In this document: positions 1 through 64,000 of the stretch, piece after piece | How positions within the stretch are numbered: position 1 is the first letter of the stretch | Layout of the letters: each line of letters opens with the position of its first letter | Source of the DNA: Mobula hypostoma | Taxonomy: Eukaryota | Direction: 5' to 3' | Assembly: GCF_963921235.1 (NCBI RefSeq) | Contig: NC_086097.1 | Location: 148,678,001-148,742,000, forward strand | Length of the DNA stretch: 64,000 nt | Position numbers and translations under genes: made by a program | Notes under the pieces: generated by a model | What the model was told of the DNA's origin: nothing | Databases searched by the model: none | The model's input: only the letters and a program-made list of their open reading frames with translations

Positions 1-1227
1 CAGCTGGCCCTAACCCGCCTAGACAAAAAAGACGCATACGTTCGAATGCTGTTCATAGACTTCAGTTCAGCATTCAACACAATCATTCCTCAGAAACTGA
101 TTGGAAAGCTGAGCCTACAGGGTCTGAACACCTTCCTCTGCAACTGGATCCTAGACTTCCTAACTGGGAGACCTCAGTCTGTCTGGATTGGAAGCAGCAT
201 CTCCAACACCATCACACTGAGCACGGGGGCCCCCCAGGGCTGTGTGCCCAGTCCACTGCTGTTCACTCTGCTGACCCACGACTGTGCTGCAACACACAGC
301 TCAAAGTACATCATCAAGTTCACCGATGACACGACCGTGGTGGGTCTCATCAGCAAGAACAAAGAGTCAGCATACAGAGAGGAGGTGCAGCAACTAACAG
401 ATTGGTGCAGAGCCAACAACCTGTCTCTGAATGTAAACAAAACTAAAGAGAAGTTTGTTGACCTCAGGAGGACACAGAGTGACCACTCTCCGCTGAACAT
501 CGACGACTCCTCCGTAGAGATCGTTAAGAGCACCAAATTTCTTGGTGTTCACTTGGCAGAGAATCTCACCTGGTCCCTCAACACTAGCTCCACAGCAAAG
601 AAAGCCCAGCAGCGACTCTACTTTCTGCGAAGGCTGAGAAAAGTCCATCTCCCACCCCCCATCCTCACCACATTCTACAGAGGTTGTACTGAGAACATCC
701 TGAGCAGCTGCATCACGGCCTGGTTCGGAAAATGTACCATCTCGGATCGCAAGACCCTGCAGCGGATAGTGAGGTCAGCTGAGAAGATCATCGGGGTCTC
801 TCTTCCCGCCATCACAGACATTTACACCACACGCTGCATCCGTAAATCAAACAGCATTATGAAGGACCCCACGCACCCCTCATACAAACTCTTCTCCCTC
901 CTGCCATCTGGAAAAAGGCACCAAAGCATTTGGGCTGTCACGACCAGACTATGTAACAGTTTCTTCCCCCAAGCCATCAGACTCCTCAATACCCAGAGCC
1001 TGGACTGACACCAACCTACTGCCCTCTACTGTGACTATTGTCTTGTTTATTATTTATTATTATTTATTGTAGTGCCTGCACAGTTTTGTGCATTTTATGC
1101 AGTCCTGGATAGGTCTGTAGTCTAGTGTAGTTTTTGTGTTTTTTCTTACGTAGTTCAATGTAGTTTTTGTATTGTTTCATGCACCATGGTCCAGTTGTGG
1201 TTGAAATGACAATAAAAGTGACCTGAC
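1..1227 (+). mobile_element. Rex1/Babar-clade LINE, 3' part (RT ORF to 1008 plus 3' UTR); its tail resumes at ~2448-2465 after a nested CR1
   Basis: Frame open from base 1 to 1008 with [42 protein letters not shown] and [14 protein letters not shown]-rich UTR, AATAAA at 1211, then a gacttga-type tail. Confidence 0.9.
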
Positions 1228-2447
1228 TGGGAGATGCAGTGGATGTTGTATATTTGGATTTTCAGAAGGCGTTTAACAAGGTGCCACACATGAGGCTACT
1301 TAACAAGATAAGAGCCCATGGAATTACGGGAAAGTTACATACGTGGATAGAGTGTTGGCTGATTGGCAGGAAACAGAGAGTGGGAATAAAGGGATCCTAT
1401 TCTGGTTGGCTGCCGGTTACCAGTGGTGTTCCACAGGGATCAGTGTTGGGGCCGCTTCTTTTTACATTGTACATCAACGATCTGGATTATGGAATAGATG
1501 GCTTTGTGGCTAAGTTTGCTGACGATACGAAGATAGGTGGAGGGGCCGGTAGTGCTGAGGAAACGGAGAGTCTGCAGAGAGACTTGGATAGATTGGAAGA
1601 ATGGGCAGAGAAGTGGCAAATGAAGTACAATGTTGGAAAGTGTATGGTTATGCACTTTGGCAGAAATAATAAACGGGCAGACTATTATTTAAATGGGGAA
1701 AGAATTCAAAGTTCGGAGATGCAACGGGACTTGGGAGTCCTCGTACAGGATTCTCTTAAAGTTAACCTCCAGGTTGAGTCAGTAGTGAAGAAGGCGAATG
1801 CAATGTTGGCATTCATTTCTAGAGGAATAGAGTATAGGAGCAGGGATGTGATGTTGAGGCTCTATAAGGCGCTGGTGAGACTTCACTTGGAGTACTGTGG
1901 GCAGTTTTGGTCTCCTTATTTAAGAAAGGATGTGCTGACGTTGGAGAGGGTACAGAGTAGATTCACGAGAATGATTCCGGTAATGAGAGGGTTAACATAT
2001 GAGGAACGTTTGTCCGCTCTTGGACTGTATTCCTTGGAGTTTAGAAGAATGAGGGGAGATCTCATAGAAACATTTTGAGTGTTGAAAGGCATGGACAGAG
2101 TGGATGTGGCAAAGTTGTTTCCCATGATGGGGGAGTCTAGTACGAGAGGGCATGACTTCAGGATTGAAGGGCGTCCTTTCAGAACAGAAATGTGAAGAAA
2201 TTTTTTTAGTCAGAGGGTGGTGAATCTATGAAATTTGTTGCCACGGGCAGCAGTGGAGGCCAAGTCACTGGACGTATTTAAGGCAGAGATTGATAGGTAT
2301 CTGAGTAGCCAGGGCATCAAAGTTTATGGTGAAAAGGCGGGGCAGTGGGACTAAATAGGATAAAATGGATCAGCTCATGATAAAATGGTGGAGCAGACTC
2401 GATGGGCCGAATGGCCTACTTCTGTTCCTTTGTCTTATGGTCTTATG
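1228..2447 (+). mobile_element. 5'-truncated CR1 LINE (RT C-terminal half plus 3' UTR)
   Basis: ORF 1239-2078: VYLDFQKAF, SGVPQGSVLGPLLF, KFADDTK, LYSLEFRRMRGDLIE; ends in a tcttatgg repeat tail. Confidence 0.93.
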
Positions 2448-2474
2448 GACTTGACTTGATTTGAACGTGTTACA

Positions 2475-3285
2475 GACCTGAAAATCCAAGTATGCAACAT
2501 CAACCAAATCTCCTTTGTCTATCCTGCATGTTATTCTTTCAAAGCATTTCAACTGATTTGTCAGGCAAGATTTTCCCTTCAGGAAACCATGCTGACTATA
2601 CTCCATTTTATCGTGTGCCCCCAAGTATCCTGAAACCTAATCCTTAACAATCGACTCCAACATCTTCCCAACCACTGAGGTCAGACTAACTGGCCAGTAA
2701 TTTCCTTTTTGCTGCCTCTCTCCCTTCTTGAAGAGTGGAGTGAAAATTGCAATTTTCCAGTCTTCCAGAAACATTCCGGAATCTAGTGCTTCTTGAAAAA
2801 TTCTTATTAGTGCCACCACAATCTCTTTCAGAACCCTGGGATGTGAACCATAAGGTCCAGGTGACATCAATCTTCAGACTTTTCATTTTCCCGAGAGCTT
2901 CTCCCTTGTATTAGAAACTTCACATACTTCATGACCCCTGATACCTGGAACTTCCACCATACTGTTAGTGTCTTCCACAATGAAGACTGATGCAAAATAC
3001 TTATTCAGTTCGTCCACCATTACTTTGTCTCCCATTACTACCCCTACAGCATCGTTCCCAGCAGTCCAATATCCACTCTCACCTCTCTTTTACACTTTAT
3101 GTATCTGAAGAAACTTTTGGTATCCTCTTTAATATTATTCGCTAGCTTACTTTCATATTCCATCTGTATTTTTCTTAATGAATTTTTAGTTGCCTTCTGT
3201 TGGTATTTAAAAGTTTCCCAATCCTCTAATTTCCCACTAATTTTTGTTCTAGTATATGGCTTCTCTTTGGCTTTTGCGTTGACTG
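2475..3285 (-). mobile_element. CR1 LINE internal fragment (RT N-terminal region), degenerate
   Basis: Minus-strand peptides SPGP..HPRVLKE, TPLFKKG..GNYWPVSLTSVVGKMLE, QHGFLKGKSCLTN, VAYLDFQ. Confidence 0.88.
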
Positions 3286-3610
3286 AGCAATAAATATTAA
3301 GAACATGAGATGAAGAGTCTTTGAAAGTGAGTGCATAGGTTGTGGGAATATTTCAATAATGTGGCAAGTGAAGTCAAGTGAATTTATCCCCTTTGGTTCA
3401 AGAGTCTGATAGTTGAGGGGTAATAACTGTTACTGAACCTGGTGGTATGAGTCTTCCTGATGACAGCAGCAAAAGGAGAACATATCCTGGGTACTGGGGG
3501 TCCCTGATGATGGATGCTGCTTTCCTGCAACAACACTTTGTGTAGATGTGCTCAATAATGGGGAGGGTTTTCCCTTTGATGGACTGAGCTGTATCCACTA
3601 CTTTTAGTAG
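3286..3610 (-). mobile_element. Rex1/Babar LINE 3' fragment
   Basis: TAQSIKGKTLPIIEHIYTKCCCRKAASIIRDP resembles the Rex1 C-terminus; similar to 18440-18760. Confidence 0.8.
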
Positions 3611-4306
3611 TTCATCATCTGATTGAGAACTTTCTTACTTCCAGTAAGACTTGCCATATGGAGTGTATTTGTACCACTCTCTACCAGAACAACACATGGG
3701 CTGTGGAGAGGATTAATTTAGACATAACGTTCACAAGCTCACATCAGCATTTCATCATGACATTCTGATTTTCTCTGTTAATCATTAGAATTAAACATCT
3801 CAAGTTTCAAAGCAATTTCACAGACTTCCTACAACTCCTAAGATAGGTTCATTAAGTATGTTTTAAATGTGATTGTGGCAGCTAATGGATCACACAATAA
3901 ATGCTTCTCTGTGAAATAGGGCACATTTCGATAAAGAAAGCTTGTCAGTCATTCAACAGTTTCTGCCAGTTCGAATCGAGTTACTTTCCACTTTATGTTC
4001 TCCATTATTATTCCACATTCTGATGATGGTGGTAATTCCAAAAAGAATATAAAATGTGCCCTTTGGTGCTTAGTGCTCAGTGCCTCAACTAATTTTCCCG
4101 GCACGATATAGCAGTGAGTCACTGTGCAATCATAAGAATTTTGTTGGTTGTTTTCATCTAGACAAATCCGCTTTACATAGAAGAATCCTGGAGAATTTGT
4201 AGATAGCAGGAACAAGGAAAAGTAAAGGGAGATACGAGAAAAAGCAGAAAATACTGGAAGCATTCAGCAGGATTAACAGCAGCTGCAGAAAGAGAACTGA
4301 TATGTT

Positions 4307-5605
4307 AACAACAGGAATTCTGCAGATGCTGGAAATTCAAGCAACATACATCAAAGTTGCTGGTGAACGCAGCAGGCCAAGCAGCATCTATAGGAAGAGG
4401 CGCAGTCGACGTTTCAGGCCGAGACCCTTCGTCAGGACTAACTGAAGGAAGAGTGAGTAAGGGATTTGAAAGCTGGAGGGGGAGGGGGAGGTGCAAAATG
4501 ATAGGAGAAGACAGGAGGGGGAGGGATAGAGCCGAGAGCTGGACAGGTGATAGGCAAAAGGGGATACGAGAGGATCATGGGACAGGAGGCCTAGGGAGAA
4601 AGACGGGGGGGGGGTGACCCAGAGGATGGGCAAGAGGTATATTCAGAGGGACAGAGGGAGAAAAAGGAGAGTGAGAGAAAGAATGTGTGCATAAAAATGA
4701 GTAACAGCTGGGGTACGAGGGGGAGGTGGGGCCTAGCGGAAGTTAGAGAAGTCAATGTTCATGCCATCAGGTTGGAGGCTACCCAGACGGAATATAAGGT
4801 GTTGTTCCTCCAACCTGAGTGTGGCTTCATCTTTACAGTAGAGGAGGCCGTGGATAGACATGTCAGAATGGGAATGGGATGTAGAATTAAAATGTGTGGC
4901 CACTGGGAGATCCTGCTTTCTCTGGCGGACAGAGCGTAGATGTTCAGCAAAGCGGTCTCCCAGTCTGCGTCGGGTCTCACCAATATATAAAAGGCCACGT
5001 CGGGAGCACCGGACGCAGTATATCACCCCAGTCGACTCACAGGTGAAGTGATGCCTCACCTGGAAGGACTGTTTGGGGCCCTGAATGGTGGTAAGGGAGG
5101 AAGTGTAAGGGCATGTGTAGCACTTGTTCCGCTTACACGGATAAGTGCCAGGAGGGAGATCAGTGAGGAGGGATGGGGGGGACGAATGGACAAGGGAGTT
5201 GTGTAGAGAGCGATCACTGCGGAATGCAGAGAGAGGGGGGAGGGAAAGATGTGCTTAGTGGTGGGATCCCGTTGGAGGTGGCGGAAGTTACGGAGAATAA
5301 TATGTTGGACCCGGAGGCTGGTGGGGTGGTAGGTGAGGACCAGGGGAACCCTATTCCTAGTGGGGTGGTGGGAGGATGGAGTGAGAGCAGCTGTACGTGA
5401 AATGGAGGAGATGCTTTAAGAGCAGAGTTGATAGTGGAGGAAGGGAAGCCCCTTTCTTTAAAAAATGAAGACATCTCCCTCGTCCTAGAATGAAAAGCCT
5501 CATCCTGAGAGCAGATGCGGCGGAGACGGAGGAATTGCGAGAAGGGGATGGCGTTTTTGCAAGAGACAGGGTGAGAAGAGGAATAGTCCAGATAGCTGTG
5601 AGAGT
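4307..5605 (-). mobile_element. Young 5'-truncated Penelope-like element (Neptune type): RT thumb, Cys linker, GIY-YIG endonuclease and terminal repeat
   Basis: ORF 4733-5059 GVIYCVRCSRRGLLYIGETRRRLGDRFAEH...GMNIDF; linker TYPCKRNKCYTC; HSYLDYSSSHP..CKNAIPFSQFLRLRRICS; TSD CTGATATGTTA at 4297-4307 and 5606-5616. Confidence 0.93.
4403..4440 (-). ncRNA. Minimal type I hammerhead ribozyme in the PLE terminal repeat
   Basis: Minus strand TAGTC-CTGACGA-AGG(GTCTCGG)CCT-GAAA-CGTC-GACTG: core CUGANGA/GAAA, stems I and II, palindromic ACGU stem III, GUC site. Confidence 0.85.
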
Positions 5606-8124
5606 CTGATATGTTACTTTGTTTCACTTTCCTGACTGCTTGTGTTTTTATTTCAGGTTTTCAACATCTGCAAATCAGTAGCAAGGACAGGATAATGGAT
5701 ACAAATTTTAAAGTCAAGCTTAACTATGTGGAGACTGAAACGACGCTTGACATTAACACAATGAAGATTAACGTTTAGGATGAAATATAGAAGAAATGAT
5801 TGTAGTAATAGAATTAATGAAGCCTGGGAAAGAGGATTCTTTGAGGGTAGATTTTGCTGATAAAAACAGCATCCAAGTCAAGATGCCATTAGCAAATGGC
5901 TCATCAGGCAACAACCTGTAAAGAGACTGGGAGGTGCTAATAGCGCAAGCAGCCTTTTAGCAACATGATATTTATGCTGCTAATCAACTGTTTTTGACCA
6001 CATAGTGAATAATTATAGATAGGAAATCTTACACCTTCAGGATGTAGATTGTAAATATAATAACGTAAATATGTTAACCCTTCCACTGCCAAGGACATGA
6101 AACACAATTGCAGCAACTCTGCTATCTGGATATATAGAGAATCTAAGCATGGGATTTTATGATCTGCATTGTACAAAACCTTGTGGATCGTGAAACATTT
6201 AAGAAGAATGCCCATGATCACATGAAAACCCTGAACTGTAGCAACGTACTAAAACACAGCAATCATTTAAACAGTACTTCCCTTCCTTAATATCTCAGCA
6301 TATTTTTTCCCAGTCTTAAGCTGAACTGTGCAGATCTGAACATCAAATTTCCAGTCTACATTGTTAATTGATCTGGGGGCACAATTAATGACTTAAAGAG
6401 AGGGGATAAATACTTTTTTGGTTTCTGATCCAATATTGAGCAGTTAGGTTTGGGCAATTGCTGAAGACAATTTTTTTGGCTGGAAGGCATTCATTGTCAA
6501 ACTTCACATATAAATAATCAACAGCTTAGTGGGACACAAGGGGAAAGAGTCCCTCCTACAATAAAGTTACATTTTTTATAAAAGTGGAAGCAATGGAATT
6601 TCATTCCACATATTTGAATTAAATATGACAGTGGAATGGCATGAAAGCTGAAATACTTCAGATTTAAATTTAAAATAACTTTTAAATCAGCTTCCTCAGC
6701 TTTCTTAATTTTTCCCCTCTTTCGTCCAACCACATCATTCCCCACCCGTACTTCATCCGAGCAAAAGTCTCACAAGCTGCAGGACGACTTGGTAAGCTGA
6801 CAGACTGTCAGAAGCTGCTCACAGAGAAACCCTGATCTTTGCAAGATTTTAGCAGAAAAATTTATTCCTGACTCGCCTGTAGCGAGAGTGAAGAATGGCT
6901 ATGTTCCCTTTCTGCATGGATTTGAAATCACAGTGGTACACAAATCAGTGGATCAGGGTAAAATGGCCATTCATCATTCCCAAAGCCTGAATCAACAGGC
7001 CAAAAATAAGTCATGGATTTTTCCTTAGGTTCAAATAATTTGCCTGTTAATGTGAAGTGACAGGTAAAGAAAGCAAATCTCCCTACCTTCGCCCATTGCA
7101 ATATGAATTTTGGCTTTGGATAACAGAATAGTCATTATTTAATAAAACTGAAATAAAGATTACTTGACTGGCGTTTCTAGCAGTAAAATCTGATCACAAA
7201 GCTTTGAAAAAATAAAAAGAGACAATGCTTGGCATACTTGTTAGCGCAAGTCATAATTTAACCTCATAGGGTGAAGCTTAGGGATGCAATTTTAGTGGCA
7301 AACTGCTGACTTCAAAACTCTGCATTGCCAAATACTAGTGTTTCTTCTACTACTCAAAAGAAAGAAGCCACCATATATTTTGTGAAACTTTGGATTGTGT
7401 TCTATCACTGCAATCAGCCTTTGGAGGAATCATTATAACACAGTTTCATCTGCCTGTTCAGGTGGGTAATTCCCAAAGATAAATGCGAGGATCTGCATTA
7501 TACCTCTTTCATCCACATACCTGCTCTTCACTTGCTCCTTGCACAGAATGATTTATACTTTTCTCTATAATAAAAAAATAGCTGCAAAAGGCATTAGTTT
7601 TCTTCAAAAAATATCAAGTAGTGTCATCAGGTCCTATACAAATACAAACAGGATTTCATTTATTACTTTAAGTGTTACATATCTGGACTGCCGAATGGGA
7701 ATAGTAAATAAGGCAGCTTTTGTCCTGCAGATTTCGCAGCTAGCCCAAAATCTTCCATAAACTTGAGTTTATCAAAAAAGCTGCTGTCCTTATCTTATTA
7801 AGCATCCAGTTCCTTCACCCTTCATTATTAATCCACTATTGACTCAGTTTTGAAATTTTCATTCTCTTATAAAATTTGGCCTTGGCCTCCACCCTTTTTT
7901 CTCCTCCAACTTCCTTTGACCATAATAGAACAATTTCTTTGTCTTACTGTTGATAGCTTGCCCTGTCCAAAGCCTAAGTTCTGGAATTCACCCCTAAACT
8001 GTGGTCTCCTCTCACATCTTAGGTTATCCACCATAAAATCTACCACTTTCCCTTCCTTAATACAGTATTTCCGTTCTTGTCTCAATATTTTTTATTTACC
8101 TAACTCTGTCTGAGAATTTGATGG

Positions 8125-8265
8125 TGAATCCTGATGAAGGATCTCAGCCCAAAAGGTCAACTATTTATTCCTCTCCATAGATGTTCCCAGACTTGTTGAG
8201 TTCCTACAACATTTTGTGTTTGTTGCTCTGGATTTCCAGCATCTGCCAAATCTTTTCTGTTTAAG
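8125..8265 (+). mobile_element. Old PLE terminal-repeat fragment with a decayed hammerhead
   Basis: cctgatgaaggatctcagcccaaaaggtc followed by ...gatttccagcatctgc. Confidence 0.7.
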
Positions 8266-8520
8266 TCATTCCTCAGCGTCCTTCAATCCAGGGAAAAGAA
8301 ACCCAGTCTTTCCAATCTCCTCCTTTAACTAAAGACCTCCAAGAACCACACTCTCTACTCTAAGTACAATCTAATTAGTGTTTTATAAAACTGTAATGTC
8401 ACAGCTCAGACCTTAGGGAAACACAAGGGATTAAAGACGCGAAAATTTCTGTAGCAAACAGTCCCAAAAAAGTGTTTCGATCCAAAACATTAACATTTTC
8501 TTTACCCCACAACCCAGACT

Positions 8521-9970
8521 CAAACAAGAGAAAATCTGCTGATGCTGGAAATCCAAGCAACACAACACAAAATGCTGGAGGAACTCAGCAGGCCAGGCAG
8601 CATCTATGGAAAAGAATAAACAGTTGATGTTTCTGGCCGAGACCCTTCATCAGGACTGGAAAAAAAGATGAGAAGTCAAAGTAGGGAGAGGGAAGGAAGA
8701 ACCACAAGGTGATAGGAGAAACCAGGAGGGTGGGTGGGGGGGCGGGCTGCTAGACAGAAGGTCATTGAAGAAAGAAAAGGGTGAGGAGCATCAATGGGAG
8801 GTGATAGGCAGGTAAGGAGATAAAGTGAGAGAGGGAAATGGAAATGGGGAATGGTGAAGTGGGGGGGGGGCATTACCAGAGGTTCAGTAAATCGATGTTC
8901 ATGCCATCCAGTTGGGGGCTACCCTGACGGAATGTAAGATGTTGCTCCTCCAACCTGAGTGTGGCCTCATTGCGACGGTAGAGGAGGCTATGGACTGACA
9001 AGTCGAAATAGGAATGGGAAGTGTGATTAAAATGGGTGGCCACTAGGAGGTCCTGCTTTTTCTGGCAGACTGAGTGGAGGTGCTTGGCGAAGCAGTCTCC
9101 CGATCTGCTTTGAGTCTCACCGATATACAGGAAGCCACACCAGGAGCACTGGATACAGTAGATGACCCCAACAGACTCACAGGTGAAGTTTTGCCTCACC
9201 TGGAAGGACCATTTGGGGCCCTGAATGGTAGTGAGGGACAAGGTATAGGGGCAGGTGCAGGAATTGCTCCACTTGCATGGATAGGTACCTGGAGATCAGT
9301 GGGGAAAGAGGAATAGACAAGGGAGTCACATAGGGAGCAATTCACTACAGAAAGGAGAAAGTGGTGGGGGGGGGAGGAAGATGTGTTTGGTGGTGGGATC
9401 CACTGGAGATTACGGAAGTTATGGAGAATTATCTGCTGGGTGCAGAGGCTGGTGGGGTAGAAGGTGAAGACAAGAGGAAGCCTATCCCTGAGGGGATGGC
9501 GGGAGGATGGGGTGAGGGCAGACGTGCACAAAGTGGAAGAGATGCGATTGAGGGCAGCGTTGATGGTGAAGGAACGGAAGCCCCTTTCTTTGAAGAAGGA
9601 GAAAATCTCCTTAGTTCTAGAATCGAAGGCTTCATCCTGACAGTAGATGCGATGGAGATGGAGGAATTGAGAGAAGGGGATGGCATTTTCATAAGTAACA
9701 GGGTGAGAAGAGCTATAGTCTGGATAGTTGTGAGAGTCAGTGGGTTTATAATAGACATCAGTAGATAAGCTGACTCCAGAGATAGAGACAAGAGATCGAG
9801 AAAGGGGAGGGAGGTGTCAGAAATGGAGCGGGCAAATTTGAGGGCAGGGTGGAAGTTGGAGGCAAAGTTGATGAAGTCGACGAGCTCCACAAGTGTGCAG
9901 GAAGCAGCACCAATGAATTCACCGATGTAGCACAGGAAAAGTTGGGGAGTAATACAAGTTCCACGTAGAC
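8521..9970 (-). mobile_element. Older Penelope-like element (RT C-terminus, GIY-YIG, terminal repeat)
   Basis: FINFASNFHPALKF..SISDTSLPFLDL; VIYCIQCSWCGFLYIGETQ; hammerhead remnant at 8621-8659 (CTGATGA...GAAACATC). Confidence 0.9.
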
Positions 9971-9972
9971 TG

Positions 9973-10277
9973 TTTATTATTTTATTTATTTATTTGGAGA
10001 TACAGCAGGGAATAGAACCTTCCAATCCTTTGGGGCCCACTACGCAGCAACCCTCAATTTAGCCGGAGCCTAATCATGGGACAATTTACAATGACCAATT
10101 AACCTAGTAAATGGTATGTTTTTGGACAGTGTGAGGAAACTGGAGCATCCGGAGAAAACCCACACGTTCCACAGGGAGAACATACAGACTCTTTACAGAT
10201 GATGTTGAAATTGAATCCGAACTCCGACGCCCCAAGCTGTAATCGCATTGTGCTAACCGCTACACTGACATGGCGCT
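9973..10277 (-). mobile_element. tRNA-derived V-SINE (HE1-like)
   Basis: Minus strand has a tRNA-like head, V-domain TGTTCTCCCTGTGGAACGTGTGGGTTTTCTCCGGATGCTCCAGTTTCCTCACAC, and an (AAAT)n tail. Confidence 0.8.
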
Positions 10278-10859
10278 TTAAATTTTCCAAATACCAAATT
10301 TTATATTCTCTTGTCCTGGTTGTTGAAAGTAAGCCTTACAGATACCTGTTTCACCACCATGTCTACCTGCATGCCACTTTCAAGGAAATATGGACTTGAA
10401 GCTTTGCTTCCTCCAGTCCATGAACATTCCTTAGTGTCCTACTGTATATGCCCTATTTGACTTCTCAAAATTCATCACTTTATACTTTTAAACTCCATCT
10501 ACCATCACTCTGATCAACTTTCTACTTGATCTATAGCCTGCTGTATTCTTCAGGACAAAAGATAAGAACTGCAAAGCATTGAAGATCTTTGATCAGCTTC
10601 AGTGGTTGCAGCTCTATTAGTTCTATTTATTATATGCCAGAGTCACTATTTATAATGCATATAGTCCCATGATATAGCTTCACCTAGCTCCCACACTCTC
10701 CATGAACCAGGCCTGGTTAGTAGAATGAACAATAACAGGGCATTGGATTGTAAAATTCTAAGACAGTTGATAGCCCATAATATCTTGTGGATTCCAGGTC
10801 TTGAACCGCCAGGTCTGTTCAGGGTCTATTGCACTAAGCATTATGGTCATGCATCACAA

Positions 10860-11540
10860 AATCAGAATCAGAATCAAATTTATCATCATTGACATATGCC
10901 ATGAAGTCTGTGTTGATTTGTGATAGTAGTACAGTGCAAGGCATAAAAAATACTATTACACAATAAATAATTAGTACAAAAAAAGAAGAAAGAAGAAGTG
11001 TTTAGGGGTTCATAGACTTCCAGAAATCTGATGGTGGAGTCATTGAATATGGGTCTTCTGGCTCTGCACACTCTCCCAAATGGTAGTAATGAGAAGAGGG
11101 CACATCCAGGTGGTGAGGGTTCCTAGTGACGATCCATCTTTTGAGGAACCCCCTTTCAACGATGTCCTTGATGTTGGGGAGGGTTGTGCCTGTGCAGAGC
11201 TGGCTGAATCTACAAGCATCTGCAGCCTCCTGTGATCTTGCATTGAGGCCTCTATAGCAGGGAGTGATGCAACCATTCAGAATGCACTCCACCACACATC
11301 TACAGAAATATGCAAGAGTCTTTGGTGACATATCAAATTCTTTCAAAACTCCTAATGAAGTAAAGCTGTTGGTGTGATTACATCACTTTGTTGGGCCACG
11401 ATTGATTCTCCGAGATGTTGATGCCAAGTTACATGAAGCGGCTCATCCTTTCTACCAATGACTGCTTCAATAAGAACAGGCATGTGTTCTCCTGATTTCC
11501 CCTTCCTGAAGTTCGCAATCAATTCTTTGGTTTTATGTGT
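10860..11540 (-). mobile_element. Rex1/Babar LINE 3' fragment, degenerate
   Basis: KTKELIANFRK, MSPKTLAYFCRCVVECILNGCIT; (ttctga)n tail. Confidence 0.8.
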
Positions 11541-12569
11541 AGATGGAATATGGTTTCCCACGAGAAATATGCGTTTTCATAAATATGCTTTTGCATGCTG
11601 CTGTGGACACATGGAACAGCTGAAATAGCGGAGTCAATGTTGATGATACCCAAGGCCAGTTCCATCACCTCTGGCGGCTTGGTCTGCTAGTGAGAGTTGC
11701 TGCATAAAACATTTATGATGGTGCTGGAATATTGGTTGTAAAGAAAAGTGTAGTCCAATTTACAATGTCATTACTGCCACTCTACATTGTTCATTTTAAA
11801 CTGCAGTTTTAATCTGATAAATTGATTAACATACCAATTATAACAATTAGCAGCAGTTACTGAAATAGTATGGGATAATTTTCCTTTTTTTCATGCCTTA
11901 ACATTTGTCTACTTAAAAATATTGAATTTATATCTAATATTTTAATATTTAAAAAATACAATCACAGAAACCATGAGGTCAAATTCTTCCTAAAGACATT
12001 TTCACCATTAATTTTTAGTGCAGGTGCAAAACAAGATTTAAGTTGGTTTACTGATAGGAAAAAATTCTCCCCCACATTACTTACAGCTAAATGTGAATTA
12101 TCAATGAGCCATTCTGCTATAGAGCTTCATTACTCTTGATAACGATCCAATGCATGCTGCATTACAGAATCATTTTAATTCATGGGTGATCTTTATAATA
12201 TTACAGTTCAGAATCCATTGAATGATATTCTTGATTTAAAAAGGCAATTATAATATTAATATAATTGGTTACTTCACACCATTCAATATATTTTAACCAC
12301 TCAATCATTACAAGAAAAATTGTCTTCTAAATGCATGGAGACAAAGGGGGAAATAGATAAAACAGATAAACAGTAATATACACATGCTAATCAACTTCCT
12401 TAAGGTGAAAAGACAATTAGCTATTTGTTTCAAAGAATTATGCAGAGGATACAGAAGTGATTTGTCTGATCCTATAAGTAATTTAAATAGTGTATATGTT
12501 GTAATAGTTTTCCAAATGCTAAAATAGTTAATATTTGTGCATCTTCTCAATCAGCATCAGAAACATCCA

Positions 12570-13585
12570 AAGTGCTTCAGTGAAGAATGCATAGATTTGG
12601 AAAAAAAACCTAGATCAGACAGAGAATTGGTGAGATTGTAGGAAAGATAGAATAGGAATAATGACTACTATGTACTCAAATTGGAAGGATGTGACAAATG
12701 GTGATGCACAGGGATCTGTATAAAAGACATTTCTTTTCTCTATTTTTGTAAGTGACATGGATGAAGAAATACAGTGCAATGTATCTAAGTTTACTGCCAA
12801 CATTAAGTTCAGAGGCACAAAAGCAATGTAAGTGAAAGAAATATGTTGCAAAGGAACATTGATAAATTAAGTGAGTTCAAAAAACTGTTGACAGCTGGAG
12901 TTCCATGTAGGAAACCGTAAGGCTACTTACCTCACCTAAGAAAGATAGATTGAAGTATTTACTAAATAGTGAGAAGCTGAAAGGTGTAGATAAACATAGA
13001 GATTTAGGGATCCAGGTACAGAAATCACTACAACCTACTGGATAGGCACAAAGAATAATTAAAGGCTAATGGAATACTGACCTCTTTCTCAAGAGGGCTG
13101 GAAAAAAAGGAGCAGAATTTATATCTAGCTAGGTGCTGTCTGCAGAATTCAGTGTTGGACTAGTACCTCAGGAAGCATAGTTTAGAAAGGCACAGTGACG
13201 TATCAGGAAGATGATGCTTAGATTAATTAGGTCGATTCTGAGGATAAGCTGCATGGACTACAAGGATATTCTAACTGAAGTGTTCACAATGATTTCCTTT
13301 CATGGAGGAATCCAGAACAAAGAAGCATTAGTTGAAGGTAAGAATTAATCCATTTGGAAAGTAGAAAAGGAGGATGGAAACATCAAACTTTCTCCCTCAA
13401 AAAGCTGTTAAGATTAATCTAAAAGAAAATTTCAAAAGTGTGAATGTAAGAGTTTTGTTTGGCAATAATAATTATGGATTCAAGTCAGGAAGATGGAGTT
13501 AACATACAAAGCCATTATAACCAAATTAAATGATTGAGCATTCTTGAGAGACTGAACAGTCCATTCTCATTCCTATGACCCTTAT
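12570..13585 (+). mobile_element. Ancient CR1 LINE fragment
   Basis: Degenerate VTNGDAQGSV and SKFTAN (KFADD-like) motifs; CR1-like 3' end ...cattcctatgacccttatg. Confidence 0.65.
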
Positions 13586-14059
13586 GTGCATCTATATAGA
13601 AAACAAAGTTGTGTCTTGTGTGTTTTAATGTAGATAAATGACATACAAGTTCCAAGAATCTGAATAACCAATCAGCATATTTAGAATGCTGATTTTAATT
13701 AAAGGAAGATTTCCTTTGTTCTTTTGTGTCCCTCACACTTGTCCCCCAAGTCTTGTTTTCCTACTTGGTATACTGAGATGCCATGAGATAAACAAAGAGC
13801 TTCCTGCAACAGATCTTAATAGAGCGCAACGTGTTCCCCCGGTAAGAAGCTTATAGCTTCAATTGCACTAATCAACTGACCAATGTCAGTTAAGTGAAAA
13901 TCTTCCTGAGGTGCCAAGTTAATAAATACTATATCTCTTTTAACAGAGCTTAATGGGTTGGTTGGTTGATCTGATGTGTTCTTTGATTTGGGGTTCTCTA
14001 GTCATTTAGCATCCATTAGTGGAGCAGGTGGTCACGTATTCCATGTATTGTTTACATTA

Positions 14060-14652
14060 CAGGTGTGCATCACTTAACGTCCATTCGGACAAGGTCCGAT
14101 CGCGTATACATCCGTAGTCCCAACCGCAGACATAACCAATCTCATGTATCATGTGTCTCTTGAGTGTAGTAGTATTATCTCTCTGTTTAATTTTCTTTTG
14201 AAAATATTACCGTAAAGTGCGTCATGGCTTCCAAACGCAGCAAAACCACTCCTAGTGATAGCAGCAGCAAGAGGTAAAGGAAAAGTATTGACTTGGAAGT
14301 GAAACAATAGGTTATTAAACAATATGAAGGTGGAAAACCAGTGAATGCTATTGCTCGGGATTTAGGCATGTCGGCCTCGACAATCACGACTTATCCTGAA
14401 AAACAAAGAAAAAATTCTCGAAGCTGTTAATAAGGATCGGCTTCACTGAAAACTACAAGGCTCATGAAAATGTGAGAGGGGCCTATATCAGATATGGAGA
14501 AATTGCTAATGACGTGGACTTAGTCAATACAGGTACACTGCAGTACTCCATATAGGTTTGCTAAGTATATAACATGGTGTTCACACAATGTCCAAATCAC
14601 ATAACGTCCGATTTCACAGAACGTATCGTGGACGTTAAGTGACGCATACCTG
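14060..14652 (+). mobile_element. Tigger/pogo-type DNA transposon, internally deleted (Tigger3/Golem-like ends)
   Basis: 24-bp TIRs CAGGTGTGCATCACTTAACGTCCA / reverse complement CAGGTATGCGTCACTTAACGTCCA; TA on both sides; disrupted transposase N-terminus from ATG 14224 (RKSIDLEVK..GKPVNAIARDLGMSASTI, CENP-B-type HTH). Confidence 0.92.
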
Positions 14653-15129
14653 TATTTTAAAGGCTGTTTGACAAGGGAAGTCAAACTAGAGTTTTCGACT
14701 GTAGGGTCAGTGATGAAGAGTTCATTGAAAGCTAACAGCTCATTGCCAACCTGCAACTAATGGCTTCCCAGTCTGAAAAGCAATGTTCACTCTAGGAGCC
14801 TTCCAGGACCAACCAGCTAACATAGTGGGTCCAGCACTTTGCATTCATCAACTTAATACTGAGGGCCTGATCAGATAAAAATGAGTTTGCTAGAGCTTAT
14901 CAAGAAGAGCAGCACAATGGAATTTGTTTTTAAACCATTCCAGCAAGTACCCATCACAAATATGATGGGCTGTATAGTGACCTATTTTGATGCATGTGTA
15001 TATGTTTCACGAATTCATTAGGATGTAAGTGGCTTTACGCTATCCATTTTTGGACAGTATGCACTTCCTGAAAATCACTCCAGGAAACTCAAAGCTAAGG
15101 TGACCATCAAGAACTCATTTACAATAATC

Positions 15130-15920
15130 GCAGTTTTTTCTCCCTACATTCCCGTAAACTCTCTCCAGATTCTACCACTTACGTATGCAAGAAGGCAATT
15201 CAGAGTAGCAACTTGCATGTCTTTGGGATATGGGAGAGAACCAGAGTATCTGTCATCGGCAATAATAAAATAACTGGATCCAGAACACATGCATTCAAGC
15301 ATTCTTTTTATTTTTATTTGTGCACAAGGAGAACAGCATGGGCCCTGTCACACACACTGTTCTGGTCGGAACAAGAAACTGCTATTATTATACAGAATTG
15401 GCTTATCAGTTACAGATATTCATCATTGTATATTGCATATGATTGTATTCCTCACTCGCAAGATCAATCAACCTTCATAATACAGGTATTAAAGTCAATC
15501 GAAACTCCAAGTGGACAGGCGATGATATTTTCAAGTTAGTAACGACAATCGAACCGTAGTTGTTTGGTATGTTTCACATCTTTCTGTTATCTCTTCTATT
15601 TCCAGCATCCCCTTATTGTGTAAAGGGATGCTATGTTTTAGGAAGACCTTTCTGAAAAGTCTCACTAGAGGGGCCTCATTCATTTGGCTTGAATACACAC
15701 TACCAGCCTACCTTGTCTGTAGTAAGCAGAGGTATCTCCAGAGGTCTCAGTTCACAGGTCTCTCTTGACTACAACTCCCCCAGGCCATTCTTGCCTTACT
15801 GCTATGTCCACGTATCCAAGGAAACTCACTTACTCTCAGAGAGAACTTGAAAACTCCACACAGGCAGCATTGGAGGTCAGGCAAGAACTCAGGTCATTGG
15901 ACCTGTGAGGCAGCAGCTCT
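15130..15920 (-). mobile_element. V-SINE split by an LTR-like insertion
   Basis: gcatgtctttgggatatgggagagaaccagagtatc (to 15250) continues as ...aggaaactcac...aaactccacacaggcagc after ~15813. Confidence 0.65.
15251..15812 (-). mobile_element. Probable solo LTR (~560 bp)
   Basis: Interrupts a SINE; begins TGT and ends ...GTCCA(CG); (G)TATC duplicated on both sides; minus-strand AATAAA near 15306-15318. Confidence 0.55.
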
Positions 15921-16389
15921 GGGGGATCTTAAGAATTGCAGGTACAAGAGGAAAACTGATATCACGTAGAGTTACCATATGAACTAATATTGATATTAAT
16001 ATCATGTTAGATTCCATTACAAAAGCTTGTTATTTTTATCCTTTGAATCATCTGATAGAAACTCTGTGTCAGTCAATTTGGCTTAGACCTCTGAAGGTGA
16101 TCTGTTTTAAATTTGAAGTTGATGATGAAGGAAAATGTAAACAAATTGTTCACTGTGAGGAAGGGTTCAAATACATAGGGAGGGTAATTAATAGGAAGGT
16201 GGGACTAAAACGGTAAATCAGCTGGAAGCTTGCTTCCAAAGTGTGTGTATGCTGCAAGGGCATAGCAGTGAAATATGTATTGAAGACATCAAATTGCTGA
16301 AAAAGAGGTATGATGAGTACCTGGCCAACTAGGAGAGGATGGTTACTAGAGTTTAACGGGCTTTCCAGTTCATCGAGACTCATATATAA

Positions 16390-17872
16390 TTTTATAAAAA
16401 TACAGAAAGTATTAGCCTTCGTGTGCATTGAGGTGGTTAAATCTCCAGGGCCTGACTGAGTATATCCTCCAGCATCATGAGTAGCTAGGAGCGAAATTGC
16501 AGAAGCCTTTGCGGAGATATTTGCTTCATCATTAGCTGCTGGTGAAGTTGTGGACAACTGGAAGGTGGCAAACATTGTTCTGTTATTTAAAAAGGGAAGC
16601 AAGGACAAGCTAGAGACTACAGGCCATTCAGTCCAACATCAGTGGTGGAGAAGATGCTGGAGGGAATTCTGAAGAACAGGACCTACAAGCATTTGGAAGG
16701 GAAGAATCTAATTAGGAGCAGTCAGCAAGGGTTTGTGCATGGCATGACTGTTTGATTAATCTTTTAGCATTTTTGTAGAGGTAACCAAAAGGGTAGGTGA
16801 GGGTAGGGTGGTGGTTGTTGTCTATTTGGAGGTTAGCAAGTGCCTTCAACAACATCCCACATGGCAAGCTGATCTGGAAGGTTAGGTCCCATGGAATCCA
16901 GGAAGAGCTAGATAAGTGGATTTTAAATTGGCTCAGAGGTAGGAAGCAGAAGGAGGTGGGTGAAAGTGGTTTCTCAGAATGGAGAAGTGTGACCAGTGGT
17001 GTGCCACAGGGGTCAGTTATGGGACCCTTGTAATTCATTATATATGTAAGTAATTTGGTCAGCAAGTTTGTTGATGGCACAAAATTAGGAGATGTTGGTG
17101 ATAGTGAAAAGATTATTGTACATTACAGGGGTACCTTAATCAGTTAAGGAAGTGGGCTAAGGAGTGGTAAATGCATTTCAATGAAGTATGAGGAAGTATG
17201 TTTTGGAAAATCAAACTAAAGTAGACAAAGACTATAAATGGTAGAGTACTAGGGAGTGTATCGGAACAGAGGAACAAGTGCATGGTTCATTGAAAGAGGA
17301 ATCACAGGTAGACAGGACGACAAAAAGCTTGTTTAGCATACTGGCCTTCAACAGATAGGGCACTGAGTGTAGGAGTTGGGATATTATATTGCAGATGTAC
17401 AGGTCATGGGTGAGACTGCACTGGGAGTACTGTGCACAGCTTTGGTCACCCTGTTATAGGAAAGACGTGGTTAAACTAGAGAGCCTGAGTTACATGAAGG
17501 GATTTGCTAGGTTAGGCCTTTGTTCCTTGGGACTTAGAAAAGTGTTTAAAATTATGAAAGATTAGGTAAGGTGGATGGTAACAGTCTTTTGCCTTGGGTA
17601 GAGGAGTACAAAGCCATGGGGCATAGATTTAAGGTGAGAGGGAAAAGATTTAAAATGGGCATGAGGGACATCTTCACAGAGAAGGTGGTGAGTATATGGA
17701 ATGAGCTTCCAGAGGAAGTAATTGAGGCAGGTACAACAGTTTAATTTAGAAGCACTTAGAGGAGAGGGGCCTGGAGTCATTTGGACCAAAACTAGAAAAT
17801 TGGAACTAGCTGGTTGGAGAACCTGGATGGTGTGGACTCATTGGGTCAAAAGGCCTGTATCCATGCTGTATT
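16390..17872 (+). mobile_element. CR1 LINE, degenerate RT plus 3' UTR
   Basis: KSPGPD, LFKKGS, SHGIQEELDKWILNWLRGRKQ, VTSGVPQGSVMGPL; 3' end aaggcctgtatccatgctgta. Confidence 0.88.
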
Positions 17873-18231
17873 GTCTACACTATTGACTTCTGCAGCTTCT
17901 TCAAATCCTCTGTTCTTAGTATGGGTTAAACTTCATCTTCTTCCCCTCAACTACTACTCTACTAATTCTGTTTTCAGCATTATCTCTGGAAGACCTTTTA
18001 TGCTCTAATACTTCTTTGGACTAAAGTAAATGTCTTCGGCTTTACCTTTCCATTATTTTATTGATAATATTAATTTCACAACCACCAGTTTATGACTCAT
18101 TGACCACTGGTGGGAGAATTATCTTTTGGGTGAGAATATTCTACAGCATTAGTCAAAGAACAGAAGAATTTGTCTTGTACCCCGGTCAACAGTTATTATG
18201 CAAAACACAATACAAATTAAAAGGCTTCTAA

Positions 18232-20420
18232 GTTCAAAGTTCAAAGTAAATTTATTATTAAAGTGTATATATGTCACCATATACCAACTCTGAGATTCAG
18301 TTTCTTGCAGGATTACACAGTAAATGCAAGAAACACAATAGAAGCAATGAAAAACTGCACCCAACAGACAAATAACCAATGTGCAAAAAACATCAAACTG
18401 TGCAAACACAAATGAAAAAATAATTATAACATAAATAAATAAGCAATAAATATTAAGAACATGAGATGAAGAGTCCTTGAAAGTGAGTCCATAGGGTGTG
18501 GGAACAGTTCAGTGATGTGGTGAGTAAAGCTGTGTGAGGTTATCCCACTGGTTCAAGAGCCTGATGGTTGATAACTGTTCCTGAACCTGGCTGTGTGGGT
18601 CCTGAGGCTCCTCTACCTTCTTCTTGATGGCAGCAGCAAGTTGAAAACATGGCCTGAGTGGTGGGGATTCTTGATGAAGGATGCTGTCGTTCTGCAATAG
18701 TGCTCTGTGTAGATATGCTCAATGGTGGGGAGGGCTTTCCCTGTGATGGACTGCACTACTTTATGTAGGATTTTCCATTCAAGGGCATTGATGTTTCCAT
18801 ACCAAGCCATGATGCAACCAGTCAATATACTCTCCACCACACATCTATAAATGTTTGTCAAAGTTTTAGATGTCATCCTGACTCAGCAAACTTATTAGGA
18901 AGTAGAGGTACTGCTGTGCTTCTTTCATAATGCCACATGTGATGGGCCTAGGACAGATCCTCTGAAATGATAACACCAAGAAATTTAATGTTGGTAACCT
19001 TCTCCACTTCTGATCCCCTGATGAGGAATGGCTTACAGACCACTGGTTTCCTTCTCATGGCATCAATAACCAGCTCCTTGATCTTGCTGATATTGAATAA
19101 GAGGTTGTTGCTATGGCACCACTCAGCCAGGTTTTCAATTTCCCTCCTACAATTTATGCAGATCCGTCCACACTTTTATTTCGGCCAATGACTGTCAACA
19201 AACTTAAATATGGCATTGGAGCTGTGTTTCTCCTCACAGTAATACGTATAAAGTGAGTAGAGCAGCAGGCTGAGCATACCCGCTTGTGGTGCACCTGTGC
19301 TGATAGAGATTGAGGAGGAAATGTTGCCAGTCTAAACTGACTGGGGTCTACAAGTGAGGAAATCAAGCTTAAATTGCACAAGGAGGTATTGAAGCTTATT
19401 GATTAATAGTGAGGGATGATGGTATTGAATGCCGAGCTGTAGTCGATGAAGAGCATCCTGATCTTGTCACAACCACGGCTTCGGCAGCGCAGTAGATACG
19501 GCAATTGCACTTGTGAATATGCACGCGTCGGCTAATTATTATTTAATCATGATAATATTTAACTCCATACTTGTCATAGTGCTTGTCAAGACTTGGACAT
19601 AACTACGCTTCGTTATCTGCATTCTGCCTTGCCTGAGAAATTGGACGGTTGAGTTAACTGACTGTGAAGACTAGTGGTATTCGTTTTATTCTTAGTTGTT
19701 CTTTTCAGCTGCAGTGTAGGCTTCGTTTTCCGTTTGAGTGTTTTAGTCAACAGCCCTGTTTGACCTAGCATTTATTGTTTTCTTTTTCCTTTAATATTGT
19801 TCGCATTAAAGTCTGTGAGCTATCAACCTGCTTCAGTGTCTCTCACTCCGCACTTGGGCCATATCTGAACCTCGGTGACAGATGTATGCATCTTCACTGC
19901 CCAGATGTTCCTGGGTTGAGTGAAGAGCCAATAAAATGCTATCTGCTGTGAACCTGTAATGATATTAGGCAAATTGGAGTAGATCCAAGTCACTTCTCAA
20001 GCCGGAGTTGATAGGTTTCATCACCAGCCTCTCAAAGGACTTCAGCACAGTGGGATGTCAGTGCTACTGGACAATAGTTCTTGAGGCAGGTTATTATGTT
20101 CTTCTTAGGCACCGGTGTAAGTGAGGAATGCTTGAAGTAGGTGGGTACGTAAGACTGCTGAAGTGAAAAGTTAAAGATATCGATGAACACTCCAGCCAGT
20201 CGTTTAGCATGGGTCTTTAGTACTCAGAGCTGGATGCTTTCTATGGACTCACTCTCCTGAAGGATGTTCTCACCTCGGCCTCAGAGACAGAAATCACAGG
20301 GTCGTCGAGGGCTATGATAGCCAAAGCAAGCATAGAAGGCATTGAGCTCATTTGGGAGCAAAGACTTGTTGTTGGCTATATTGCTTGGTTTCACTTTGTA
20401 AGAGGTAATAGCATTCAAGA
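18232..20420 (-). mobile_element. Rex1/Babar LINE, degenerate, interrupted by a solo LTR
   Basis: [38 protein letters not shown] at ~19415-19460; (aacttg/aacttt)n tail at 18232-18247. Confidence 0.88.
19465..19880 (+). mobile_element. Solo LTR (416 bp)
   Basis: TGTCAC...GTGACA inverted termini; 5-bp TSD GATCT/GATGT; removing it restores the Rex1 DAYIRMLFID motif; ATTAAA at ~19805. Confidence 0.85.
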
Positions 20421-21429
20421 TCTTGGTATTTATGCCAAGGTATTTACACCAAAAACCAATGGATGAAACTCTGCATAAATAACTTCCACTTTTCTTTTAT
20501 TGAAACAGTGTTATATTTCAGCTATAAAATTCCTTGGGTGATCTTGAGTTATAACTTTTAGTAATTTATGTCACTTTTCATTATTCACCATTGCCTTAAT
20601 GGCATTTTATGCATCAGACTACAAGATCTCATCTTGAAACCTCAATAAAATGATGCACAGAGAATTAGGAATCCATAATTATTATCCCTTGAAATCCTGA
20701 TTGTCTTCAACTTCAACTGCACACTTTAGCATCAGGCTCATCATTAAGCACTCAGGAATCAAAATTCAAAGTTCAAAGTAAATTTATTATTGAAGTATGT
20801 TTGTGTCACCATATACTACCCTGAGATTCATTTTTTTGCAGGCATTCATAGTTGGCAGATATTAGGAATAAGCTGAGATGGAGTTGGGATGGTGCACTGG
20901 GTGATGGTAAAAAAGGAAAGTTACATCAAACCAACAAGAAAAAAATCTACTTTCAACTAATTTCACCAATAATTTAAGAGATTTACGGTGTACACTAACT
21001 AAATAAATAGATTGTTTCAACCTTTCACCAAAATGATGAGAGTTTTCAAACATTCCAGTACATCAATGCTCTGTTTTTCTTTCTTTTTGCTGTTAAGTGA
21101 TCTGCTTTTCAATTTTGCAAAAGTCTCCTTCATGCTTAGCTAAGTAGTTTCCAGTTAAACATGTCTGCAGTTTTTCTTTTTTATTTTATAATGTTAATAT
21201 GTTTCATAGATTCAGATGCCTTAACCATAACCCTCCTGGGTTTATTTTGCTTAATATGTACTATCAGAGAGAAAATGCCTTCTGGACTTTTGTCTTAACA
21301 AAACTAAATGATAAGCAAATCCAACCACAAAGCAGCCACAATGTAAGGTTGTTATGCCTATCTACCCTCTGTCATCCATTGAGATATCAATCAACATCAT
21401 CTTTGAAGTTCAAAACTCAACAGTACCTG

Positions 21430-21720
21430 TTATCTGGTAGACAAAGCAATACTCACCTCCGAGGTCATTAAGTTGCAGGTCCCAGTCCAGTAATGAAACA
21501 CATATCCTCGACTGATAACTCCAAGGAAGTATTGAGGGACACTCCACCGTCTTAAGAAGCTGTTTTTGAAACAAAAAATGAAAATGAGGTCTGCTCTTGG
21601 GAATGTAAATGACCCCATTATGCTAATTAAAAAGCCAGCTTCCTTGGACGATATATACACTCAATTTCAGTTCAGTGAAACCAGTTATCTCATTAGAGTT
21701 TGCCAGCTTACTTATGTTTC
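21430..21720 (+). mobile_element. Probable DeuSINE (SacSINE1/AmnSINE1-type) relic
   Basis: ctgataactccaaggaagtattgagggacactccaccgtc...gaatgtaaatgacccc...gatatatacactcaa follows the Deu-domain consensus as I recall it; not aligned computationally. Confidence 0.55.
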
Positions 21721-23877
21721 TTATTGTTCTGACTTCTCATCCAAAACTTATATTATATATTTTATACCATTCTGAGACTGAGAAGGTTGTAAATGTTGCT
21801 GTGAATAGGAGCAGAAGCAGGATCCCACCATGTCCAATATCTGCTATTCCAGAATGTCAGCCCTCTCTGGACGATGACCTTAATTTGGAACAAAATCAAT
21901 AAAATATACAATAGATCTAGTGGCACTGAAAGGGAAGACAAGTTAAAATGAAAGGTTAATCCCTTAACCTCATCCTATAAAGTTAAATTGTCTTTATTTT
22001 TAAATTTTGATAGACTTTTATATTTTTTCAGCATTGTTTGTTGTAGAGTCTGAGGGTTTGTAATTTTAATCCACAGCAGGATAAAGTGAATATATAACTT
22101 TGAATATCTTGCTGCTTTTTGACTTTATTCTACCTTGTCAGCTGACAAAGCTATAGAATGGGTGTTTAACAAGTCATAGTGGTCAATGGCAGCCCACAGG
22201 CTCCAACTCCATTAGCTCACAATTAGAAATGAATGGCTATTGATCTACATATCGCCAGGAGCTGTTTCTGTGACAACATCTCCGTGTCCCCTTATCTTTC
22301 TAAAACTTCTACACCAAAAATACATTACCTAAAAACTCACCGAGTAAATCAGATGTTTGCAGATAATCACACTTTAACTCTGACAAAATCATCTGCTTAT
22401 AATGTTTCAGAAATGTCTGTGTTCGCCTCTATACAGTCTCTTCAAACTGCTATGAGCTTAAAGATTCCTTTCTGACTTTCTTATTACGCTGGGATCCATA
22501 TTCTGGTTCAACCCTGTCTATTCCTGTGTTTACATTATGATGATCGGTATTGGTCTAGCAGTTGAGTAACATGCAGACAAGGAGTCCTCGGTTTCTGTCA
22601 ATGTATGAAGCCTATTAGAACTTAAAAGAGGCTGCTGACATGAATTCTGGTCTTACAAGAGTTATTCACCGAATAGCTCTGGCTGTTGCATTTTGGTCTG
22701 CCCTCATCTTGTGTGTAATTCTGCTGAGCACTGAAATCATCTTGAGAGGAATAAAACTCTATCTCCATCCCTCTCGTCATTTACCTCAGCACTTTTATTT
22801 TCAGCTTTCTGCATCAACCCAAACAAAAGCCGGCAGTTTTTGAGATACTATTTTAAGACATACATATTCCTTTCCTAATTAATTGAATATTCTTTTCCCT
22901 TACGAGTCTACCTTTCCACTTTTAATTTGCTATTTTTAAAATCCCAAGCTGAATGTCTCCTAATTACTGGCTCCTGATTAACCCCTTCCTCCCCCTTACT
23001 GCTGCTAAGCCTTGAATATCCCCATGAACTTCTGATCACAAAATTTGAAAAGACATCTACACCAAAAAATAATCTGTTCCTCTCTGTTGTACTTAATAAA
23101 CCAGAGCAGAATGCTGAAAAGCATAGCCAAGATAAACTGTTAGGTCTTCTATTGACTGATGGGGGAGATAAAAAAATTGAAGATTGTGAAAATGATGACT
23201 TAAAGTGATTCATCAAGATCTGCCACTTGAGACAATATTCATGAATAAAGACTGTTAAGTATTGATGGTATAAAATACAGCTGTTTGCTGATAGCTACTA
23301 ATAGAATGTGTGTTATTGTAAATCCTTCATTTATCTAGCCTGGCACAAAATATTCTATTGTCTTAAGTAAGAACATAATTGTTCAGTTATCAGCTGCCCA
23401 GGAAATGAAGGTGAAATGAATAGTTGTTTACACCAGTGTACGATTTTTTAATCTCATCCTTCCTACTGCATGCAATTAAATTTCACTCATGTCTATTCTC
23501 GACCAGCCCTTGTGTTTTAATTTTTTAATTATATCTCCATTAATGCTTTGTATAATTTTTCAGAATGTTTTAATAGTTTAGCCACAGCTGTCATGATCAC
23601 CAAATCAGTTTACTTTTGTAGCTTTTTTCACTTCCTCAATGTAATTATAAATGGCATGATCTGTCTGAATGGCTCACAAAACAAAACTTTTCACTCCCTC
23701 TCAGTGCATGTGACAATCATAATCCAATACAAATACCAATACTATTACTGCATTCTGTAACAAATCAGTGGTACTAGTAAGTTACAGAATTGTAGCATAT
23801 AATCAGATGTGAAATTTGAACGTTGTGGCTGAACTGGAACATTCTAAAGAACGGAGACAAAGAGACAACTGTTTACA

Positions 23878-24030
23878 AACACCAGAAAATCTGCAAATGC
23901 TGAAAATCCAAAGCAACACACATAAAATACTGGAAGAACTCATCAGGTCAGGCAGCATTTATGGAAAAGATTAGATAGTCAATGTTTCAGGCCGAGACCC
24001 TTCTGCTGTCTGACCTGCTGAGTTCCTGAG
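23878..24030. mobile_element. Old PLE-end fold-back mini-element with a short right arm
   Basis: gaactcatcaggtcaggcagca...gagacccttc|tgctgtctgacctgctgagttc; flanks AACTGTTTACA / AAGTGTTTACA. Confidence 0.7.
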
Positions 24031-24529
24031 AAGTGTTTACATCCTTTTTTTGAGCAGGTGATAGTGGATAATCCAGAATAGATGAAAGTATTCTCATAGT
24101 CACAAGAGGAGAAACATTTAACATATCACAAAGATTTCAAATCAAACATGGAGAAATCATCAGATGCGCTACAAACAACTCATTACCAGTTTTTAACATA
24201 AAACCTGAAACAGAAAAATGATTGATATCTTCTTAATGGAGTCAAGAGTGTGAGCAAGTGTGAGCAGATAATTGCACTTTGGCAAAATTGACTCACTCAT
24301 CAAAGATCAGATTACTTGTGCAATGCAGGAACCCAGCTGGAGGAAATGGCTATTACAAGAAGCAGAGCTAACGTGAGATGTGTGCGTACCGTAGCTGTGA
24401 AGCTGTCCAAAGTCAGGCCAGAAATGCTTCATTGTCCTTTCTCTGGGAGGGGAGGAAATCACTTCATATTCCATCCATAGTCTGTGCACATGTATTAGAT
24501 TAGTATTTGACAAAGATTGGCCTTAACTG

Positions 24530-25660
24530 CATAAAAATAAAACATTACAGCAATGGATGGCCATTCAGCCCACAATGTTGTGCTGATCTTGATGCTGATT
24601 TATACAAACTGCCCTTATCCTGTTTATCACCAATATGCCTCTATTCTTGTCACATTCGTGCGCCTACCTAAATGCTTTTTTACTTATTTTATTTATTAAA
24701 ATTAGCGATACAGCACTGATATCTCTGCAAAGAGTAAGAATTTCAGGTTGTATACTGTATACATTCTCTGATATTAAATTGAACCATTTTTGATTTGAAC
24801 AGGCCCTGCACACCACCCAATTACACGTATGTGACCAACTAACCTACTAACCAGCACATCTTTGGAACGTGGGAGGAAACCTGACATCTGGAGGTAACCC
24901 ATATGGTCACGAGGAGAACATACGAACTCCTACAGACAGAGGTAGAATTGAACATGGGCTGCTGGTACTGTAATAATGTTACACTAACCGCTATGGTAGC
25001 GTGCCACCCAAATCGCCATCAAACTGCCTGATTCCACTGTTACCTGTTCCAGCCACCTACCACTGTCTGCATTAAAAATTTGCCCCTCACATCGTTTTCA
25101 AACACTCTTCCCAATCTTAAAAGCATGTCTTCTGGTGTTTGATGTTTCTATCTTGGGGAACAGAATCTGACTGTCTACACGATCTATACCTCTCATATTT
25201 AAAAAAAAAATCCTCTATCACGTTTCCCCTCACCCTTCTACATTCTAAGAACAACCCAAGTTTGTCTAACCTGTACTTATAGTTAATACCTTCTAATACA
25301 GGAAGAATCTGGTAACCTTCTTCTGCACCTTTTCCACAGTTTCCACATCCTTCTCATAGTGGGATGACTCAAACAGCACAGAATACTCCAGTTGTGGTCA
25401 GAATTAATTTTTATATAACTGCAACTTGACTTCCTTATTCCTATACTCCACACCTCTACCAATGAAGGAAAGCATGTCATATATATGCCTTTTCACTACC
25501 TTATCTATCTGCATAGCCACTTTCAGTGAACAATGGAGCCGGACCCTAAGATCCATCTGTACCTCAATACTATCAACGGGTCTAATGCTAACCTCCGATT
25601 TGACTTCCCGTAGTGCAACATTTCACACTTGCCCAGATTAAACTCTATCTGTCACTTCCC
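24530..25660 (-). mobile_element. CR1 LINE 3' part, carrying a nested V-SINE
   Basis: Minus-strand CR1 RT C-terminus and UTR, interrupted at ~24680-25010. Confidence 0.75.
24680..25010 (-). mobile_element. V-SINE containing an ~80-bp Rex1 3'-tail insertion (24720-24798)
   Basis: catctttggaacgtgggaggaaac...acccatatggtcacgaggagaacatacgaactcc; tRNA-like head near 24990-25008. Confidence 0.75.
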
Positions 25661-25664
25661 TGTA

Positions 25665-26005
25665 GACTCATCTACCTCCTCACCTTCGAGGACGTCTTCA
25701 AAAGGCAGTGCCTCAAAAAAACAACATCCATCATTAAGGGCCTCACCTTCCAGGAAATGCCCTTTTCTCATTACTACCATCAAGGAGGAGGTGAAAAAGC
25801 CTGAAGACCCACACTCAATGTTCTAGGAAGTTTCTTTCCCTCTGCCATCAGATTTCTGATCTGTCCATTAAGTCATGAACACTACCTCGCTGTTCCTCTT
25901 TTGCACATTTTTATTTATTCTTTTAATTGTAACAGAATACGTTATGCCTTCACTGTACTGCTGCCACAATACAACAAATTTCAGGACTTATCTCAGTTTT
26001 GATTC
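25665..26005 (+). mobile_element. Rex1/Babar 3' fragment
   Basis: FEDVFKRQCLKKTTSIIK, followed by a Rex1-type UTR. Confidence 0.7.
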
Positions 26006-26289
26006 TTTACCCATACCATCTCCATCCCACTGTATTCTTAGATAATCCTATACACTGTGCACAACTCCACTAATCCTCATGCAATCCACTGATTTGCAAA
26101 TCCACCCATTTACATTTTCATTACATAAATAATATATATCACAAACAACAGAGATTCCAGCACCAATCCTTGCAGAACACCATTAGTCACTGACCTCCAA
26201 CCAAATATAACAGTCTTCCACCCTTACTCTCTGTATTCCACAGGTAAGCCAGTTCCACATCCAAACTTGCATTTTATGCATTATCTTAA

Positions 26290-26860
26290 CTGTGTTTTAC
26301 AGGTGTACTTCTGAGAGCATCCTGACAAATTGCATCTCCATCTGGTATGGGAGCAGTCAAGCATCAGACCGGATGTCCCTACCAAGGATTGTGAAAACAG
26401 CTGAGAGGAACATAGCTGTCTTCCTACCATCCGTCTGTGAGATTTATCAGGAGTGCTGTGTACGCAAAGCCCTTAGTATTATTAAGGATCCCATCCATCC
26501 ACCCAGCATCCTCTTTGACTGTCTACCATCAAGCAGGAGACTCCGATACATAAAAACAAGAACGGTCAGGATGAAAAACAGTTTCTTCCCCAGGCCATTA
26601 GGCTTACGAACTCTCTGCTGCATTGTATTCGACGAGTCACTGGTTAATGTGTTCCGTACATAATACTATTTAATATTAATGCACTTTAGTTTGTTATTTA
26701 TATGTGTCTCTGTAGATTTTATCCTTACCTTCAGAAGTTATCGGGTGTTATGTGCATTATGTGTACCATTGTGCTTTTACATGCTGGTTTGGAGAAACGT
26801 TGTCTCATTTCTATATACATTATATGGTTTTATATGTTATATATATGTATATAGTTAATG
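26290..26860 (+). mobile_element. Rex1/Babar 3' fragment
   Basis: FYRCTSESILTNCISIWYGS...RTVRMKNSFFP. Confidence 0.85.
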
Positions 26861-27254
26861 TACAACAATCACAATTTGTCATTGAACTAGTTGTGACTTT
26901 TATGCCTTAAAGTTTATAGACATGTGTGTTTGTTACAATGGGCCACTGAGAGAGATAAACAGAGAGGAGAGGGGTGTACTGCAGAGCAAAAGACTAGTTA
27001 CTTGAAGATATAGTTTAGATGAAATGTATCTTTTAAATACTTTTTCTATATCTCACAGTAATCAGATGGACAAATGTTTACATCATTGTTTTTGCCTCAC
27101 CAATCCTTGTCTGATAGTATCAGTTGCTCAGAGTGGTCGCCTATCACAATAGATAATTTCATTTGCTGTCCATTGTAACTCCCCATTTGTGTATTAGCCC
27201 TGATACATTCAAGCATTCACCTGACTAAGCATCTCATTTGGTTATGCTTTGTGC

Positions 27255-28290
27255 TAGGGGTAGATGCTTGCAGCTGGTGGAAGTTCTGAAGAATGATATG
27301 CCGGATGCTTAGGTCATAAGTGAGAATCAGGGGATTTCTATCCCAGTTCTGTCTGGAGAAATTGTGTGAAGACAGAAATGTGGGAAATGGATGCAAGTGA
27401 GGATTCCGTCAATAACTGTGGGCAGAAGTCCTGTTTTCCAAAAAAAAGACATTGCACTTATACTGGAGTGGAAAAAGATGCAGCAGAAACAGAGAAACTA
27501 GGAAAAGAGAATGGGCATGCCTACAAGAGACAGAGTGGGAACTGGGTAGTCTAGGTTGCTGTGACAGTCACTATCATCTGTGTTCCTTCTGACATGGTCA
27601 TCTGGAGCTCCCAGTTGCTAGCCACTTTAATTCTGCTCCCCATTCCCAGACCAACAGGTCTGTCCCTCAGCCTCCGCCACTGCCAAGGTGAGGCTAAATG
27701 CAAACTAGAGGAAACACGCCTCATATTCCACTTGGGTAGTCCACAACCTAATGGCATGCACATTGAATCCTCTAGTTTCAGGTCAGCAGCAACCCCTCTA
27801 TCCCTTTTCTGTCTTCTCTTGATCTACTCAGTTCATCCTACATGCATTCCAGAACCCTTTCTTTCTCCTCTTCCCTCTAGTCCGTGGGTCGATCTCCTGA
27901 ACAATCCTTCCATTGATTCCCCTCCGTCACTATTCATGTCTGCTCTCCCCACCTTTCTTACATGATTCCAAACTCTACCTTTATCTCCTATCAGATTCCA
28001 TCATCTTCAGCCCTTTGTTGCTTCTACCAATCACCATCCAGTAGCTTCCACCAATCACCATCCAGTTCCTATCGCTATTTCCACACTCCCTTCCTCTATC
28101 TATCGATTACTCCTCCTCACCTGAACCCACTTATTGATTACTAGTTCTTATTGAAACCCTTCCCTCCATCTTTTTATACTACCTCCGCTCTATTTTGCAG
28201 TAGAGGTGAAAGGTTTCGACTGAAAATTTAAACTACCATTACCCTCCACAGTTGCTGCCTGGCTTATTATGTTCTTTCAGCATGTTGTTT
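27255..28290. mobile_element. Old PLE fragments in inverted arrangement (minus 27255-27560, plus ~27600-28290)
   Basis: Plus-strand EAKCKLEETRLIFHLGSPQPNGMHIE and pyrimidine-rich UTR; the minus part resembles 5330-5600. Confidence 0.7.
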
Positions 28291-28299
28291 GCTAAATCC

Positions 28300-28810
28300 C
28301 TATCGCCTGATGGGATCCATTCTAAATCACTAAAAGAGGCAAAAAAGGAGATTTACACAGATCTTTGTATCCTCTTTAGCAACAGATGAGGACCCAGAGG
28401 ACTAGAGAATAGCCAGTGTTGTTCCTTTGTTTAAGAAAGACAGTAGAGATAATCCAGCAAATTATAGACCAGTGGGTCTAAGTAAAATTACTGGAGAAGA
28501 CTCGTATAGATAGGATTTAGTCACATCTGGAAAAGCATGGGCTTATTAGGGATAGTCAACATAAGTTTGTCCAGGGGAGGTCATGTCTTACAAGCATGAT
28601 TATTTTGAGGAGATTATTAAAATGATTTATGGGGGAGGGGAAGCAAATATTGTATACATGGACTTTGGTAAAACATTAAATAAGATCCCTCTTGGTAAGG
28701 AACATGGGATCCACGGAGACTTTGTAGTTTGGATTTTAAATTGGCTTGGACATAAAAGACAGAGTAGAGTGGTGTAGGTGTGTTATTCTGACAGGAGATG
28801 TGTGACCGAT
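28300..28810 (+). mobile_element. CR1 internal RT fragment
   Basis: VVPLFKKDSRDNPANYRPV, VYMDFGK, HGIHGDFVVWILNWL. Confidence 0.8.
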
Positions 28811-30024
28811 GGCATTGATCAGATCCAGGTGTTAATGGAATTATATTTCAGCACTGAATATTAGTGCCTTGACATTTTACACTAAGAAGCAAAAGATGTT
28901 GCTCAGGGAGCAAGCTTGGCTAAACTGAAAACAGGAAAAGAAGAGATGTAGTGAATCGGAACTCTTTATTTGCTGACTGGGTTCTAAATTCCTGCAAACC
29001 ACCAAGGGGCAGAAACTGGTGATCCATGAAGGTTCGGCAGTTTTGGGCCGTTAGATAAAAAAAAATAGGTTCAACTAACAGACTCCGCAATGATGCTTAA
29101 TTCCAACTACACCCTATCATATTCAAAACATAAATGAAAACTGTGAATGTTCTGCTGTTTTTCAGACGAGTTAAGAAATTCTAGTTTTTTTTGCTGGAGG
29201 CAATCACCTGAAACTAGAAGTTCTGTGATTGGAACACATAAGGGGCTAAGGTACAGATGAAGGGGCAAATAAAGTTGTATTAAAGGTACAGGTAAATTGC
29301 ATTCTTACCATTCTTTTTAACTCCGTGGGAAAGAATTGTATCAGTTTGAATTGTCATCTGATCAACTGAGTCTCTGGAGCCTTATCATTATTGCATCAAA
29401 TTTACCATTATACAAATGTTGTAAGTTATTCTTTTTAGCTTTAAGATTACACGTACAGTACAATGCTTGAATTTTTCCCCTTTGGTTTCTTTCCTTCCAT
29501 CCTTCCCTTCCCTTGCCCTCACTATAGATTCCGCTGACAGGAGTATTTTGTGACAAAGATTTATACAGAGTCATTTGCAGAATTTAAGACAATTGGAAGG
29601 TTGAATTTATCCTGCTGACTAGGCTGAGCCCTGCTAGTGACATGAACTCCAGTATGAAACAGCTGGTCACAAGTGGTGGGCCCCACAGTCTTAACCCTTT
29701 CCTGTCATGTTACATTAAGATTTACTGTGATGTTATTAGCTTGGTATAAGCATAGGATATATAAAATCATGAGAATTTTTTTTTTAATTGATGTGCAAGG
29801 ATTCATGGATGTGCAAGGCCATGGAATACGCCATTAACAAAAGACAAGGAAAACTACTATTTGTTTTGTTCTGAAAGGAAAAATGTGAGTGCATGCTTGG
29901 AATTCAACTAAAAAGTTGTGGAAATACACAACAGTTCCAAATGTTTATTGACATTTCAGATGAAGGCCCTTTAGAAAGGGAATCATTATTTTCTCTCTTC
30001 AGATCCTCACAATCTCCATCAGCA

Positions 30025-30616
30025 CTGGTGCCCCACGTGGCTGTGCACTTAGCCAGCTGCTCCACACTCATCACTGTGCCATATTTAAGTTTGCTGACGA
30101 CACCACTGCCATGGGCTGAATCAAAGGTGGAGGAGGGAGAATGAAGATCTGGCTGAGTGGTGCCACAACAACAAGCTCTCGCTCAGTATCAGCAAGACCA
30201 AGGAGCTGATTATTGCCTTCAGGAAAAGGAAACTGGGGGTCCATGAGCCTGTCCTCATCTGGGGGATCAGCAACTTTAAATTCCTCAGTGTTATCATTTC
30301 AGAGGTCCTGACCTGGGCCCAGCATGTGAGTGGCATTATGAAGAAAGCATGGCAGTGGCTCTACTTCTTTAGAAGTTTGTGAAGACTCAGCATGACATCT
30401 AAAACTTAAACAAACTTCTATCCATGTGTGGTGGAGAATACATTGACTGGTTGCACCACAGCCTGGTATGGAAACACCAATGGCAAATCCCACAAAAGTT
30501 AATGGATATGGCCCAGTCCATCATGGGGAAAGCCCTCCATACCGTTGACCACATCTACACAGAGTGCTATCACAGGAAAGCATCATCAGGAACCCCATCA
30601 CCAAGGTCATGTTCTC
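30025..30616 (+). mobile_element. Rex1/Babar RT fragment
   Basis: FKFADDTT, SKTKELIIAFRK, LYFFRSL. Confidence 0.8.
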
Positions 30617-31890
30617 TCACAAACAAGACAAAACCTGCAGATGCTGGAAATTCAAGCAACCCACACACAAAATGCTGGAGGAACTCAACCGGCCAAGCAG
30701 CATCTGTGGAAAAGAGTACAGTCGATATTTTGGGCAGAAACTCTTCGGCAGGAATGGAGAAAAAAAGCTGAAGAGTAGACCTAAAAGGTAGGGAGAGGAG
30801 AGAGAGAAACACAAGGTGATAGGTGAAACCTGAAGGGCGAGGGATGAAATAAAGAGCTGGGAAGTTGACTGGTGAAACAAATACAGGGCCGAAGAAGGGG
30901 AAGTCTGATAGAAGAGGACAGAAGGTCATGGAAGAAAGAAAAGGGGGTGGAGCACACTAGGGAGGCAATGGGCAGACAAGGGAATAAGGTGAGTAAGGGA
31001 AATGAAAATAGGGAATAGGGAAGGAGGGAGGCATTACCAGAAGTTTGAGAAATCGATATTCATGCCATCAAGTTGGAGGCTCCCAGACGGAATATAAGGT
31101 GTTGTTCCTCCAAGCTGAGTGTGGCCTCATCATGACAGTGCAGGAGGCCGTGGATGGACATTTCAGAATGGGAATGGGAAGTGGAATTAAAATGGGTGGC
31201 CACTGGGAGATCCCACTTTTTCTGAAAGATGGCGTGTAAGTGCTCGGCAAAGCAGTCTCCCAGTCTATGCTGGGTCTCATGGATATACAGAAGGCTACAC
31301 CGGGGGCAGCAGACAGAGTATATGACCCCAACAGACTCACAGGTGAAGTGTTGCCTCACCTGGAAGGACTGTTTGGGGCCCTGAATGGTAGTGAAGGTGG
31401 GCACAGGTGTAGCACTTGTTCCACTTGCAAGGATAAGTGCCAGGAGGAAGATCAGTGGGGAGGGATGAATGGACAAGGGAGTCACATAAGGAGTGATCCC
31501 TGTGGAAAGCAGAAAGTTGGGGGTGGGGGGGAAGGAAAGATGTGCTTGCTGGTAGGATCCCGTTGGAGATTTAGGAAATGCGGAATATTATGTACAGGAC
31601 GCGAAGGCTGGTCGCGAGGTAGGTGAGGACAAAAGGAACCCTATCCCTGGTAGGGTGGCAGAAGGATGGGGTGAGTGCAGATGTGCGTGAAATGGAGGAG
31701 ATGCTGTTGAGGGCAGCGTTGATGGTGGAGGAAGGGAAGCCCCTTTCTTTGAAGAAGGTTGACATCTCCTTCATTCAGGAATGAAAAGCCTCATCCTGAG
31801 AGCAGATGTGGCAGAGGAAGGGGATTTGAAAGAAGGGGATGGCGTTTTTACAAGTAATAGGGTGGGAGGAGATATAGTCCAGGTAGCTGT
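30617..31890 (-). mobile_element. Older Penelope-like element
   Basis: FQVRQHFTCESVGVIYSVCCPRCSLLYIHETQHRLGDCFAEH; FFKERGFPSSTINAAL; decayed hammerhead at ~30719-30757. Confidence 0.9.
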
Positions 31891-32804
31891 GAAAGATTTG
31901 GAACTACAGCTGGAAATGGTACCTTTCCCCCACTTCTTTCCAGAGTCCTGCTGTTTTTCTATGAACCCCAAGTTTAACTATCTCTCCCGGGGAGTTTGAA
32001 AGGACTCAAGACAAAATCAGATGGCATCTAATAAGCAGATCAGATCTGATTATATCTGACAAGATTTATCATAGTTCTTATCCTACCAGAAGGAAATATA
32101 AGAGCTAGAAAAAGTTCATTAAGATATGTTAATTTCCTTTTTACTTCATTTCTCTGAGCTCCGAAGCACCAGGATTGCTCTGCGGGGGGGAATTAGATCA
32201 CTTTCATCCCTCAAATAGATAACAGTCTTTTGTTATCCTGATCATTGTCGCCACCCAGTTTCAGATCAGCTGTTGGCTAAGTTTATGTAAGTGATGCTCA
32301 GGAGTTAAAATGTTTCCAGTGTCTTACAGCTGAACTATTTTATGTTAGCCTCAGACCTTCAATGTATGTCTGCTGCCTGAGTTAAAATCAGAGCTATTGA
32401 TTTTTGTCGTAGTAAAACAGCATGCTGAAAATATCTTTCTCAGCATATACTAAAGCTTCATTCAGGGACCATCCTAATTAGCTCTTACTAAATGCACCAC
32501 TGAAGGGGGAGCATTTTATAAAATAGAAGCTAAACAATTGGCATATCTGTCAAATGTGAAATTCCTTTGCTAGAACCTTTCTCAGTCAAAATCTCCCATA
32601 ATAAATCCCAATATTTTTGTAGTTATATAAATTAACTTTAAAAAAAACTATTTGATGAAGTGCCCGGAAAATAAACTTGTCAGCAAAATTAAAGCCCATG
32701 AAATAAGTGGGCCAGTAGCACCATGAATTATCTGGCTACGACTAACCCTATGAGCTGACTTGTTCAGAGGAAACCACATTACTACAGAAAAAATTTTTTA
32801 CAAT

Positions 32805-33160
32805 TGTATGGCATGATAATACAGCATTTAGCACCGCTGACTCTGAGGGTTCCAGTAAACTGGCATTTGATCCTGTCTTGAGGTGCTGACTGTGTGGAGT
32901 TTCCACGCTCTCCTGTGACTGCATTGGATTCTGTTGGTCCTCCCACATTCCAAAGAGGTGCTAGGGGGTTTATTTGCTATTGTACATTGCACTTTAGTTT
33001 AAGTAAGTGGCAGTACAGAATCAAAAGAGGTTGAAGGCTTGTGAGGGAGAATAAATTGCAGAGCTACCAAAACTAAGGTGGGTGGGATGGCTAGATGGCT
33101 CTGTGGGAACTGCCAAGGACCTGATGGACTGAACAGTTTGTTCCTGCGTTGTAATAAGTT
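32805..33160 (+). mobile_element. Old V-SINE
   Basis: tgtgtggagtttccacgctctcctgtgactgcattgg...tcctcccacattccaaaga V-domain; CR1-like 3' end. Confidence 0.7.
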
Positions 33161-33179
33161 ATCATTAAGCAGCACTGAC

Positions 33180-34420
33180 CCTGAGATGCATATGAGTTAA
33201 CAGAGCACTTCAACAATTCCCATCACTTTATTCTTATCAAGTAACATCTTTAAATAGAATGGGCAGAGTTTAAAGCCAGTTATCAAAAGATTGCCATCTT
33301 AACCAAATTACATTGAAGATGGTTTAGGAATAGAAAACTGGAAGTCATGGTGAATAGTTGTTTATGAGGCTGGCTGAACTCTTGTGTGATGTTCCTTGGG
33401 GGATACTACTTTTCAGATACGTATTTATGATATGGCTTGGCTATACAGGGCACATTTAAAATTTGCAGATGATGCTGAATCTGGTAGCATTGTGAAGACG
33501 AAGGAGAATAATGATTGTTAGCCTAATAAGATTGGCTAGATGCAAAACAAATAAAATTTAATGTTGAAGAATGAGAAACATAATGCATGTTGTTAAAATA
33601 TGATAGGAGCCAATATAATATAAATATTAAAAGAGAGGCAGGCAATCAGAGTCCAAAAGTACAGTATATGTGCATTTCTTTGAAAGTTGCACAACCTCCG
33701 ATGCTTTAGAAAATTTTTAAATGATAATCAAAAGCACCCTATCGCTAATGCTCTTTTTGTTCTCTGCGTCACTTTCCTTCTCTGCAAGTTTAAATGTGCC
33801 TGTTTTGTAAACTTTCCCCAATTCTGAAATACTAACTATATCTCTCTCTAGAAATACTTCCTGATATGATGAATATTTCCATTATTTTCTGCTTTTAGGC
33901 TACTTTATAAAAGGATAGGCATTGGAGTTCAAAATCATGTTTAGAAAGCGCTCTTTCAGCCGTAGGCATATCGAAGACAGATTGAGAAAGGACGGAGAGA
34001 AGGCGGAGTAAAGAATTAGAATGGTCAAAGGAATTGGTAGACCATTCTTATCTACAACAGATAAGACTATTGCAGTGTTCAAAATCATGAAGAGTCTAAA
34101 CAAACTGATTAAAGAAAAGCTAGGTAGAACTAGGAAGAGTTGGGAATGAGAGAACTCAGATTGATAGTAAATAGCAAAAGAACTAAAGGTGGCATAACGA
34201 AAAATTTCTTCACAGAGCATACGTTCATTGACTGAAAGGATTGTGGAATTAATTTCAATCATGGTTTTCAAAAAGTAATTGAATAAATACTTAAAGAAAA
34301 AGCTGCTCAGTTACAAGGGGACAGAGCTGAGGAATGGACTGAACGATTGTTTTTACAGAGGTCTGGCACTGGCTCGATGGATTGAATGGTTCCATTGGTT
34401 CATTGTTGCATGAGATCTTT
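33180..34420 (+). mobile_element. Ancient CR1 fragment, with a PLE-end remnant at ~33690-33890
   Basis: LKFADD at ~33457-33474 and a decayed CR1 3' UTR. Confidence 0.6.
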
Positions 34421-35109
34421 TGCACAAGGTTGACAGGCTGAAATGAGCCTCAGTTTAATGGAACATCTCCTGTACATTCTGTTACCAAACACCCAGTTTC
34501 TCAGTCTTGCTAATGTGTCAAACCCAATCATACATATGTTCAAGTTTGGATGTAGTCTGAGATTCAAACATTTCCAAGTTTCCATTTGAGCTAGGTTAAA
34601 TTACAAATTAAATTACGATAGAAATGTTACTTTAACATATAAAGTCTGTTTGTACCTGAAAGGAAAAGATAAATTAACCAATGTTCCATTGGGATTTTAC
34701 TGTTTGAACCAGGAGCCTGCAGCCAGGAGTCCATCACCATCTTGACACCCTTCACGTTCAGGGATTCTGATTTAGAAACTTGCTTAAACAGAGTTGTTAT
34801 CTCCTCTGGAGGATAGATATGGCTGCCAGCGGGTCAGCAAGCAGAGAGAAGTTAAAAATTTATAGACATTTTTAACCTCTCCCTGCTTCAGTCTGTGGTT
34901 TCCTCTTGCTTTAAGAAGAGTATTATCATCCTGGTAAGGAAGGCAAGGAACTTGCCTTAATGACTACTGCCCAGTGACTCTGACATCTGAAGTACTTTGA
35001 GAGGCTGGCCAGGACTTGCACTAACTCCAGCATTCTAAACCACATCAAACTAATGCAATGGCCACAGTAGACGAAGCGGTATTACTGATGAGATAACATG
35101 AGAACAGAC

Positions 35110-38100
35110 CCAAGAACACTAGCAGCAGTAAGGCACCTGGCTCATGAAGCCTGCGCAAGGTTCAATATGATCATAGCTATTCTACCCCAGGTCTCTGTTT
35201 CTATACCACTTCTCCATAGCGCTTGATACCCTCTTTTTAAAAATGTGTCTATAGTACCTTCTCTAAATACCTTCAGTGATGTAGACTTTGCAACCCTTTT
35301 CAGTAGAAAATTCCACAAATGCACCACACCCCTCTATATGAAAAGAAATTTCTGTATATCTTAGTTTTCAATGACTGCTTCCTTAAATTGCAATTATGTC
35401 CTTTGGTTCAAAACTATCTCCAAGATTCCGACACTAATGAAAATATTTCAACATTTACCTTTTCACACTTCCAGAGGATCTTTATTTGTTTAAATGAGAT
35501 CACTCTTTATCTAAATTCAAAACATATAGGTTTAATATTTTTAATTGTTCTTGATATGACAACTCTCTCATCCTAGAAAGTAGCCCAGTGTGTCTCCTCA
35601 GGACTGCCTCCAATGCTAGTATAACATCTCTTATCTAAGGAATCCAAATCTATCCAAGTAGTCTTGGTACAGCCTCTCTGACATTCTATGCAGTTGTAAC
35701 AATGTTCTCTATTTTTAAAATTCAACCCCTGACTATGAATGCTAATATGGCATTTGGCCTTCTACCTATTTGTTTCATCTCCATAATAACTATTTGTGTA
35801 TCATGCACAAGAGCACCCAGAATCCTGTGATCCACACATTTGAATTCCCTCTCCATTTAAACAAGTCTCCCTTTTGATTCCTTCTACCAAAATGAATGAC
35901 CATACACATTCTTACATTAAATTCCATTTGCCAGATTTTTATCCACTTACTATATCCCGTTTATCTCCAAATATCCGCATTGTAGAATGCTCTCCCACCC
36001 ATAAACCTGGATTCAAGACGGCTTACCCCCTTACCCACTCTTTAATATAGATGGTAAGTAACTGAGGGCCAAGAATTGATCTTGAGAGTATTCCACTATT
36101 GAAAAAGCATGTATTTATTCCACCTGCAATGAATAATGTTTATTATTTTATATAATAAAAAATCTTCAATACATGTTGTTTCCCTTATTACCTTGAGCTT
36201 TTACATTGTATACGAAGCATTTTATGTGGTACCTTATCAAATGCCTTCTGGAAATCCAAATGTACTACATTGACAGGTCTACAGGTTACCATGTATCAAC
36301 TCTCATTGTTATATCCTTGAAGAAATCTGTCTAATTTAATAAAGATCATTTGCCTTTCATAAAACTATGGTGACTATTTATATGACTGTTTCTTCCTCAA
36401 TTGCACCTTCTCCAACTATAGCTAATGACCTATAGTTTCCTGTTCTACCCTTTTGAACAACGAGTTACATTTGGAGTTTGGAAATCTACAGATTCCTTCC
36501 TCAATGAACCTTAAGAAACTTCAACCGACATTTGGACCTGGTGACTTGTTTGCTTTTAGTCACATACATTTTTTCCAATATATTGTCCCTCATGACAAGA
36601 ATTGTTACTATTTAAAACTAGTCCATTTGAATCTAATTCATTTATTATCCTTTGAATATATTCAATATCTGCCACCATAAAGACCAGCAAAGCACTGGTT
36701 GAAAACATCTTCTATTTCCTTGTTTTTTTGTTATTAATTATTGTATATATATTATAACTACTCTATTTGTTTGCTTTGTTATTTCTTGCCAGTTTACTCT
36801 CGTAATTGACCAATGCTAGTTCCTGAAAAAATTCCAGTCCACTGGTCCACCACTAGTTTTTGACACTGTATAATCTAGTTTTTGATTTAATGTTTTCCTT
36901 GACCTTTTTTGTTAACCACAGATGGTTTCTTTCTCACCAAGACCCTCTTCTGATTGAGATAAGTTCCTGCTGAGCAGCTGCTTAAATATCTGGCAGTGTT
37001 CAGCTACAGTCCGTTTCTTCTTTATATTTTCCCAGTCCACTCTAAGCAATTCTTCTTTCATATCTTTGTAATTTCATTATTTAAGTTAAGGACAGTGGTT
37101 TGGGATCACAGGTGTTCACCATCAAACTATATATGAATTCTACTATGTTGCAATCACTAGTCCATAGAAGGTCCTAAACTACTAGTTCTGTTATACTAAT
37201 GCTGCCTCAGTGCATGTGGTCAAATCTAAGGTAGGTTGTATCCATGTAGGCTTGAAATATATTGCTCTAAGCAATAAGCCCTGATATACTTCATAAATCT
37301 CACTTTCATAGTATCCTTGCCAAATTGTTTAATCAAAAATACAGAGTAAAATCACCCATTACAATTACAGCTCCCTTCTTTGACACTTCCCTGTTTACCC
37401 TACAATGGGGTTAAACTTTGAGGGCATACAGACTTCCCCTACTTGTGTTTTCTTTTCCATTTTTCCATCCAAAATGATTCCAGATCATGATCCACTGCAT
37501 CAATATCACTACTCACCACTGGACTGATATCTACCTTGGTTAGTAATGCTACCACACCTTCTTTCCTTCTTTGTGCACTCTTTTGGAATACAGTATTGAA
37601 AACTATGAACTATTAAATTCCCAGTCCTGGTCACTCTATAATCACATCTTAAAACAGCTGGAGATCAATCTCATTTATTTCTGCTTGTGTTATCAACTCA
37701 GCTATCATCTTACAACTGCCATGTGTTTTCATATAAAACTTTTAATATTTGACTTTTTGCAGTTTTAATTTACACCATTTTTTGGGCACTTTTGCTTATA
37801 TTTTCTGCCCCATCCTCTCATATCTTGGTTTTCATTCTCCCTTTCACTATCTTGTGCCACTGCTCTCTTATTGCTTTATGGCTTATTACACTTCCACCAC
37901 TTGACTTTTCCCATTCCAACACAACCAATCAGTTAAAGCCCTATCTACACTATTTGTGCAATTAGCTAGTACATTGATCTCAGCATGTTTCAAATGAAGC
38001 CATTCCCCATGGATTAGCTTTCTTTTTCTCTAGTATGGGTGCCAGTGCCCCATGACTAAAACCCATTTTTCCCATACCAATGTTTGAACTTATTTACTTC

Positions 38101-38350
38101 TCTAATCTTATTTAATCCTCTGTCAATTACTTTCTTCATTCTGCTTTTCAAATAGGCCCTGAGCTTCTCATAATCCCTCAGCCAAAGCTTTTTCCTAAAC
38201 CTAGTCAGTAGTTCCTGAACAGAGCACGACAAACGTATCTACCCCCTTCGACTCTAAATTTCTTTCCTGCCTAGAATAAAGGTCCTTAACCCTGGAACAG
38301 GGTGGTCTCTGTTTTCACTGCAAAATAGATTGTATGTTCCCCTAACTATG
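35110..38350 (-). mobile_element. Long ancient CR1 LINE, heavily decayed
   Basis: Minus-strand VVHLDFQKAFDKVPH at ~36225-36270; CR1 3' UTR near 35110-35330. Confidence 0.7.
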
Positions 38351-38367
38351 CCATCTCATATGACTAC

Positions 38368-38587
38368 GCAAACAACAGGAATTCTGCAGATGCTGGAAAT
38401 TCAAGCAACACACATCAAAGTTGCTGGTGAACGCAGCAGGCCAGGCAGCATCTCTAGAAAGAGGTACAGTCGACGTTTCAGGCCGAGACCCTCGTCAGAA
38501 GGGTCTCGGCCTGAAACGTCAACTGCACCTCTTCCTAGAGATGCTGCCTGGCCTGCTGCGTTCACCAGCAACTTTAATGTGTGTTGC
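38368..38587. mobile_element. Young PLE-end fold-back mini-element (88-bp inverted arms)
   Basis: Arms 38405-38492 and 38500-38587; unpaired ~34-nt extension on the left; TSD CATC(T/C)CATATGACTAC at 38352-38367 and 38587-38602. Confidence 0.92.
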
Positions 38588-38719
38588 ATCCCATATGACT
38601 ACTTCATTTTTCCCCTCTCACTCCACTTGAATACCCCTGCTGCTCTGGATAGTTTGCGCATTCTTCCTCCTGGTTCCAGCCTCATCTAAAAAGGGAGCAA
38701 GAATGTCCATTGGACAAGT

Positions 38720-39210
38720 CTGTGATTGTTGTTGAACATCCATTTGTCTAACTTCCAGTAATTTCTCCCCCCGTCCCCCTTCTCTCTTTTACCTTTCCCC
38801 ATTTGAGCTTCCCTCCTACACTTTCTCTTCTCCTTACCTGCCCATCACCCCTCTCTGGTGTCCCTCCCCCTTCCCATTCTCCCATGGTCTACTGTCCTCG
38901 ATATCAGGTTTCCTCTTCAGCCCTTTTCCTCTTCTGTCTATCACCTCCCAGCTCCTCACTTCACCCCTCCCCCACCCAGCCACATTCCCCCTCAACTAGT
39001 TTCACTTATCACCTGCCAGCTTGTATTCCTACCCCTCCCCCCCACCCCCACCTTTTGTTCTGACTTTTTCCCACTTTCGTTCCAGTCTTGACCTGAAATG
39101 TCAACTGTTCACTCCTCTCCATTGATGCAGTCAAACCTGCTGTATTCCTCCAGCATTCTGTATGTGTTGCACTGGATTTCCAGCATTTGCAGAATCTCTT
39201 GTGTTTATGA
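38720..39210 (+). mobile_element. Older PLE 3' end, hammerhead partly deleted
   Basis: Pyrimidine-rich UTR, ccagtcttgacctgaaatgtcaactg, ...gatttccagcatttgcagaatctcttgtgttt. Confidence 0.8.
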
Positions 39211-39654
39211 TCATTGTGAGATTTGTAGTGAATGACTATACACACGGAGGAGTCAGGAAAAACAGAAAAAAAACGGCTGAATGGCCCTATACAATTAATG
39301 CTTCCACATAATCTCTTTTCAGATGTCAATCAATTTCCCTTGCATTTCCAACATATTCTGTATTTGTTGTAACTTAACGTAATTAGCCTGAGGATTGGAT
39401 TATGGTTTGGTCTTTCGTTTAGTTTTAGTGACCCCAGTTTCAAAAATGCAACCTACATTCTGCCTGCATTTTGCTGATGCAAGTATTGGAATGTGTTCAG
39501 CTTAGAGTGTTGGTTTGGCTGAGATCAGCAACGGCTTGCAGCCTGCCCTACATGAATGATTAACAGACATTCAGGATGACATCTACAAAGTTAGCCTAGT
39601 GGATGATAAATGCCTGGCTCCTCTGCATTGATTTGAATTGAGATTGATTTCATA

Positions 39655-39860
39655 TGGGGAATGGGTGATACAGTGGCTTTCACTTCTAGAATTTGGGTTC
39701 AAAACAAGTCCATACCAAAGAGAAGAAAGTTTCCTCTGCTATTTATAAAAGTCCCAAATGAATTGAGTTCGGCCCGTATTCATTCAATTCCTAAAGGGTA
39801 CATGCTGAAAAAGTAAAAATGTCTTTAATTTAACAAGAATTAGCATTGCCATACAGATAC
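39655..39860 (+). mobile_element. Possible LF-SINE-like relic
   Basis: atgggtgatacagtggctttcacttctagaatttgggttcaaa and aaatgaattgag...caattcctaaagggtaca resemble the LF-SINE 5' half as I recall it. Confidence 0.45.
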
Positions 39861-40062
39861 CATAGGTTTGCAGGAGGTGCTCCTTTCAGTCACCATTGGA
39901 GCTTTGGGTATCTCAGTACATCAGCATGGAAATCTTTCTCTAAATTCCATCCATTTTGTACTGTCCTTTAAAGAATGACTCAAATCCTAGCTCATTGATG
40001 TTTGATCACATACATGCTCCAGGGTTATTTCAATCAATTTTCCATAATTTTCTGTTTAGCAT

Positions 40063-42337
40063 TCAAGGAGTCGGCAGTCAATGAGTATGCCTCAGCTGTC
40101 ACGGACTTTATCTGGAAATGCACAGAGGACTGTGTGTCTCGCAAGATGATCCGGGTATTCCCTAACCAGAAACTTTGGATGAATTATGAGGTCAAGTCCC
40201 TTTTGAAGGCTAGAGCTGAGGCTTTTAGGTCCAGGGATACCAGTCGCTACACGGAATCCAAGCGTGAACTCCGGAAAGCCATTAAGGGCGCCAAGAGGCA
40301 ATATCGAGCCAAGTTGGAAGCCCAGGCTAACTAGAGGGATGCCGGTAGACTATGGCAGGGTCTAAGTGAGATCACTGGGCGCAAAGAAAAGGCTGGGAAT
40401 ATCAATAACGGTGGCACTTCTCTTCCTGACGAACTTAACGTATTCTATGCAAGATTCGAACAGAAGAGGAGCGTCCCACTCCCTCCGAATGAACCAGACC
40501 TGGTGGCATTGAGATTCATTGTCACCGAGGAGGACATTAGAAGGGCCTTCCTGAAGATAAATCCAAGAAAGGTGATGGGCCCAGCTGGCGTCCCAGGATG
40601 GGTGCTCCGGGCCTGTGCAAGCGAGCTAGCTGGAGTGTTTGCTGACATCTTCAACTGCTCCTTGCTTCAGTCTAAGACCCCTCCTGTTTTAAGAAGGCAA
40701 CGATAATCCCGGTGCTGAAGAAGAGCAAGGTGGCATGCCTGAATGACTATCGACCTGTGGCTCTGACATCAATTGCTATGAAGTGCTTCAAGCAATTGGT
40801 TATGGCACACATCAACCACAGCCTACCGGTCAACCTCGACGCTTTGCAATTCGCCTACCAGAGCAACAGGTCAACGGCAGATGCCATCTCTCTGGCCCTA
40901 CATTCCTCCTTGAAACACCTGGAGAATAAAGACGCATATGTAAGGCTCCTTTTCATTGACTACAGCTCTGCCTTCAATACCATCATTCCAAATAAACCGA
41001 TTCTTAAGCTCCAGAACCTGGGCATTAGCACTCAGATCTACAGCTGGATCTTCAACTTCCTTACAGACAGGACCCAGGCTGTAAAAATAGGGGACAAGCT
41101 CTCCTCTACAATCATTCTGAGCACCAGTGCCCCACAAGGCTGTGTACTCAGCCCCCTGCTGTACTCACTGTACACCTATGATTGTGTAGCCAAGTTTCCA
41201 TCAAACTCAATATACAAGTTTGCTGATGACACCACAATTGTAGGCTGTATCTCGGGTAATGATGAGTTTGAGTACAGAGATGAAATTAAGAACCTGGTGG
41301 CATGGTGCAAAGACAATAACCTATCCCTCAATGTCAGCAAGACAAAGGAATTGGTTGTTGACTTCAGAAGGAGTAGCGGACTGCACAACCCCATTTACAT
41401 CGCTGGTGCGCAAGTGGAACAGGTCAAAAGCTTTAAGTTCCTCAGGGTCAATATCACAAATGACCTGACTTGGTCCAAGCAAGCAGAGTCCACTGTCAAG
41501 AAGGCCCACCAGCGCCTTTACTTCCTGAGAAAGCTAAAGAAATTTGGCTTGTCCCCTAAAACCCTCATTAATTTTTATAGATGCACTGTAGAAAGCATTC
41601 TTCTAGGGTGTATCACAACCTGGTATGGAAGTTGTCCTGTCCAAGATCGGAAGAAGCTGCAGAAGATTATGAACACAGCCCAGAACATCACACAAACCAA
41701 TCTTCTGTCCTTGGAGCAACACACATCAAAGTTGCTGGTGAACGCTGCAGGCCAGGCAGCAACTCTAGGAAGAGGTACAGTCGATGTTTCAGGCCGAGAC
41801 CCTTCGAGACTGATGAAGGGTCTCGGACTGAAACGTCGACTGTACCTCTTCCTAGAGATGCTGCCTGGCCTGCAGCGTTCACCAGCAACTTTGATGTGTG
41901 TTGCTTGAATTTCCAGCATCTACAGAATTCCTGTTGTTTCCGTCCTTGGACTCACTTTACACCGCACGCGGTCGGAGCAGTGCTACCAGGATAATCAAGG
42001 ACACGACCCACCCAGCCAACACACTTTTCGTTCCTCTTCCCTCCAGGAGAAGGCTCAGGAGCTTGAAGACTCATACGGCCAGATTTGGGAACAGCTTCTT
42101 TCCAACTGTGATAAGACTGCTGAACAGATCCTGACCCAGATCTGGGCCGTACCTTCCAAATATCCGGGCCTGCCTCTCGGTTTTTTTGCACTACCTTACT
42201 TTCCCTTTTCTATTTTCTATTTATGATTTATAATTTAAATTTTTAATATTTACTATCGATTTGTACTCCAGGGAGCGCGAAGCGCAGAATCAAATATCGC
42301 TGTGATGATTGTTTGATGACAATAAAGTAAAGTAAAG
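40063..42337 (+). mobile_element. Rex1/Babar LINE, 5'-truncated, well-preserved RT, interrupted at 41716-41939
   Basis: [64 protein letters not shown]; aataaagtaaagtaaag tail. Confidence 0.93.
41716..41939. mobile_element. Young PLE-end fold-back mini-element (90-bp inverted arms) inserted in the Rex1 RT
   Basis: Arms 41716-41805 and 41815-41904; ~34-nt extension on the right; TSD TTC(T/C)GTCCTTGGA at 41703-41715 and 41938-41950. Confidence 0.92.
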
Positions 42338-42986
42338 GTTTTGGAATAAGTGGTTGTTTAAATTGAGCAACATATAAAATGCAGGAGGAACACAGCAGGT
42401 CAGGCAGCATCTACAGAAATGAGTAAGTCGATGTTTCAGGCCAAGGCTGTTCATTGAGACTGGAAAGGAAGGGGGAAGATGTCAGAATAAGAGGGGAGGG
42501 GGAGGAGGACAAACTAGAAGGTGATAGGTGAAGCCAGGTGGGCGGGAGAGGGGGAATGAAGTAAGAAGCTGAAAGGTGGTAGGTGGAAAAAGTAAAGGGC
42601 TGGAGAAAAAGAAATCTGATAGGAGAAGAGAGTGGACCAAGGGAGAAAGAGAAGGAGGCAGGGCATCAGGAGGAACTGATAGGCAGGTGAGGAGAAGAAG
42701 AAAAAGGCCAGAGTGGGGAATTGAAGAAGAGGGATGGGGGAGGGAGAACAAATTACCAGAAGTTGGAGAAATCGATGTATGTCATTAGGCTGGAGGCTAC
42801 CTAGATGGAATATGAGATGTTGCTTCTCCAACCTCAGAGTGGCCTTGTCATGTCAGAAAAAGAGGCCATGCACTGACACGTCAGAATGGGAACAACAGGA
42901 ATTCTGCAGATGCTGGAAATTCAAGCAACACACATCAAAGTTGCTGGTGAACGCAACAGGCCAAGCAGCATCTATAGGAAGAGGCG

Positions 42987-43024
42987 CAGTCGACGTTTCA
43001 GGCCGAGACCCTTCGTCAGGACTA
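42987..43024 (-). ncRNA. Minimal type I hammerhead ribozyme
   Basis: Same sequence as 4403-4440. Confidence 0.85.
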
Positions 43025-43748
43025 ACTGAAGGAAGAGTGAGTAAGGGATTTGAAAGCTGGAGGGGGAGGGGAAGATGCAAAATGATAGGAGAAGACAGGA
43101 GGGGGAGGGATAGAGCCGAGAGCTGGACAGGTGATAGGCAAAAGGGGATACGAGAGGATCATGGGACAGGAGGTCCGGGAAGAAAGACGGGGGGGGGGGG
43201 TGACCCAGAGGATGGGCAGACTGGGAGACCGCTTTGCTGAACATCTACGCTCTGTCCGCCAGAGAAAGCAGGATCTCCCAGTGGCCACACATTTTAATTC
43301 CACATCCCATTCCCATTCTGACATGTCTATCCACGGCCTCCTCTACTGTAAAGATGAAGCCACACTCAGGTTGGAGGAACAACACCTTATATTCCGTCTG
43401 GGTAGCCTCCAACCTGATGGCATGAACATTGACTTCTCTAACTTCCGCTAGGCCCCACCTCCCCCTCGTACCCCATCTGTTACTCATTTTTATGCACACA
43501 TTCTTTCTCTCACTCTCCTTTTTCTCCCTCTGTCCCTCTGAATATACCTCTTGCCCATCCTCTGGGTCACCCTCCCCCCGCCCCGTCTTTCTTCCCGGAC
43601 CTCCTGTCCCATGATCCTCTCGTATCCCCTTTTGCCTATCACCTGTCCAGCTCTCGGCTCTATCCCTCCCCCTCCTGTCTTCTCCTATCATTTTGCATCT
43701 CCCCCTCCCCCTCCAGCTTTCAAATCCCTTACTCACTCTTCCTTCAGT

Positions 43749-43786
43749 TAGTCCTGACGAAGGGTCTCGGCCTGAAACGTCGACTG
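43749..43786 (+). ncRNA. Minimal type I hammerhead ribozyme
   Basis: TAGTCCTGACGAAGGGTCTCGGCCTGAAACGTCGACTG. Confidence 0.85.
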
Positions 43787-44711
43787 CGCCTCTTCCTATA
43801 GATGCTGCCTGGCCTGCTGCGTTCACCAGCAACTTTGATGTGTGTTGTCAGAATGGGAGCAGGATTAGGAATTAGAATGATTGGCCACTGGGAAATCCTG
43901 CTTTTGTAGATGGAGTGGAGACGCTTGTTTAGTGGGAGGTTTACACAGGTTTAATTTTTTGTTGCAACCACATATAATATGAAATAAAACAATGAAGAAT
44001 TTGTACATCAATAAACAAGGTCTCAAAAATCCTTGTTTTAATTACATAATAACTGATAGTTAATGTGTTACCTTGTTTTGTTCTATCAAGATACAGATCT
44101 ATTATCGAGGGGAATACTTATCTGAGCTCACCATGGATCTACACTGAGGCAAAATTTCGGTTGTGGGGTAATTTATTCAATTTTATTGACTGACCTGCTG
44201 GTGATGGACCACATGTGAAAGAAGTCAGAGAGACAGCCATTTGATTCCTGAAGATAGAAGTGACATCAATTATCGGAAAAATCCATGTTCACAGTCAATT
44301 GTAATAATGTGCAGAAGGAAAGATATAGAACATCAAGGTAATGTATTAACTGATTTATATAAGTATTAGTTTATATCAATGCTAGGCTTACCAAAAGTAA
44401 ATAATAGTAACCCCTTTATAGCCATGGGCAAAACAAGTTTGCATTTATCACTCACAATGAACGATTATACTGTAAGTAAGGTGAACTTTGATTTTGACTG
44501 TCACTCTCTATTTGAGGTATGCTGAGGAACTAAAGACCTTAATAATGTAGATCTGCAATTGCACCCTTGCTACTAAAAGACACATTAGGACATGTTTGAT
44601 AATTATTATATCGTTCAGTTGGAGAGGTCTTATTATTATTTCAGCACTCAGATATGATTTGATATTGCACACAGAACATAAGGCTATAATTGTATTTATG
44701 TATGAATGTAA

Positions 44712-45012
44712 TTATTTATTTATTGATTGATTAATTGATTGAGATACAGCACGGAGTAGGCCTTCTGGTCCTTTGAGCCATGCCGTCAAGCAATCCCCCA
44801 ATTTAATGCTAGCCTAATCACGGGACAATTTACAATGACTAATTAATCTATCAACCGTTAAGTCTTTGGACTGTGGGATGAAACCGGAGCACCAAGAGAA
44901 AAGCCATGCGGTCAGGGGAAAATGTACAAACTTCTTACAGACAGCAGCGGGAATTGAACCGGGGTCACCTGTGCTGTAAAGCATTGTGCTAGCCACTACG
45001 CTGCTGTGCTGT
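44712..45012 (-). mobile_element. tRNA-derived V-SINE (HE1-like)
   Basis: A-box-like TAGTGGCTAGCAC and B-box GGTTCAATTCC on the minus strand; V-domain; (CAAT/AAAT)n tail. Confidence 0.85.
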
Positions 45013-45386
45013 TTTTATCAAGATAAAAGAAACAGATGGAATTGTCTTGCAGTTACTGTAATTCAGTAAAGATTAACAAAGGAAAAATCAGAAACAGTTT
45101 CCCTTAAAATGCAAGTGTTTCTAAGATTTAAGGTAGGTAACTTTTAGCAGTGTGCCTTTAATATGGGAAACATTCTAGGGGTGCTTCATAGTTATAATCA
45201 ATTAAAGCAGGGTGGAGTATATGCCCTGTATATCTCAATGGTGCTGAGGTGGAGCTGATTGAGAGCTTTAAGTTCTGAGGTGTGAATATCACCAACAGTT
45301 GTCCTGGTCCAACAACGCAGATATTATAGCCATGAAAGCACACAAGCACCTCTTCTTTCTCAGAATGCTCAGGAAAATTTGTATGT

Positions 45387-45671
45387 TGTAGCGGTGTGCT
45401 ACACACAGCACTAGAATAACCACACGGAGTTGGTGAGTTGGAGTTGCGATGAAAGAGATTTATTCAAACTTCGCAGCCTGCTTTAAAGCCTTCCTGTTCC
45501 CGCCCTCCCTGGACGGAACTACTGTGAGGAATGCATATTCCCAGACCCCTTCCGTGCGCGGGATTTTCCCCCTGCTGGTGAAGATGGCCTGGCGCCCTTT
45601 TTGGGGCCGGCCCTCTGCCTGCGCGCGCCGTTGTGAGCCGGTTCGTGGGTGCCAGAAAGTGGGTCGCCACA
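45387..45671 (-). repeat. Gypsy 3' LTR
   Basis: Minus strand TGTGGCG...CGCTACA; AATAAA near 45459-45464; preceded on the minus strand by PPT GGGGGGGGTTTA (45672-45683). Confidence 0.95.
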
Positions 45672-48600
45672 TAAACCCCCCCCAGAACCGGCGATACCTC
45701 CCCCCAATGTCCACAGTCTGGATCGGCCTCGGTTTGGGAGGTCTGCCCCTGCGCCGCGGTGCCTGAGCCTGGACCGGCTGCGCCAAGTCCACATGGGCCA
45801 GTTTGAGTCGGTCCACCGTGAAAACCTCCTCTCTCCCCCCAATGTCCAGCACGAACGTGGACCCATTGTTCCTGATCACCTTGAACGGCCCCTCGTAGGG
45901 CCGCTGTAGCGGTGCCTGGTGTCCGCCCCGTCGTACAAAAAGAAACTTACAGTTCTGCAGGTCTTTGGGTACGCAGGTCGGGCTCTGTCCGTGCTGTGAA
46001 GTGGGTATGGGGGCCAGGTTACCGAGCCTCTCCCGTAGTCTGTCCAGGACTGCTGTGGGTTCTTCCTCTTGCCCCCTTGGGGCTGGTATGAACTCTCCTG
46101 GGACGACCAGGGGTGCGCCATACACCAACTCGGCCGACGAGGTGTGCAGATCCTCTTTGGGCGCCGTGCGGATTCCGAGCAGGACCCAGGGAAGCTCGTC
46201 CACCCAGTTAGGCCCCTCCAGGCGGGCCATGAGAGCCGACTTCAGGTGAGGGTGGAAACGCTCTACTAGTCCGTTCGACTGTGGGTGGTAGGCAGTTGTG
46301 TAGTGTAGCTGCGATCCTAAAAGGCTGGCCATAGCCGACCACAGGCTGGAGGTGAACTAGGCGCCCCTGTCGGAGGTAATGTGGGCCGGTACCCCAAAGC
46401 GTGCTACCCAGGTTGCGATCAGTGCTCGGGCACAGGATTCAGAGGTGGTGTCGGTGAGCGGGACTGCCTCTGGCCATCTGGTGAACCGGTCTATCATAGT
46501 TAGGAGGTACCGCGCTCCTCGTGACACTGGCAGGGGCCCCACGATATCCACATGAATGTGGTCGAACCTCCGGCGGGTGGGTTCGAACTGCTGCGGCGGA
46601 GCCTTGGTGTGCCGCTGCACCTTGGCCGTTTGGCACTGCATACACGTTTTGGCCCATTCACTGACCTGTTTACGAAGTCCATGCCACACGAACCTGTTGG
46701 CGACCAGCCGGACGGTTGTCCTGATGGAGGGGTGTGCTAAGTTATGAATGGACTCGAAAACCCGCCGGCGCCAGGCTGCTGGGACAACGGGGCGGGGTTG
46801 GCCGGTAGCTACGTCACATAGTAGGGTCCTCTCACCTGGGCCTACGGGGAGGTCTTGGAGCTGCAAACCGGAGACTGCAGTCCTATAACTGTGGATCTCA
46901 GCGTCTGCCTGCTGTGCCTCTGCCAGCGCTGCATAGTCCACCCCCTGGGACAGGGCCTGTATGGTAGGTCTGGAAAGTGCGTCCGCCACGACGTTGTTCT
47001 TTCCAGAGACATGCAGGATGTCTGTCGTGTACTCGCAGATGTAGGACAGATGTCGTTGGTGGTGGGACGACCAGGGGTCGGACACCTTACTGAACGCGAA
47101 GGTAAGTGGTTTGTGGTCTGTGAACGCGGTGAAGGGCCTACCTTCTAAGAAGTACCTGAAATGCCAGATTGCCAGGTATAGTGCCAATAGCTCCCGGTCG
47201 AAAGCACTGTATTTGAGTTCGGGTGGTCGTAGGTGTTTGCTGAAGAACGCCAGGGGTTGCCAGCGACCCTCGATGAGTTGTTCCAGCACTCCACCAACTG
47301 CTGTGTTGGATGCGTCCACCGTGAGGGCAGTAGGAACGTCCGTTCTGGGGTGCACTAGCATCGTGGCATTTGCCAAGGCTTCTTTGGTTTTAACGAAAGC
47401 GGCTGCAGCCTCTTCGTCCCAGGTAATGTCCTTGCCCTGACCCGACATTAGAGTGGACAGGGGGCGCATGGTTCGGGCTGCTGAGAAGAGGAAATGGTGG
47501 TAGAAATTCACCATACCCACGAATCCCTGCAGGCCTTTGATTGTGTTGGGTCGGGGGAAGTTGCGGACCGCGTCTACCTTGGCGGGCAGTGGGGTTGCCC
47601 CACCTTTAGTAATCCTGTGGCCCAGGAAGTCGATGGTATCGAGTCCGAACTGGCATTTGGCTGGGTTGATTGTAAGGCCGAATTTGCTCAGGTGGGAGTA
47701 GAGCTGGCGGAGGTGGGACAGATGCTCCTGCCGACTACTGCTGGCTATGAGGATGTCGTCCAAATAGATGAATGCAAAGTCCAGGTCGTGTCCCACCGCG
47801 TCCATTAGCCACTGGAAAGTCTGTGCGGCATTCTTTAGACCAAACGGCATTCGGAGGAATTTGAGAAGTCCGAACGGGGTGATGAGTGCTGTTTTGGGGA
47901 TGTCGTCCGGATGTATCCCCGGATGAGGTCTACCTTGGAAAAGATCCTTGCGCCGTGTAGGTTTGCTGCAAAGTCTTGAATGTGCGGCACAGGGTAGCGG
48001 TCTGGCGTTGTGGCCTCGTTCAGTCTGCGGTAGTCACCGCATGGTCTCTAGCCCCCCGTTGTCTTGGGCACCATGTGCAGGGGGGAGGCCCATGGACTGT
48101 CGTATGATCCCCAATTCCTCCATCTTCTTGAACTCCTCCTTTGCCAGTCGGAGCTTGTCCGGGGGAAGCCTTCGAGCACGGGCGTGGAAGTGTGGTCCCT
48201 GGGTCGGATGTGGTGCTGTACTCCGTGTCTGGGCATGGCTGCCGTGAACTGCGGCGTCAGTACTGATGGGAAATCTGCCAGGACCCTGATGAATTCATCG
48301 TTGGACAGCGTGATGGAGTCCAGGTGTGGGGCTGGCAACTTGGCTTCACCCAGGGAGAACGTTTGAAAAGTCTTGGCGTGGACTAGTCGCTTCCCTTGCA
48401 GGTCGACCAGCAGGCTGTGGGCTTGCAGAAAATCCGCCCCCAGGAGTGGTTGGGCCACGGCGGCCAGTGTGAAGTTCCACGTGAACCAACTGGAGCAGAA
48501 CTGTAGCCGCACAGTGTGGGTGCCGTAGGTTCGTATTGTGCTGCCATTTGCGGCCCTCAGGGTGGGTCCCGGTTCGCTGTTGCGGGTGTCGTAACTCATT

Positions 48601-48706
48601 GGAGGTAAAACACTGATCTCCACTCCGGTGTCGACCAAAAATCAGCGACCCGACTGCTTGCCCCAGATGTACAGGAGGCTGTCCTGATGGCCAGCCGCCG
48701 TAGCCA
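45672..48706 (-). pseudogene. pol: Gypsy pol (protease, RT, RNase H, integrase) with frameshifts, deletions and an in-frame stop at 46357
   Basis: [86 protein letters not shown]. Confidence 0.95.
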
Positions 48707-49381
48707 TCAGCGGCGGCTGGCCCTGGCATTTCCCGGGAATTTGCAGGGTGGTCTACAGCGGCGGGCCTCTGTGCCCCACCGCTGGTGGTAGAAGCACCAT
48801 TGTTCATTGGGCTCTGCTGCCAGGCCTGGTCTGGTCTGTCGTTGGGCACGCGGCTTGGTGATCTGTGCGACGGACGCCCCTCTCTCCTTCTTGGCATTCC
48901 ACAGCACATCTGCTCGGGCCGCCACCTCCCGGGGGTCGCTGAAATCTGCGTCAGACAGCAGCAGGCGTATGTCCTCGGGCAGTTGCTCTAGGAACGCCTG
49001 CTCAAACATGAGGCAGGGTTTGTGTCCTTCAGCCAGGGCCAGCATTTCGTTCATTAATGCTGACGGCGGCCTGTCTCCCAAACCATCCAGGTGCATTAAG
49101 CGGCGTGCTCATTCGCACTGTGAGAGTCCAAAAGTCCTTATGAGCAGGGCTTTGAATGCTGTGTATTTGCCGTCCTCCGGGGGCGACTGTATAAACTCCT
49201 CAACTTGTGCAGCAGTCTCTTGGTCGAGGGAGCTCAGCATGTAGTAGTAGCGAGTGGACTCCGAGGTTATCTGCCGAATGTGGAATTGTGCTTTTGCCTG
49301 TTCCAACCACAGACGGGATCTCAGCGGCCAAAAGCTTAGCAGTTGTAACGAAACTGCGTGAACAGATGCGGCGTCGGTCAT
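48707..49381 (-). pseudogene. gag: Gypsy gag, frameshifted
   Basis: AVSLQLLSFW...QAKAQFHIRQIT...YTAFKALLI; LGDRPPSALMNEM; CFYHQRWGTEARRCRPPC zinc motif. Confidence 0.85.
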
Positions 49382-49405
49382 CTCTGGCCCAAATATTGTT
49401 TGGGT

Positions 49406-49419
49406 CGTCGGGGTCACCA
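49406..49419 (-). other. Primer-binding site complementary to the 3' end of tRNA-Trp
   Basis: TGGTGACCCCGACG, 2 nt downstream of the 5' LTR. Confidence 0.88.
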
Positions 49420-49421
49420 AA

Positions 49422-49706
49422 TGTAGCAGTGTGCTACACACAGCGCTAGAATAACCACACAGAGTCGGTGAGTTGGAGTTGCAATGAAAGAGATTTATTC
49501 AAACTTCGCAGCCTGCTTTAAAGCCTTCCCATTCCCGCCCTCCCTGGGCGGGACTACTGTGGGGAATGCATATTCCCAGACCCTTTCCGCGCGCGGGATT
49601 ATCCCCCTGCTGGTGAAGATGGCCTGGCGCCCTTTTTGGGGCCAGCCCTCTACCTGCGCGCGCTGTTGTGAGCCGGTTCGTGTGTGCTAGAAAGTGGGTC
49701 GCCACA
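49422..49706 (-). repeat. Gypsy 5' LTR
   Basis: Direct repeat of 45387-45671 with about 18 substitutions counted by eye. Confidence 0.95.
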
Positions 49707-50399
49707 ATGTCCCCATTAATCCTCATCAATTTTTATAGATGCACCTCAGAAAGTGTCCACTCCAGAGGCATCACAGCTTGCTATGGCAGCTGCTCTGTCA
49801 AGACCACAGGAAATTGTAGAGTTATGAACACAGCCCTCTCTATGACAAAAACCAACCTCCCCTTCAGCATAATCAAACACCCCCTCCACAATGGTCATTC
49901 TCTCTTCTCCTCTTTTCCATTGGGCAGAAAATACAAAAGTGACAACATGTACCGTCAAAATTAGAGGCAACCTCCACCCTGTTGTCCTAAGACTCTTCAA
50001 TAGACCTCTTGTATGATAAAGGTGAACTTCTAATATATTAATCCATCCTATCGGGGCCATGCTTACCTGCCCTGCACTTTCTCTGAAACTTAAACTGTAA
50101 CACTCTCTTCTGCATTTTGTTATTGCTTTTCCCTTTGCATTACCATAATGTATGTTTAGAATGTTCTGTATGGATGGTGTGCAAAACAGTTTTTCACTGT
50201 ATCTTAGTACATAGTGTCTGATAGTAATAAAGCAGTGACAACAAGCCAGAGGTCACTAGGACAAGTGGTTTCCTAGACGTCATGTTCACACTTGTCCCCA
50301 AGCCAGACGTTCCAGATTTCAATAGGTCCAAGCAAATGTCAGAAGCCAGATTTCTGGTGGATCATCAAAAATGCCGATGCAAGAGCAGCTTTCTGTGTT

Positions 50400-51355
50400 G
50401 CATAGAAAAGAGAACAGTACCACAAAGGAAGAGGTACTTCGACCCACCACATCTGCACTGACCATGTTGCCTATCTAAACTAATCCCATCAGCCTCACAT
50501 GGGCTATAACTCTCTATTCGCTGCTCATTCGTGCGTTTATCTTAATGCTGCTTACATGTTGCTATCGCACCTGCTTCTACCACAATCCATGTATGTTCCA
50601 GGTACCTACCACTCATTGTATTTTTTAAAAATTGCTTCACAAATCTCCTTTAAACTTTCCCCCTCTCCCTTTAAACCTAAGCCTTCTAATATTTGATACT
50701 TCCACACTCTGTCTACGCTATTTGCACTTTTTATAACTTGAAGAACTTCTATCAAGTTTGTCCATTCTCTCCTGATAGTTAGCGCACTCCAATCCATTTA
50801 ACACCCTGGTGAACTTCTTCTGCAAGCTCTCCAAGGCCTGTACATCCTTTTTATAATGTGGTGACGAAAAATGCACACAAAATTACAAATGGAGCCTAAC
50901 TATATATTTACAGTATAGAGCTGCACTATCACTTGCCAACTTTTACATTCAATTCCCAACTGATAATGGAAAGTATACCTTCTTGAACACCAATCCCCTT
51001 GTGTTGCCACTTTAACAGAACTACAGAAGCGCACCACAAGATCACTCTGCACATCAATACTCCCAACGATTCTGCTGTTTACTATATACCTTCTTCTTGG
51101 CTTTAACCTTCAGAAACCTATCACTGGACTAAACTTATTCTGTTAGTTCTCTCTCCTAACTTCTAATTGATCTAATTCCTACTGTATCCTTTGAAAACTT
51201 TCCTTGTCATGCACAACTCTACCGATTTTCATGTCAACTGCAAACTTACTATCAGTCCACCTATATCTTATGCAAGTTATTAATATATATTACAAACAAC
51301 ACAGGTTCTAGCACTGATATTTTGGAACGCCACAGTTCACCAACCTCCAGTCAGA
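50400..51355 (-). mobile_element. Ancient CR1 3' fragment
   Basis: NLIEVLQVIK, decayed KFAVD, VPKYQC (VPQGSV-like); CR1 UTR. Confidence 0.7.
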
Positions 51356-53519
51356 AAAAAAAGCAGTCAACTGTATGTGTATGGGGAATACAGCAACATA
51401 CTACCAGACTTTTGAAACCCCTGTACAAGGTTGTAAAATGGGAAAGGTATGATGGTGTGTAATTTTCTGAGAAATTTATGATCTTTGTTGTTGACATTGT
51501 TTGATTATTTTTATTCTACAAATGACTCTGAACACTGTGGCCTGCACAGTAGAGGTAGATGGTGGTACTGATGTAGCAGCTACTGGCATTGCTAAACGAT
51601 CTTGCCATGCTTCATCTAGAAAGCTCACTGCCAGTAGTGTCGCCACTGAGCTATTCATTGAATGAGAATTACAGCAGCTAAATACTTGGGGGGAAAGCAC
51701 ACTCTGTGAACTCTGGAATGTATTTGAACCATCTGCAATGAGCTGTAAAACTGCCCAATCAGGTCTTCTGATAACAGCAGAGTACTGCTCCAGCACAGAC
51801 ACAAACTGCAATAAGGGGACGTGATGCTTTCATCTTTGTGCTGTGAATCTTTAACAATGGTTTCGGGTGGCAACCAAAAGCAATAGTTATACCAGTAAGG
51901 GAGAAAACTTATGACATCAAAACGTATTGCGAGTTAGGGTACTGATAGTAAATTTTGGATGAATTTGTTAGTAGCTGCCAGAACCCATCTCTAAATTAAC
52001 ACTTAGGTGAATGAAGTAAAATGTAACCCAGCATCAGGTCTATCCTTCAGTATTTATGGTTTCCTCATTCAAAAGTCATTTAAAATCTACTATGAATCTG
52101 AGGCAGTCAGCCAACACTGACAGGATAGGTTCTTTAAGTCCCGGGATTTCTCGGCAACCATTTTTTCACGACACCTCTGCTTTGCCTTGACAAATGACTT
52201 ACTTCTTGAGTACAAATTGCTAACATCTTAGCTTCACATATATCACAGTATCAAGGCCTAAATGGAACTCTGACGTTGCCCCTGGTGCCTGTCATTTGTA
52301 ACTGAGGAGATTTTCTTTTCACTTCTCTTTTCTCAGACATTTATTACTTGTACACATGCTTTCTATCAATACAGATATCAACAGAACATACTGCAAAAAT
52401 GACAAACGATAGATGACAAATCAGGGCAGGGGATTGGTTCTTCCAATACAGAATAAGAGATTAAATTGTAAAATCCTAGAGGCACTGGGATGAATCTCAA
52501 CAATTACTGCAAACATGAAACACCTGCTGACTAAGATGGATGGATTCTGTCTGAGTAAAGCTTGGATCTGATGGTTATCAACGGGTCCCCACTCTCCAAG
52601 TACATGGTAGAATCACTGACAATGGTTGGATTTCATTCACAAATTGATGATGTGAAGTTTTTTTCCCTCATCTGTCTGATTAGTGTACATATTTATCACC
52701 AATCACGCACTTCGTTATTAATGCCAGACAGTATTTTCTCCAGTCTTTATCTTTCTCGAACTGCCCCCTCTCTCACAATATTCCTGGCTCTGCCTTTTAA
52801 TATCAGGTTTTTTACCTGTGTTCTGCTTTTCTCTGTCTTCATGATATGATATTGTATCTGCTTCTAACTATCAATGTGTATGTGTGCATTCCCTATTTTT
52901 ATCCAGTCTTTCTTGGGGGGGGGGGGGGTTATTAAAATGAATGTTTGAGCTAATTGTTTCTGAGACATGCCAGAAGAATTGCATGTTCTTTCATGGGCTT
53001 ATGTATTACCAAGTGCTTTTCATAGCAGGATTCAGCAACGATGAAAGAAATTTTGTTAAAGACGTTATGACTCTGCTCTCTGGATCTATAAACAATTTAC
53101 ATAGACCTTCATGAGATCAGCTCTCAATAAGCTTTGAAACATAACAAGTATCCTTGAAAATTTTGTTCCACTCTCTCTAGTATTGTCACAAATTTATTAA
53201 ATGACATTTATATATACATCCTTGAAATTATCCCATAGATACAGACATTCTTTGGAGCCTTAGGCTAGCTTACAATTGTCACATAATGGCAGAGTATTTA
53301 AGTTCATTTAAGTTTTCATTAATTTAATATTTAGATACTTTCCAGCTGAAACCTGAAAGGGAATGCTCAAGAACAGCATCCTTAGCTGCTTCTTTTCCTC
53401 AACTTGGGGTCACTGAAGCTAATGGATCCAATGACTCCTTCAACAATGGGGCCTTTTATTACTCCTCTGAGGTGGCAAAAAGGTTAACATAGAAAACAAA
53501 CAAAGTTCAGATTTGATCC

Positions 53520-53706
53520 CACACACACAATGCTGGAGGAACTCAGCAAGTCAGCAGCATCTATGGATGGGAATAAACATTTGCCATTTCAGGTAGAGAC
53601 ATTGACTGCTTACTCCCCTCCAGACAGCCAGCCTGACTTGCTGAGGTCCTCCAGCATTTTGCATGTGTTGCTGAAGACTTCAAGCATCTACAGAATCTCT
53701 TGTGCC
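53520..53706. mobile_element. Old PLE-end fold-back mini-element
   Basis: aatgctggaggaactcagcaagtcag is inverted against ctgacttgctgaggtcctccagcatt; tail on the right. Confidence 0.75.
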
Positions 53707-53780
53707 TATGATTCCAACGACAGTTCTTTTATTAATATAAATTAAATTGACTAAGAACATGGCAAGCTCAGGGTGCATAC

Positions 53781-54345
53781 TGGGGGTCAAAGAACACAGG
53801 CTGTCTACAAGAAGAGTCAGAGCCGTCTCTATTTCCTGAGGAGACTGAGGTCCTTTAACATCTGCCGGACGATGCTGAGGATGTTCTACGAGTCTGTGGT
53901 AGCCAGTGCTATCATGTTTGCTGTTGTGTGCTGGGGCAGTAGGCTGAGGGTGGCAGACACCAACAGAATCAACAAACTCATTCGTAAGGCCAGTGAAGTT
54001 GTGGGGATAGAACTGGACTTTCTGACGGTGGTGTCTGAAAAGAGGATGCTGTCTAAGTTGCAAGCCACCTTGGACAATGTCTCCCATCCCCTACATAATG
54101 TACTTGTTGGGCACAGGAGTACATTCAGCCAGAGACTCATTCCACCGAGATGTAACACAGAGCGTCATAGGAAGTCATTCCTGCCTGTGGCCATCAAACT
54201 TTACAACTCCTGGACTTATTTCCTGGCATAATTTACATATTACTATTTAACTATTTATGGTTTTATTACTATTTATTATTTATGGTGCAACTGTAACGAA
54301 AACCAATTTCCCCCGGGATCAATAAAGTATGACTATGACTATGAA
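53781..54345 (+). mobile_element. Rex1/Babar 3' fragment
   Basis: [16 protein letters not shown]...RKSFLPVAIKLYN; (tatgac)n tail; flanks CAGGGTG(C/T)ATA. Confidence 0.9.
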
Positions 54346-56369
54346 CAGGGTGTATAGTAAATATGAGGAGCTTCATGTCACTTAATTACTGGGCAATGAC
54401 AAGATTATTGACTGTCTCTGAATTAATTATCTATTTACTTTCCAGCTGTTCAACAGGAATAAAACCATATAAAAAGGGATTCACAGATATGCAATTGGAC
54501 TGAAGATTAATTAGTTTTCCAGAGCATCTTAAAAGATATGCGGTCCATGTTTTCCCATGTTTGCAATCTGTCAATTTTGCTCCTGCTATATACATATAAC
54601 TATGTATGGAAAATATTCATTGATCTCAGATATTTCTGCTTATTGGAGGAGTAGTAAGAATAACTCCCGGTAACTTCTGTAGCTAAACAACATCAGGCTC
54701 AGAATAAATAGGGTCCAACCTATGAATTGAGCAACTAGTGCAAATACCAAGTTATCTAAAGACCAGCATGGATCTACCAATTGACGTCAGCAATTTGCTG
54801 TCAGGGAGGAGAAAATTATTTAATAATCTCACTCCTTCCACTTAGTTTCCAGTGACCCTGCAGGAGGTAACCCTGTTAATATCTGATGAGGGCAATTATA
54901 ATCTCTGTGGTTAATTAACCTAACATGACTCATTTGCGAGTTTGATGTTTGAAAATAGTAACTAGAAAGCAGCTTAGTGGAAGGCAGGGTAGCATAGCAA
55001 GCGGTGAAGGTCAGCAGGAAATATATATTGGACAAAAAATGTCTGAGAAATTGAAGACAATTAGCTTGTTATGAACAAGTTTGCTTACTTAGTCATAATT
55101 AATACGGAGGTTTATTTATATTTAAATTGACAGTCAAAACAATTCTGAAACAAAGCACCTTCCCCGCTTACAGCAATCAGAGGTTGTAATTAATACAACC
55201 AAAATAATGTTTACATATTCTACAAAATACACAGCAACTCATTACCAAAAATAAGCCATGTTGGCTTTGGCTAGTTTGCGTGGGTTTGGTCAATTTATAA
55301 TGGCTCTGACTGATCAGAATTTAGATCAGAAAGAAACTCAATTCAGAATAACTACAAGGACAATAATTTGATTAGTTGGATATATTTTTCATGCCAGATC
55401 AAACAAAAGGTAGCACTTTTTAAATAACATAATGAATAAGAAGATCACTTGTGGCATTCTGTAGTGGAATTACTATCTAAAGTATCTCAATATACAGTAT
55501 TTCTTCTTAAAACCCTGTTAGAATGTTCTGTTAGCAGATTTTCTATGATGATGGAAATCTAGGGCCATCTCTCACAAATACTATTCCAGCCAAAAAGTCA
55601 AGCCTGTGCATTTTTAGTATGAACCAAAGCTCATGTTCCAACACATGTACTCCCTATTAATGCTCTGAGATTCTGCTATTTTCTTCTTTTGTCCACCAAC
55701 AATATAACGGATTGCATAAAAATACTAATGCCAGAAACATATCTCACATGGAACTGAAAGTAAGAGAGATAAATCTGAAATAACAAGAAAATTTCAGAAG
55801 GCAAAAGTAAGATGGATAGATAGACATTAGAAGAAACATTACGACGGGCAAAGAGATAAAGGGAAATGGATATAAGAGGGAATTGGCAAACAGACCTCTT
55901 TAAAACTTGTTTCCTCATATTTACATTCATACAGGTGCCAATTATAGTGGACCTGGGCAACCTATGAACTGTGGACAAACTGCAGCTTCTGTAGGCTCAT
56001 GTTGTCCGAGAAGACCTGACTATGTTGGGTCTTGAGAGATTCAATACTGATTTTCTTGGAGTATTGTGGTTGTCCCATTGCAGGAGGGATGGCGGGGGTC
56101 GGGGCGGGGGTCAGGAAGTGTGAGTGTGGATGTGTGGATCCCCTTTGATTCAGCTTCATATATTAGACATAAAAATAAAATTAGTTCAGAAATATTATTA
56201 TCTGATTGATGAGAATTTTTAAAATTTTTTCTTTGGTTTATCTGTCACCTGCACCAAGAGCCACTTACTTGTTTGTTTACTATCTGGCAATCATTCATCA
56301 TTAACTTATCATGTGGTTAATGTAGTTCAGCAGAAGTAAATTGAAAAAATGTCCTTTGTATCAATGGAA

Positions 56370-57260
56370 TATTATACAAAGTACAGAGTTATACATCATG
56401 GAAATGGCCTCCTCAGCCTACTCATCCATGTTGAACAAAGTTAGGCCTCGTTTGCCTGCATTTGGCCCGTATTGATCTAAATCTTTCCTATCCATAAATT
56501 TATCCAAATGTCTTTTAAGCATTGTAATTTTACCCACATCTATCACTTCCTCTTGGAGCTAGTACCATATAGCCATATGTGTGAAAAGCTTACCTCCCAT
56601 GTTCCTTTTCAATCTTCCCTCCTCACCTTAAGCCTATGTTCTCTAGTTTCAGACTCACCTATCCTGTGAAAAAGACTATGATAATTTACCCTTTCAATGC
56701 ACCTATCATATTTTTATACTTATATTTTTATTTCGATCATAATTTATACCCTGTTTAGTCACTCTTCAGCCTCCTTTGCTCCAGGGAAATCAGCCCCTTC
56801 CTATCCAGTCAAGCCTTATCTCATCATAAGTCAAGCCTTCCGGTCCCAGCAACACCCTCTCCAGCTTAATCACATGCTTCCTATAGCATACCAACTGGAA
56901 TTGCATACAAAATTCTTGGTACGATTCTCACTCATGTCATATACAGATGCAATACAATGTCTCAAATCTTTTACAATGCCATATGCAATAAAGTGCAAAC
57001 ATGCCATAAACATCCTTCACCACTTTGTCTACCTGTATTGTCACTTTTAGAGAACTATTCACCTGATCTTCTAGGTCTCTCTGTTCTACAATACTCTTCA
57101 GCGCCCGGTCATCTACTATGCAAGTCCCGCTCTGGTTTAACTCTCCAAATTGCTTCACTTCACACTTATCTGAGCTAAACTCCATATATCATTATTTTGC
57201 CCAAGCTCTCAGTTGAAATAGATTCTGTTGCAACATTAGACAACCTTCTTCACTGTCTCA
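56370..57260 (-). mobile_element. CR1 3' fragment
   Basis: MEFSSDKCEVKQFG...EQRDL...QVDKVVK. Confidence 0.8.
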
Positions 57261-57261
57261 C

Positions 57262-57935
57262 ACACAAAGGGACTTGGGAGTCCTAGTGCAGGATTGTCTA
57301 AGTTTAACTTGAAGATTGAGTTAGTAGTAAGGAAGGCAAATGCAAATTTGGCATTCATTTCAAGAGGATTACAACATAAAAGTAAAGATGTAACGCTGAA
57401 GCTTTGTAGGGCATTGGTCAGACTGCACTTGGAGTATTGTGAGCAGCATTAGAGAGGATCCAGAAGAGGTTCATAAGATTGAACACAGGAATGAAAAAGC
57501 CAACATATGAGAAGCGTTTGAAGGTTCTGGGCGTGTACTCGCTGGAGTTTAGAAGTATGATGGGGGTTGAAACTCATTGAAACCTATCAAATATTGAAAG
57601 GCCTAGATAGAGTGGAGTTGGAGAGGATGTTCCCAACTGAAGGGGAGTCTAAGACTAGAGAGCACAGCTTCAGAATACAAGGACAGAGATGAGGAGGAAT
57701 TTCTTTAGCTAGAGCATGGCGTTCTGGAATTCATTGCCACAGACAGCTGTGGAGGCCAGGTCATTGGGTACATTTAAAGTGGAGGTTGATAGGTTCTTGA
57801 TTGGCAAGGGTGTCAAAGATTACAAGAAAAAGGCAGGAGAATGGGGTTGAGAGTGATAATAAATCAACCATGATCAAATGGCAAAGCATACTTGATGGGC
57901 CAAGTGACCTAATTATAATTTCTCATGGTCTTACG
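57262..57935 (+). mobile_element. CR1 3' fragment
   Basis: QRDLGVLVQD, KANANLAFISRG, YSLEFR; catggtcttacgg tail; similar to 1722-2447. Confidence 0.88.
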
Positions 57936-58235
57936 GTCAACTGTTCTAATAACTGCAAAAAGAGGAAAAAAATCTAACGTTTCAGGGCAAATTTGGATTA
58001 ATTGACCAAACTTCCATCTAATTTTTTAAAAAATCAACAAGAAGTAAGACCCTATAACCAATAGAATAGCCAAATAAAGGATTACAATAGATATTCTTTT
58101 TCTTCCTTTGCCATGATCACTTGTTTTCATTCTAGCTTTGTGAGGAGACATCTGAGACTGATGCACAAAGAGCAGATTCTTCCACAGCTAGAGCAAGAGA
58201 TAGCTGAATGGGTGGATAGCTAAGTACTTTGTGGG

Positions 58236-58447
58236 AACACAAGAGACTGCGGATGCCAGAACCTGGAACAGCAAAACAATCCGCTGTAAGAAATCAGCAG
58301 ATCAAGTAGCATGTATGAGAAGAAAGAAATTGTCCACATTTCAGATAGAAACCCTACAGTCCTGTTGCAGTTTCAATTAAATGACGGTAATTCTTTTCCT
58401 CTAGCTGGTGCTACTTGAACCACTGAGCTCTTCCAATAGATTGTTGG
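58236..58447. mobile_element. Very old PLE-end fold-back mini-element
   Basis: Degenerate inverted arms (caatccgctgtaagaaatcagcagatcaagtagca / tgctacttgaaccactgagctcttccaatagattg); flanks GTACTTTG(TG)GGAA. Confidence 0.6.
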
Positions 58448-58774
58448 GTACTTTGGGAAGCCATGAGCTCCTTCTGCTCCTTCTGCTGTTTGTTCAGTTC
58501 ATCTGTGTGCTCTTGCTGCACTAATTTAAAATTCTAAACACTATCCCAAATAGTCTGTCTCCATCTTGAGCAGCCATGGCCTGCTAATACCAGCAGTCAG
58601 TGGGAATGTTGGAATTTTTCAAAGAGGCTTTGAATGCATCCTCTTTCTGTTGGGTAATCTCCTTCAGTGACAGAACTCAGAATGGAATGGCCATTTCCTG
58701 CCTAAAGACGCCAACAGAATATAATTTGGATCTCAAAAATAGGGAATTAGACATGGAAGTGGACACGGACACTG

Positions 58775-59455
58775 GGTCACATCCTAAACAAAATCAGAAG
58801 AAGTTTTGGAAATACTCGACAAGACAGGCTGCATCTGAAGGAAGGGAAACAGAGTTAATGCTCCAGGTCAGAGGCTCTTCATCAGAACTGAAAAGGAAGC
58901 AAATGAACACACTCTCTTCCAGGATAGATAAATGATTTCCCTGATTCTCACCAGATCATTCTCCACAGTTTCTGCCACCTTCAAAAAAATTCCATCAGCA
59001 GGCACATCTCTTCTCCTCACCTTTCAGCAATTTGTAGAGACAATTTCCTTTGTGTTTCTCTGGTCCTCACCTTTGTTCTCTACAACCACCTCCCATTTTC
59101 CAGCATTTCCTTTGCCACAGTAGGTGTTGCAATATTTATCCTTTGAGCTCTTCCCTTGTCACTGCCCAGGGACACGATCTTTCCAGATGAAGTAGTAATA
59201 TACTTCCACTTCTTCCAAACCTGTGTACTGCATTCAGTGTTAGCAATGTGGTTTTCTCTAAAGGGAGAAACTAACAGATTTGGTGATCCACTTTAAGTTC
59301 ACCACAGTATCTTGAGCTTGCTGCCCGTCACTTTAATTCCACAATACACTCCCACTCTGAGCTAGCTGTCTGGAATCCCCTGTACTGCTGCACAAAGTTT
59401 GAAGAAATGTACCTCATTAATGCAGCCTCATAGTGAACTACACAAGTTCAGGTAA
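58775..59455. mobile_element. Old PLE remnants: minus terminal repeat followed by plus linker/GIY-YIG
   Basis: ctcttcatcagaactg (hammerhead core on the minus strand); VYCIQC*QCGFL*RE; HFNSTIHSHS. Confidence 0.65.
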
Positions 59456-59460
59456 CCCCA

Positions 59461-59639
59461 AAGTTCAAAGTAAATTTAGTATCAAAGTACATATATGTCA
59501 CCCTATACAACCAAGGCATACTCAATAAATCCAATAATCACAATACAATTAATGAAAGACCACATAACCAGTGTGCAAAAGACAACAAACTGTACAAATA
59601 CAAAAAGAAATAAATAGTAACAATAGTAATAATAGTAAT
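59461..59639 (-). mobile_element. Rex1 3' UTR and tail fragment
   Basis: aagttcaaagtaaattt...atatgtcacc, as at 18237 and 20768. Confidence 0.75.
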
Positions 59640-62600
59640 GGGGACCAGAACCAGGAGCAGCCAGCAGCAGCACTGCTATGGACCGACAAGACAACAGCAC
59701 CTGCCTCTGGCAGTGGGAGGCAGAATGTGGAGAACTCATAGGACAGTGAACCCTTCAGCCGCATAGACTCGGAGAGCACGTGAGGAGCTGGGGTTCAGTT
59801 TCAGGGAGAAGACGTTCACCGGTGTAAAATCAGCCACGACACCGCGCCCCTGCACCCCCCCCCCAGCTCCTGAAACAAGTCCAGACACATCTGTCCAGAT
59901 TGGGAGTTGCCCTGGTCAGTGTCTGTTCCCTATGTTAGGGGCGGGTGAAACTAAAACCAGGCTGTAGATTTAAAAAGCAATGCCCTTTCACTTTAGAAAT
60001 GGAAAGATGTCTACAGAATAGAGTGATATGGCCACTGCCTGGGGATCACCAGGTCATGCCTGGAGCTAGCACAGGACACGACAGTAAGCAAGCCACTGGT
60101 GGTGCACTGCTGAACAGGTAGGCAGGGACCGTGAAACCTGAAAGTGATACTGCCAGCACTCAAAGTAACCCACCAACACCACAGGCCCTGACTGCTGCAA
60201 GTGTTTCTCAGCAGAGCTGTCCACCTACAACTGAGGCCGCTCAAGCAGTTAAGAGAAGAAAGACACACATGAAATGATCATTAGATGTAAACACATTTAT
60301 GATGTGTGTATGTTAACGAATAACAGAACTTAAGACTGACACGCGAGGATACAGGGACAAACTTCATCAACATTTTATAGCACAATATCCCTCTATGTAA
60401 GAAAATGCACAACAGATTGCAGGTCAACATAGACTGATAGCAAAATATAACTTAACCCCTACAGATAGGTTAAACCAAATAAAACATAAAGTTGCATAAA
60501 AGCTGGAAAGAAACTAGCATAAAGATAACAACTATACTGTGCAAGAAAATAATGAAGCTACAACGCACCAAACCACTGATGAAAATACAATTATTTCAAT
60601 CGCTTCACAATCAGACGTTAACAGTAACAACACTGTTTCAGAGCCTCCGCAGAATGCTGATGATTAATGCTGAGCTTGTAGACAAAATTATATGGGTACT
60701 GACCAACAAAAAGACTCTATATACTAAAACAAAATACATAATAAAAATTTGCAGAAATTGTTAATACTCTCAACAATATGAGATTGCCACAAAATTTAGG
60801 AAAACTCGAAACATTTGAAGAACTACGTACAATAACTTACTGTGCAGCATTATCAGCAGTGCAGTGCAATGGCTCCAGAACAGAGACACTCATTAATGAA
60901 AACTCAAGACTGAGTAATGAAATGAGTACACCAAAATGGTAGAAGAGATTAAAAAATATAATTGAAAGCTTAAGAGCAAAAATAGATTGCCTAATGGAGT
61001 ATAAAAAAGATAACATGAGCAAGAAAGTTAAGAGAAAAGCTAAGGAAATACTAAGGAAATATAAGGTTCACACAAGATACAATCAGCCTAACAAAAGCAC
61101 AGTAGAGTTTATAGATACACTAAAACAAAAGCTTGGTGTAATCAAAGCCAGACTAAATAGATACATGAAATGCACCAGACAATGAAAACAGAATTATCAG
61201 CTCAGAAACAATGAAAAAGGTTTATATAGGGCATTGAAACTAAATTCAACACACCAGGATGGAATGCATCCCAGGGTACTGAAAGAAATGACAGAGATTG
61301 TAGTTGAGGCTTTGGTAATAATTTTCCAAAACTCTCAGGACTCTGGGCAGGTGCCGACAGATTGAAAGAAGGTGAATGTCATGCCACCGTTCAGAAAAGG
61401 ATGTAGGCAAAAGGCAGGTAACTATAGGCCAGTTCGTTTAACATCTGTATTTGGGAAAATGCTTGAAGCTATCATTAAAGAAGAAATAGCAAGGCAGCTG
61501 GAAAGAAATGGGCCTATCAGGCAGACACAGCATGGATTCAGCAAAGACAGATCCTGTTTGACAAACTTACTGCAGTTCTTTGAGGATATAATGAGCACAG
61601 TGGATAGAGGGGGACAGGTAGATGTTATTTACTTGGATTTTCAGAAGGTGTTCGATAAGGTGCCATATAAAAGACATGCATAAGATAAGGATGCATTGAG
61701 TTGGACTTGATATATTAGCATGGATAGAGAATTGGATAACCAATAGAAAGCAGAGAGTTTGAGTACTTGGATGTTTCTCTGGTTGACAATCAGTGGTGAG
61801 TGGTGTGCTGCAGGGGTCAGTGCTGGGCCTGCAACTGTTCACGATATACATTAACGATCTAGAAGAGGGGACCAAGTGTAGTGTATCTAAGTTTGCTGAT
61901 GACACTAAATTGAGTGGAAAAGCAAATTGTGCAAAGGATGCAGAGAGTCTGCAGAGAGATATAGATAGGTTAAGTGAGTGGGCAAGGATCTGGCAGATGG
62001 AATACAATGTTGGTAAATGCACGGTTATCCACTTTGGAAGGAAAAATGGAAGAGCAGATTATTATTTAAATGGTAAAAGACTGCAGCAGGCTGCTGTGCA
62101 GAAGGACGTATGAGTGCTTGTGCATGAATCACAAAAGGTTGGTTTGCAGGTGCAGCAGGCTATCAAGAAGGCAAATGCAATGTTGGCCTTCATTGCTAGA
62201 GGAATTGAACTTAAGAGCAGGGAGGTTATGCTGCAACTCTACAGGGTACTGGTGAGGCCACAGCTGGAGTACTGCGTGCAGTTCTGGTCTCCTTATTTGA
62301 GGAAGGATATACTGGCTTTGGAGGTGGTGCAGAGGAGGTTCACCAGGTTGGATCCAGAGATGAGGGGGTTAGACTATGAGGAGTGATTGAGTCACCTCAG
62401 ACTGTACTCACTGGAATTCAGAAAGATGAGAGGAGATCTTAAAGGAACATACAAAAATATGAAAGGGATAGATAAGATAGAGGCAATTAAGTTATTTCTA
62501 CTGGTAGGTGAGACTAGAACTAGGGGACATAGCCTCAAGATTTCAGGGAGTAAATTTAGGATGGAGATGAGGAGGAACTGCTTTTCCCAAAGAGTGGTGA

Positions 62601-64000
62601 ATCTGTGAAATTCTCTGCCCAACGTAATATTGGAGGCTACCTACAGTAAATATATTTAAGACCAGGTTGGATAGATTTTTGCATACAAGGGGAAGTAAGG
62701 GTTGTGGGGAAAAGGTAGGTAGGTGGAGATAATGGTCAGATCAGCCATGATCTTATTGGCGGAGCAGGCTCAATGGGCCAGATAGCTCAATCCTGCTCCT
62801 ATTTCTTATGTTCTTATGGTATGTACCAAGATGTCACCAACTCCAGCACAGAATTACCAACAAGCACAGAGCTGATGAACTTTTGCTCTGATATCTGGTC
62901 AAACAATGTGATGCACAATCAAGAAGCAAGCTGGATTTGGGACGGAAAAGAACACACGCTCGCGATTGAAGAAATGCAAGTTCTGTACCTAGAGTTAGGC
63001 TGGATATGCTGAAAAAGATTATAAAAATTCCCACACTGGAAATGTACTGGAAGTGATAATATTCATAATTACTGATATAAAAAATTAACTTGCCTCCATC
63101 CATACCTATTATTGCATATCAACAATTTTCTTAAAAAGTGCCTGAATTTTTGACAGAAGGTAAAACATATCTTTTACCTAAAAGGAAAGTCTCAAAAAGA
63201 TCCATCAAAATAACATTCCATTACAAGTTTACAAACTATATATAAAATTGTAACATCATGCATCATGCAGCTAATCACCTCTCACTTAGATAACTACAAT
63301 ATACTTACAGAAGAGCAGAAAGGATGCCGTAAGGGTATAAGAGGATGAGAAGAACAACTGATAATAGATCCTGTAATTCTAAATCAAGCCCGGCAGAAAA
63401 GCAGAAATCTTTCACATTGCTATATTGTCGACCACACTCATGGTTAAAATAAGTTCTTATTATATATAAACTACACCCAATACTTGTGGAATTCCTACAA
63501 CATCTGATGAAGCATTGGCATACTGCAATCACTTTATCGATTAACAACCAAAAAATAACAACCACCGTTATCAAAATAAACTGGAACATTTTCCAGGGCA
63601 ACTGTGTAAGTCTGCTGTGGTTCTGTCTAGCTTTAAAACCACTCTCTAATTTTAATGAAAATTGGGTATCAAATCAAAAACAACGAAATGAGCTATACCT
63701 TAACACACCTTTTACACATGGATGATTTGAAATTATATGCTCCTTCATCAGTTAAGCTAAAGCAATTAATTCAAATTATAGTATTATTTTTGAAAGTTGT
63801 AAATTTGTACTGGATAAATGCAGAACATTAAACATAAAGAAAGGTGCAATAGAGCTAATAGAATACAAAACAGAGCAACAGGATACAATACAACTGATGG
63901 ATGAATCAGAAACATATAAGTATCTGGGATATCAACAGGGAAAGAAAATAGATCATAGCGTGATAAAAGGAAAATCAGAATTTGCATCAAGGTTTAAGAA
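59640..64000 (+). mobile_element. Decayed R4/Dong-clade non-LTR retrotransposon, continuing past the window end and split by a CR1
   Basis: PKW*KRL..IESLRAKI, DTLKQKL..IKARLNRY..QNYQL.NNEKGLYR, FCSDIWS..HNQEASWI, HWKCTGSDNIHNY, EEQKGCRKG, IFQGNCVSLLWFCLALKPLS, HMDDLKLYA; the 5' boundary is uncertain. Confidence 0.82.
61261..62820 (+). mobile_element. CR1 LINE nested in the R4/Dong element
   Basis: GMHPRVLKE, NYRPVRLTS, YLDFQK, KFADDTK; ttcttatg tail; flanks ACCA(G/A)GATG at 61253-61261 and 62825-62833. Confidence 0.93.

What the first reader, a model, noticed from the sequence alone, without database searches (positions are those of the whole stretch)
38352..38602. TSD-flanked ~220-bp fold-back element made only of two inverted PLE ends, turning inside the hammerhead ribozyme
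Seen: 88-bp arms around a 7-nt loop, a 16-bp TSD with one mismatch, and no coding sequence. The tail-bearing arm starts at the CTGACGA core, and the other arm starts a few bases later at AAGGGTCTC. Established: PLEs often insert with an inverted partial terminal repeat and carry hammerheads; metazoan retrozymes are tandem direct repeats, not fold-backs. Inference: this is either a non-autonomous, MITE-like retroelement mobilised by the PLE, or a stereotyped abortive product whose breakpoint is set by the ribozyme fold.
Basis: partly seen in the sequence, partly recalled or inferred. Interest (0 to 1): 0.78.

Follow-up and report, generated by a model that had tools for sequence, protein, structure and literature searches.

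The report
Twin-copied Penelope stub, not a MITE
This 219-base hairpin is one of thousands of head-to-head stubs of a Penelope-type jumping gene whose copies pile up at the front edge of its small ribozyme; each was likely built afresh from two DNA copies that ran off the end of a short RNA, so it is not a self-spreading element but a clue to how these elements are copied.

Summary
Observation confirmed: 88-bp arms, 7-nt loop, 16-bp TSD, 37-nt one-sided tail. It is two inverted 3' ends of a GIY-YIG Penelope-like element (PLE).

Not a MITE. Its exact junction occurs once among 3,430 similar fold-backs. Two recurrent junctions (363 and 149 copies) carry the tail on either side about equally and span many haplotypes, so they are hotspots, not masters.

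The hotspot is real: 47 of 190 tail-anchored copies end 128-140 nt from the tail, 11-16 times background, replicated in a second sample. That is the hammerhead's 5' edge; the cleavage site shows no excess in tail arms. When one arm runs past 200 nt, its partner never stops there (0/27 and 0/26, against 28/41 and 32/46). This points to a short RNA template whose 5' end lies there, likely primed twice. What makes that end is unresolved.

The architecture is published; my searches did not find the hotspot or the arm coupling in print. This scan has reported it before, in this window, this genome and others.

The parts
38352..38367 (+). left target-site duplication (16 bp)
38368..38404 (-). 37-nt PLE 'tail', present on this arm only (outer reverse-transcription start, inferred from PMC11167929)
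   Evidence: inverted arms begin at tail positions 30-47 in 80 of 96 copies
38368..38498 (-). tail-bearing arm: last ~131 nt of the PLE, 5' end at C3 of the hammerhead core; one A deleted
38471..38498 (-). hammerhead core, stem II, GAAAC and GUC cleavage triplet (cut predicted between 38472 and 38471); 5' strand of stem I missing
   Evidence: motif per PMC4209133
38493..38499 (.). head-to-head junction / 7-nt loop, 1-nt overlap (G 38498); sequence unique in the genome
38498..38587 (+). inverted, tail-less arm: PLE positions ~126 to ~38 (inner reverse-transcription start, inferred)
38587..38602 (+). right target-site duplication (one mismatch)

Best explanation
This is a single, likely dead-on-arrival insertion of a GIY-YIG Penelope-like retrotransposon, made of two short inverted copies of its 3' end; it was likely formed when both nicked target strands primed reverse transcription and both cDNAs ran off the 5' end of a short template RNA at the hammerhead's front edge. 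Shown: the arms are PLE ends; one carries the tail and the other starts ~37 nt inside it; a ~15-bp TSD flanks them; ends pile up at positions 128-140; the two arms of one insertion are coupled at that hotspot. Inferred: staggered double-strand cleavage, twin priming at the two start sites seen in vitro for the anole PLE, run-off at an RNA 5' end near 134-140, then end-joining of the two cDNA ends by 1-5 nt microhomology or small insertions. Least certain: what makes the RNA end. I favour 5'-to-3' trimming of the unstructured pyrimidine tract up to the folded or protein-bound hammerhead-tail domain over a transcription start or a splice-acceptor product.
For: The parent has an RT (PF00078, E 1.5e-5, below the curated cut-off) and a GIY-YIG domain, in a ~3.5-kb pLTR-ORF tandem at L123. 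TSD of 11 nt or more in 95 of 100 inverted copies. Hazard at 128-140 is 0.028/nt against 0.0018-0.0025; 26/888 nt in set 1 and 21/775 nt in set 2. Coupling: 0/27 vs 28/41 and 0/26 vs 32/46, Fisher p 3e-9 and 1e-9. The inverted arm is longer than the tail arm by more than 5 nt in 45 of 96 copies, by more than 50 nt in 22, so it cannot be copied from the first cDNA. Arms agree at diagnostic sites within a copy 227/237 vs 60% between copies; L184 has arms of two haplotypes. Junctions: 36 with microhomology, 11 blunt, 49 with insertions, of 96. PMC11167929 shows both strands cleaved and extended, two internal start sites bounding the tail, product length set by the template 5' end, and HHR cleavage dispensable. 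RNA just 5' of the hotspot is predicted unstructured. PMC11331408 proposes a 5' ribozyme fold as an exonuclease barrier for R2 templates.
Against: No RNA 5' end was observed. Among 24 template-jump events whose first pass reached 128, only 1 left from 128-140 (p 0.001 against the 31.5% stop rate); the rest left from 150 upward. If jump points mark free RNA 5' ends, the hotspot ends differ in kind. Only 1 of 10 copies that crossed the ORF stopped at the hotspot in the upstream pLTR (p 0.13), so the full-length template does not appear to start there. The cap-G test for a transcription start was inconclusive. The 128-140 window was chosen on set 1. Both samples come from contig C1 and from exact-match (young) tails. 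Coupling could also arise if a stalled RT triggers a cut of the shared RNA.
Confidence: 0.68

Rival explanations
1. The RT stalls or falls off at the 5' edge of the hammerhead on a long RNA (fold, bound protein or nascent-cDNA hairpin), and the two arms are coupled secondarily, for example because the RNA is cut or released once the first cDNA stalls.
For: The peak coincides with the 5' strand of stem I (132-135). A few junctions use the stem I complementarity itself (L088, 135 joined to 103). Jumps rarely leave from the hotspot (1 of 24), which is odd for an ordinary free RNA end.
Against: None of 27 and none of 26 arms stop there when the partner exceeds 200 nt. The nascent-cDNA hairpin at 128-140 is unremarkable (25th percentile) and the RNA ahead of the RT has predicted MFE near 0. 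Only 5 of 31 long pairs end within 30 nt of each other, so stalls elsewhere do not couple the arms.
Confidence: 0.14
2. The fold-backs arise by self-priming (fold-back of the first cDNA, or of an antisense template as proposed in PMC3846280) or purely by microhomology joining at self-complementary hammerhead bases, with no special RNA end.
For: The two commonest junctions use GAC/GTC and AC/GT overlaps. Some junctions are perfect palindromes (L036, L051, L364); 21 of 96 pairs end within 5 nt of each other.
Against: Non-inverted copies show the same peak (19 of 82). The inverted arm often extends beyond the tail arm (45 of 96) and almost always lacks the tail. Microhomology explains which bases join, not why cDNAs end there.
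Confidence: 0.09
3. A non-autonomous MITE-like fold-back master is mobilised in trans by the PLE.
For: 3,430 short fold-backs; two junctions recur 363 and 149 times; non-autonomous PLE derivatives exist (PMC8557442; bioRxiv 10.64898/2026.07.22.740005).
Against: This junction is unique (2 more without the 1-nt deletion). In the recurrent classes the tail is left:right 14:15 and 17:12 (one unresolved in each 30), with 11 and 16 haplotypes. 61 classes among 64 short inverted copies.
Confidence: 0.04
4. Hammerhead self-cleavage creates the RNA end that sets the turn.
For: A few insertions have their longest end at 101-103 (4 of the 180 tabulated, e.g. solo L329 at exactly 103); inverted-arm ends at 100-107 are modestly raised (5 in 705 nt).
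Against: Tail-arm ends at 101-106 are at background (2 in 1,007 nt); the main peak is ~30 nt upstream of the cut; this copy keeps the cut site in both arms; PMC11167929 found cleavage dispensable.
Confidence: 0.03

Closest known systems
Inverted-pLTR insertions of endonuclease-bearing PLEs (Pen2a_Av, PMC3846280; schemes in PMC8557442; D. virilis Penelope, PMC2377424)
   Same: Head-to-head 5'-truncated copies, a one-sided 30-40 bp tail, TSD, minimal hammerhead in the pLTR.
   Different: Here both arms are ~90-130 nt with no ORF, one third of sampled copies (64 of 193) are of this size, and the ends are statistically clustered and coupled between arms; the passages read do not report that.
Anolis Poseidon (PAc) in vitro reaction (PMC11167929)
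   Same: Both target strands cleaved and extended; two internal RT starts bounding the tail; needs ~172 nt of ORF-start RNA, close to the -143 to -204 jump landing sites seen here (16 of 25).
   Different: Different PLE lineage; that work did not describe the joined inverted product or a genomic hotspot of 5' ends.
Opposite-strand dual minimal HHRs 100-700 bp apart in Schistosoma (PMC4209133)
   Same: Two hammerhead remnants on opposite strands, attributed to truncated PLEs.
   Different: Noted in one sentence without junction or TSD analysis; here the two motifs abut and both are incomplete.
Non-LTR (animal) retrozymes (bioRxiv 10.64898/2026.07.22.740005; abstract, introduction and first methods read)
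   Same: Short, non-coding, PLE-pLTR-related, type I HHR.
   Different: Retrozymes are direct tandem repeats with a complete HHR in each unit; this is one inverted pair with no complete HHR and no sign of re-amplification.
LINE-1 twin priming (recalled, not read here)
   Same: Two primed cDNAs from one event joined by microhomology, giving an inversion within a TSD.
   Different: In L1 the second primer anneals internally and the two parts barely overlap; here both starts are fixed near the 3' end, so the arms duplicate each other.

Membership tests
EN+ Penelope-like element insertion | parent encodes RT plus C-terminal GIY-YIG endonuclease | tested here: met
   (RT hit below the curated cut-off, E 1.5e-5; GIY-YIG above cut-off)
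EN+ Penelope-like element insertion | pLTR with minimal hammerhead; partial tandem organisation | tested here: met
   L123 pLTR-ORF-pLTR; parent motif AGTC-CTGACGA-stem II-GAAAC-GTC-GACT
EN+ Penelope-like element insertion | inverted 5'-truncated copy, one-sided 30-40 bp tail, TSD | tested here: met
Neptune clade of PLEs | [quoted passage not shown] | tested here: inconclusive
   a CxxxxCxxC stretch precedes the GIY-YIG domain, but it was not aligned to Neptune references
Neptune clade of PLEs | RT phylogenetic placement | not tested
   no tree built
MITE-like / non-autonomous master element | many copies with the same internal junction and orientation descending from a source | tested here: not met
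MITE-like / non-autonomous master element | terminal inverted repeats at both ends, fixed length | tested here: not met
   37-nt tail on one side only; inner arm end varies 30-47 and beyond
Non-LTR retrozyme | direct tandem units, each with a complete type I HHR | tested here: not met
   inverted pair; stem I 5' strand absent in both arms
Non-LTR retrozyme | circular RNA, self-cleavage in vivo | not testable with these tools
   no run on record as RNA

The most novel reading that the evidence does not exclude
PLE particles carry a discrete ~300-nt RNA, from the hammerhead's 5' edge to ~150-200 nt past the tail, in which the ribozyme works as a structural 5'-end shield rather than a cutter. A dimeric RT copies it onto both strands of the break at once. 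This short RNA, not the full-length transcript, accounts for a quarter to a third of insertions and seeds pLTR tandems by template jumping.
Probability: 0.33. Interest if true: 0.72.

Novelty: new variant of a known kind. Interest (0 to 1): 0.42.

Why it matters
How PLEs form their inverted repeats and what their poorly cleaving hammerheads do are stated open questions (PMC8557442, PMC11167929). Thousands of young insertions here give a readout: ends cluster at the ribozyme's 5' edge, not at its cut, and the two arms are coupled. This yields a precise prediction (RNA 5' ends at 134-140, 3' ends ~150-200 nt past the tail) that can be tested by RACE and with the existing in vitro system. Practically, these palindromes should be annotated as PLE fragments, not as MITEs. 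The single copy in the finding is ordinary within its family.

Tried and rejected
Rfam scan of the window: no hit.

Expression: no RNA holder listed. Four contig runs were laid on the pLTR-ORF junction; they cannot show RNA starts, and their loose ends at position ~135 match older families that diverge there, so I used none of it as evidence.

Transcription-start idea (initiator-like TCAGTT at 139; motif recalled): of the first 100 of 947 listed matches I counted 33 G, 34 A, 33 T before A139 (p 0.08 vs 25%). Of 30 loci read, 7 were internal point mutants; 11 of the 23 true ends had G, at least 5 of them templated by target or partner arm. Inconclusive.

Splice-acceptor idea (branch-like TACTCAC/TACTAAC, pyrimidine tract, AG|TCCTGA kept across families): no intron-less copy or appended exon was seen among 193 copies. 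A shoulder at 141-151 (14 of 190) is near the putative branch A but may reflect GAAGAG microhomology. Unproven.

cDNA-hairpin and RNA-structure stall: not supported by folding.

The 30 BLAST-ranked loci were not used for statistics because the query selects for its own shape.

Literature: 8 searches found no paper reporting the hotspot or the arm coupling. Subscription papers and all supplements were not seen.

Full report
Numbering: position 1 is the outer end of the tail in natural copy L096, counting toward the element's 5' end. The predicted hammerhead cut is at 103/104, core C3 at 131, stem I 5' strand at 132-135. Negative numbers lie past the tail, in the ORF-start region.

OBSERVATION. 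The TSD, the 88-nt arms and the 7-nt loop are as described. A 37-nt tail sits on the left arm only. The tail arm ends at C3 and the other arm starts at G8/A9, with one shared G. Neither arm has the 5' strand of stem I, and both strands are predicted to fold as one long hairpin, so the copy holds no working ribozyme. The window has a second fold-back at 41717-41939 with a different junction, a long inverted copy at 42891-43847 and a long copy from 4307.

PARENT. The arms are the 3' end of a PLE with RT and GIY-YIG domains. L123 shows the pLTR-ORF-pLTR tandem, unit about 3.5 kb. A Cys-rich linker suggests the Neptune clade; I did not test this by tree. The genome (3.48 Gb) has 22,338 exact matches to a 40-nt tail probe and 880 to an ORF-start probe.

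MASTER OR DE NOVO. A gapped probe finds 3,430 fold-backs turning within 30 nt of this point. This copy's junction occurs once, and twice more without the 1-nt deletion. Two junctions recur 363 and 149 times. In the first 30 loci of each, the tail lies left:right 14:15 and 17:12, one unresolved in each, on 11 and 16 haplotypes. Arms agree within a copy at 227 of 237 diagnostic sites, against 4,136 of 6,944 between copies. A master would fix orientation and haplotype. These are microhomology hotspots formed repeatedly.

HOTSPOT. I sampled copies by the tail alone: the first 100 matches on C1 and 100 matches with an arbitrary upstream trinucleotide, of which 7 duplicates were dropped, giving 193. 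Three that end before position 48 were left out of the hazard count. 47 of 190 tail arms end at 128-140: 0.028 per nt against 0.0018 (48-119 plus 201-600) or 0.0025 (48-119 only). The window was chosen on set 1 (26 in 888 nt) and held in set 2 (21 in 775 nt). It appears in solo copies (19 of 82) and in inverted arms (32 of 96). Tail-arm ends at the cut site are at background (2 in 1,007 nt); inverted-arm ends at 100-107 are slightly raised (5 in 705 nt). 64 of 193 copies are inverted elements of 300 bp or less, in 61 junction classes. Older families look similar: 17 of 40 arms with the core lack the upstream pyrimidine tract, by a crude filter that includes at least 4 young or borderline rows.

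COUPLING. If each cDNA stalled independently, about a third of arms reaching 128 would stop there whatever the partner did. Instead, 0 of 27 tail arms stop at 128-140 when the partner exceeds 200 nt, against 28 of 41 otherwise; the reverse is 0 of 26 against 32 of 46. The simplest reading is a class of short templates whose 5' end lies near 134-140, with a few bases trimmed at joining. The inverted arm starts at 30-47 in 80 of 96 copies and is longer than the tail arm by more than 5 nt in 45. That excludes copying from the first cDNA in those cases and fits the two start sites and double-strand extension shown for the anole element (PMC11167929).

AGAINST OR UNRESOLVED. Of 40 ORF-start loci examined (39 after dropping one that overlaps its neighbour, plus L071), 25 show a jump from an upstream stop to a site past the tail, 16 landing at -143 to -204. 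Only 1 of the 24 that reached 128 jumped from the hotspot. Only 1 of 10 copies that crossed the ORF stopped there on the second pass; L263, missed by that script, ends at 374. So the full-length template does not seem to begin at the hotspot, and hotspot ends differ from jump-prone ends. The cap-G test was inconclusive. No spliced copy was seen despite an acceptor-like motif at the same place, where D. virilis has an intron end (PMC4209133). Folding gives no stall structure, but shows that the hotspot is the boundary between the structured tail-hammerhead domain and an unstructured pyrimidine tract. That is why I favour nuclease trimming to a protected domain, by analogy with R2 templates (PMC11331408). 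This last step is inference only.

LITERATURE SEEN. PMC11167929: parts 1-2 of 4 (abstract, whole main text, start of methods). PMC4209133: parts 1-2 of 4 (results, discussion). PMC8557442, PMC2377424, PMC3846280, PMC11331408: passages only. bioRxiv 10.64898/2026.07.22.740005: part 1 of 5. No supplements were read; Fig. S2 of PMC11167929 maps genomic ends and could bear on novelty. The inverted, tailed, TSD-flanked architecture is published, and opposite-strand hammerhead pairs were noted in 2014. Eight searches found no report of the 5'-edge hotspot or the coupling.

EARLIER SCAN NOTES. I looked these up by sequence (nothing), by words and by place; the last two came after my own hotspot and coupling tests. 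Several agents reached the same reading here and in other genomes; I do not count that as independent evidence.

VERDICT. A real feature and an ordinary member of a very large class of de novo PLE stubs; not a MITE. The class-level hotspot and coupling are a solid, testable clue to PLE mechanism. New variant of a known kind; interest 0.42.

Noticed in passing
L259-L288, L389-L398: Many copies jump from an upstream stop to a site ~140-200 nt past the tail and copy the tail and hammerhead again, building short direct tandems. First- and second-pass ends often nearly coincide (258/248, 150/143, 151/144, 178/178), and L278 repeats the same junction twice, suggesting one RNA fragment or a circle as template.
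   Followed up: partly
L270 and L272 (C1, ~1 Mb apart): Two insertions share the same complex multi-junction structure at 96% over 622 bp with unrelated flanks: a possible small re-amplified derivative.
   Followed up: no
L184: The two arms of one fold-back carry different haplotypes at three diagnostic sites, implying two RNA templates in one insertion.
   Followed up: no
window 43728-43753 (+) and homologues: Branch-point-like TACTCAC/TACTAAC, pyrimidine tract and AG directly before the hammerhead are kept across divergent PLE families of this genome; these may act as splice acceptors when inserted in host introns.
   Followed up: partly
window 41717-41939: Second fold-back with a different junction, inserted with a TSD into a LINE reverse-transcriptase ORF.
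   Followed up: partly
window 42891-43847: Long inverted PLE insertion (arms ~330 and ~630 nt) with a TSD, turning far from the hammerhead.
   Followed up: partly
window 45460-49244: Ty3/gypsy-like pol frames (protease, RT, integrase by eye) on the minus strand, broken into several ORFs.
   Followed up: no

Follow-up and report, generated by a model that had tools for sequence, protein, structure and literature searches.

In this study, we analysed a fold-back insertion at 41.7 kb of a 64,000-nt stretch of Mobula hypostoma DNA, referred to as the window throughout, and find that it is the shortest form of a published PLE insertion pattern and that its arms turn around within a hotspot of arm starts at the 5′ edge of the hammerhead motif. 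The insertion type is already published; the start hotspot, which is very probably real, is the one unexplained feature. We propose, with a probability of roughly 60%, that both target strands primed reverse transcription, that a boundary in the RNA brought both cDNAs to a stop and that they were then joined and trimmed.

The insert contains two arms of 91 nt each (41715–41805 and 41815–41905), which are 97% complementary, free of gaps and separated by a 9-nt spacer, and it is framed by a 13-bp TSD (41703–41715 and 41938–41950, both given on the plus strand) with a single C/T mismatch at a CpG; the last one to two bases of the left TSD are compatible with the arm as well. These values agree with the arms of about 90 bp and the 13-bp, one-mismatch TSD reported in an earlier note on this DNA, and an equally good TSD match at the same spacing was obtained at 5 of 9058 control positions. 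Read as element sequence, the tail-less arm (41715–41806, minus strand in element sense) is the 3′ end of a PLE and starts at core position 7/8 of the hammerhead, followed by three junction bases (41807–41809) absent from the family reference copy, and by the tail-bearing arm (41810–41938, plus strand), which starts at the C of the CTGANGA core and ends in a one-sided tail of ~34 nt (41905–41938, plus strand) of the type described in PMC11167929, PMC3846280 and PMC8557442. PMC3846280 and PMC8557442 describe an inverted 5′-truncated copy that carries a 30–40-bp tail on one side only and is enclosed as a unit by a single TSD, and an inverted truncated copy with a one-sided 30–40-nt tail within a single TSD is what is found at 41.7 kb. 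Once the element is recognised as a PLE and the motif as its hammerhead, neither of which the earlier note had named, the anatomy is the published one, and under nearly all mechanisms weighed the insert is almost certainly an ordinary head-to-head PLE product. A MITE or foldback DNA transposon was ruled out, since the tail renders the ends asymmetric and the arms derive from the 3′ end of a retroelement with GIY-YIG.

A sister short fold-back with a 16-bp TSD containing one mismatch is located at 38352–38602. As had been noted earlier, the two copies lie in opposite orientation (tail on the right at 41.7 kb, on the left at 38.4 kb) and are independent: their TSDs differ, and the best flank match spans 15 nt at an E-value of 0.17, or 12 nt at 0.066. 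With no likeness of the flanks above chance, the copies represent two separate events, and a segmental duplication is ruled out, as neither flank nor TSD is common to both above chance.

The insertion resides in a Rex1-like non-LTR retrotransposon (40335–42340, plus strand) with RVT_1 and PF09004 domains and a 3′ end with short tandem repeats. We tentatively take this host to be a Rex1/Babar LINE, with which the pair of RVT_1 and PF09004 is presumably associated. After removal of the insert and one TSD, the host frame is open for 407 codons up to the stop, and the emptied site aligns gap-free with two paralogous LINE copies of the window (676–990 and 26298–26591). The insertion had been placed inside a Rex1 RT, which is correct for the RT-bearing ORF but not for the RT core, as the insertion, at about residue 346, lies 3′ of it (Pfam RVT_1, residues 15–258). 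With the insertion in place, the host frame likewise runs on through the tail-less arm and into the tail arm, most of which it covers (40676–41905, 410 codons to the stop), probably by chance. Further downstream, the minus strand carries a Gypsy-like LTR retrotransposon (45387–49706) with 285-bp LTRs that are 94% alike and with RT, RNase H and integrase domains.

The arms of the 41.7-kb insert match the 3′ ends of longer elements within the window. As a ruler for element positions we used a young, 5′-truncated single-arm copy with a tail and an 11-bp TSD (4297–5616 including the TSDs, minus strand; copy proper 4307–5606), in which the C of CTGA is position 4435 and the predicted hammerhead cut lies between 4408 and 4407. 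Its 3′ end is 93% identical to the 41.7-kb tail arm over 129 nt. This copy encodes a GIY-YIG domain (Pfam PF01541, 4736–5254, E 1.5e-5, 25.6 bits at a cut-off of 22.6) and, between RT and EN, a CX4CXXC linker. A CX2-5CXXC linker is given in excerpts of PMC8557442 as a feature of Neptune and Nematis; the Penelope/Poseidon clade has no linker zinc finger. Because the CX4CXXC linker and the GIY-YIG domain are the features listed in PMC8557442 for this type, the parent, judged by its encoded domains, is an endonuclease-bearing GIY-YIG PLE of the Neptune/Nematis type, where the linker does not tell Neptune from Nematis; an assignment to Poseidon or the Penelope/Poseidon clade is ruled out by the presence of the linker zinc finger. 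Of the CCHH motif, whose two Cys lie between GIY and YIG, both His residues are present; in the 4.3-kb copy, Arg takes the place of the second Cys of CxxC, and an old copy at 8.5 kb reads CSWC. The PLE copies of the window are 5′-truncated and devoid of the RT core, and Pfam returned nothing for the RT-end fragments. To extend the analysis beyond the window, contigs of 4 of 24 sequencing runs were mapped to the single-arm ruler copy rather than onto the 41.7-kb insert, with depth not to be equated with copy number. In run X1, which may come from the source sample, 273,284 of 27.6 million contigs matched the ruler, and in three other organisms 90,706–261,860 did; the PLE family is very abundant in these genomes. 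A raised depth over the terminal 150 nt of the ruler was disregarded, since older subfamilies diverge upstream and depth is not copy number.

The full motif of the parent family, read by eye, holds the core, helix II, a loop-less helix III and helix I, all parts of a minimal hammerhead. It resembles the metazoan PLE minimal hammerheads described in PMC4209133 in its CUGANGA core, an extra base before helix II, the loop-less palindromic helix III and a short helix I. It differs from these in that neither arm of the 41.7-kb insert is complete and in that the young family has G–U where, according to the description given there, G10.1–C11.1 is usual. In the tail arm, the motif (41810–41842, plus strand, read against the same description) comprises the core, helix II, GAAAC-GTC and the 3′ strand of helix I, with a predicted cut after 41837, and lacks the 5′ strand of helix I; the tail-less arm lacks CUGA. 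Motif pairs 100–700 bp apart on opposite strands are mentioned in PMC4209133. An Rfam scan of the window at the gathering score yielded no match, hammerheads included, and the predicted minimum-energy fold of the monomers is not the hammerhead fold.

Arm starts were mapped within the 64-kb window for the 14 PLE insertions that hold the terminal region, six of which are head-to-head. Five of these six (23.9, 38.4, 41.7, 53.5 and 58.3 kb) have an arm start at ruler 4425–4440, i.e. at most ~15 nt from the 5′ edge of the hammerhead core and about 25 nt upstream of the putative cleavage site. For 5 of 14 insertions, the binomial P is 7e-5, 5e-4 or 3e-3 at a mean arm length of 802, 500 or 300 nt, based on a small sample and on an interval picked post hoc; at the 300-nt null, the result fails a 100-fold correction. 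Both young tail arms start at 4435, the tail-less arms at 4430 (38.4 kb) and 4431 (41.7 kb), so that the near-identical tail-less start put forward earlier is confirmed, while the common CTGATGA start of the tail arms holds for the position, the C of CTGA, and not for the letters, as the 38.4-kb arm reads CTGACG with one A missing. The junction bases do differ between the two copies as stated, with three extra bases at 41.7 kb and a 1-base overlap at 38.4 kb; other junctions display overlaps of 0–3 bases. The supposed reproducibility of the turn-around site therefore survives as a hotspot and not as a fixed rule, the counter-example being a young long fold-back (42880–43861, TSD 12–15 bp, 3-base overlap) with a tail arm of 326 nt and a tail-less arm of 662 nt, which turns far from the hotspot. 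An older PLE of the same kind (42366–42892 and 43848–43905) harbours this insertion. In all three young fold-backs, tail-less ends lie at 4340–4342, and tail ends lie at 4307.

The remaining members of the cluster are older. An asymmetric fold-back at 23864–24041 with a decayed 14-bp TSD has a tail-arm start at 4430 and a partner arm of only ~27 nt starting at 4386; a short fold-back at 53518–53704 with a weak TSD starts at 4425 and about 4411–4415; and a very old one at 58237–58455, also with a weak TSD, starts at 4433 and about 4437–4440, its junction still reading CAG-TCCTG. Old copies are only 71–82% identical to the ruler, and the clustering therefore spans subfamilies. With the hammerhead as their best-preserved part, old copies may appear shorter than they are. 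An old short single arm with a tail (8129–8261, plus strand) probably starts with TCCTGA at 4437. One alignment extended to 4471, but the 60 nt upstream scored no better than shuffles, which leaves the boundary less sure, and the copy was therefore counted separately, bringing the cluster to six if added. No convincing TSD was found for the 30.6- and 8.1-kb copies. The other seven insertions with a terminal region have arms of about 145 to 1440 nt.

Several further arrangements were observed in the window. The PLE copies at 5606 and 31895, only 74% alike, have 5′ truncations that coincide to about 2 nt on the element; beyond this point, the element extends in the 8.5-kb copy and in a loose end of the contig mapping; the common truncation point is either chance or a second stop site. 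At 58781–59040, an old tail-less arm of ~145 nt is followed by an opposite-strand piece of the element's ORF, possibly another asymmetric head-to-head event. The old copies at 8129–8261 and 8523–9965 lie tail to tail with about 260 bp between them and seem to be separate insertions.

In the mapped contigs, the only opposite-strand joint among the 15 listed of at least 2177 joints is 4350/4438, found in 2, 2 and 1 contigs of runs X1, X5 and X10 (three organisms) and absent from X9. Of the 12 rows listed out of 617 whose joint has additional letters in between, two reach into the terminal 140 nt (4435 to 4349 and 4439 to 4329). All three joints are asymmetric forms or small internal inversions rather than the 41.7-kb form and feature the same upstream boundary; a symmetric turn at 4428–4435 does not occur among the 15 of at least 2177 joints listed. 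Loose ends at 4439 were observed in all four runs. The joints 4350/4438 and 4435/4349, multi-copy by depth, would also suit an in-place inversion of the hammerhead segment (88 nt) or partner arms that are very short. Searches by pattern for additional copies returned no match among viral sequences or genome contigs. In metagenomes, the fold-back pattern had no match either, and the single-arm pattern had one, bacterial-looking, which was taken as chance and dropped.

Head-to-head PLE copies have well-described relatives. Like the 41.7-kb insert, Pen2a_Av of Adineta vaga (PMC3846280) and the scheme in PMC8557442 combine a head-to-head copy, a one-sided 30–40-bp tail, a single TSD and a palindromic junction, as far as these sections describe them. 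In contrast to Pen2a_Av, the arms at 41.7 kb are only 90–130 nt long with no ORF between them, and starts cluster at the 5′ edge of the hammerhead. According to the parts of PMC11167929 on Poseidon of Anolis carolinensis (PAc), this element has, as here, two 3′ end points one tail apart, a hammerhead about 100–130 nt upstream and copies through the uncut hammerhead; unlike the PAc family, the family in the window carries the CX4CXXC linker absent from Penelope/Poseidon. The inverted repeats of D. virilis copies are reported to vary in size (PMC2377424), and such inverted repeats are described to yield siRNA (PMC3681739).

In L1 twin priming, both target strands prime, so that the 5′ part becomes inverted and the turn shows microhomology or additional bases. 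The L1 cDNAs copy different parts of the RNA, whereas here both copy the same terminal part.

Building on the family, anatomy, TSD, independence and arm-start clustering observed in the window, we suggest the following course for a single integration event of a Neptune/Nematis-type PLE. The GIY-YIG endonuclease would make a 13-bp staggered cut, and both exposed 3′ ends would prime reverse transcription on uncleaved element RNA, the distal start site giving rise to the arm with the tail and a proximal site about 34 nt upstream to the tail-less arm. Two-strand priming, two start sites and an uncleaved template are carried over by analogy from published work on other PLEs, where, in the parts of PMC11167929 concerned, the PLE protein cuts and extends both strands, two RNA start sites bound the tail and unprocessed RNA is the main substrate. 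Both cDNAs would halt on reaching the 5′ edge of the motif after 90–130 nt, a stop that we infer to be a boundary in the RNA, and would be joined head to head at or beside the short self-complementary AG-TC-CT, with the apex trimmed or patched. A short match explains the end joining but not why both cDNAs stop there, which an RNA boundary does.

Palindrome apices are known to get trimmed, and repair joints can carry templated inserts. The three bases at 41807–41809 would be a locally templated insert or the leftover of a trimmed palindrome apex, and a perfect palindrome with its centre at AG-TC-CT would give rise to both young junctions through small same-side deletions.

As a first guess at the nature of the boundary, it could be the point where the template ends on its 5′ side if the protein primes at the 5′ pLTR copy of the transcript, with a start site or splice acceptor at helix I. 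We rank this option slightly above a folded, protein-bound hammerhead acting as a block. For D. virilis Penelope, an intron ending at helix I (PMC4209133) and a transcript starting in the upstream pLTR, with a 75-nt intron beginning 46 nt later (PMC2377424), are described in the respective sections. Of 9 long arms read, 8 have a pyrimidine tract with a terminal YAG in front of the core; in the ninth, the YAG has decayed to CAT. It should be noted that this YAG ranks 4th to 5th of 10 in a pyrimidine-rich 3′ region, that CAG is equally explained by helix I pairing and that both young tail arms begin 2 nt within the predicted acceptor. No exon 1 sequence was seen; upstream of the 8.1-kb arm, a search for it gave scores that 31–130 of 300 shuffles matched. 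One contig of run X5 displays a joint at 5054–5137, an 82-nt skip with GT..AG ends on the element sense strand, which could be a copy from spliced RNA.

An alternative that we consider unlikely is self-priming, in which one cDNA from the tail end folds at the small palindrome by the core and copies back, with the second end set by the endonuclease. Self-priming from palindromes at inverted junctions is argued for in the relevant section of PMC3846280, and it would account for the near-symmetric turns (4435 versus 4430/4431), for the derivation of the young junctions from the AG-TC-CT palindrome, whose sequence the 58.3-kb junction retains, and for a private base common to both arms, as both arms would stem from one template by construction. 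This last point relates to the earlier claim that both 41.7-kb arms were copied from one template. Their shared variant (ruler 4371) is indeed present in both arms and in none of the five other young arms of the window, and parallel mutation would produce it with a chance of about 1.4%, so the base was either already in the template or converted later; it does not occur among the 40 variants listed out of 667 in the contig mapping. The one-template claim is compatible with this single base, which could also be a rare subfamily allele or a later conversion, and is otherwise weak, as 4 of 92 sites are not the same in the two arms, two through CpG decay, about as many as between separate copies (4–6 in 90–91 in comparisons of tail-less arms). 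The arms at 38.4 and 42.9 kb, moreover, each differ at one family-polymorphic site (4402 and 4380, respectively), where the X1 depth splits roughly one third to two thirds between the alleles; this hints weakly that two RNAs can supply the arms of one insertion and is hence a point against self-priming. No stable DNA hairpin is predicted for the 3′ ends as observed (4430–4435: 0 to −1.1 kcal/mol, rank 80 or worse of 650), and better hairpins (4439, 4442 and 4448) predict junctions that are not observed. Self-priming also cannot yield the 42.9-kb event, where the tail-less arm starts upstream of the end of the tail arm.

Less probable still is a non-autonomous palindromic mini-element, a master fold-back that was transcribed and retrotransposed whole, so that the junction is common by descent. 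All four short young arms carry a base at ruler 4390 that the long young copies lack, both tail arms begin exactly at 4435 and the two junctions are one small indel apart, as would be expected from such a master; the older short fold-backs, however, derive from other subfamilies with other junctions, and the tail-less ends coincide with the second RT start used by the long fold-back. That none of the 15 joints listed is a symmetric joint of high depth speaks weakly in the same direction, as hairpins assemble badly. Lowest we place the notion that there is no hotspot, random 5′ truncation with over-represented short arms sufficing while the hammerhead is easiest to recognise: the sample is small, the interval was chosen afterwards, arms below about 60 nt escape detection and short-arm starts range from 4386 to 4451, but in five insertions the start is set by the adjoining inverted arm and not by loss of similarity, no arm starts between 4451 and 4632 and joints at 4435–4439 recur in other runs.

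Two further candidates for the turn were rejected. Ribozyme cleavage does not set it, as the four young short arms start 23–28 nt upstream of the predicted cut, in line with an uncut template. A CCUUC/GAAGG RNA hairpin, which in the young long copies spans the breakpoint, would call for a 13-nt loop, which is absent, and one of its bases (4447) is a minority allele outside the youngest copies according to the contig mapping.

On its own, the 41.7-kb insertion is dead, an ordinary copy within a LINE. In a literature search of limited coverage, we found no description of the hotspot, of a palindromic mini-PLE or of shark or ray PLE structure; supplements outside that coverage, e.g. Fig. S2 of PMC11167929 or those of PMC4209133, may hold examples. 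In the excerpts concerned, PMC8557442 calls the formation of inverted structures in PLEs unresolved, and the steps after priming are unvalidated in PMC11167929. Under the proposed model of two primed cDNAs halted at an RNA boundary, a more far-reaching and rather doubtful version would be that this PLE lineage has a fixed 5′ boundary of its template RNA at helix I, with strong-stop-like runs repeatedly yielding 230-bp palindromes across subfamilies and ray-like species. With a recurring stop upstream of the cut site in a highly copied family, one- and two-template models would become testable by counting. If the fixed boundary holds true, short fold-backs would map the 5′ structure of the RNA and give a genome-scale read-out of second-end joining in PLEs.
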